Shown one piece after another: positions 1-42,180 of a stretch of 42,180 bases of DNA. The translations under genes and the position numbers were made by a program. This stretch comes from Basidiobolus meristosporus CBS 931.73. Taxonomy: Eukaryota > Fungi > Basidiobolomycota. Positions within the stretch are counted from its first letter, which is position 1. Every line of letters starts with the position of its first letter. The notes under the pieces are model-generated. The model made no database searches. It was given only the letters and a program-made list of their open reading frames with translations, and was not told the DNA's origin. The DNA lies in NCBI GenBank assembly GCA_002104905.1, contig MCFE01000721.1:1-42180 (forward strand), in the 5' to 3' direction.

Positions 1-199
1 AGCTGCCCTTTATTTCCACCAAAAATTGCAACCAAAAGGTTGTAGCAGAAATACCATCAGAATGGCTGCTGAATACCAGCTAAAGATCCAATCAAATCTA
101 ACTTCAAGAGTTTTCATTGGGTCTTTAAATTAATGAGCAGCAGTTGCTTAATCTATCCCTGTAAGAAAAAACTGGGATAATCCTATCAAAAGGCTATCA

Positions 200-528
200 G
201 AAAGTTTAAATCTGGTGACCAAGAGATATTGGTGCCATCAGGACACCATATAAAAACTGTTGGGAAAAATTGCACCTCAGATTCCCCAAAAAACCTACTG
301 AGTACTAAGCAAGACTGAGTAGAGAATGGATGCAGTGGCAGCAGCAATCTACAGTTCTGCTTTATGCTTGTAGTATAGCTACCCAAATTCTGTCACAAAT
401 TCTTTGCATAAATGCTCTAGATGCACCAAACTGGTATTAGTGATCTGCTTCTGGATAAGAACTCCTACAATGTCCACATATGATTTCCAATGCTTTCAGT
501 GTACTCTGTGCAGTAATTGCTTCAGAAG
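200..528 (-). mobile_element. Degraded non-LTR (LINE-like) retrotransposon fragment, homologous to ~13890-14226; cut at 528 by copia LTR
   Basis: 380-528 aligns by eye (~70%) with 14090-14226 (e.g. ctacaatgtccacatatga / ctacaatatccacatatga; gctttatgcttg in both). Minus strand reads STLKALEIICGHC, matching STLEAMGVICGYC in the second copy. Confidence 0.45.
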
Positions 529-877
529 TGTTGTAAGAGTATTGGAGATATTGGAAGTGATTGGGAGGACAAGTATATTATGTGGTTTTCACTTAATGAT
601 TTATTGAATGTAAAAGTAGTATTTATACTTTTACCTGGTCTTAGCATTACAAACATGTAGAATAGGTTAAGGAAGGTCCCAAGAACATGTGCGCAAAGTT
701 TGGGGCTGTTTGGATAACTTTGAGAATTTTCATGTTCTGGGTACCTGGTATTTTGGTGAAAATATTCTAAGTAAATCCCAACAAGGAATTTGGTCAGTAT
801 TCTCTAGAATTTGAGGGTAATGATCTAAGTGACTAAGTTAGGTCAATATAGAGGTGGAAATACAAATTTTTACAACA
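529..877 (-). repeat. 3' LTR of copia C1 (349 bp)
   Basis: TGTTG...CAACA termini; reverse complement aligns with LTR 4383-4733. Confidence 0.95.
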
Positions 878-886
878 CTCCCACTC
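878..886 (-). other. Polypurine tract of C1 (GAGTGGGAG on -)
   Basis: Abuts 3' LTR; identical to PPT of C2. Confidence 0.9.
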
Positions 887-889
887 AGC

Positions 890-3419
890 TAAATGCTCAT
901 ATTGACTAGTCCTAATTATGACTTAAAATATTCACGCTTGTCTCTAGCTAATGGTTTGGTAAATATGTCTGCAATCATTTCATCTGTAGGACAGTAAACT
1001 AAGCTAACTAAGTTATTCTCTATAGCTTCACGTATGAAATGATGTCTAATATCTATGTGCTTAGTTCTAGCATGAAAATTTGGATTTCTACCTAATTATA
1101 TACATCCTTGATTTTCTTGAAATAAAGTAATAAGCGTTTTTTGACATAGGCCTAAATCTGTAAAAAGTTTTCATAACCACATTGCTTCTTTTGTAGCTTC
1201 ACAGGCTGCCATATACTCTGCCACTGTGGCAGAAAGTGCTATGGTTAGTTGCTTTCTTGAATTCCATGAAATTGCTCCTTTACAGTAAAGAAAGGTGTAT
1301 CCTGTGGTGGATCTTCTGTCTTCCAAATTTTGTCTCCAATCAGCATCAGAGTATCCCACAAGATCCTGTTCTGAATCCTTATAAGTGTATCTTAAGCAGA
1401 TATCAGCAGTTCCTTTTAGGTATCTAAAAATCTGCTTAACTGCTGCAACAGGATCAGATCCATAGTTCTGATTATATTGGCTGACAACTCTCACTGAATA
1501 TGAGATATCTGGATGTGTTCCAAGCATGATATACATCAGACTGCCAACCATAGATTGATAAGGAAAGTTAGGTCTTTCAGATGGCACCAAGCTCTCTTGA
1601 TTTGGTTGAGTTTTGACCATGTTAAGGTTTGTCTCCATTGGGGTAGCTGCCGGTTTACAGTCTTCCATTTTGTACTTCTTCAGTATATCTAGAATATACT
1701 TGGATTGGCTTAGGGTAATAGTCTGGGTACTTCTGTCTATGGAGAACTTAATCCCCAAGTAGTAACTGTGTTCTCCTAGATTGGACATCTTGAACTCCTT
1801 AGATAGGCTGGATTTAGTCTCTTCCAATGTCTCTAGGTTAATTGTGGCTACAATAAATCATCCACATATAGAACTAGTAGAACTGAATTTGCTCTATTTG
1901 GCTTATAGTATATACTATAGTCAGCATTACTCCTTTTGAAGCTCAAAGATTCCAAATAAGAATCTATCTTGCAATTCCAAGCTCTTGGTGATTGTTTGAG
2001 ACAATATAGTGACTTTTTAAGCTTGCAGACCAAATGGGGGCTATCTTTGTCAGCAAACCCATCAGACTGGTCCATATACATGTCCTCATTAAGTTCTTCA
2101 TTTAAAAATGCAGTTTTTACATCCATTTGATGAATAAAAAACCTATATTTGGCTGCAATAGCCAATATTAATCTGATGGAATTAAGCTTGGCTACTGGTG
2201 CAAAGGTCTCAGTATAGTCAAGTCCTTTTGTTTGAGAGTATCCTTTGGCCACAAGTCTTGCTTTGTATCTCTCAATTGTACCATCAGCCTTGTATCATGT
2301 CTTGAAGGCCCATATGTATCCAATTGATTTTTGGTTGATTGGTAATTTGACTAAGTCCCAAGTTTGATTTTCCATCAGGGCCTGATATTCCTCAGTCATT
2401 GCAGATCTCCAAAGCTTTGTCTGAGAACTATTTAGGACCTCTTTTACAGTCTGGTGCTCATCAATATGGATTGAATAGACATAGGCTAAGTTTGTACCCT
2501 CATTGATATAGTAATTTGGGCTATTTCTTGTGCAAATTTGGATCTCCAGGCATTTGTTACTGGAATGGTCACTACTGGGATATTCCTGGACACTTCTCCA
2601 GGCTGAACAATGGTTGTAGAGTCCTCTGGAGTGAAAAAATCTTCATTGTTTTGCTCTGATTCAATGCTGACAATTGGTGGACTTGAAATCATATTTTTGT
2701 CATCATCTGATATCATTTTTTGTGAAAATTTTGAATTTTCATCAAACAGCTCATCCCTGGACTTGATTAGCTTCTTTGCTTTGGTATTGTAGAGTCTGTA
2801 TGCTTTACTCTCATTGCAGTAGCCCAAAAATATGCAATTTACACTTTTTGGCTCAAATTTTGACTGATTTCTGGACAGTTTATTGGCATATGCTGGACAC
2901 TCTAATATTCTTAAATGTTCTGCACTTGATATGTGTCCATACCATGCTTTAAATGGAGTAGAATCACAAAGTATTCTGTTATAACTCCACTTTTAAGATA
3001 TACAGCAATGGCAACTGATTCCACCCAAAAATCAAAGGATAATTTTTGATCATGGATCATAGATCTTGCCATATCAGTTATTGATCTGTTAGCACGTTCT
3101 GCTACTCCATTTTGCTGTGGGGAGTATGGTACAGTAGTCTCTTGCTTTATACCATGAATTTTGCAGATGTGGATGAGGAGTTTTGAGGTATATTCTCTAC
3201 CACTGTCAGAGAGTATTTTCCTGATTTTTCACCAGTTTCTCTCTCTACCATGACTTTGAGCTCCCTGAACTTAGACAGAGCTTACTCCTTTTTCTCCATG
3301 AAGTAGACCCACGTGTGTCTTGTATAATCATCAATAAAAGTGATCAAATACTTCCTCCTGCCTAAGGATAAATTTTGCATAGGTCCACACAGATCTGAGT
3401 GAATTAGATCTAGTTTTTT
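890..3419 (-). pseudogene. pol: copia integrase-RT-RNase H of C1, frameshifted
   Basis: ORF fragments 2486-2827, 1848-2252 and 1171-1827 carry IN C-terminal, RT and RNase H motifs. Confidence 0.93.
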
Positions 3420-4382
3420 CTAAGTTTTGATCAACCCAGAGCTCTTGAATGGTTGTCTGACTTGTTTCCCATATATGCAGGCTTCACCGTGCTCCAAACT
3501 AGCTGGGGGATCAATTTTCACTCCAGAAATTAGCTGATCTTTGATCATTTTGCACAAATAAGCAAAATTGATGTGCCCAAATCTCCTGTGCCAAAGCATT
3601 GGTGTTTCTTCATTTAAGTTACTTATATTGGCTTCCAGATATGTTGGAATATAATTCAACTTGTATAGATTCTGATCTTTGATACCCAAAGCAATATGGG
3701 CACCATTTTGATCAGTGATCCTGCATCCAGAATTGTCAAAGCTGAAGCTGAGTCCTTCTGCTGTGGCCTTGCTTACAGAGAGTAGGTTCTTGGCTATTTC
3801 TGGTACATAGAGTACTTCTTTAAAGGTCCGTGTATGGCTTCCTTCACTGCTTCTAAGGCTTACTTGGATAGTTCCTTCTTCCACTGCATCAAGTGTTCTA
3901 TTGTCACCCATGAAAACCTTCTTAATTGGAATTTCTTGATATTGGGTAAAAAGTTCTTTTTGGTATGTTAAGTGTTGAGATGCTCCAGAGTCAATATACC
4001 AAGTGTGAGAATCCTTGCTTGTGGTCATATTTGGTGCAGATATGAATAGTCTATCTTCAGTTGTTGCAGCATTTCCATATTCAGGTTTCTTTTGCTGATA
4101 ATCTCTCTTTTTGAGACACCGGTCTGATGTGTGTCCTTTCCTTTTGCAGTAGTTGCAAAACAGGTTGCTGTTGCCTTTGTAGGGTCTTGGGTACCTCCTT
4201 TGTTGATTATCATTGCTTATTAAAGCATTTTCTTCTTCCTTCTTATTGGCACTTGATTTTCTTAATTCTTCATCCAGGAGCCTTCCATATACATAATTTA
4301 AGGTCAAATCTTCAGTTCTGGACTCTAGGGCTGATACAAGGCCCTGAAACTTGTCTGTCAGGCTATTCAGGATGGTAACTAT
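3420..4382 (-). pseudogene. gag-pol: copia gag C-term/protease/GAG-pre-integrase of C1
   Basis: ORF 3420-4418; its first ~12 codons come from the C2 LTR; contains CCHC and DSGAS. Confidence 0.92.
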
Positions 4383-4733
4383 TGTTGTAAAAATTTGTAT
4401 TTCCACCTTAATATTCACCTAACTTAGTCACTTAGATCATTACCTTCAAATCCTAGAGAATACTGACCAAATTCCTTGTTGGGATTTACTTAGAATATTC
4501 TCACCAAAATACCAGGTACCCAGAACATGAAAATTCTCAAAGTTGTCCAAACAGCCCCAAACTTTGCACACATGTTCTTGGGACCTTTCTTAACCTATTC
4601 TATTTGTTTGTAATGGCAAGACCAGGTAAAAGTATAAATACTACTTTTACATTCAATAAATCATTAAGTGAAAACCACATAATCTACTTGTTCTCCAAAT
4701 CACTTCCAAAATATCTCCAAGACTCTTACAACA
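4383..4733 (+). repeat. 5' LTR of copia C2 (351 bp)
   Basis: TGTTG...ACAACA; repeated at 8716 and inverted at 529-877 and 12774-13122. Confidence 0.96.
4633..4660 (+). promoter_or_regulatory. LTR TATA box (TATAAATA 4633-4640) and polyA signal (AATAAA 4655-4660)
   Basis: Canonical motifs in the expected U3-R order. Confidence 0.6.
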
Positions 4734-4745
4734 GGTTATGAGCCC
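4734..4745 (+). promoter_or_regulatory. Primer binding site GGTTATGAGCCC, complementary to the anticodon arm of tRNA-iMet (half-tRNA priming type)
   Basis: Immediately after the LTR; complement GGGCTCATAACC matches the S. cerevisiae tRNA-iMet anticodon arm used by Ty5. Confidence 0.85.
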
Positions 4746-5958
4746 CAAGCTGTCACTCTCTGCAATGTCTACCACTGCTATTACTGGAATTTTTCCCTCT
4801 GCTGAAAAGTTGGATGGATCTAACTACCAAGTGTGGAAGGTGAAGATGAAGATGCTGCTACAAGAAAGAGGCCTTTGGGATATTGTCATGAGAGAAGAAT
4901 GCCCTCCTAAAGATGTGGGAAAGGAAGCCTTAAAGTACCAGAAGAAAGAACAAAGTGCCTTTAACTGCATTTGCCTTTATGTCAAGGACAAATTGCTAAT
5001 TCAATGCTCAAGAGCAAAAACAGCAAAGAATGCCTGGAAAGCATTAGAAGACACCTACCAGTCATGTTCAGCTGCCAAGAAGATTTATCTGAGACGAAAA
5101 TTCTTTACTTCAAAGATGCTGCCAGGAGAAGAAATCAAAAATCTAATTAGCAGAATTACCCTGCTGGTAGATGAGATGGAATCTGTGGGTGTACCAACTA
5201 CTGATGAGGATGTGATGGTTACCATCCTGAATAGCCTGACAGACAAGTTTCAGGGCCTTGTATCAGCCCTAGAGTCCAGAACTGAAGATTTGACCTTAAA
5301 TTATGTATATGGAAGGCTCCTGGATGAAGAATTAAGAAAATCAAGTGCCAATAAGAAGGAAGAAGAAAATGCTTTAATAAGCAATGATAACCAACAAAGG
5401 AGGTACCCAAGACCCTACAAAGGCAACAGCAACCTGTTTTGTAACTACTGCAAAAGGAAAGGACACACATCATACCTGTGTCTCAAAAAGAAAGATAATC
5501 AGGAAAAGAAGCCTGAATATGAAAATGCTGCAACAACTGAAGATAGACTATTCATATCTGCACCAAATATGACCACAAGCAAGGATTCTCACACTTGGTA
5601 TATTAACTCTGGAGCATCTCAACACTTAACATACCAAAAAGAACTTTTTACCCAATATCAAGAAATTCCAATTAAGAAGGTTTTCATGGGTGACAATAGA
5701 ACACTTGATGCAGTGAGAGAAGGAACTATCCAAGTAAACCTTAGAAGCAGTGAAGGAAGCCATACACTGACCTTTAAAAAAGTACTCTATGTACCAGAAA
5801 TAGCCAAGAACCTACTCTCTGTAAGCAAGGCCACAGCAGAAGGACTCAGTTTCAGTTTTGACAATTCTGGATGCAGGATCACTGATCAAAATGGTGCCCA
5901 TATTGCTTTGGGAATCAGAGATCAGAATCTATACAAGTTGACTTATATTCCATCATAG
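4738..5958 (+). CDS. gag: copia Gag-protease (406 aa), ends at premature TAG
   Basis: UBN2-type gag, CCHC, protease motif; C1 has TAT at the homologous stop position. Confidence 0.85.
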   Translation: MSPKLSLSAMSTTAITGIFPSAEKLDGSNYQVWKVKMKMLLQERGLWDIVMREECPPKDVGKEALKYQKKEQSAFNCICLYVKDKLLIQCSRAKTAKNAWKALEDTYQSCSAAKKIYLRRKFFTSKMLPGEEIKNLISRITLLVDEMESVGVPTTDEDVMVTILNSLTDKFQGLVSALESRTEDLTLNYVYGRLLDEELRKSSANKKEEENALISNDNQQRRYPRPYKGNSNLFCNYCKRKGHTSYLCLKKKDNQEKKPEYENAATTEDRLFISAPNMTTSKDSHTWYINSGASQHLTYQKELFTQYQEIPIKKVFMGDNRTLDAVREGTIQVNLRSSEGSHTLTFKKVLYVPEIAKNLLSVSKATAEGLSFSFDNSGCRITDQNGAHIALGIRDQNLYKLTYIPS

Positions 5959-8700
5959 CTGGAAGCCAATATAAGTAACTTGAATGAAGAAACACCAATG
6001 CTTTGGCACAGGAGATTTGGACACATCAATTTTGATTATTTGCGTAAAATGATCAAAGATCTGCTAATTTCTGGAGTGAAAATTGATCCCCCAGCTAATT
6101 TTGAGCACTGTGAAGCCTGCATATGAGAAACAAGCCGGACAACAGTTCAAGAGCTCTGGGTTGATCAAAACTAAGAAAAAATTAGATCTAATTCACTCAG
6201 ATCTGTGTGGACCTATGCAAAATTTATCCGTAGGTGGGATGAAGTATTTGATCACTTTTATTGATGATTATACAAGATACACATGGGTCTACTTCATGGA
6301 GAGAACGGAAGAAGCTCTGTCTAAGTTCAGGGAGTTTAAAGCCATGGTGGAGAGAGAAACTGGTGAAAAATCAAGAAAATACACTCTGACAATGGTGGAT
6401 AATATACCTCAAAACTCTTCATCCACTTATGCAAAATTCATGGGATAAAGCAAGAGACTACTGTACCATACTCCCCACAGCAAAATGGAGTAGCAGAACA
6501 AGATAACAGATCAATAATTGATATGGCAAGATCTATGATCCATGATCAAAAATTATCCTTTGATTTTTGGGTGGAATCAGTTGCCACTGCTGTATACCAT
6601 AAAAATAGGAGTTATAACAGAGTACTTAATGATTCTACTCCATTTGAAGCATGGTATGGATACAGACCAAGTGCAGAACATCTAAGAATATATGGGTGTA
6701 CAGCATATGCCAAAAAACTGGCCGGAAATCAGTCAAAATTTGAGCCAAAAAGTGTAAAATGCATATTTTTGGGCTACTGCAATGAGAGTAAGACATACAG
6801 ACTCTACAATACCAAAGCAAAGAAGCTGATCAAGTCCAAGGATGTGTTGTTGGAAAAAAATTCAAAATTTTCACAAAAAATGACATCAGATGATGACAAA
6901 AATTTGATCTCAAGTCCACCAATTGTTAGGATTGAATCAAAGCAAAACAATGAGAATTTCCTCACTCCAGAGGACTCTACAACCATGGTTTGGCCAGAAT
7001 CAGTGCCCAGGAATATCCCAGAAGTGATCATTCCAGTATCAAATGCCCAGAGATCCAATTGGACAAGAAATAGCCCAAATTACTATATCAATGAGGGTAC
7101 AAACTCAGCCTATGCCTATTCAGTCCATATTGATGAGCCCCAGACTGTAAAAGAGGCCCTAAATAGCCCCCAGACAAAGTATTGGAGATCTGCAATGACT
7201 GAGGAATATCATGCCCTGATGGAAAATCAAACTTGAAACTTAGTCAAATTACCAATCAACCAAAAATCAATTGGATGCAGATGGGTCTTCAAGACAAAAT
7301 ACAAGGCTGATGGTACAATTGAGAGATACAATGCAAGACTTGTGGCCAAAGGATACTCTCAAACAAAAGGACTTGACTATACTGAGACCTTTGCACTGGT
7401 AGCCATTTTAATTCCATCTGATTAATATTAGCTATTGCAGCCAAATATAAGTTTTTTATTCAACATACGTATGTAAATACTGCATTTTTGAATGGAAAAC
7501 TTGATGAGGATGTGTATATGGACCAGCCTGATGGGTACATTGACCAATATAACCCCCATTTGGCCTACAAGCTTAAAAAGTCACTATATGGTCTCAAACA
7601 ATCACCAAGAGCCTGGAATTGCAAGATAGATTCTTATTTGGAATCTTTGAGTTTCAAAAGAAGTAATGCTGACTTTAGTATATACTATAAGCCAGATAGA
7701 GCAAATCCAGCTCTATTTGCTCTATATGTGGATGATCTTATTATAGCCACCGATAACCTAAAAACATTGAAAGAGACTGAATCCAGCCTAACTAAGGAGT
7801 TCAAGATGTCCAATCTAGGAGAACTTAGTTACTACTTAGGGATTAAGTTCTCCATAGACAGACGTACCCAGACTATTACCCTAAGCCAATCCAAGTATAT
7901 TCAACATATACTAAAGAAGTACAAAATGGAAGACTGTAAGCTGGCAGCTACCCCAATGGAGACAAACCTTAACATGGTCAAAACTCAACCAAATCAAGAG
8001 AGCTTGGTGCCATCTGAAAGACCTGACTTTCCTTATCAATCTATGGTTGGCAGTCTGATATATATCATGCTTGGAACATGTCCAGATATCTCACATTCAG
8101 TGGGAGTTGTCAGCCAACATAATCAGAACTATGGATCTGATCCTGTTGCAGCAGTTAAGCGGATTTTTAGATACCTAAAAGGAACTGCTGATATCTACTT
8201 AAGATACATTTATAAGGATTCAGAACCGGATCTTGTGGGATACTCTGATGCTGATTGGGGACAAAATTTAGAAGACAGAAGATCCACCACAGGATACACC
8301 TCTCATTATTGTAAAGGAGCAATTACATTGAATTCAAGAAAGCAACCAACCATAGACTTTCCACCACAGAGGCAGAGTATATGGCAGCCTGTGAAGCTAC
8401 AAAAGAAGCAATGTGGTTAAAAAAGCTTTTGACAGATTTAGGCCTATGTTAAAATACACCCATTACTTTATTTCAAGATAATCAAGGATGTATACAATTA
8501 GGTAGAAATCCAACTTTTCATGCTAGAACTAAGCACATAGATATTAGACATCATTTCATACGTGAAGCTATAGAGAATAACTTAGTTAGCTTAGTTTACT
8601 GTCTTACAGATGAAATGATTGCAGACATATTTACCAAACCATTAGCTAGAGACAAGTTTGAATATCTTAGGTCAAAATTAGGACTAGTCAGTATGAGCAT
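5959..8700 (+). pseudogene. pol: copia IN-RT-RNase H of C2, interrupted
   Basis: ORF pieces 6083-6448, 6523-7236 and 7488-8420 with IN/RT/RH motifs. Confidence 0.93.
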
Positions 8701-8706
8701 TTAGCT

Positions 8707-8715
8707 GAGTGGGAG
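8707..8715 (+). other. Polypurine tract of C2 (GAGTGGGAG)
   Basis: Directly before the 3' LTR TGTTG. Confidence 0.9.
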
Positions 8716-8976
8716 TGTTGTAAAAATTCGTATTTCCACCTAAATATTCACCTAACTTAGTCACTTAGATCATTACCTTCAAATCCTAGAGAATACTGAC
8801 CAGATTCCTTGTTGGGATTTACTTAGAATATTCTCACCAAAATACCAGGTACCCAGAACATGAGAATTCTCAAAGTTGTCCAAACAGCCCCAAACTTTGC
8901 ACACATGTTCTTGGGCCCTTCCTTAACCTATTCTATGTGTTTGTAATGCCAAGACCAGGTAAAAGTATAAATACTA
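8716..8976 (+). repeat. 3' LTR of C2, truncated just after the TATA box
   Basis: Aligns with 4383-~4643, then diverges at GTATAAATACTA|AGCC. Confidence 0.92.
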
Positions 8977-11900
8977 AGCCTAGCCCGCATAGCAAACCTA
9001 CTCTGTTGCCTTTATAGCCCAACTCAGCTATACATAAGACCAATATTAGACCAGAACCTCTCTGCTAATATTTCTGTCACTCTTGACAATTCTAAGATTC
9101 TGCACTTAGTTGTCACTTGGGTTCAGTTAACTCATTCAAGAGTTTTATTACACTTTTCTCTTAGATACAAAATTGAGCTCCGTGAAATTGCTCCTTTGCA
9201 GTAAAGAAAGGTGTATCCTGTGGTAGATCTTCTGTCTTCAAATTTTGTCCTCAATTCGCATCAGAGTATCCCACAAGATTCTGTTCTGAATCCTTATAAG
9301 TGTATCTTATTCAGATATTGGCAGTTCCTTTTAGATATCTAAAAATCTGCTTAACTGCTGAAATATGATCAGATCCATAGTTCTGATTATGTTGGCTGAC
9401 AACTCCCACTGAATATGAGATATCTGGACATGTTCCAAGCATGATATACATCAGACTGCCAGCTATAGATTGATAAGGAAAGTCATGGCTTCCAGATGGC
9501 ACCAAGCTCTCTAGATTTGGTTGAGTTTTGACCAAGTTAAGGTTTGTCTCCATTGGGGTAGCTGCCAATTTACAGTCTTCCATTTTGTACTTCTTCAGTA
9601 TATCTAGAATATACTTGGATTGGCTTAGGGTAATAGTCTGGGTACTTCTGTCTATGGAGAACTTAATCCCCAAGTAGTAACTGTGTTCTCCTAGATTGGA
9701 CATCTTGAACTCCTTAGATAGGCTGGATTTAGTCTCTTCCAATGTCTCTAGGTTATTTGTGGCTATAATAAATCATCCACATATAGAACTAGTAGAACTG
9801 GACTTGCTCTACTTGGCTTATAGTATATACTATAATCAGCATTACTCCTTTTGGAGCTCAAAGATTCCAAATAAGAATCTATCTTGCAATTCCAGGCTCT
9901 TGGTGATTGTTTGAGACCATATAGTGACTTTTTAAGCTTGCAGACCAAATGGGGGCTATCTTTGTCAGCAAACCCATCAGACTGGTCCATATACATGTCC
10001 TCATTAAGTTCTTCATTTAAAAAAGCAGTTTTTACATCCATTTGATGAATAAAAAACCTATATTTGGCTGCAATAGCCAATATTAATCTGATGGAATTAA
10101 ACTTGGCTACCAGTGCAAAGGTCTCAGTATAGTCAGGTCCTTTTGTTTGAGAGTATCCTTTGGCCACAAGTCTTGCTTTGTATCTCTCAATTGTACCATC
10201 AGCCTTGTATTATGTCTTGAAGGCCCATATGTATCCAATTGATTTTTGGTTGATTGGTAATTTGACTAAGTCCCAAGTTTGATTTTCCATCAGGGCCTGA
10301 TATTCCTCAGTCATTGCAGATCTCCAAAACTTTGTCTGAGAACTATTTAGGACCTCTTTTACAGTCTGGTGCTCATCAATATGGATTGAATAGACATAGG
10401 CTAAGTTGGTACCCTCATTGATATAGTAATTTGGGCTATTTCTTGTGCAAATTTGGATCTCCAGGCATTTGTTACTGGAATGATCACTACTGGGATATTC
10501 CTGGGCACTTCTCCAGGCTGAACCATGGTTGTAGAGTCCTCTGGAGTGAAAAAATCTTCATTGTTTTGCTCTGATTCAATGCTGACAATAGGTGGACTTG
10601 AAATCATATTTTTGTCATCATCTGATATCATTTTTTGTGAAAATTTTGAATTTTCATCAAACAGCTCATCCCTGGACTTGATTAGCTTCTTTGCTTTGGT
10701 ATTGTAGAGTCTGTATGCTTTACTCTCATTGCAGTAGCCCAAAAATATGCAATTTACACTTTTTGGCTCAAATTTTGACTGATTTCTGGACAGTTTATTG
10801 GCATATGCTGGACACTCTAATATTCTTAAATGTTCTGCACTTGATATGTGTCCATACCATGCTTTAAATGGAGTAGAATCACAAAGTATTCTGTTATAAC
10901 TCCACTTTTAAGATATACAGCAATGGCAACTGATTCCACCCAAAAATCAAAGGATAATTTTTGATCATGGATCATAGATCTTGCCATATCAGTTATTGAT
11001 CTGTTAGCACATTCTGCTACTCCATTTTGCTGTGGGGAGTATGGTACAGTAGTCTCTTGCTTTATCCGATGAATTTTGCAGATGTGGATGAGGAGTTTTG
11101 AGGTATATTCTCTAACACTGTCAGAGAGTATTTTCTTTATTTAACCAGTTTCTCTCTCTACCATGACTTTGAGCTCCCTGAACTTAGATAGAGCTTACTC
11201 CTTTTTCTCCATGCAGTAGACCCATGTGTATCTTGTATAATCATCAATAAAAGTGATTAAATACTTCCTCCTGCCTAAGGATAAATTTTGCATAGGTCCA
11301 CACAGATCTGAGTGAATTAGATCTAATTTTTTCTTAGTTTTGATTAACCCAGAGCTCTTGAGTAGTTATCAGGCTTGTTTCCCATATATGCAGGCTTCAC
11401 ATTGCTCCAAACTAGCTGGGGGACCAATTTTTACTCCAGAAATTAGCTGATATATGATCATTTTGCGCAAATAAGCAAAATTGATGTGCCCAAATCTCCT
11501 GTGCCAAAGCATTGGTGTTTCTTCATTTAAGTTACTTATATTGGCTCCCAGATATGATGGAATATAGTTCAACTTGTATGGATTCTGATCTTTGATACCC
11601 AAAGCAATATGGGCACCATTTTGATCAGTGATCTTGCATCCAGAATTCTCAAAGCTGAAGTTGAGTCCTTCTGCTGTGGCCTTGCTTACAGATAATATGT
11701 TCTTGGCTATTTCTGGTGCATAGAGTACTTCTTGCAAGGTCAGTGTAGGGCTTCCTTCACTGTTTCTAAGGTTTACTTGGGTAGTTCCTTCTCCCACTGC
11801 ATCAAGTGTACTATTGTCACCCATGAAAACCTTCTTAATTTGAATTTCATGATATTGGGTAAAAGTTCTTTTTAGTGTGTAAAGTGCTGAGATGCTCCAC

Positions 11901-12761
11901 AGTCATTACACCACATCTGAGAATCCTTGCTTGTGGTCATATTCAGTGTATATTTGAATAGTCTATCTTCAGTAGTTACAGCATTTTCATATTCAGGCTT
12001 TTTCTGCTGACTATCTTTCTTTTTGAATCACTGGTCTGATGTGTGTCCTTTCCTTTTGCAGTAGTTACAAAACAGGTTGCTGTTGCCTTTGTAGGGTCTT
12101 GGGTACCTCCTTTGTTGGTTATCATTGCTTATTAAAACATTTCTTCTTCCTTCTTATTTGCACTTAATTTTCTTAATTCTTCTTCCAGGAGCCTTCCATA
12201 AATGTAATATTAGGTCAAATCTTCAGCTCTGGACTCTAGGGCTGATACAAGGCCCTGAAACTTGTCTGTCAAGCTATTCAGGATGGTAACTATCACATCC
12301 TCATCAGTAGTTGGTATGCCCACAGATTCTATTTCATCCACCAGCAGGGTAATTCTGCTAACTAGATTTTTCATTTCTTTGCCTGGCAGCATCTTTGCAG
12401 TAAAAAATATTTGTTTCCAATACATTTTTTTAGCAGCTGAACATGACTGGTAGGTGTCTTCTAATGCCCTCCAGGCATTCTTTGCCAATTTTGCTCTTGA
12501 GCATTGAATTAGAAATTTGTCTTTAACATTAAGGCACATGCAGTTAAGGGCACTTTGTTCTTTCTTCTGGTACTTTAAGGCTTCCTCTCCCACATTTTAG
12601 GAGGGCATTCTTCTCCCATGACAATATCCCAGAGGCCTTTTTCTTGTAGCAGCATCTTCATCTTCACCTTCCACACTTGATAGTTAGATCCATGCAACTT
12701 TTCAGCAGAGAGAAAAATTCCAGTAATAGCAGTAGTAGACTACGCAGAGAGTGATAGCTTT

Positions 12762-12773
12762 GGACTCATAACC
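12762..12773 (-). promoter_or_regulatory. PBS of C3 (GGTTATGAGTCC on -)
   Basis: Adjacent to the LTR; one mismatch to the C2 PBS. Confidence 0.8.
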
Positions 12774-13122
12774 TATTGTAAGAGTCTTGAAGATACTGGA
12801 AGTGATTTGGGAGGATAAGTAGATTATGTGGCCTTCACTTAATGAGCTATTGAATGTAAAAGCAGTATTTATACCATAACTTAGTCTTAGTATACCAAAC
12901 ATGTAGAACAGGTTGAGGAAGATCCCAAGAGCACGTGTGCAAAGCTTGGGGCTGTTTTGGAAACTTTGAGAATTTTCATGTTCTGGGGCCTGGTATTTTG
13001 GTGAAAATATTTTAAGTAAATCTCAACAAAGAATTTGGTTAGTATACTCTAGGATTTGAAGGTAATGATCTGAGTGACCAAGTAAGGGGAACACTTAGAT
13101 GGAATTACAAGTTTTTACAACA
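12774..13122 (-). repeat. 5' LTR of copia C3 (349 bp, more diverged)
   Basis: Inverted homology to 4383-4733. Confidence 0.93.
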
Positions 13123-13151
13123 GGGTAGATGTTTTCTTGTTACCTTATCCT

Positions 13152-13545
13152 TTATCACTGCCAGGTCTTTCACTATCACTTTATCTGAGTGCTTCTTTAA
13201 TTGAACTACATTTTCACCTTGCTAAATGCTGTACTGATGCATCTGTTTTGGCCTGTTGGTCCCTTGCTGGCACTCAGTGGGCAACCTGACGCTTCTTTCT
13301 GGCTTGTTTTAAGCTCTAAGCCCACACTGTGACAGGCTATTGAGATAGCCACCAGTTCTTATCACTGCCAGGTGACTGAGTGCATCTTGAGTGGAACTAC
13401 GCTTTTTTCTTGATAAAAGCTGTGCTGGCGCATTTGTGTCTGCCTGTTTGTCCCTTATTGGCACTCTTCCAGCTACCTTATGTCACCTTAATGCTTGTTT
13501 AGAGCTTTCAGCCCTGCTTGTAATGGGCTCATAAGGAGGCCACAG
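13152..13545. repeat. Two diverged tandem units of ~190-207 bp
   Basis: Both begin TTATCACTGCCAGGT (13152, 13359) and share gcctgtt(g/t)gtccctt, ggcactc and gcttgttt blocks. Confidence 0.75.
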
Positions 13546-13699
13546 TATGTTTCTTCTCCCTGCTTGCTTCTAGTCCCCCTTATATGTGTGCTCTGGGTCT
13601 TCCTTGAATTAAATCCATATTAAACAGTGTAGAAATTTCCTTATGATTAGGAGCAACCTGGCATACTTTGTTAAAGCTGTCCTGGAGAAAATTAGTTGC

Positions 13700-15440
13700 T
13701 TGTTGGGTCCAAACCAACCATGCATCAATTGACTGATTACCCAAGCATTGGGGCTACTTAGCTTCTTAATGCCATAGGCATAGGTGTATCCATGTGTACA
13801 TCTGTCCTCAGTATTTTCCGGCTCTTCCTGGCTGTCCTCCATGTGCTAACTCATCACATTCATGATATACTTGAAAGTAGTATTCTTGATGAGATTGGGA
13901 TATGGTGGTGCCTGCAACTTGACTTGTCATCCTATCTCCCTACATGTCTGCTCCATATGAACCTCCAAATAGGTGAAGCAAGGCCCAAAACTCACCGCAC
14001 ACCATACAAGATTGAGTAGAGCATGAATATAGTAACAGCAGAAATTTATGTGCTCAGCTTTATGCTTGCTGTCTAGCCACTCCAGCTCTGCCACAAACTA
14101 CTGCACAACAGCTATAGATGCTTCTAGCTGGTAGTGAAGATCTACTTCTGGACAAATATTTCTACAATATCCACATATGACTCCCATAGCTTCCAATGTA
14201 CTCTTAGTAGAAATGGTTTCAGAAGGCTGCTTGAATAAATACACATCCAATTCATTCAGTTCTTGCAATTGTATAGTTGCATATGCATATGAATATTGCT
14301 TGGAGCTTGTGAGAAGTACTTTGGCTAACTGATATTGTGTGACATCTTGCAAATTCTCTCAAATATCACTGGTATCCTGAAGGACTCATTTAAGCTGAGC
14401 TGCCCTATTCACAACTTGGTCATTGGTGTAGGGACACTGTTGGCCAGCAAGTGTATTGCCCCCCCAGTGGAAAGATTTTACTCCAGCAGATACTTTCAAT
14501 ATAAGCTCCTCTGGTTTCTGACTAATTCCATACATTGGCTGGTGGCTTAAGGCTTGGCAACTTTGCTGCACTGGAATACTGACTTTTGTACATTTGCTCT
14601 GAGGGAATATGATGTTCTTAGTGTTGGTGTTTTGATAGTAACAATACTAATGTGTTCAAGTTATGGGGTGAATCATCTAGATCTCACATATCTGAGGGCA
14701 ATTCAATTCATTATGTGCAGAGAAGCCAGCTATCTTGCTGATGTCTGGGGTAATGTCTCTTATACAAGACCATCTTCAACCTGCATCAATATTGAATAAA
14801 AGTGAAATAATAGCAATATATTCCTGAGTTTCAGGCAACTTGCCCATGGACAAGACTACATTGAGCTCACACTATCAGAGAGAGACATAGCTTAACCTTG
14901 TTCAAGTTTGCTATGCATGTAGTAAATTGCCATAAAAAGGAGAGTAAGCAAGAATTAGAAAACACTGAGCTCAGATGTGAATATGCAGACTTTTATAATC
15001 TTGGCATAGTGTGGTTAAGCCACCACATTACATGGGTAAAGAGTAGAGTAGCTCATAGCTATGTGGATACAACAAACAACTAGTCTTATTAAGACAACTT
15101 CATCAAAGTGGGCTGCATAGCTCCTGTACTGTAGCGGAGTTCTACATTCTTTGATTGGGAGTTTACAATAATAGGAACCAGAGCACACCTATAAGAGGAC
15201 CATATTCCATCAGGAAGAAGGAATACACTGGCAGTGTACCTAATTGTAACTTACAGTTATTCATGAGGTTTTTATGGCCAAATTGTTAGCAACCAAGCAT
15301 ATTTATGTAAAATATATGTAATAGCAGTGATATAGGGCATAATTCAAAGATCTTCTCAAAGGTTTGTAACTGGTGGTACTCTCATAAGCTCATCTTCATA
15401 AGTATCTAATTACTCCATCAAATGGGCCTGGACTCTACAA
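13700..15440 (-). mobile_element. Heavily degraded non-LTR (LINE-like) reverse transcriptase region
   Basis: Degenerate motifs on - in the correct order: SPGP(F)DG (~15415-15435), EYIAIISLLFNID (~14790-14830, cf. YRPISLLNxD), RLKMVL, YGISQK, AGQQCP (~14440, cf. QGCP), YAYAT (~14285, cf. YADDT), AMGVI (cf. KYLGV). All are imperfect. Confidence 0.5.
14900..15120 (+). mobile_element. Possible gypsy RT N-terminal fragment inserted in the LINE-like remnant
   Basis: EYADFYNLGIVWLSHHI resembles EYxDVFxxxLGxxxxxxHxI, and would explain the excess spacing between SPGPDG and ISLL. Confidence 0.25.
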
Positions 15441-15833
15441 AGAGCTGGGTGGAGATGGCATCCTAAAACACTGCCAAGAAACGCAATTGTATACTTTCTT
15501 TAAGGCCATTGCTGAGTTGCAACATTGCAAGCAGTTCTGATTAATGCTCAGTGAGTTTGAGCAAGCCAAAAGCCAGTCTAGCAGGGGTAAATCAAATGTC
15601 TGGCTCTCTATCTGTATCTGAGGGGAATGAGCACTGCTGCCAATATTGGATCATTATCCAAAACTATGATTTCCCAGATACAAGGTTAAGCCTGTAGATC
15701 CCAATGTTATGGGTTTGTAAGTCCTCACTACCACCATAAGTTGCAGTGGTTATTCTGTGAATAAGAAAGCTAGCCAGGAGTAGTTTCCATCATTTGTTAG
15801 AACTAATGCTGACTTTTATGTTCCTGAGTTAAT

Positions 15834-17041
15834 AGACTTGTTCCATTGGATAGTGCCACATTGAGTCATGAGTGCCAAATAGTGCCATAGTGTGCCTGAG
15901 AGCCATAGCAGACCTAAACTTGGCCACAGAGTGTGACATATAGTTCTGCATATTCATGCAAAGCAGCCCCTGTGTTTCACCAACTGTGCAGGAGAAAATC
16001 AATTATTTAATCTTTTTTTTGGGATCAAAACTGTGCATGACATAAAAGAGCACAGACAGACTGAAGATATGCATCTGGTACACAATACCCATGGCACTCT
16101 AAATCTAGCCCCACAGGCTTGTAGCATGTCACAAAAATGCATGGCACTATCTTGGTCCACTGGTACTATCTGGCACTATAAGTGCTTGGTATAGATTCTA
16201 CTTTAGGGCTAATATTTAAATATAGTGCCAGATAGTACCAGTGGACAAAGATAATGCCATGCTTTTTTGTGACATGCTACAAGCCTGTGGGGCTAGATTT
16301 AGAGTGCCATGGGTATTGTGTACCAGATGCATATCTTCAGTCTGTCTGTGCTCTTTTATGTCATGCACAGTTTTGATCCCAAAAAAAAGATTAAATAATT
16401 GATTTTCTCCTGCACAGTAGGTGAAACACAGGGGCTGCTTTGCATGAATATGCAGAACTATATGTGTGAAAATCTATTTTTTGATGTTTTTTTGTGGAAC
16501 AACATTGTGCAGGATTTGCAAGAGCACTAAAGGATTGAAGATATACCTCTGGTACTCAATACCCATGGAACTCTGAATCTAGCTCCTTTGGCTTGTAACA
16601 TGTCGCAAAAATGCATGGCACTATCTTGGTCCACTGGTACTATTTTGCACTATAAGTGCTTTGTATTGATCTTACTTTAGGGCTAATATTCAAATATAGT
16701 GCCTGATAGTACCAGTGGACCAAGATAGTGCCATGCATTTTTGTGACATGCTACAAGCCTGTGGGGCTAGATTTAGAGTGCCATGGGTATTGTGTACCAG
16801 ATGCATATCTTCAGTCTGTCTGTGCTCTTTTATGTCATGCACAGTTTTGATCCCAAAAAAAATATTAAAAAATTGATTTTCTCCTGCACAGTAGGTGAAA
16901 CACAGGGGCTGCTTTGCATGAATATTCAGAACTAGATATCACACTCTGTGGCCAAGTTTAGGTCTGCTATGACTCTCAGGCACACTATGGCGCTATTTGG
17001 CACTCACGGCTCAATATGGCACTATCCAACGGAACAAGTCT
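15834..17041. mobile_element. Palindromic non-autonomous DNA transposon copy F1 (1208 bp, composite), Pangu/PHIS-like
   Basis: Ends AGACTTGTTCC...GGAACAAGTCT; AAT TSD (15831-33 / 17042-44); ~345-bp inverted arms; two central spacers. Confidence 0.92.
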
Positions 17042-18233
17042 AATTCCTACTCTGAGCACAAATAGGAGCAACATGTATTCCTGCCACCATTGATGAGGTA
17101 ATCACTAGCATGGCATCTATTTTAATATAGACAGCCTCCCAATGTCTTTGTTATAAGGACTTTTGCTCTTTTATATTGTCATGAGATGCTTTCTGGCCCT
17201 GCACACTACTGGGTTAGAGTCAAAGGAAATCTTGAAATCTTTTTGCTGGTCAAAGATCCTAAACAAGTACTTTTAAAGTACTTTCCAGCAATCTTTCTAC
17301 ACATATCCAAGCAAATCATGGGGTCTAATTTTCCAGTTTGCCTAAGTGGACACTTATACTCATATATATACTGTCAATATATTCATGTGTGTCTAGGTAA
17401 TCTTAACCTTTGTTGTAGTCATGTTTGAGATTTATTTTCTGCCTAGCATTTTTCAATTCTCAACAACTTAAGCAAGGTCTCCCCTTTCTTACAAAAGGGG
17501 TTTGTGGCTAATGCTCCTTCTAACAGTACAGGTACTATAGCCATCAGGGATCAGAGGAATGGGTGCTTGGGATATTTTGTACCTATATAACAAGTACTGA
17601 GTTTTACTAGGGATCTAGTAGCTGCAGGCTTATAAATTGCCTTACCAAGTGCAGACTATGGCCTTTCCTAGTTGAACCCATGGCTATTGTATTAGGTGGT
17701 GGTAGCATTGTTCTCTAATATAATTTATTAATTGCATCCCATTCTGCCTGCTACAGATCTGCCAACTAATGCAACTAATTGGAAGGTCTGCATTGTTATA
17801 CAGAAGCACTAAGCTTGAGTAATAAGCAATTTGACTAAAAGCTGCATCAACTTAATCATTAAAACTGTGACTCAAATACCTATGATATGTGCAGACTCAA
17901 AATTTTGCTGGTACAATATGGTCAGGCATCTAGTCCATAGTAAAACAGGATTAATACTATTATGGAAGAGACTAGATTCTTATAAAGTGCAAGAGATCAC
18001 TTTAGGTGAGTATGACAGCTCAAATGGTCAAGTTCATTCTTATCCTATATATTGTATACTACTTGACAGCATCAAGCCAAAAAGTCATACTTGTATATAT
18101 ACTTCCAGAACTCTTCAGCAGTAAGGGAAGCTGTAGACAATATCTTAGTAGGTTGGGCCAAGAAATCAACTGACAAATGTTTGCACAAAGTATAAAAGAA
18201 CTATTACTTAGGCAACCACTTAAGAGTTGTAGA

Positions 18234-18600
18234 TGTTATGATTAACCACTTGAATGTTTAAGTCAGATCAGTTTTTAGTCAAATAAACTGGCTTTATGTT
18301 TAGCCTATCAGTAAATCAGTGTTATCTATCAAATCAGTAGTATTAGTCAGGAGATGTATCAGCAGATCCTTATCATACAGAAATAGATATTAAGCAGAGT
18401 TTAATTAGGTGATGATGAGGCAATCAAATTGGTCATCAGCCACAAGCTATATCAGGAAATACAATTAGTGAGCAATTGAGCTGGCATGGTGTATACAAGG
18501 AGCTGCTGGAACTTCAATCAAAATCAGTTCAAGTTTTAGTGAATACAATCCTAGCTAAACTCCCTATTGCCCTGCAACTCTCAAATCAAGACTTGTAACA
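18234..18600 (+). mobile_element. Solo LTR of the gypsy family (367 bp)
   Basis: TGTTATG...TGTAACA; homologous to 31783-32150; 5-bp TSD GTAGA (18229-33 / 18601-05). Confidence 0.92.
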
Positions 18601-20365
18601 GTAGAAGATGCATGCCATAGTTTACCACTTGAGGACATGGAGAAGCTACATCAAAGGAGTCAACTGTACTCTTAAGACTCATCATGCCTCAGTAGAGTAT
18701 ATAAAGATGTAGAGTGTACTATCTGGCAGAATGACAAGATGGAGTGGATACATTCAGCAACCTGACCAGGGGAATGACTACTGCTCTGGGTGAAATAACA
18801 TGCTTGATGACAACTTATTATGACTTCAACAAGTTGCACAGCACAGCATGATGCATGAAGTAGATTGCTCCATCTAATCACAAAGAACTTGGAGAATCAA
18901 GCCATTCCTAAGGAGATGGATGAAGATATCAAGAAGATTATCCAGGATGAAGCCAGCAGGTTTGTAGCACAGGATGAAACACTCTACCATATTGATGATG
19001 GAAGCCCTATTACCTATTGTTGATGGAAGCCCTATTGCCAATTGTCCCTAAGTTGCATGCCTGGAGTCAATACCCAAGCTACACAATGGAAGTAAACATC
19101 TTGGAATTTAAGGAATCTATAGACTTGAGAAAGCTAGAGCATGGTGGCCCAGAATAAACAATACATTGACAAGCTAGTGGAAACATGCCCAAGTGGTCAA
19201 ATTAACCAAAGTTTACCACAGATAATTGCTGAACTTTTTCCCTTAGGGCCAGTGAGAGCATTGGAGAGATGGGAAATCAGCTCTGTTGGAAGACTACCCA
19301 TTACTAGGAAATGCAATCAGTGGATCCCAGTAGCAATTGACCTTACCACCACATGGCCAGAGACAAGAGCCGTACTGGTAGCCAGTAAATGAGAAGTTGC
19401 AAGTTTAATTTTCCATAAGATGCTGATGAAGCTTATACCATATGGAATTCTTATCCAATACAGGAGCAAACTCAATGGCAAAAACATGGCAGCATACCTG
19501 GAAATGCAGCAAATCAAACATTTTAAAACTATGGCATATTACCCTAGCACCAATGAAGCTGCAGAGTAAGTTACTGGATTATTGGGAAAAATGATGACCA
19601 AGTATGAAATGGAGCTGTAGGTAGATGGGACTAGTATATTGATCAAGTACTGTTTGCTGGCAGAGTAAGGGAGCACAACATAACCAAATAATTGCTATTT
19701 ACTTAGTTTATGAATGTGAACCAAGGATTGCAGCAAATCTCATATAACTAAAACTCACTAACAGAATGGAAGATGAGCTCAGTCAGCTTAGTAAGCTCAA
19801 AAGACTTGAACAAAAGTATCAGCAGGCTCAGGCTAAGATATATAACAGTGCAGCAAAGCTGAATTAGAGATTTGCTAAGACTATATCACCAGAAGCATAG
19901 ACAGTTGGGAACGTTGCTTTGCTGCAAAACTGCCCTCAGAAGTGGTTTGAGCTGCAAAGGACAGGACCATTCAAGATCATAAGCAAATGTCCATTTGCAC
20001 CTTACCAACTAGTGGTCAAAAAACAGAATATCCAAAATGATTTAACTCATAACAATGGACTCAAGATTGCAAGACCTACTGGCATTGCTGAATCATCTGT
20101 TTACTGGTATCACTAGAGTAGAGATTCAGGAGAACCCTCTCAGCCTTAGTAGAGAAGAATGCTCTGTTCTATTACTTGAATGTAGAGGTTAAATCATTTC
20201 TTGCCAATGGAATTAGATTTATGTTTAGGCTATCAGTATATCAGTATCATCTATCAGATCAGCAGTGTTGGTCAGCAGATGAATTAGCCAACTTATATCA
20301 GAGAGAAATGGATGTATTAAGTATAATTCAATCAGTTATGATGCTGCAATTATTTTCATTAGTGG
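18601..20365 (+). mobile_element. Old gypsy copy G5: degraded RNase H-integrase, PPT and partial 3' LTR (~20160-20365)
   Basis: Colinear homology with G1 35030-36750; remnants such as RWEISSVGRLPITRKCNQWIPVAID. 17850-18233 may be its RT (weak). Confidence 0.88.
18996..19045 (+). repeat. 25-bp slippage duplication in G5
   Basis: TGATGGAAGCCCTATT(A/G)CC(T/A)ATTGT twice; single copy flanked by ATTGT repeats in G1/G2. Confidence 0.85.
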
Positions 20366-20699
20366 GGATTAAAGCATCTAGCAGATGGCTGCAGGACCTC
20401 CATCTTGGCTCTTGTTCAGCTTTAAAGTATTGCCATAATATACTCTCTACCCTTCAGTGTCCACACAATACCCCAGAAATAGCTCATTTCTACTTATTGA
20501 TTTCAGTTTTGAGTGTGTTTTGTCAGGGATGTAATAGCAACCTCACTGTTAAAGATCCTTCAGTGCTGGAGGTCTAGTTTCTTGCCTGTATATGTTTTTC
20601 TGAGCCTATGCACATATGCATTGTTTTCACCCCAAAACCTGTGGTTAACTTTCCTAGCATGAAGCATAGATCTTCCTATTTCTATTGCTGCTCTGTGAG

Positions 20700-21540
20700 T
20701 ATAATTCTGCCACCCTGTTGTGCTGTAGAATACATGAATCTGTAGTATGTTGCAGTGGAACAGTAGTTGATCAGTGCACTGCTAGCTTCTGTGAGCATTA
20801 TTTCCTTCCATTATCACCTTGTGGCACCTTCAATCTGCACTCAGTTTGTTTTTTTATCATATGTCTGCTGAGCCATATTTTGATTTTTAGGTCATATGCT
20901 CATGAATATCTTGTGTTGTGCTTAGCAACTGCTTACACTATCTCTTGGCTACAAAATACAGTGGTCACAAGGACCATAGTATGTTTGAATGAGCAATATC
21001 CACTATTCTGGTGGTATTAATGCCTCCTGCACTTATGAAGCATTGCCCAGCTTGCCTGCAATATGAGTATCTCCTAAAGACACTCAGTTTTAGTTGTGAA
21101 TGAGTGATAAAGGCCCAAACCAAGCAAATATTTCAGTTATTGGCTCACATCTGTTGCTCAAACTGTCCTGGCATTTTATATCATGTCAATCAGCCAGTTT
21201 CATTAGTTGTAGTGTGTTGACATACTGAAGTACAATGATATGCAGTCAAACTTGTGCATATTATAGTCTTTACTTCTTACACTAAAATTTATCCAGTCTC
21301 ACTTATATTGGGTAGTGGAGCCCAGTAAAAGCCAACAGCTTCAGCTTCTGAGTAGATGTATTACACATTGAGAGTAAGTTGTTAGCTACTCCTGGTACAC
21401 CAAGTTTATCAGGCAGTTTTGCTCTTTTGCTCCAGGCAACTTCTCAAGTCTAGTTATATAATTCCCCTAGCAGTAGCTGACATGAAGATTCCCAAGGTCC
21501 TGACGCCTTGCAGTAATTGCAGCAACCTGATTTTTTTAGG
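20700..21540 (-). mobile_element. Degraded Ty1/copia of a second family (gag knuckle-PR-IN), possibly extending to ~22500
   Basis: On -: CNYCKASGPWESSC (CCHC with H changed to P, ~21485-21530), VPGVAN-NLLS (~21370-21400), DIAHSNI-GP (~20975-21000), KVPQGDNGRKY (~20810-20840), TAQQ-VAE (~20710), in copia order. Confidence 0.7.
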
Positions 21541-22602
21541 CACTATTTATTTCTCTTGCTGCAGGTATACCTTCTGAGCTGGATAAGACATTATCATTGA
21601 TCTTCTTGGCACAGTGTTTGTGTCCAGATTCTGCAGAAAGCCCTCCTTTGACATATTCCAAAGTCAAATGATCATCTTTGCATTTTGATGAAATATTTGC
21701 AGCTCATACATACCTGATAAGCTGCAAAGCAGATAGAGTATTTTATTGAGTCACCTATGCCTGCATCAGCACTGAAAGGTTCTCTGGCAAGTATGTAAAC
21801 TCTGGTAATAAATTTGAACTTCATTTTCTGCTCTTGATCAGCTTGACTCTTCTTGCACTCCCTGGTTCATTGTCCTGGCTTTTGCAGTTATTTCCTGCAA
21901 CTAAGTTCATATAGGTTTTGATACTCTGTCTTCCTTTGTGCTTGTCCTTGTTGGTTCAGCAATCTTATATTAGAGACTCTCATTGCTCAGTGATCACTTC
22001 CAGGTTGTTGCTGAAGTAGCCTTGATTTGACATTCTCAATATTCAAGTCTTTTGCTGTGGCTTCCACTCCAGTGATAAACAGTCTAAGCACATTATTTTA
22101 ATTTTATAGTATATACTGTAAAGTTTCTTCATAATTTCAGTCAGTTCAGACTTTCTCAAGTCTTTCTGTGCCTCCATTGTGTTGGTGAGTTGCCACATCT
22201 TACAGTAAAGTTTTGTCCCAAAGTCAACACACTTTCTTTTAAACAGAGCTTCAAAACCTGACCTTGCTCCAGAAATTACTTTCAATCAATACACTAGCAG
22301 CTTTGGATATGGTAAAGCATTGACTTGTTCAGCAATTAATTCTTGCACTTCTACAAATATGGTATAAACAGCCATTCTTAACATCTCTTAAAGCTTGCCA
22401 ACTTTTTCTGCTGTACTTGTGAGAAAAAGTTCTTCCCACTTTACTAGCCATAAGAGTTTTCTCTTGTCAAGTGAATTTGCATTAAGATATTCCAGTGTTT
22501 GTGACATCTTCCCATCAAACCTGTTGTTACAGGGAGGATACTGTTGTAGTCCTGCTTAGCTTGGATGTTACTTTATGGTTTCTCTATTTCAAAGAGCTCA
22601 AA

Positions 22603-22967
22603 TGATATGATCTACCTCTTGAATGATTAAGTGAGATCAGTTTTAGCCAAGTCAATTTGTTTATGTTTAATCTATCACTATATCAATGGTATCTATCAAA
22701 TCAGTAGTATTAGTAAGCAGATGAATGAGCAGATCCTTATCAGACAGAAATAGATATTAAGTAGAATCTAATTAGATGATGATGAGGCAATCAGATGAGT
22801 CCTCAGCCACTACCAATATCAGATAAAACAACTTGTCAGCAATTGATCTGGGTAAATGTATATAAGGAGCTGCAGAGATAACAACAAAAATCAGTTCAAG
22901 TTTTAGTCAATACAATATTAGCTAAACTCCCTGTTCCTCTACAACTCTTATATCATGACTTTTAACA
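22603..22967 (+). repeat. 5' LTR of G6
   Basis: Homologous to 31783-32150; followed by mutated PBS TTGATAGCA. Confidence 0.9.
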
Positions 22968-24058
22968 TTGATAGCAACAAAAACCAGAAACCCCCCCTGA
23001 AGAAAGAAGAAATCACCCTCAAGATACCAGAAAATCAAGAATGGAAGAATGCTATGCAGCAAATCCTGGCCCAGCAGCACCTGTTACTCCAGATCCTGAG
23101 TCAGCAGCAACAAGGAATGGCTGCCATGGCCTAGAACCAGCAAAACCCTGTTGAGAGCAACTTTAGTGCACAGGTCAACTGGTACCATGGTAGAGTCAAT
23201 GAAAACCTGGGACCTTGGCTCTTTCAGATTGAAGAAGCTTTTAAGGCTAAGGGAATTTCTCCAGAGTGCATGTTGCATGATGCAGCTTCTTAGATGCAGC
23301 TTTACAGTGGTACAACAACACAATCAGGTCAGTCACCATGGTAGGATGCTCTACAATCTCAACCTGGGATGAGCTTGTGTAGTAAATTCAGGATGCTTTT
23401 GAGCCCCTACACCAGCAGACACTACTAAGAAGATGGTTGAAGACACTCAAACAGAAGGGAATAGTTCCAGAGTACATCTATGAATATAGATGTCTACTGG
23501 TGCAAATTAAAATATTCAACCCCCTGGATCAAGTTGAATACATTATTGATAGGTTTAAAGAAAGAACTTGCAAGGAAGTCAGCTACCAAGGACCTCAGGC
23601 TATTGCAGAAGCTATCAAGATTGCCATTGACTATAACTCTGCCATTTCTAGAGTTGGGAAGCCCACAATGACAAATCAGAGAAGCTATAATCACTATAAA
23701 AGAAGACAATTAGAAGCAGTACCAATGAAAATTGACACTATAGGCAAAATCCCACCTCAGAAGAATGTAAGAATAAAGGACTTGCTTTGATTGCCACCAG
23801 CAAGGACATACTGCAAAGTACCACCCTCAGAAAGAAATTAGACACCAGTCAATAAGAACCTTCAACCATATTGAAGCCCTTAAGCAAAGTGACATGGGGG
23901 AAGAGCTTGAAGAAGACTCAGAACCCACCTTCCATATGACAGAAGAATACCTATCCCAAAAGACCTCAAACTCAGAAAGGCTATCATACTGAATGGAGTA
24001 ATCAATGGAGTACCTGCCAAAATCATGATTGACTCAGAATCATAACACAAGTACATGT

Positions 24059-24404
24059 TGTCGGTTATTACTGACTGTATTTGGTGAGTGGGAGGGCTTG
24101 TAGGTCAAGTCAGTACCACTTGGTTCAGAATAGCTTCTGATAGAAGGTAGCAATGTAATAAAGACTTGTGTTTATTCCGTCCAAAATCCTCTTGTCCTCT
24201 CACTTGGGGGCTTAGATAATAGACAATGTGTTATAAAATAGGGGTGTCAGCACCTTCCTGTTATGGTAAGTGTTCTAACTAGATAAGGGCAGGGATAGGA
24301 GGGAGGGTGCATAGGGGAATTATAGGGAGGATACTGGGGGACTTTGGGTAGGACTCTGGGGAGAACTCTTGGGCAATGAGTGGGTACTGCATTTAGTACT
24401 CACA
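24059..24404. mobile_element. Solo LTR of a third, G-rich family (346 bp) inserted in G6 protease
   Basis: TGT...ACA ends; 5-bp TSD CATGT (24054-58 / 24405-09); empty site GTACATGTCAG in G2. Confidence 0.92.
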
Positions 24405-26599
24405 CATGTCAGAGCAATTTGCCTTGAAAGCTGGAATCAATTTGGAGCCCACCAAATCAACTTCAGTCTCAGCAGCTGATGAGAACTCTCACATAATCAA
24501 CCCTACTACTCAGCTAGTAAGAATGATGATCAATGACAATGAAGAAGACCTACAAAACTATATATCTGGGAACTGCATGTTTGACCTTTTACTTGCAAAA
24601 AACCTTGCTATTTTTTTGTAATCCATCAATCAACTGGAGAATCTATGCTGCTCAGAGCCAGAAGGAGAACAAGACCTATGAGCTATTACCTGCCACACTG
24701 AATTTTAACTTGGTCAATCCCAGTGTGTGTGAAACAAGTGAATGGAGCAAGACACAATTCTGTAGGGCACTTAGAAAAGGTACCCAGATGTTCTTCATGG
24801 CAGCATTACAGGAGGATTCCTCTACTCCAGCACCCCAGATGATCCAGACTCTTTTGAGGAAATATTCAGACATATTTCCAGATGACCTTGTAAGCCAACC
24901 CTCACTTAGAGACATGGATCATGCCATTGACACAGAAGATAGCCCCCTAGTGAGTAAGATGCCATACAGAATGAGTCCTTTGGAGTTGGAAGAGATAAAG
25001 AGACAAATAAATCAGTTATTGGAGCAGGGATACATCAAACCTGGCAAGTCACTGTGGGGATCACCAGTATATTTTGTGAAAAAAATGGATGGAACATGTA
25101 GTATGTGCAGTGAATAAAGAGCCCTCAACTCAGTTCCTGACAAATAGGTACCCCATACCTTGTATTGATGAGCTCTTGGACCAACTCAATGGAGGCACTA
25201 TATCCAGCAAGATTGGCCTGGTGTCAGGATACAACTAGATTAGGGTGAGACCAGAAGATATCCCTAAGACAGCATTCAGAACAAGACATGAACATTACAA
25301 GTACTTAGTCATGAGCTTGGCCTTATCAATGCCCCTGCAACATACATGTCATTAATGCAGATAGCCTTCAATAAATACTTAAATATGTTTGTGGTAATCT
25401 ACCTGGATGACATATTGATATACAGCAAGACAGAAGAGGACTACTTGGTGCACATTAAAAGGTCTTCAGGAAGCTAAGAGAGAACAAGAAACATGGCAAG
25501 CTATCAAAGTGTGAATTCTTGAGGAACACATTGAATACCTTCAACACATAGCAACTGGCACAGGAGTGATATTAGACCCCAAGAAGGTTGAAGTCATGAA
25601 GAATCTGACACAGCCATATATCATATCAGAACTTAGATCACTCCTTGAAATGGCTTTCTATTATTGAGATTTGTCAAATCCTATGCAAATAGTACAGCCC
25701 ATTAACTAAGTGCAGCTGTTGGATATTAGTACCAATTGACCATGTCACTAAATGACCAGTGGCTAAAGCTGTACCTGTAGCCAGTAAACAAGGGGTTACA
25801 TGCTTCAGCTACCATAAGATCCTTATGAAGTTTGGATGACCTGTGGAAACATTGTTTGATAGAGGAGCAAGCTTTATGGCTAGAACATTGTAATCTTGCC
25901 TGGAAATGTGCCAGATCAAACACTTGAAAAACTCAGCATATCACCCTAGAATCTATGGTGTCACTGAGCATTAAATGGATTATTTGGAAAAATGCTGACC
26001 AAGTCTGAAAATAGAGCTGTAAGTGGATAGGACAAGTATATAAGCTAAGCACTCACTGCCTGCAGAGTCAGAGTGCATAATCCCACCCAATAATTGCCAT
26101 TTTACTTAGTGTATGGATGTGAACCCAGAATCACAAGAGATCTCACACAGCCAAAGTTTACAGATGCCTTAGATGATGATCTCAGTCAGAAAAGTAGACA
26201 CCAGGAACTGGAACAATGATGTTAAAAGGCACAGGCCAAAGTATGTCAAAGTGCAGAAAGGATGAAGCAGAGATTTGATAAGACTATATCACCAGAAGCA
26301 TTGACAGTTGGGAAGTTTGTATTGCTGAGAAACAAAATCTGGAAGATATTTGAGACACAATGAACAGGACCACTCAAGATCCCCATTGAATGTCCATTTG
26401 CAACTCACAACTGGTGGACAAGCAAGAGAATATCTGGGAGGATTTAGTTGATAAAGATAGAATCAAGCTTGCAAGACCTGATGACAATACTAAACCATTG
26501 AGATAACAGTATCACAAGAAAAGTGATTCAAAAGATCCCTGTCAACTTTAGAAGGGAGGTATGTTATGATTTACGGCTTGAGTATTTAAATGAGAACTT

Positions 26600-26840
26600 T
26601 ACCACAAAAAAAGACAAGCAGAAGCTGTGAAAATGGAAATAGATGCCATGCAGTAGAATCCTGGTTCAGAATAATGCAAGAAGAGAGGTGTTTGTTTCAG
26701 CCACCACAAGCATGGGCATAACTCAAAGTACTGCCCTCAGAGATGAGATGGACAGCAGTTGACAGGAACCTTCAATCATATTAAAGCTCAAGCACATAGT
26801 GAAGTGCAGGATTAACTTGAAGAAGACCTAGAACTCAAAA
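26600..26840 (+). mobile_element. Isolated gypsy gag zinc-knuckle fragment
   Basis: Homologous to G1 ~32890-33120 (atggaaatagatgc...aagtactgccctcagaga). Confidence 0.8.
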
Positions 26841-27117
26841 TTTTTAAAAAAAATACAATAATATTCTAATATTTAAGATGTTGAACAATATTTTATAGCA
26901 TTATCAATAACCACAGCTTCTATCTCACAAATTTGTTTTTGTAATGTTGGATATACATCAAGTTTGGATACTATATGACAGGTGAAAAAGTCTTGCAAGC
27001 ACATGCTGTTTGCCTTTGGTTAAAGTTGATATATACAGTTAAACCGGCATACTATTTTGAGTAAATAAAAATTGGTTTAGACTGTAAAAATCTTTGGTGC
27101 ACCATATATTATATACT

Positions 27118-27849
27118 AGACTTGTTCTGTTGGATAGTGCCACATTGAGCCATGAGTGCCAAATGATGCCATAGTGTGCCAGGGAGGCCAAGTGAGCCTA
27201 CACTTGGCCACAGAGTGTGAAACATAGATCTGCATCTTCATGCAAAGCAGCCCATGTGTTTCACTTATTGTGATGAAGAAAATCCATTTTTTGACTTTTT
27301 TTTAGGTCAATGATGTGCAGGATGTGCAAGAGCACTAAAGGATTGAAGATATACATCTGGTACTCAATACCCATGGCACTCTGGATCTAGCTCCTGTGGC
27401 TTGTAACATGTCACAAAAATGCATGGCACTATCTTGGTCCACTGGTACTATCAGGCACTATATTTGGATATTAGCCCTAAAGTAAGATCAATACAAAGCA
27501 CTTATAGTGCAAAATAGTACCAGTGGACCAAGATAGTGCCATGCATTTTTGCGACATGTTACAAGCCAAAGGAGCTAGATTCAGAGTTCCATGGGTATTG
27601 AGTACCAGAGGTATATCTTCAATCCTTTAGTGCTCTTGCAAATCCTGCACAATATTGTTCCACAAAAAACCATCAAAAAATAGATTCTCTCCTGCATCAC
27701 AGGTGAAACACAGGGGATGCTTTGCATGAAGATGCAGATCTATGTTTCACTCTCTGTGGCCAAGTATAGGCTCACTTGGCCTCTCTGGCACACTATGGCA
27801 TCATTTGGCACTCATGGCTCAATGTGGCACTAGCCAACGGAACAAGTCC
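27118..27849. mobile_element. Palindromic DNA transposon copy F2 (732 bp)
   Basis: AGACTTG...CAAGTCC; ACT TSD (27115-17 / 27850-52); ~345-bp arms around a 42-bp spacer. Confidence 0.93.
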
Positions 27850-28294
27850 ACTTGCTCTATAACATTATCATCATCTATGGGTGGAAATCTGACTGGTATC
27901 ATTGGAATACACTCATCATAATGTAAGCAAAGCTCATTTAAGTTCTTGGGATTATTTACCCATCTTTTGGTACCATCTGTTTTTATTACTACCCCATTTT
28001 TGTTAAATGCATTGCCAAGCAGTTGTTGTACAGATTTGAGTATATATTTATCTAAGTCAGTCATTTATCCAAATTGTGGTACAATACATATATAAAATGA
28101 TGTTGCTACACATCTTATAAAATTTACAACATCACATATAATTTTATTATAAATCAATTCATATAAACCTACAGTGATATACATTGTCAAACGCCTATCA
28201 GCATCATCAGCATCAAGTGTAATACATTGTAAAGTAACTAAATTTACTTTATCACCAATTGGGAATGGATTTTGTAAACCATCAATGTGTAATT

Positions 28295-28666
28295 TGTGGG
28301 TTATTACTGACTGTACTTGGTGAGTGGGACAGCTTGTAGGTCTAGTAAGTACCACTTGGTTTAGAATAGCTTCCAATAGAAGGTAGCAAGGTAATAAAGA
28401 CTTGAGTTTATCCTGTCCAAATCTTGTTGTGCTCTCACTTGGTTCAATTGGATATATATATCACTTGGAGGGGCTTAGATAATAGACAATGTGCTATAAA
28501 ATAGGGGTGTGAACACCTTCCTGTTTTGATAAGTGTTCAAATTAGATAAGGGCAGGAATAGGAGGGAGGACACATGGGGAATCATAGGGAGGATACTGGG
28601 GGACTTTTGGTAGGACTCTGGGGAGAACTTTTGGGCAATAAGTGGGTACAACATTTAGTATTCACA
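28295..28666. mobile_element. Solo LTR of the G-rich family (372 bp) inserted in the GTPase gene
   Basis: TGTG...CACA; 5-bp TSD TAATT (28290-94 / 28667-71); homologous to 24059-24404 with a ~25-bp insertion. Confidence 0.93.
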
Positions 28667-28869
28667 TAATTGTCCTTGATATAACATAGATGCTACAGTA
28701 GATTTGCCTACACCAGTTTTTCCCAATGATATAATTTTTTGTCTTTGTTTTTCCATTATGTATACTAATTTACAATATATATTTACAAAAGGTGCATCAT
28801 TGAAATATGGTTTGTCATATATATTTATAATACATAAGGATTACATAAATTGACATGAATGCTATATTT

Positions 28870-29110
28870 CTGGGTAAAAGACAATTGAGTCCAAGTACAC
28901 AACATTAGGGCAATAGGCAATAGGGCTTTCATCAACAATATGGTAGAGTGTTTCATTCTGTACCATAGGTTTGCTGGCTGACCCTTGATAATCTTCTTGA
29001 TATCTACATTGATCCCAATTGGAATGTATTGGTCCTCCAAGTACTTTTGTAATTAGCCAGACCAATCTAATTCATGCATCAGGCTGCAATGAGCAACTTC
29101 TTCTAGTCTT
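28870..29110 (-). mobile_element. Gypsy RH/IN-linker fragment
   Basis: Homologous to G2 ~40170-40400 (ggcaatagggct...gtagagtgtttca...ataatcttcttgatatc). Confidence 0.8.
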
Positions 29111-29628
29111 GATAAGGGGTCAGTAACCATATTATTTCACCCAGGGCAGTCCTGGAATAATAGACTATTTGGTATCATTAAGCAGCTTGCAATTTACTTA
29201 ACAAGTCTAGACTAGTCTTGGTCACTGTAGGACTAATTTACAGCCCTAACTTTGCCAGCTTCTTCAGATCTATGATCCTATGCCCTATGAAAAGTAATAT
29301 GGTCCCACAGGTGGTTCTAATTCAGATCAGCCATAAGGGTCCCATTGTGAGACCGTTATAATACCAGCAGCTTGGAATTAGTGACCCTTTTAACAATCTT
29401 ATAATGGAATCATAATGGTGTTTTGCTATATTTACTACCAAATAAAGGAATAAAGCTTGACAAGATTTGATTGGTGCTGTGATAGTAATTGCATGGTATT
29501 ATTGCGGTCTTTTTGCGCTCTACAGCTATTTTAAGTGTATCCAAACAGTCAGATATTAAATTATCTTATATGGCAAGAAACTTGACGGTATTTTGATGGC
29601 CTCTCAGCAAGACCCTGATGGCATTATA

Positions 29629-29949
29629 TCAGCAGTATGACAGCCTACACCTGATTTGCTTAATGCTACCATACCAACTTACCAAATGGTATTTCCTTTT
29701 TCTCCCTTCCCTTGTGCAATTCATATACTCCACTGAAGAATCACCCCTCTGTATTGGCTTACCCACTACTACCTTAGTATTCCACATATAGTTTGAATCA
29801 AAAAAAACTATGGCCTCCTGCTTACTAACCTCTACAAATATGCACACCTGCTGCAATTGACATACTTCTATCACCTCAAATATACAGCTTTTTAGTGTAA
29901 TACTTGTTGCAAAAAACCTTGTATTGCTGGTAACATATACATCTTGCAA
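29629..29949 (-). pseudogene. Possible chromodomain-bearing integrase C-terminal remnant
   Basis: VEYMNCTREGRKRKYHLVSWYG resembles chromodomain VExIxxxRxxxxxxxYLVKWxG, preceded by FEVIEV. Confidence 0.3.
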
Positions 29950-30237
29950 ACATATGCCTGGTTGTTGCAGGAATGATTATGCATAAAATATACACAGTAT
30001 GGGCCAGACATGTCTGTTTGTGCCTCAACTTTGGGAACCAAAGAGATTTTGAATGAGTTTTTGCCTCAAATGGCTAATGTGTTAAGTGATATATTAGTTC
30101 AGCTCAGTGGCTTCCAAGAACAATATACACAGGAATCATTCAGCCAACAGTCCCAGAGTATCAGACCAAGGATAGGTGAATACCTTGAGGAATCAGAAGG
30201 TGAGCTTCAAGAGGAAGAATACAGAATGTAAGCAACA

Positions 30238-30828
30238 GTGTCTAGATTGCAAAAGCACTCCTTGCTGGATTTCTTACCATCCCTTGCAACTTCAGCTTGC
30301 TGGTGCACATCAGTTCTAACTATGCCAACACCCTTCACAAGGGTGCCCTGCATTGAGTCAACGCATGCCAGGTTAACACACAGGCTTCAGAGCAAAACTT
30401 CCAGAGCTCACCATACTGCTCATTTAGACATGAGTCCATTGGAGCGGGCCAAGCTGTGTCAACAAGCAGCATCACATCAAACTCAGCCAAGAGCCATGCC
30501 AGAGCTTCAAGTTGCACCTTTACATGCCATGACATCTGACCATCAGCAAGTTTCTTCCGGTGAACTGACTGATGATGACCCACATGAAGTGCCTCCACCA
30601 CTAGAGCCTTTGACAAGTAAAAGAATGCGTCAGCATGTAGCACTCCAGGCCAGCTCAGTAGCATCAGCTGGAGCAAGTAAGTGTGGCCAAGCTGCAGCAT
30701 TTCACTCATCAACCAGGAGGCAAAATACTGACTACAAATACACAAGTAGCCAAGAGGATAGTCAGCAAGGAAGTAGCTTAGGTGTGCAAAGTGAATCACT
30801 ACCAAATACTTCATTAGTAACCCTGTGA
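30238..30828 (+). other. Orphan 196-codon S/Q/A-rich ORF of unknown nature
   Basis: Open frame in a GC-richer island; no recognisable motif; an antisense ORF overlaps it. Confidence 0.2.
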
Positions 30829-31139
30829 GAAAAAAACCTATGAGAAGATGAAGCAATTGCATTGAATTACTATTATTTGTCATGATCCAAATAGCACATT
30901 TTTTTATGCAATCCAAATCAAGCCATTGCAAATCAGCGATCACTAAATTTTTGATATAAGTAACATCAAGGTTGTCTCACATTTGAAACAGAACCCCTAA
31001 AAAAACACTCTGCATATAAATATATCATCTGTTGCCCCAGTGCAGATACTAGATCTGTCTTGCATCTATTTGATTGGTTGTGTGCTAGCTATAACACCTT
31101 GTCCAATCACTAGGATCAGGGATTTACTTGCTTAATGGG

Positions 31140-31560
31140 CAAAATGGGATATTTGATGGCAAATCAGGTAGCTAGTGTATTGGTCAAAGAGCCAATTGGG
31201 GGCTGACAGCTTCAGGATTCTTTAGGACCAATTAACTGCTGAGATACCATCCAATTGGATTGATGGTAACCAAGATGGTAAGTATCAGTATAACCCATAG
31301 TGTGATGTGCATTTATTTCCATTTACATGAAAGAAACATATTCAAATACCAGATTTTACCTATCATTATAGCGGTATCCAATTGCACATGTGATGCAACA
31401 TTACATGTTGGCACAATCATCCGTGCCAACCTCATTGTGTCAGATTGTGCCATAGTGTGCAAGATTATCCCATGCAGTGTAAGATTGTTCAAGAGCAATC
31501 CTGCCTACTGGTAGCTATAATATAGCACCTGGTTGCTCTTAGAGACTGTGGATTGCGCCA
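31140..31560 (+). mobile_element. Ancient gypsy-type RT/RNase H remnant
   Basis: TCDATLHVGTII (cf. TDASxxGIGAVL), VRLFKSNPAY (cf. SRxLxxxExNY), upstream LQxxLGxIN-like. Confidence 0.4.
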
Positions 31561-31589
31561 TGCACCCTGGCAAAATACAATGGAACAAG

Positions 31590-31782
31590 TAAGTTATGTA
31601 GCATTTAATTGAATAATAATGATGCAATTAAATGGGTCATCAGCCACTACCTAGATTGGGAAATACAATTAGTCAGCAGTTGATAAGGTAAAATGATAAT
31701 AAGCAGCTGCTGGAGCATTAATAGAGTCCAGTTCCAGTTTTGGCAGGTACAATACTAGCTAAAATTCCTTTTCCTCTACAAC
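31590..31782 (+). repeat. Older gypsy-family LTR split by G1 (continues at 36941-36963)
   Basis: Homologous to the R/U5 half of the LTR; ...CCTCTACAAC | CAACTCTATCAAGGCTTGTAATA rejoins a U5 end. Confidence 0.88.
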
Positions 31783-32150
31783 TGTTATGATCTGCTGCTT
31801 GAATGTCTAAGTTAGATCAGTTTTTAGTCAAATCAATTAGTATATGTTTAGGTTATCAGTATATCAGTATTATCTATGAAATCAGTAGCATTAGTCAGCA
31901 AATGAATCAGCAGATCCTTATCAGACAGAAATAGATATATTAAGTAGGATCTTATTGGGTGATGATGATGCAATCAAATGAGTCATCAGTCACAACCTAC
32001 ATTAGGAAATACAATTAGTCAGCAATTGATCTGGCAAAATGTATATAAGGAGCTGCTGGAACCTCAATAAAAATCAGTTCAAGTTTTAGTGAATACAATA
32101 CTAGCTAAACTCCCTATTCCTCTACAACTCTTATACCAAGACTTGTAACA
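31783..32150 (+). repeat. 5' LTR of G1
   Basis: TGTTA...TAACA; TATATAA ~32043; AATAAA ~32066. Confidence 0.97.
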
Positions 32151-32151
32151 T

Positions 32152-32160
32152 TGGTAGCAG
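32152..32160 (+). promoter_or_regulatory. PBS TGGTAGCAG, complementary to the 3' end of a tRNA-iMet (...CUGCUACCA)
   Basis: 1 nt after the LTR. Confidence 0.75.
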
Positions 32161-32208
32161 CAATAACCAGAAACCTCCCCCCTGAAGAAAGAAGAAACCA
32201 CCCTCAAG

Positions 32209-33561
32209 ATGTCGGAAAATCAAGAATGGAAGAATGCCATGCAGCAAATCCTGGCCCAACAGCAACAGTTACTCCAGATCCTCAGCCAACAGCAACAAGG
32301 AATGACTACCATGGCTCAGAACCAGCAAAGCCCTGTTAAGAGCAACTTTAGTGTGAAGGTCAACCGGTACCATGGCAGAGTCAATGAAAACCTGGGAACT
32401 TGGCTCTTTCAGATTGAAGAAGCTTTTAAAGCCAAAGGAATTGCTCCAGAAAGCAAGTTGCATTATGCAGCTTCTTACCTGGCAGATGCAGCTTTACAGT
32501 GGTACCATAACAAGATCAGGTCAGCCACTATGATGGGATGCTCTACAATCTCTACCTGGGATGAGTTTGTGTCGGAAATTCAGGATGCTTTTGAACCTCC
32601 ACACCAGCAGACACTACTAAGAAGGAAGTTAAAGACACTCAGACAGAAAGGAATGGTGCAAGAATACATATATGAGTACAGATGTCTACTTGGACAAATT
32701 GAAAGAATGGACCCCTTATATCAAGTTGAATACTTTATTGATGGGTTGAAAGAAAGAACTTGCGAGGAAGTGAATTACCAAAGACCTCAGACTATTGAAG
32801 AAGTCATCAAGATTGCCATTGACTATGACTCAGCTATGTTTGGAGCTGGGAAGCCTACAGTGACTAATCAGAAAGGCTACAATCATTATGAAAGAAGACA
32901 ATCAGAAGCAGTACCAATGGAAATAGATGCTATGCAGAAGAATCCTACCTCAGAAGAATGTAAGAAGAAAGGACTTTGCTTCAATTGCCACCAGCAAGGA
33001 CATATTGCAAAGTACTGCCCTCAGAGAAGAAATGGACACCAGCCAACAAGAACCTTCAACCATATTGAGTCCCATGAACACAGTAATGTGGAAGATGAGC
33101 TTGAAGAAGACTCGGAACTCACCTTCCATATGACAGAAGAGTACTTGTCCCAAATGACCTCAAACTCAGGGAAGTTATTGTACTTGAATGGAGTAATCAA
33201 TGGAGTACCTGCCAAGATCATGATTGACTCAGAAGCATTGCATGAGTACATGTTGGAGCAATTTGCCTTGAAAGCTGGAATCAACTCGGAGCCTACCAAA
33301 TCAACTTCAGTCTCCACAGCTGATGGGAACTCTCACATAATCAACAATATTACCCAGCCAGTAAGAATGAAGATCAATGACTATGAAGAAGACCTACAGG
33401 CTTATATATTTGGGAACTGCAAGTTTGACCTTGTACTTGGAAAAACCTGGCTATTTTGTCGTAATCCATCAATCAACTGGAGAACCCATGCTACTCAGAT
33501 CCAAAAAGACATCAAGACCTATGAGATATTAGACTTGTTCCGTTGGATAGTGCCACATTGA
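32209..33561 (+). CDS. gag: gypsy Gag-protease (450 aa; last ~9 aa and stop supplied by F3)
   Basis: Retrotransposon gag, CFNCHQQGHIAKYC knuckle, protease IDSEA (DSGA decayed). Confidence 0.88.
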   Translation: MSENQEWKNAMQQILAQQQQLLQILSQQQQGMTTMAQNQQSPVKSNFSVKVNRYHGRVNENLGTWLFQIEEAFKAKGIAPESKLHYAASYLADAALQWYHNKIRSATMMGCSTISTWDEFVSEIQDAFEPPHQQTLLRRKLKTLRQKGMVQEYIYEYRCLLGQIERMDPLYQVEYFIDGLKERTCEEVNYQRPQTIEEVIKIAIDYDSAMFGAGKPTVTNQKGYNHYERRQSEAVPMEIDAMQKNPTSEECKKKGLCFNCHQQGHIAKYCPQRRNGHQPTRTFNHIESHEHSNVEDELEEDSELTFHMTEEYLSQMTSNSGKLLYLNGVINGVPAKIMIDSEALHEYMLEQFALKAGINSEPTKSTSVSTADGNSHIINNITQPVRMKINDYEEDLQAYIFGNCKFDLVLGKTWLFCRNPSINWRTHATQIQKDIKTYEILDLFRWIVPH

Positions 33562-34264
33562 GCCATGAGTGCCAAATGATGCCATTGTGTGCCAGAGAGG
33601 CCAAGTGAGCCTCCACCTGGCCACAGAGTGTGAAGCATAGCTCCGCATCTTCATGCAAAGCAGCCCCTGTGTTTCACCCATTGTGTTGGAGAAAATCCAT
33701 TTTTTGACCTTTTTTTTTAGATCAATGTTGTGCAGGATGTGTTAGAGCACAAGCAGATTGAAGATAGGCATCTGGTACTCAATACCTATGGCACTCTGAA
33801 TCTAGCTCCTGTAGCTTGTATCATGTCACAAAAATGAAAGGCACTATCCTGGTCCACTGGTACTATCTGGCACTATATTTAAATATCAGCCCTAAAGTAA
33901 GATCTATACAAAGCACTTATAGTGCCAGATAGTACCAGTGGACCAAGATAGTGCCATTCATTTTTGTGACATGATACAAGCTGCAGGAGCTAGATTCAGA
34001 GTGCCATGGGTACTGAGTACCAGATGCATATCTTCAGTTCTCCTGTGCTCTTACACATCCTGAGCTACATTGATCCACAAAAAAAGGTCAAAAAATGGAT
34101 TTTCTCCTGCGCAATGGGTGAAACACCGGGGCTGCTTTACATGAAGATGCAGAGCTATGTTTCACACTCTGTGGCCAAGTATAGGCTCACTTGACCTCTC
34201 TGGCACACTATGGCATCATTTGGCACTCATGGCTCAATGTGGCGCTATCCAACGGAACAAGTCT
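33531..34264. mobile_element. Palindromic DNA transposon copy F3 (734 bp) inserted in G1
   Basis: AGACTTGTTCCG...CGGAACAAGTCT; ATT TSD (33528-30 / 34265-67); empty site GAGCTATTACCTG in G2 (~41895-41907 on -). Confidence 0.96.
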
Positions 34265-35683
34265 ATTACCTGCCAGGCTGGATTTCATGTCAGGATACAC
34301 CAGATTAGGGTGAAGCCAGAAGACATCCCTAAGACAGCATTCAGGACCAGATATGGACATTACAAGTACTTAGTCATGAGTTTTGGCCTCACCAATGCCC
34401 CTGCAACTTTCATGACCCTGATGCAGACGGTCTTCCAGGAGTACTTAGACAAGTTTGTCATAATCTACCTTGATGATATACTGATATACAGCAAGACAGA
34501 AGAGGATCACTTGGTGCACATTGAAAAGGTCTTGAAGAAGCTAAGAGAGAACAAGCTTTATGGCAAGCTACCCAAGTGTGAATTCTTCAAGGAACACGTA
34601 GAATATCTGGGACACATAGTGACTAGCACTGGAGTAACCGTAGACCCCAAGAAGGTGGAAGTATTCAAGAATTTGAAGCAGCCCCATAGCATATCAGAAC
34701 TCAGATCATTCCTTGGAATGGTTTCCTATTATTGGAGATTTGTCAAGTCTTTTGCAAGTATTGCAGCCCCTTTAACTGATATCCTCAAGAAAGACAATAC
34801 CTACAAGTGGGACATAGCTTGTGAGACTGCCTTCCAGACGCTCAAGAATGAACTTGCTAAGCTGCCAAACTTAAGAATACCAGACTTCAGAAAAGAGCTC
34901 ACTCTGTGCACAGATGCTTCAGATTATGCAATTGGTGGAGTGCTGAGCCAAGAACACAAGGGAAAGGACTACCCTGTTGCCTTTGAATCCAAGAAACTGA
35001 ACTCAGCAGAACAAAACTATCCAGTCCATGAGAAGGAGATGCTTGCTATAATACACTGTTTGAAGACATGGAGATGCTATATTGAAGGAGTCAAATGCAC
35101 TGTGAAGACTGATCATGCCTCCCTCAAGTATATACTTACTCAGAAGGTACTCTCTAGAAGAATGACAAGATGGAGTGAATACATTCAGCAATTTGACCTG
35201 GAGATTGTCTACTCTCCTGGAAAAAACAACACGGTTGCTGATGCCTTATCAAGATTAGATCAAGTTGCACAACTCAACTTGGTGCATGAATCAGATTGGC
35301 CTAGTCTATTACCAAAGTACTTAGAGGACCAAGCCATTCCTAATGAGGTGGATGAAGATATCAAGAAGATAATCCGTGATGAAGCCAGCAAATTTGTTGT
35401 ACAGGATGAAGCACTCTACCAAATTGTTGATGAAAGCCCTATTGCCTATTGTCCATATGTTGCTGGCCTGGATTTAATAAATAAGCTACACAATGGATAT
35501 GGACATCTTGGGATTGAAGGAACCTATAGCCTTGTGAAAGCCAGAGCATGGTGGCCCAGAATGAAACAAGATATTGAGAAGCTAGTGAAAACATGCCCAA
35601 ACTGCCAAATCAATCAAGGCCAGCCACAAAGAGTTGCCAAACTCTTCCCTTTGGAGCCTGTAGGACCATTTCAGAGATGGTGA
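34157..35683 (+). pseudogene. pol: RT C-terminal half + RNase H + IN zinc finger of G1; N-terminal ~36 codons from F3
   Basis: [16 protein letters not shown] and HHCC motifs; TGA at 35681-83 where G2 has GGA. Confidence 0.9.
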
Positions 35684-36562
35684 ACTGACTTTATTGGAAG
35701 ACTGCCAACTACCAGGAAATGCAACTGTTGGATCCTAGTAGCAATTGACCACGCCACTAAATGGCCAGTTGCTAAAGCTGTACCAATAGCCAGTGAACAA
35801 GAAGTTGCAAGTTTCATTTACCATGAGATCCTGATGAAGTTTGGATGCCCTGTGTAGATCTTATCCAATAGAGGTGCAAACTTTATGGTAAAGACTTTAG
35901 AGGCTTACCTGGAAATGCAGAAGATCAGACACTTGAAAACCTTGGCATATCACCCCAGAACTAAAGGAGTCACTGAGCGGTTTAATGGATTATTTGGAAA
36001 AATGCTGACCAAGTATACAAATGGAGTTGTCAGTAGATGGAATGAGTATATAGACCAAGCACTCTTTGCATGCAGAGTCAGAGTACACAACACCACCCAG
36101 CAATCACCATTTTACTTAGTTTATGGATGTGAACCAAGGATTCCAGGAGATCTCACACAACCAAAACTTACAGACACCTTAGAAGATGAACTCAGTCAGC
36201 CAAGTAGACACCAGCAACTGGAACAAAGACGTCAAGAGGCACAGACCAAAGTATCTCAAAGTGCAGAAAAGATGAAGCAGAGATTTGATAAGACTATAGC
36301 ACCAGAAGCATTGATAGTTGGGAACTTTGTATTGCTAAGAAACAACACTCGGAAGAAGTTTGAGCAACAATGGACAGCACCATTCAAGATCATCAGAGAA
36401 TGTCCATTTGCAACTTACCAACTGGTGGACAAACAAGGCAATATCCGGGAAGACTTAGTGCATAGGGACAGACTCAAGCTTGCAAGACTTGCTGATAATA
36501 CTGAACCATCAAGATATTGGTATCACAAGAAGAGAGATTCAGGAGAATCCTCTCTACTTTAG
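35684..36562 (+). pseudogene. pol: Integrase core/C-terminus of G1 with a TAG at ~35854
   Basis: ORF 35885-36562 (AYHPRT, ERFN). Confidence 0.9.
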
Positions 36563-36572
36563 TAGGGGAGAA
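36561..36572 (+). other. Polypurine tract of G1 (AGTAGGGGAGAA)
   Basis: Directly precedes the 3' LTR. Confidence 0.9.
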
Positions 36573-36940
36573 TGCTATGATCTGCCGCTTGAATGTCTAA
36601 GTTAGATCAGTTTTTAGTCAAATCAATTAGTATATGTTTAGGTTATCAGTATATCAGTATTATCTATGAAATCAGTAGCATTAGTCAGCAAATGAATCAG
36701 CAGATCCTTATCAGACAGAAATAGATATAATAAGTAGGATCTTATTGGGTGATGATGATGTAACCAAATGAGTCATCAGCCACAACCTACATTAGGAAAT
36801 ACAATTAGTCAGCAATTGATCTGGCAAAATGTATATAAGGAGCTGCTGGAACCTCAATAAAAATCAGTTCAAGTTTTAGTGAATACAATACTAGCTATAT
36901 TCCCTATTTCTCTACAACTCTTATACCAAGACTTGTAACA
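36573..36940 (+). repeat. 3' LTR of G1
   Basis: Direct repeat of 31783-32150. Confidence 0.97.
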
Positions 36941-37212
36941 CAACTCTATCAAGGCTTGTAATACTACCATTTCTAATATTAATTCTTGTACATTTCACTC
37001 ATATATGCATAACTGAGCATGGCAAAGTTGGGGTTCAGTCACTGAGTGTTTGCTTTACTTGGCAATAGTCAGTCCTCATCTATTCCAGGCACATATAGTA
37101 GATCAGTTGACTTAATGATGCAGCCCTTGAGCTGCAACAAATATTAAGGCTTGCAATCTATTAATAATGGCCTTCTATGTAAGATATCTTTCCAACATTA
37201 TTCTCTTACTGG

Positions 37213-37968
37213 TGTTACAAGTGTTGAAACAAGAGTTGTAGAGGAGTAAGGACTTTAGTTAGTAGTATATCTACTAAAACTTGAAGTGACCTTTGTTGAG
37301 ATTCCAGCTGCTCCTTGTATACGTTTTGGCAGATCAATAACTGACGAATTGTAAACTCAAACTGACCTTTATTGGGATTGCAGCAGCTCATATACTTTTT
37401 GCTAGATCAATTGTTGACTAACTGTATTTCCTAATGTAGATTGTGGCTGATGACTGATTGAAATACATCACCTACACCCAAGTTAGGTCTACCAAATATA
37501 TCTAACACTGTCTGATCTGAATCTACTGATTTATCTGCTGACTAATATCACTTATTTGATATAAAATACAGATTTACTGACAGGATTGACATAAGACTGA
37601 TCAGTTTGACTAATAGTACGTCTTACTTGAATATTTGCGCAGTAGATCATAATATTCTTCCAGGTCAATACTGACAGGGTTCTCCTGAGTCTCATTTCTA
37701 GTGATTCAAAATTTTGAGTACTGAGCATTATCAGTAAGTCTTGCAAACTTAAGTCTCAGTGTATAAGCTAAGTCTTCTCAGATATTCCCTTGTTTTTTAA
37801 CTAGTTGGTAAGTTAAATTGGATATTCTCAGATGAGCTTGAGTGGTCCCTGTCAATGTGGCTTAATAATTTCCCAGTGTTGTTCTTCACTAGTACAAAGT
37901 TGCAAATGGTGAATGCCCCTGGCAATATGGGCTCATCAAATCTCCACATCATATTTCTGCACTTTAAA
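37213..37968 (-). mobile_element. Old gypsy copy G4: 3' LTR (37213-37654, with ~75-bp internal duplication) plus integrase C-terminus
   Basis: TGTTACAAG start; homology to 38707-39400. Confidence 0.85.
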
Positions 37969-38706
37969 TATCATTATCTATGTAGATCCCACTTAATATA
38001 TCTGTTACTGTGAGATAAGAATATGTGTATTCATCTGCTGACTAATGCTACTGATTTGATAAATATCACTGATGTACTGATAGGCTAAACATATAATTAA
38101 TTGATTTGACTAAGAACTCACTAACTTAAACATTTAAGCAGTAGACCATAACATTCTCCCCTATTGAAGTTGAGAGGGCTCTCCTGAATCTCTTTTCTTG
38201 TGATACCAATATCTTGATGGTTCAGTGTTTTTGGCAAGTCTTGCAAGCTTGAGTCAGTTGTTATGAACCTAATCCTCCCAGATATTCCCCAGTTTGGCCA
38301 CTAGTTGTCATGTTACAAATGGACATTCTCTGATGATCTTCAAAGGTGCTGTTCATTGCGGCTCAAACTACTTTTGAGTATTGTTTCTCAGCAATATAAT
38401 GTTCCCAACTGTCAATGATTCTGGTGATATAGTCTAATCCAATCTCTGCTTTATGTTTTCTGCACTTTGAGATACTTTGGCCTGTGCCTCTTGATGTCTT
38501 TGTCCAGCTGTGGGTGTCAACTTGGCTGACTGAGCTCATCTTGTATAGCATCTGTAGCCTTGGTTGTGTGAGATCTCCTGGTATCCTTGGTTCACATCCG
38601 TATACTAAGTAAAATGGCAATTGTTGGGTGGTGTTATGTACTCTAACCTTGCAGGCAAAAAGTGCTTGGTCTATATACTCATCCCATCTTCTGACAGCTC
38701 CATGTG
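37969..38706 (-). mobile_element. Old gypsy copy G3: partial 3' LTR (to 38153), PPT and integrase C-terminus, interrupted by G2
   Basis: Homologous to 38900-39625; ORF 38363-38620 ([15 protein letters not shown]). Confidence 0.9.
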
Positions 38707-39074
38707 TGTTACAAGTCTTGGTATAAGAGTTGTAGAGGAATAGGGAGTTTAGCTAGTATTGTATTCACTAAAACTTGAACTGATTTTTATTGAGGTTCCA
38801 GCAGCTCCTTATATACATTTTGCCAGATCAATTGCTGACTAATTGTATTTCCTAATGTAGGTTGTGGCTGATGACTCATTTGATTGCATCATCATCACCC
38901 AATAAGATCCTACTTAATATATCTATTTCTGTCTGATAAGGATCTGCTGATTCATTTGCTGACTAATGCTACTGATTTCATAGATAATACTGATGTACTG
39001 ATAACCTAAACATATACTAATTGATTTGACTAAAAACTGATCTAACTTAAACATTCAAGCGGCAGATCATAACA
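38707..39074 (-). repeat. 3' LTR of G2 (368 bp)
   Basis: Reverse complement differs from the G1 5' LTR at ~4 sites. Confidence 0.97.
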
Positions 39075-39084
39075 TTCTCCCCTA

Positions 39085-41874
39085 CTAAAGTTGAGAGGGT
39101 TCTCCTGAATCTCTTTTCTTGTGATACCAATATCTTGATGGTTCAGTATTATCAGCAAGTCTTGCGAGCTTGAGTCTGTCCCTATGCACTAAGTCTTCCC
39201 GGATATTACCTTGCTTGTCCACCAGTTGGTAAGTTGCAAATGGACATTCTCTGATGATCTTGAATGGTCCTGTCCATTGTGGCTCAAACTTCTTCCGAGT
39301 GTTGTTTCTTAGCAATACAAAGTTCCCAACTGTCAATGCTTCTGGTGCTATAGTCTTATCAAATCTCTGCTTCATCTTTTCTGCACTTTGAGATACTTTG
39401 GTCTGTGCCTCTTGACGTCTTTGTTCCAGTTGCTGGTGTCTACTTGGCTGACTAAGTTCATCTTCTAAGGCATCTGTAAGCTTGGGTTGTGTGAGATCTC
39501 CTGGAATCCTAGGTTCACATCCATAAACTAAGTAAAATGGTGATTGCTGGGTGGTGTTGTGTACTCTGACTCTGCATGCAAAGAGTGCTTGGTCTATATA
39601 CTCATCCCATCTACTGACAACTCCATTTGCATACTTAGTCAGCATTTTTCCAAATAATCCATTAAACCGCTCAGTGACTCCATTAGTTCTGGGGTGATAT
39701 GCCGAGGTTTTCAAGTGTCTGATCTGCTGCATTTCCAGGTAAGCCTCTAATGTCTTTGCCATAAAGTTTGCACCTCTATTGGATAAGATCTCCACAGGGC
39801 ATCCAAACTTCATCAGGATCTCATGGTAAATGAAACTTGCAACTTCTTGTTCACTGGCTATTGGTACGGCTTTAGCAACTGGCCATTTAGTGGCATGGTC
39901 AATAGCTACTAGGATCCAACGGTTACATTTCCTGGTAGTTGGCAGTCTTCCAATAAAGTCAATTCCCCATCTCTCAAATGGTCTGACAGGCTCCAAAGGG
40001 AAGAGTTCGGCAATTCTTTGTGGCTGGCCCTGATTGATTTGGCAGTTTGGGCATGTTTTCACTAGCTTCTCAATATCTTGTTTCATTCTGGGCCACCATG
40101 CTCTGGCTTTCACAAGGCTATAGGTTCCTTCAATCCCAAGATGTCCATATCCATTGTGTAGCTTATGTATTAAATCCAGGCGAGCAACATAAGGACAATA
40201 GGCAATAGGGCTTCCATCAACAATTCGGTAGAGTGTTTCATCCTGTACAACAAATTTGCTGGCTTCATCCCGGATTATCTTCTTGATATCTTCATCCACC
40301 TCATTAGGAATGGCTTGGTCCTCCAAGTACTTTGGTAATAGGCTAGGCCAATCTGATTCATGCACCAAGTTGAGTTGTGCAACTTGATCTAATCTTGATA
40401 AGGCATCAGCAACCGTGTTGTTTTTTCCAGGGCAGTAGACAATCTCCAGGTCAAATTGCTGAATGTATTCACTCCATCTTGTCATTCTTCTAGAGAGTAC
40501 CTTCTGAGTAAATATATACTTGAGGGAGGCATGATCAGTCTTCACAGTGCATTTGACTCCTTCAATATAGCATCTCCATGTCTTCAAACAGTGTATTATA
40601 GCAAGCATCTCCTTCTCATGGACTGGATAGTTTTGTTCTGCTGAGTTCAGTTTCTTGGATTCAAAGGCAACAGGGTAGTCCTTTCCCTCGTGTTCTTGGC
40701 TCAGCACTCCACCAATTGCATAATCTGAAGCATCTGTGCATAGAGTGAACTCTTTTCTGAAGTCTGGTATTCTTAAGCTTGGCAACTTAGCAAGTTCATT
40801 CTTTAGCGTCTGGAAGGCAGTCTCACAAGCTATGTCCCACTTGTAGGTATTGTCTTTCTTGAGGATATCAGTTAAAGGGGCTGCAATACTTGCAAATGAC
40901 TTGACAAATCTCCGATAATAGGAAACCATTCCAAGGAAGGATCTGAGTTCTGATATGCTATGGGGCTGCTTCAAATTCTTGATTACTTCCACCTTCTTGG
41001 GGTCTAAGGTTACTCCTGTGCTAGTCACTATGTGTCCCAGATATTCTACGTGTTCCTTGAAGAATTCACACTTGGCTAGCTTGCCATATAGCTTGTTCTC
41101 TCTTAGTTTCTTCAACACCTTTTCAATGTGTACCATGTGATCCTTTTCTGTCTTGCTGTATATCAATATGTCATCCAGGTAGATTATCACAAACTTGTCT
41201 AAGTACTCCTGAAAGACAGTCTGCATCAGCGTCATGAATGTTGCAGGGGCATTAGTGAGGCCAAAACTCATGACTAAGTACTCGTAATGTCCATATCTGG
41301 TCCTGAATGCTGTCTTAGGGATATCTTCTGGTTTTACCCTAATCTGGTTGTATCCTGACATGAGGTCAATCTTGCTGAAAATAGTGGCTCCATTAAGTTG
41401 GTCTAAAAGCTCATCAATCCGAGGTATGGGGTACTTATTCTTGACGGTAACTGAGTTCAGGGCTCTGTAGTCAATGCACATCCTAAGTGTTCCATCCTTC
41501 TTTTTCACAAAAAGCACTGGTGCTCCCCAAGGTGACTTGCTGGGCCTGATGTATCCTTGCTCCAATAGCTGATCAATTTGTTTCTTCATTTCCTCCAATT
41601 CCAATGGACTCATTCTGTAAGGTGTCTTGCTCACTGGAGGGCTATCTCCTGTGTCAATGGCATGATCCACGTCTCTGACTGGTGGTAGGCTTACAAGCTC
41701 ATCTGGAAACACGTCTGAATATTTCTTCAAGAGAGTCTGGACCTGCTGGGGTGCTGGGATAGAGGAATCCTCCTGTAATACCGCTATGAGGAACATCTGG
41801 GTACCTTTTCTAAGTGCTCTACAGAACTGGGTCTTGCTAAGTTCACTTGTCTCACACACACTGGAATTGACCAA
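39085..41874 (-). CDS. pol: gypsy Pol (RT-RNase H-integrase), 929 aa
   Basis: [31 protein letters not shown]; second integrase Asp appears as Asn (ILSNRG). Confidence 0.95.
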
Positions 41875-42176
41875 GTTGAAATCCAGCCTGGCAGGTAATA
41901 GCTCATAGGTCTTGTTGTCTTTTTGGATCTGAGTAGCATGGTTCTCCAGTTGATTGATGGATTACGACAAAATAGCCAGGTTTTCCCAAGTACAAGGTCA
42001 AACTTGCAGTTCCCAAATATATAAGCCTGTAGGTCTTCTTCATAGTCATTGATCTTCATTCTTACTGGCTGGGTAATACGGTTGATTATGTGGGAGTTCC
42101 CATCAGCTGTGGAGACTGAAGTTGATTTGGTAGGTTCCGAGTTGATTCCAGCTTTCAAAGCAAATTGCTCTGACAT
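41784..42176 (-). pseudogene. Protease C-terminus of G2, shifted out of the pol frame by a 1-bp deletion at ~41940
   Basis: G2 TGGAGAACCATG vs G1 TGGAGAACCCATG and G6 TGGAGAATCTATG. Confidence 0.8.
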
Positions 42177-42180
42177 GTAC

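Follow-up and report, generated by a model that had tools for sequence, protein, structure and literature searches.

The window, that is the whole stretch of 42,180 nucleotides that was analysed, is repeat-rich and contains three copies of a foldback element, here called F, each of which is assigned to a separate subfamily (n = 3 subfamilies). The copies and the sites that bear on their history are as follows:

15831-15833 and 17042-17044: AAT target duplication of F1, read from the sequence
15834-17041, minus strand: F1, a composite foldback of 1208 bp, in the orientation opposite to F2 and F3
15834-16180, minus strand: first F1 outer arm, which matches 16695-17041 with a complementarity of 96.3%; next come a loop (16181-16220) and an incomplete inner arm (16221-16461)
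16462-16467, no strand: F1 junction, at most 6 bp of filler, where a truncated F1-type arm meets an F2-type tract
16468-16704, minus strand: F2-type tract in F1, with a partial arm (16468-16654) and a loop (16655-16694)
16695-17041, minus strand: second F1 outer arm
24628-24705, plus strand: older empty paralogous site of F3, in the Gypsy fragment G3 (~85% identical), with one ATT
27115-27117 and 27850-27852: ACT target duplication of F2, read from the sequence
27118-27849, plus strand: F2, 732 bp; left arm 27118-27462, loop 27463-27502, right arm 27503-27849
31783-36940, plus strand: G1, the Ty3/Gypsy LTR retrotransposon hosting F3
33528-33530 and 34265-34267: ATT target duplication of F3, from the sequence and from the single ATT at both empty sites
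33531-34264, plus strand: F3, 734 bp; left arm 33531-33877, loop 33878-33917, right arm 33918-34264
41883-41912, minus strand: empty paralogous site of F3, in the Gypsy copy G2; 29 of 30 bases equal the joined flanks, with one ATT

F2 and F3 have the ends AGACTTGTTCCGTTGG...CCAACGGAACAAGTC(T/C), and the end sequence common to the family is AGACTTGTTCC. A search of the window with AGACTTGTTCCGTTGGATAGTGCC returned six termini with 0-2 mismatches, against a chance expectation of 0. These pair into three elements (15834/17041, 27118/27849 and 33531/34264), in agreement with a first-pass annotation of this DNA that had described ends of the form AGACTTG...CAAGTC(T/C). Five of the six termini start with AGACTTG and the remaining one with GGACTTG. 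The perfect 3-bp duplications reported for all three copies were recovered when the sequence was read again: the flanking triplets are AAT/AAT at F1, ACT/ACT at F2 and ATT/ATT at F3. All three fit A-N-T, a rule drawn from n = 3 insertions with empty-site confirmation for one duplication only, that of F3. Given random flanks with ~31% A and ~31% T, an A..T arrangement in all three would be expected by chance with a probability of ~0.001. The same annotation gave the copies a common length of ~730 bp, which applies to F2 and F3 and fails for F1, whose 1208 bp equal ~1.65 F units. When the three copies were compared with the window by BLAST, no further copies or fragments of F appeared, and a script searching the window for other A-N-T-flanked elements with terminal inverted repeats (TIRs) returned just F3 and artefacts from inverted retrotransposon copies. 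In pattern scans, a 24-bp F terminus had 0 matches in metagenome contigs, and a 27-bp conserved arm core had 0 matches in metagenome, viral and prokaryotic genome collections.

F3 lies within the pol region of G1. The LTRs of this retrotransposon (31783-32150 and 36573-36940) show 9 mismatches over 368 bp (97.6% alike, 2.45% different), and its own target duplication is CAAC, 4 bp. The F3 insertion, its exact ends and its 3-bp duplication are proven by the two empty sites: a single ATT stands in G2, from which the duplication had originally been deduced, and the second, older site in G3 agrees. The insertion of G1 is an upper age limit for that of F3. The proposal that the family was active after G1 had inserted is therefore borne out, F3 being inside a retrotransposon with its own 4-bp duplication and missing from two paralogues. 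Empty sites for F1 and F2 were not found within the window.

The architecture of the element is that of an almost complete hairpin. In F2 and F3, inverted arms of 345-347 bp surround a loop that measures 40 bp; the arm length of ~345 bp given earlier thus stands, while the 42-bp spacer is corrected. Arm sequence makes up 94.6% of the element, as anticipated by the ~94% that had been judged able to fold back. F2 has arms that are 90.4% complementary and F3 arms that are 91.4% complementary; in F1 the outer arms reach 96.3%. The predicted hairpin energy is -600 kcal/mol for RNA (z -45) and -363 kcal/mol for DNA (z -80). Of the suggestion that read-through transcripts would form long dsRNA, it is the folding potential that these predictions support. 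Tandem repeat analysis of the arms with TRF detected a weak 10- and 19-bp subterminal periodicity and nothing stronger. Subterminal (A)GTGCCA repeats are also present in F (corrected P ~0.02 for a motif chosen post hoc). The absence of coding capacity is upheld: no ORF longer than 59 aa lies inside F2, the copy for which ORFs of this length were listed, and neither a reverse transcriptase nor a transposase was found inside the elements. Nor was a transposase found in the window, where Pfam scans of 20 ORFs gave Gypsy and Copia domains only; Rfam and tRNA scans of the window gave no matches. F has the features by which miniature inverted-repeat elements (MITEs) and other non-autonomous TIR elements are recognised: it is short and non-coding, has inverted repeats and a target duplication, and occurs in several copies with evidence of insertion.

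What do the arms tell us about the history of the family? Arm identity is 96.3% inside F1 as against 82-84% between F1 and F2/F3, and 27 positions are altered identically in both F1 arms. The true pairing of arms ranks first among 15 possible pairings. Subfamily-specific changes occur in both arms and along the entire arm length. Such mirrored changes could stem from subfamily history alone, without conversion from arm to arm. The arms of F3 differ by 8.6%, compared with 2.45% for the G1 LTRs; they were already ~6% mismatched when F3 inserted. F3 was mobile with mismatched arms, and therefore perfect arms are unnecessary for movement.

F1 preserves a different kind of event. It is a chimera, in which a tract of 240-290 bp derives from the F2 lineage: the tract is 98.4% identical to the F2 right arm and has 10 of the 12 private variants of that arm in common with it, and a switch point lies somewhere in 16704-16759. 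A simple nesting of one F in another is rejected, since the length would then be ~1471 bp rather than 1208 bp and the inner arms are truncated. The structure suggests break repair with template switching. A more ambitious scenario extends this idea to the whole family and sees in the long arms more than a passive relic: F palindromes would break time and again, with either the opposite arm of the broken copy or a neighbouring copy serving as template for resynthesis, and small RNAs from read-through of copies placed like F3 would restrain a coding Pangu family. We judge it unlikely; if true, resynthesis of the palindromes would both keep the arms matched and generate new subfamilies and composites like F1.

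A related and distinctly unlikely proposal is that the hairpin is functional and that selection, or arm-to-arm conversion in a strand that has snapped back, keeps its arms matched. A role would then fall to the folded molecule, DNA or RNA, either as an aid to mobilisation or as a source of hairpin RNA or small RNAs acting on a coding partner, like maize Mu killer. The mirroring of substitutions over the full arm length would suit this proposal, as would the scarcity of arm mismatches near the loop and at the ends, the extreme stability of the predicted fold and the location of F3 in the sense strand of a retrotransposon capable of read-through. However, in F2 and F3 the two arms of one copy resemble each other (90-91%) no better than arms from different copies do (87-91%), and these two copies thus give no hint of homogenisation still at work. 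Moreover, the mirrored sites are subfamily-level, and master copies with near-perfect arms account for them.

Taken together, these observations lead us to interpret F as probably a foldback, non-autonomous and MITE-like, that stems from a Pangu-group DNA transposon of the cut-and-paste type. The Pangu group belongs to the PHIS (PIF/Harbinger-ISL2EU-Spy) superfamily; 5'-ANT-3' duplications are its defining feature, and its TIRs usually begin with AG or GG (PMC4482050); in part of Repbase it carries the alias Harbinger2 (Han et al., Mob DNA 2015, PMC4482050). Pangu elements occur in fungi, animals and algae, and a non-coding derivative is exemplified by the 199-bp Pangu_PStr (PMC4482050). The duplications of F are AAT, ACT and ATT (n = 3), and all six of its termini start with AG or GG. 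Read from the sequence, these two features and the multiple non-coding copies argue for the Pangu-type foldback assignment originally put forward. The arms of F, at 345-347 bp, are about ten times longer than published Pangu TIRs, whose 11-40 bp are a descriptive range and not a condition of membership (PMC4482050). Arm length is no bar to membership, because long TIRs exist in other PHIS groups; that of ISL2EU_CJap is 259 bp (PMC4482050). F is probably a new family of an already described kind of transposon. Among the 34 Pangu families that have been tabulated, none comes from Zoopagomycota or other early-diverging fungi, and the survey that defined the group was transposase-based and itself states that riders of this kind could be missed (PMC4482050).

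Could the A-N-T flanks be a coincidence? F might come from another superfamily with 3-bp duplications, such as CMC/CACTA-Chapaev, Zator, Academ or classical PIF/Harbinger with relaxed targeting, a reading helped by the fact that just three duplications are readable and that the window contains no transposase linked with F. We consider it highly improbable: chance would place A-N-T at all three flanks at only the rate of ~0.001 given above, and the termini begin with AG or GG as in Pangu, not with CACTA or GGG (PMC4482050). The TWA target of classical PIF/Harbinger is likewise unlike the ACT and AAT/ATT of F. Hardly any credence can be given to a TA duplication of the Tc1/mariner or Stowaway-like type, in which F would end GACTTG...CAAGTC and the junctions would read TA|GACTTG...CAAGTC|TA. 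The junctions of F1 and F3 are compatible with this reading, but the right end of F2 has CA instead of TA, and the empty sites in G2 and G3 are GAGCTATTACCTG, whereas the TA model needs an empty site 3 bp longer. A TA duplication is excluded for F3 because alignment to the empty sites requires removal of exactly one ATT; at the G2 site the TA model scores 68 against 72 for the 3-bp model. Membership of Tc1/mariner or Stowaway is accordingly rejected, the empty sites demanding 3 bp. Palindromes can arise in long-read assemblies and the structure of F1 is odd, but we attach practically no weight to an assembly or local-duplication artefact, which for F2 and F3 is refuted by dispersed copies with differing flanks and a 3-bp duplication each, by arms that have diverged by 4-10% rather than being identical, and by the two empty sites.

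How would a Pangu-type foldback of this shape move and diversify? Decisive for membership of the Pangu group would be mobilisation by, or derivation from, an element with the same ends that encodes a DDE transposase (DDE_Tnp_4 / DDE_Tnp_1_6) of the Pangu clade, usually together with a second ORF. A DDE transposase encoded at another locus of the genome, probably assisted by a partner protein, would act on F in trans, binding the conserved AGACTTGTTCCGTTGG ends and the subterminal (A)GTGCCA repeats. F would be excised and inserted at an A-N-T target by a 3-bp staggered cut, whose repair would leave the 3-bp duplication. The 347-bp arms may go back to one end of an element that was duplicated in inverted orientation. 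The ancestor of each subfamily would be a master copy with near-perfectly matched arms, which would explain why subfamily changes are present in both arms. Breaks in the palindromes may be repaired off other copies, and one such repair may have produced the composite F1.

For annotation of the locus, this model explains three insertions: one lies in the pol of a retrotransposon, and another, F2, interrupts a host ORF on the minus strand. The best protein matches of the 929-aa Gypsy pol are ~50% identical (Calcarisporiella, Absidia, Mucor, Entomortierella, plants and rotifers, in a word-index search), and an exact look-up of two window ORFs found no identical sequence on record. F3 provides a clean, empty-site-verified case of A-N-T targeting by a putative Pangu-type element, apparently in an early-diverging fungus. 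If the assignment is correct, the Pangu group is able to yield almost fully palindromic riders. The copies may also preserve a record of palindrome repair, and one of them holds a tract derived from its neighbour. The known working of such transposons is unchanged by F.

How does F relate to other known elements? Tourist-like MITEs of classical PIF/Harbinger resemble it in being small, non-coding and multi-copy, with a 3-bp duplication. They are mobilised in trans through a two-protein DDE system. They differ from F in their TWA (TTA/TAA) target and short TIRs, as against an A-N-T target and very long arms. Bacterial insertion sequences of the IS5 family have the A-N-T target in common with Pangu (PMC4482050), but they are prokaryotic and coding and have short inverted repeats. 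In shape, F resembles the two-TIR copies of Galileo (P superfamily) and Drosophila FB, which likewise consist almost entirely of two long inverted arms (PMC3573991). Galileo also has subfamilies distinguished by arm sequence and chimeric copies with the inner region of another subfamily, which have been attributed to conversion or ectopic recombination (PMC3573991); F1 is a direct parallel to these chimeras. However, Galileo makes a 7-bp duplication, not the 3-bp A-N-T duplication of F, and the arms of FB and Galileo hold long tandem subrepeats where F has only its weak periodicity (PMC3573991). A FB/Galileo-type identity (7-9-bp duplications, P or MULE-related, subrepeat arms) is rejected: the likeness is one of shape only. 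With the Pangu group F shares the 3-bp 5'-ANT-3' duplication, confirmed here by an empty site, the AG/GG ends and the existence of non-coding derivatives; it departs from the published families, with their 11-40-bp TIRs, in devoting 94.6% of its length to arms of 347 bp (PMC4482050).

A search of the window with the 24-bp terminus AGACTTGTTCCGTTGGATAGTGCC (in short, AGACTTGTTCC) returned six sites at two mismatches or fewer, where none is expected by chance. These sites form three inward-facing pairs, which delimit the copies of F, a hairpin-like, non-coding transposon family:

15834-17041, minus strand: F1, terminus pair 15834/17041
27118-27849, plus strand: F2, 732 bp, terminus pair 27118/27849
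33531-34264, plus strand: F3, 734 bp, terminus pair 33531/34264

BLAST with the three elements as queries found no further F-family sequence in the window. F2 and F3 each comprise two arms of 345-347 bp flanking a 40-bp non-palindromic loop; the arms make up ~94.6% of the element and are 90.4% (F2) and 91.4% (F3) complementary. The first-pass annotation had described three ~730-bp copies with ~345-bp arms and a 42-bp spacer: the arms and the sizes of F2 and F3 hold, but the loop is 40 bp and F1 is a longer composite. As RNA, F3 is predicted to fold into a single continuous hairpin (-600 kcal/mol versus -210 for shuffles, z -45), and the predicted fold of F2 as DNA reaches -363 kcal/mol (z -80). 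No ORF longer than 59 aa is present inside F2. The sole CpG of the arm consensus lies in the terminus (TTCCGTTGG), and the two variant termini, TTCTG and CCATT, read as the TpG and CpA decay products of this CpG, expected in so CpG-poor a genome. CpG observed/expected across the window is 0.08 versus 1.12 for GpC, and this extreme depletion spans all of its repeats.

The window (42,180 bp, 37-43% G+C) consists of nested repeats nearly throughout, with Pfam matches to Copia gag and RT pieces within the first 12.6 kb and to Ty3/Gypsy gag, protease, RT, RNase H and integrase at 32-42 kb. Positions 1-12600 form a dense Copia-type nest in both orientations, whose copies are 89-97% alike and whose gag (4738-5958) and RT pieces look intact. 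In a protein search the Gypsy pol has its best full-length match in Calcarisporiella (53% identity, 98% of the query), with relatives from the Mucorales and Mortierellales ranking next, which is loosely consistent with an early-diverging fungus. The window holds no tRNA genes by tRNA scan and no Rfam matches.

The flanking triplets, read from the sequence, are AAT at F1, ACT at F2 and ATT at F3, which bears out the earlier claim of ANT-type 3-bp duplications. F3 sits in the pol region of G1, a Ty3/Gypsy copy (31783-36940, plus strand), and its empty site occurs twice: in G2, an inverted paralogue of G1, where a single ATT is read straight through (41883-41912, minus strand), as the first-pass annotation had noted, and in the older Gypsy fragment G3, again with a single ATT (24628-24705). 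Filled and empty sites align without gaps only when the element and one ATT are taken out, so the ends of F3 are AGACTTG...CAAGTCT. A TA duplication with GACTTG ends is ruled out by the same empty sites. Empty sites for F1 or F2 are absent from the window. When the F2 site is restored to its empty state, the minus-strand host ORF reads on through it in the sole frame that is open, which hints at insertion of F2. This ORF (MTDLDKYILK...IDDDNVIEQ; 27039-28064, minus strand), split by F2, stays in frame for 26 codons over the restored site, and its 81-aa and 103-aa pieces have no Pfam match at E 0.01.

G1 is a true insertion: TG...CA LTRs bound it (31783-32150 and 36573-36940), a 4-bp duplication, CAAC, flanks it, and its target was an LTR belonging to a related, older Gypsy element (31594-31788, 36941-36972). 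The two G1 flanks, once joined, give an LTR-end-like sequence. Between the two G1 LTRs there are 9 differences in 368 positions (2.45%), and F3, because it lies inside G1, is younger than that insertion, in agreement with the proposal that F was active after G1 arrived. The F3 arms are mismatched at 30 of 347 positions (8.6%), of which, assuming a common rate, at most ~8-9 arose in place; F3 therefore moved with arms already ~6% mismatched, and we infer that mobility of F does not need perfect palindromy. G1 is without 516 bp of RT-coding sequence present in G2 (34268-34300 versus 41349-41880, minus strand). This deletion, which shows TCA microhomology at its junction, begins 20 bp beyond the right end of F3; it could represent a repair scar connected with F3 or be mere chance.

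How did the arms diverge? In a six-arm alignment (both outer arms of F1 and both arms of F2 and F3), the true arm pairing ranks best of 15 possible. The F1 outer arms are 96.3% alike mutually and 82-84% like any F2 or F3 arm, and 27 positions, from 48 to 282, depart from the majority identically in both; F2 and F3 have nine such mirrored positions each. F2 and F3 arms, by contrast, differ as much within a copy (90-91% identity) as between copies (87-91%). Arm mismatches cluster mid-arm (positions 116-230), with few of them next to the loop. The simplest reading would be that each subfamily stems from a master with near-perfect arms, its copies then decaying arm by arm. Active arm-to-arm conversion could possibly have produced the mirrored changes, but the arm data do not require it.

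F1 has the following layout, given in the orientation of F2 and F3:

16695-17041: full left arm
16655-16694: first loop
16468-16654: partial right arm, inner 187 bp
16462-16467: filler, up to 6 bp
16221-16461: partial left arm, inner 241 bp
16181-16220: second loop
15834-16180: full right arm

In this layout TRF detects a 474-bp period with a copy number of 2.0. In sequence type, the first loop together with the partial right arm of F1 belongs with F2 and not with F1: identity to the F2 right arm is 98.4%, and 10 of the 12 variants found in that F2 arm alone are shared. The F2 copy itself is inverted relative to F1 and 10.4 kb distant, and the switch into the F2-type tract falls within a stretch identical between the types (16704-16759). 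This structure fits a repair product, in which a break in the element was mended by copying other copies with template switches; given the intact AAT duplication around F1, this could have occurred at the present site. The structure may instead be an assembly error. Nested insertion fits neither the length nor the truncations.

Each arm carries (A)GTGCCA at 20, 39, (49) and 59 from its end, and its inverse, TGGCAC, close to the loop. In the subterminal region TRF finds 19-bp and 10-bp periods, the repeats lying 19-20 bp apart at arm positions 19-64 (e.g. 33549-33594 and 34201-34243). They are kept in both arms of all three subfamilies, and their enrichment has P ~0.02 after correction for picking the best 6-mer. 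Either the transposase or its partner protein might bind this array, a plausible candidate set of protein-binding sites.

Pangu elements, a group within the PHIS (PIF/Harbinger-ISL2EU-Spy) superfamily, make 5'-ANT-3' duplications, as paralogous empty sites have verified, have TIRs of 11-40 bp usually starting with AG or GG, and in autonomous copies encode two ORFs, one a DDE transposase (Han et al. 2015, PMC4482050). In F, ANT duplications flank 3/3 copies (chance ~0.001 for random flanks) and AG or GG begins 6/6 termini, which supports the earlier reading of a Pangu-type non-autonomous foldback. Pfam scans of 20 ORFs found no transposase ORF in the window. F arms are ~10 times longer than the TIRs reported for Pangu, a length that is not itself a criterion, and a 259-bp TIR is documented in another PHIS group (PMC4482050). 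By that paper's own remark, its transposase-based search would overlook MITEs (PMC4482050). The sequence features support placing F, a non-autonomous element that is palindromic almost throughout, in the already described Pangu/PHIS kind; it is new, as far as can be told, as a family and not as a kind. Galileo foldback elements include chimeric copies with an inner region derived from another subfamily, and the explanation given for these matches the pattern in F1 (PMC3573991). Precedents exist alike for foldback riders with long arms, for mirrored changes in the arms and for chimeric copies.
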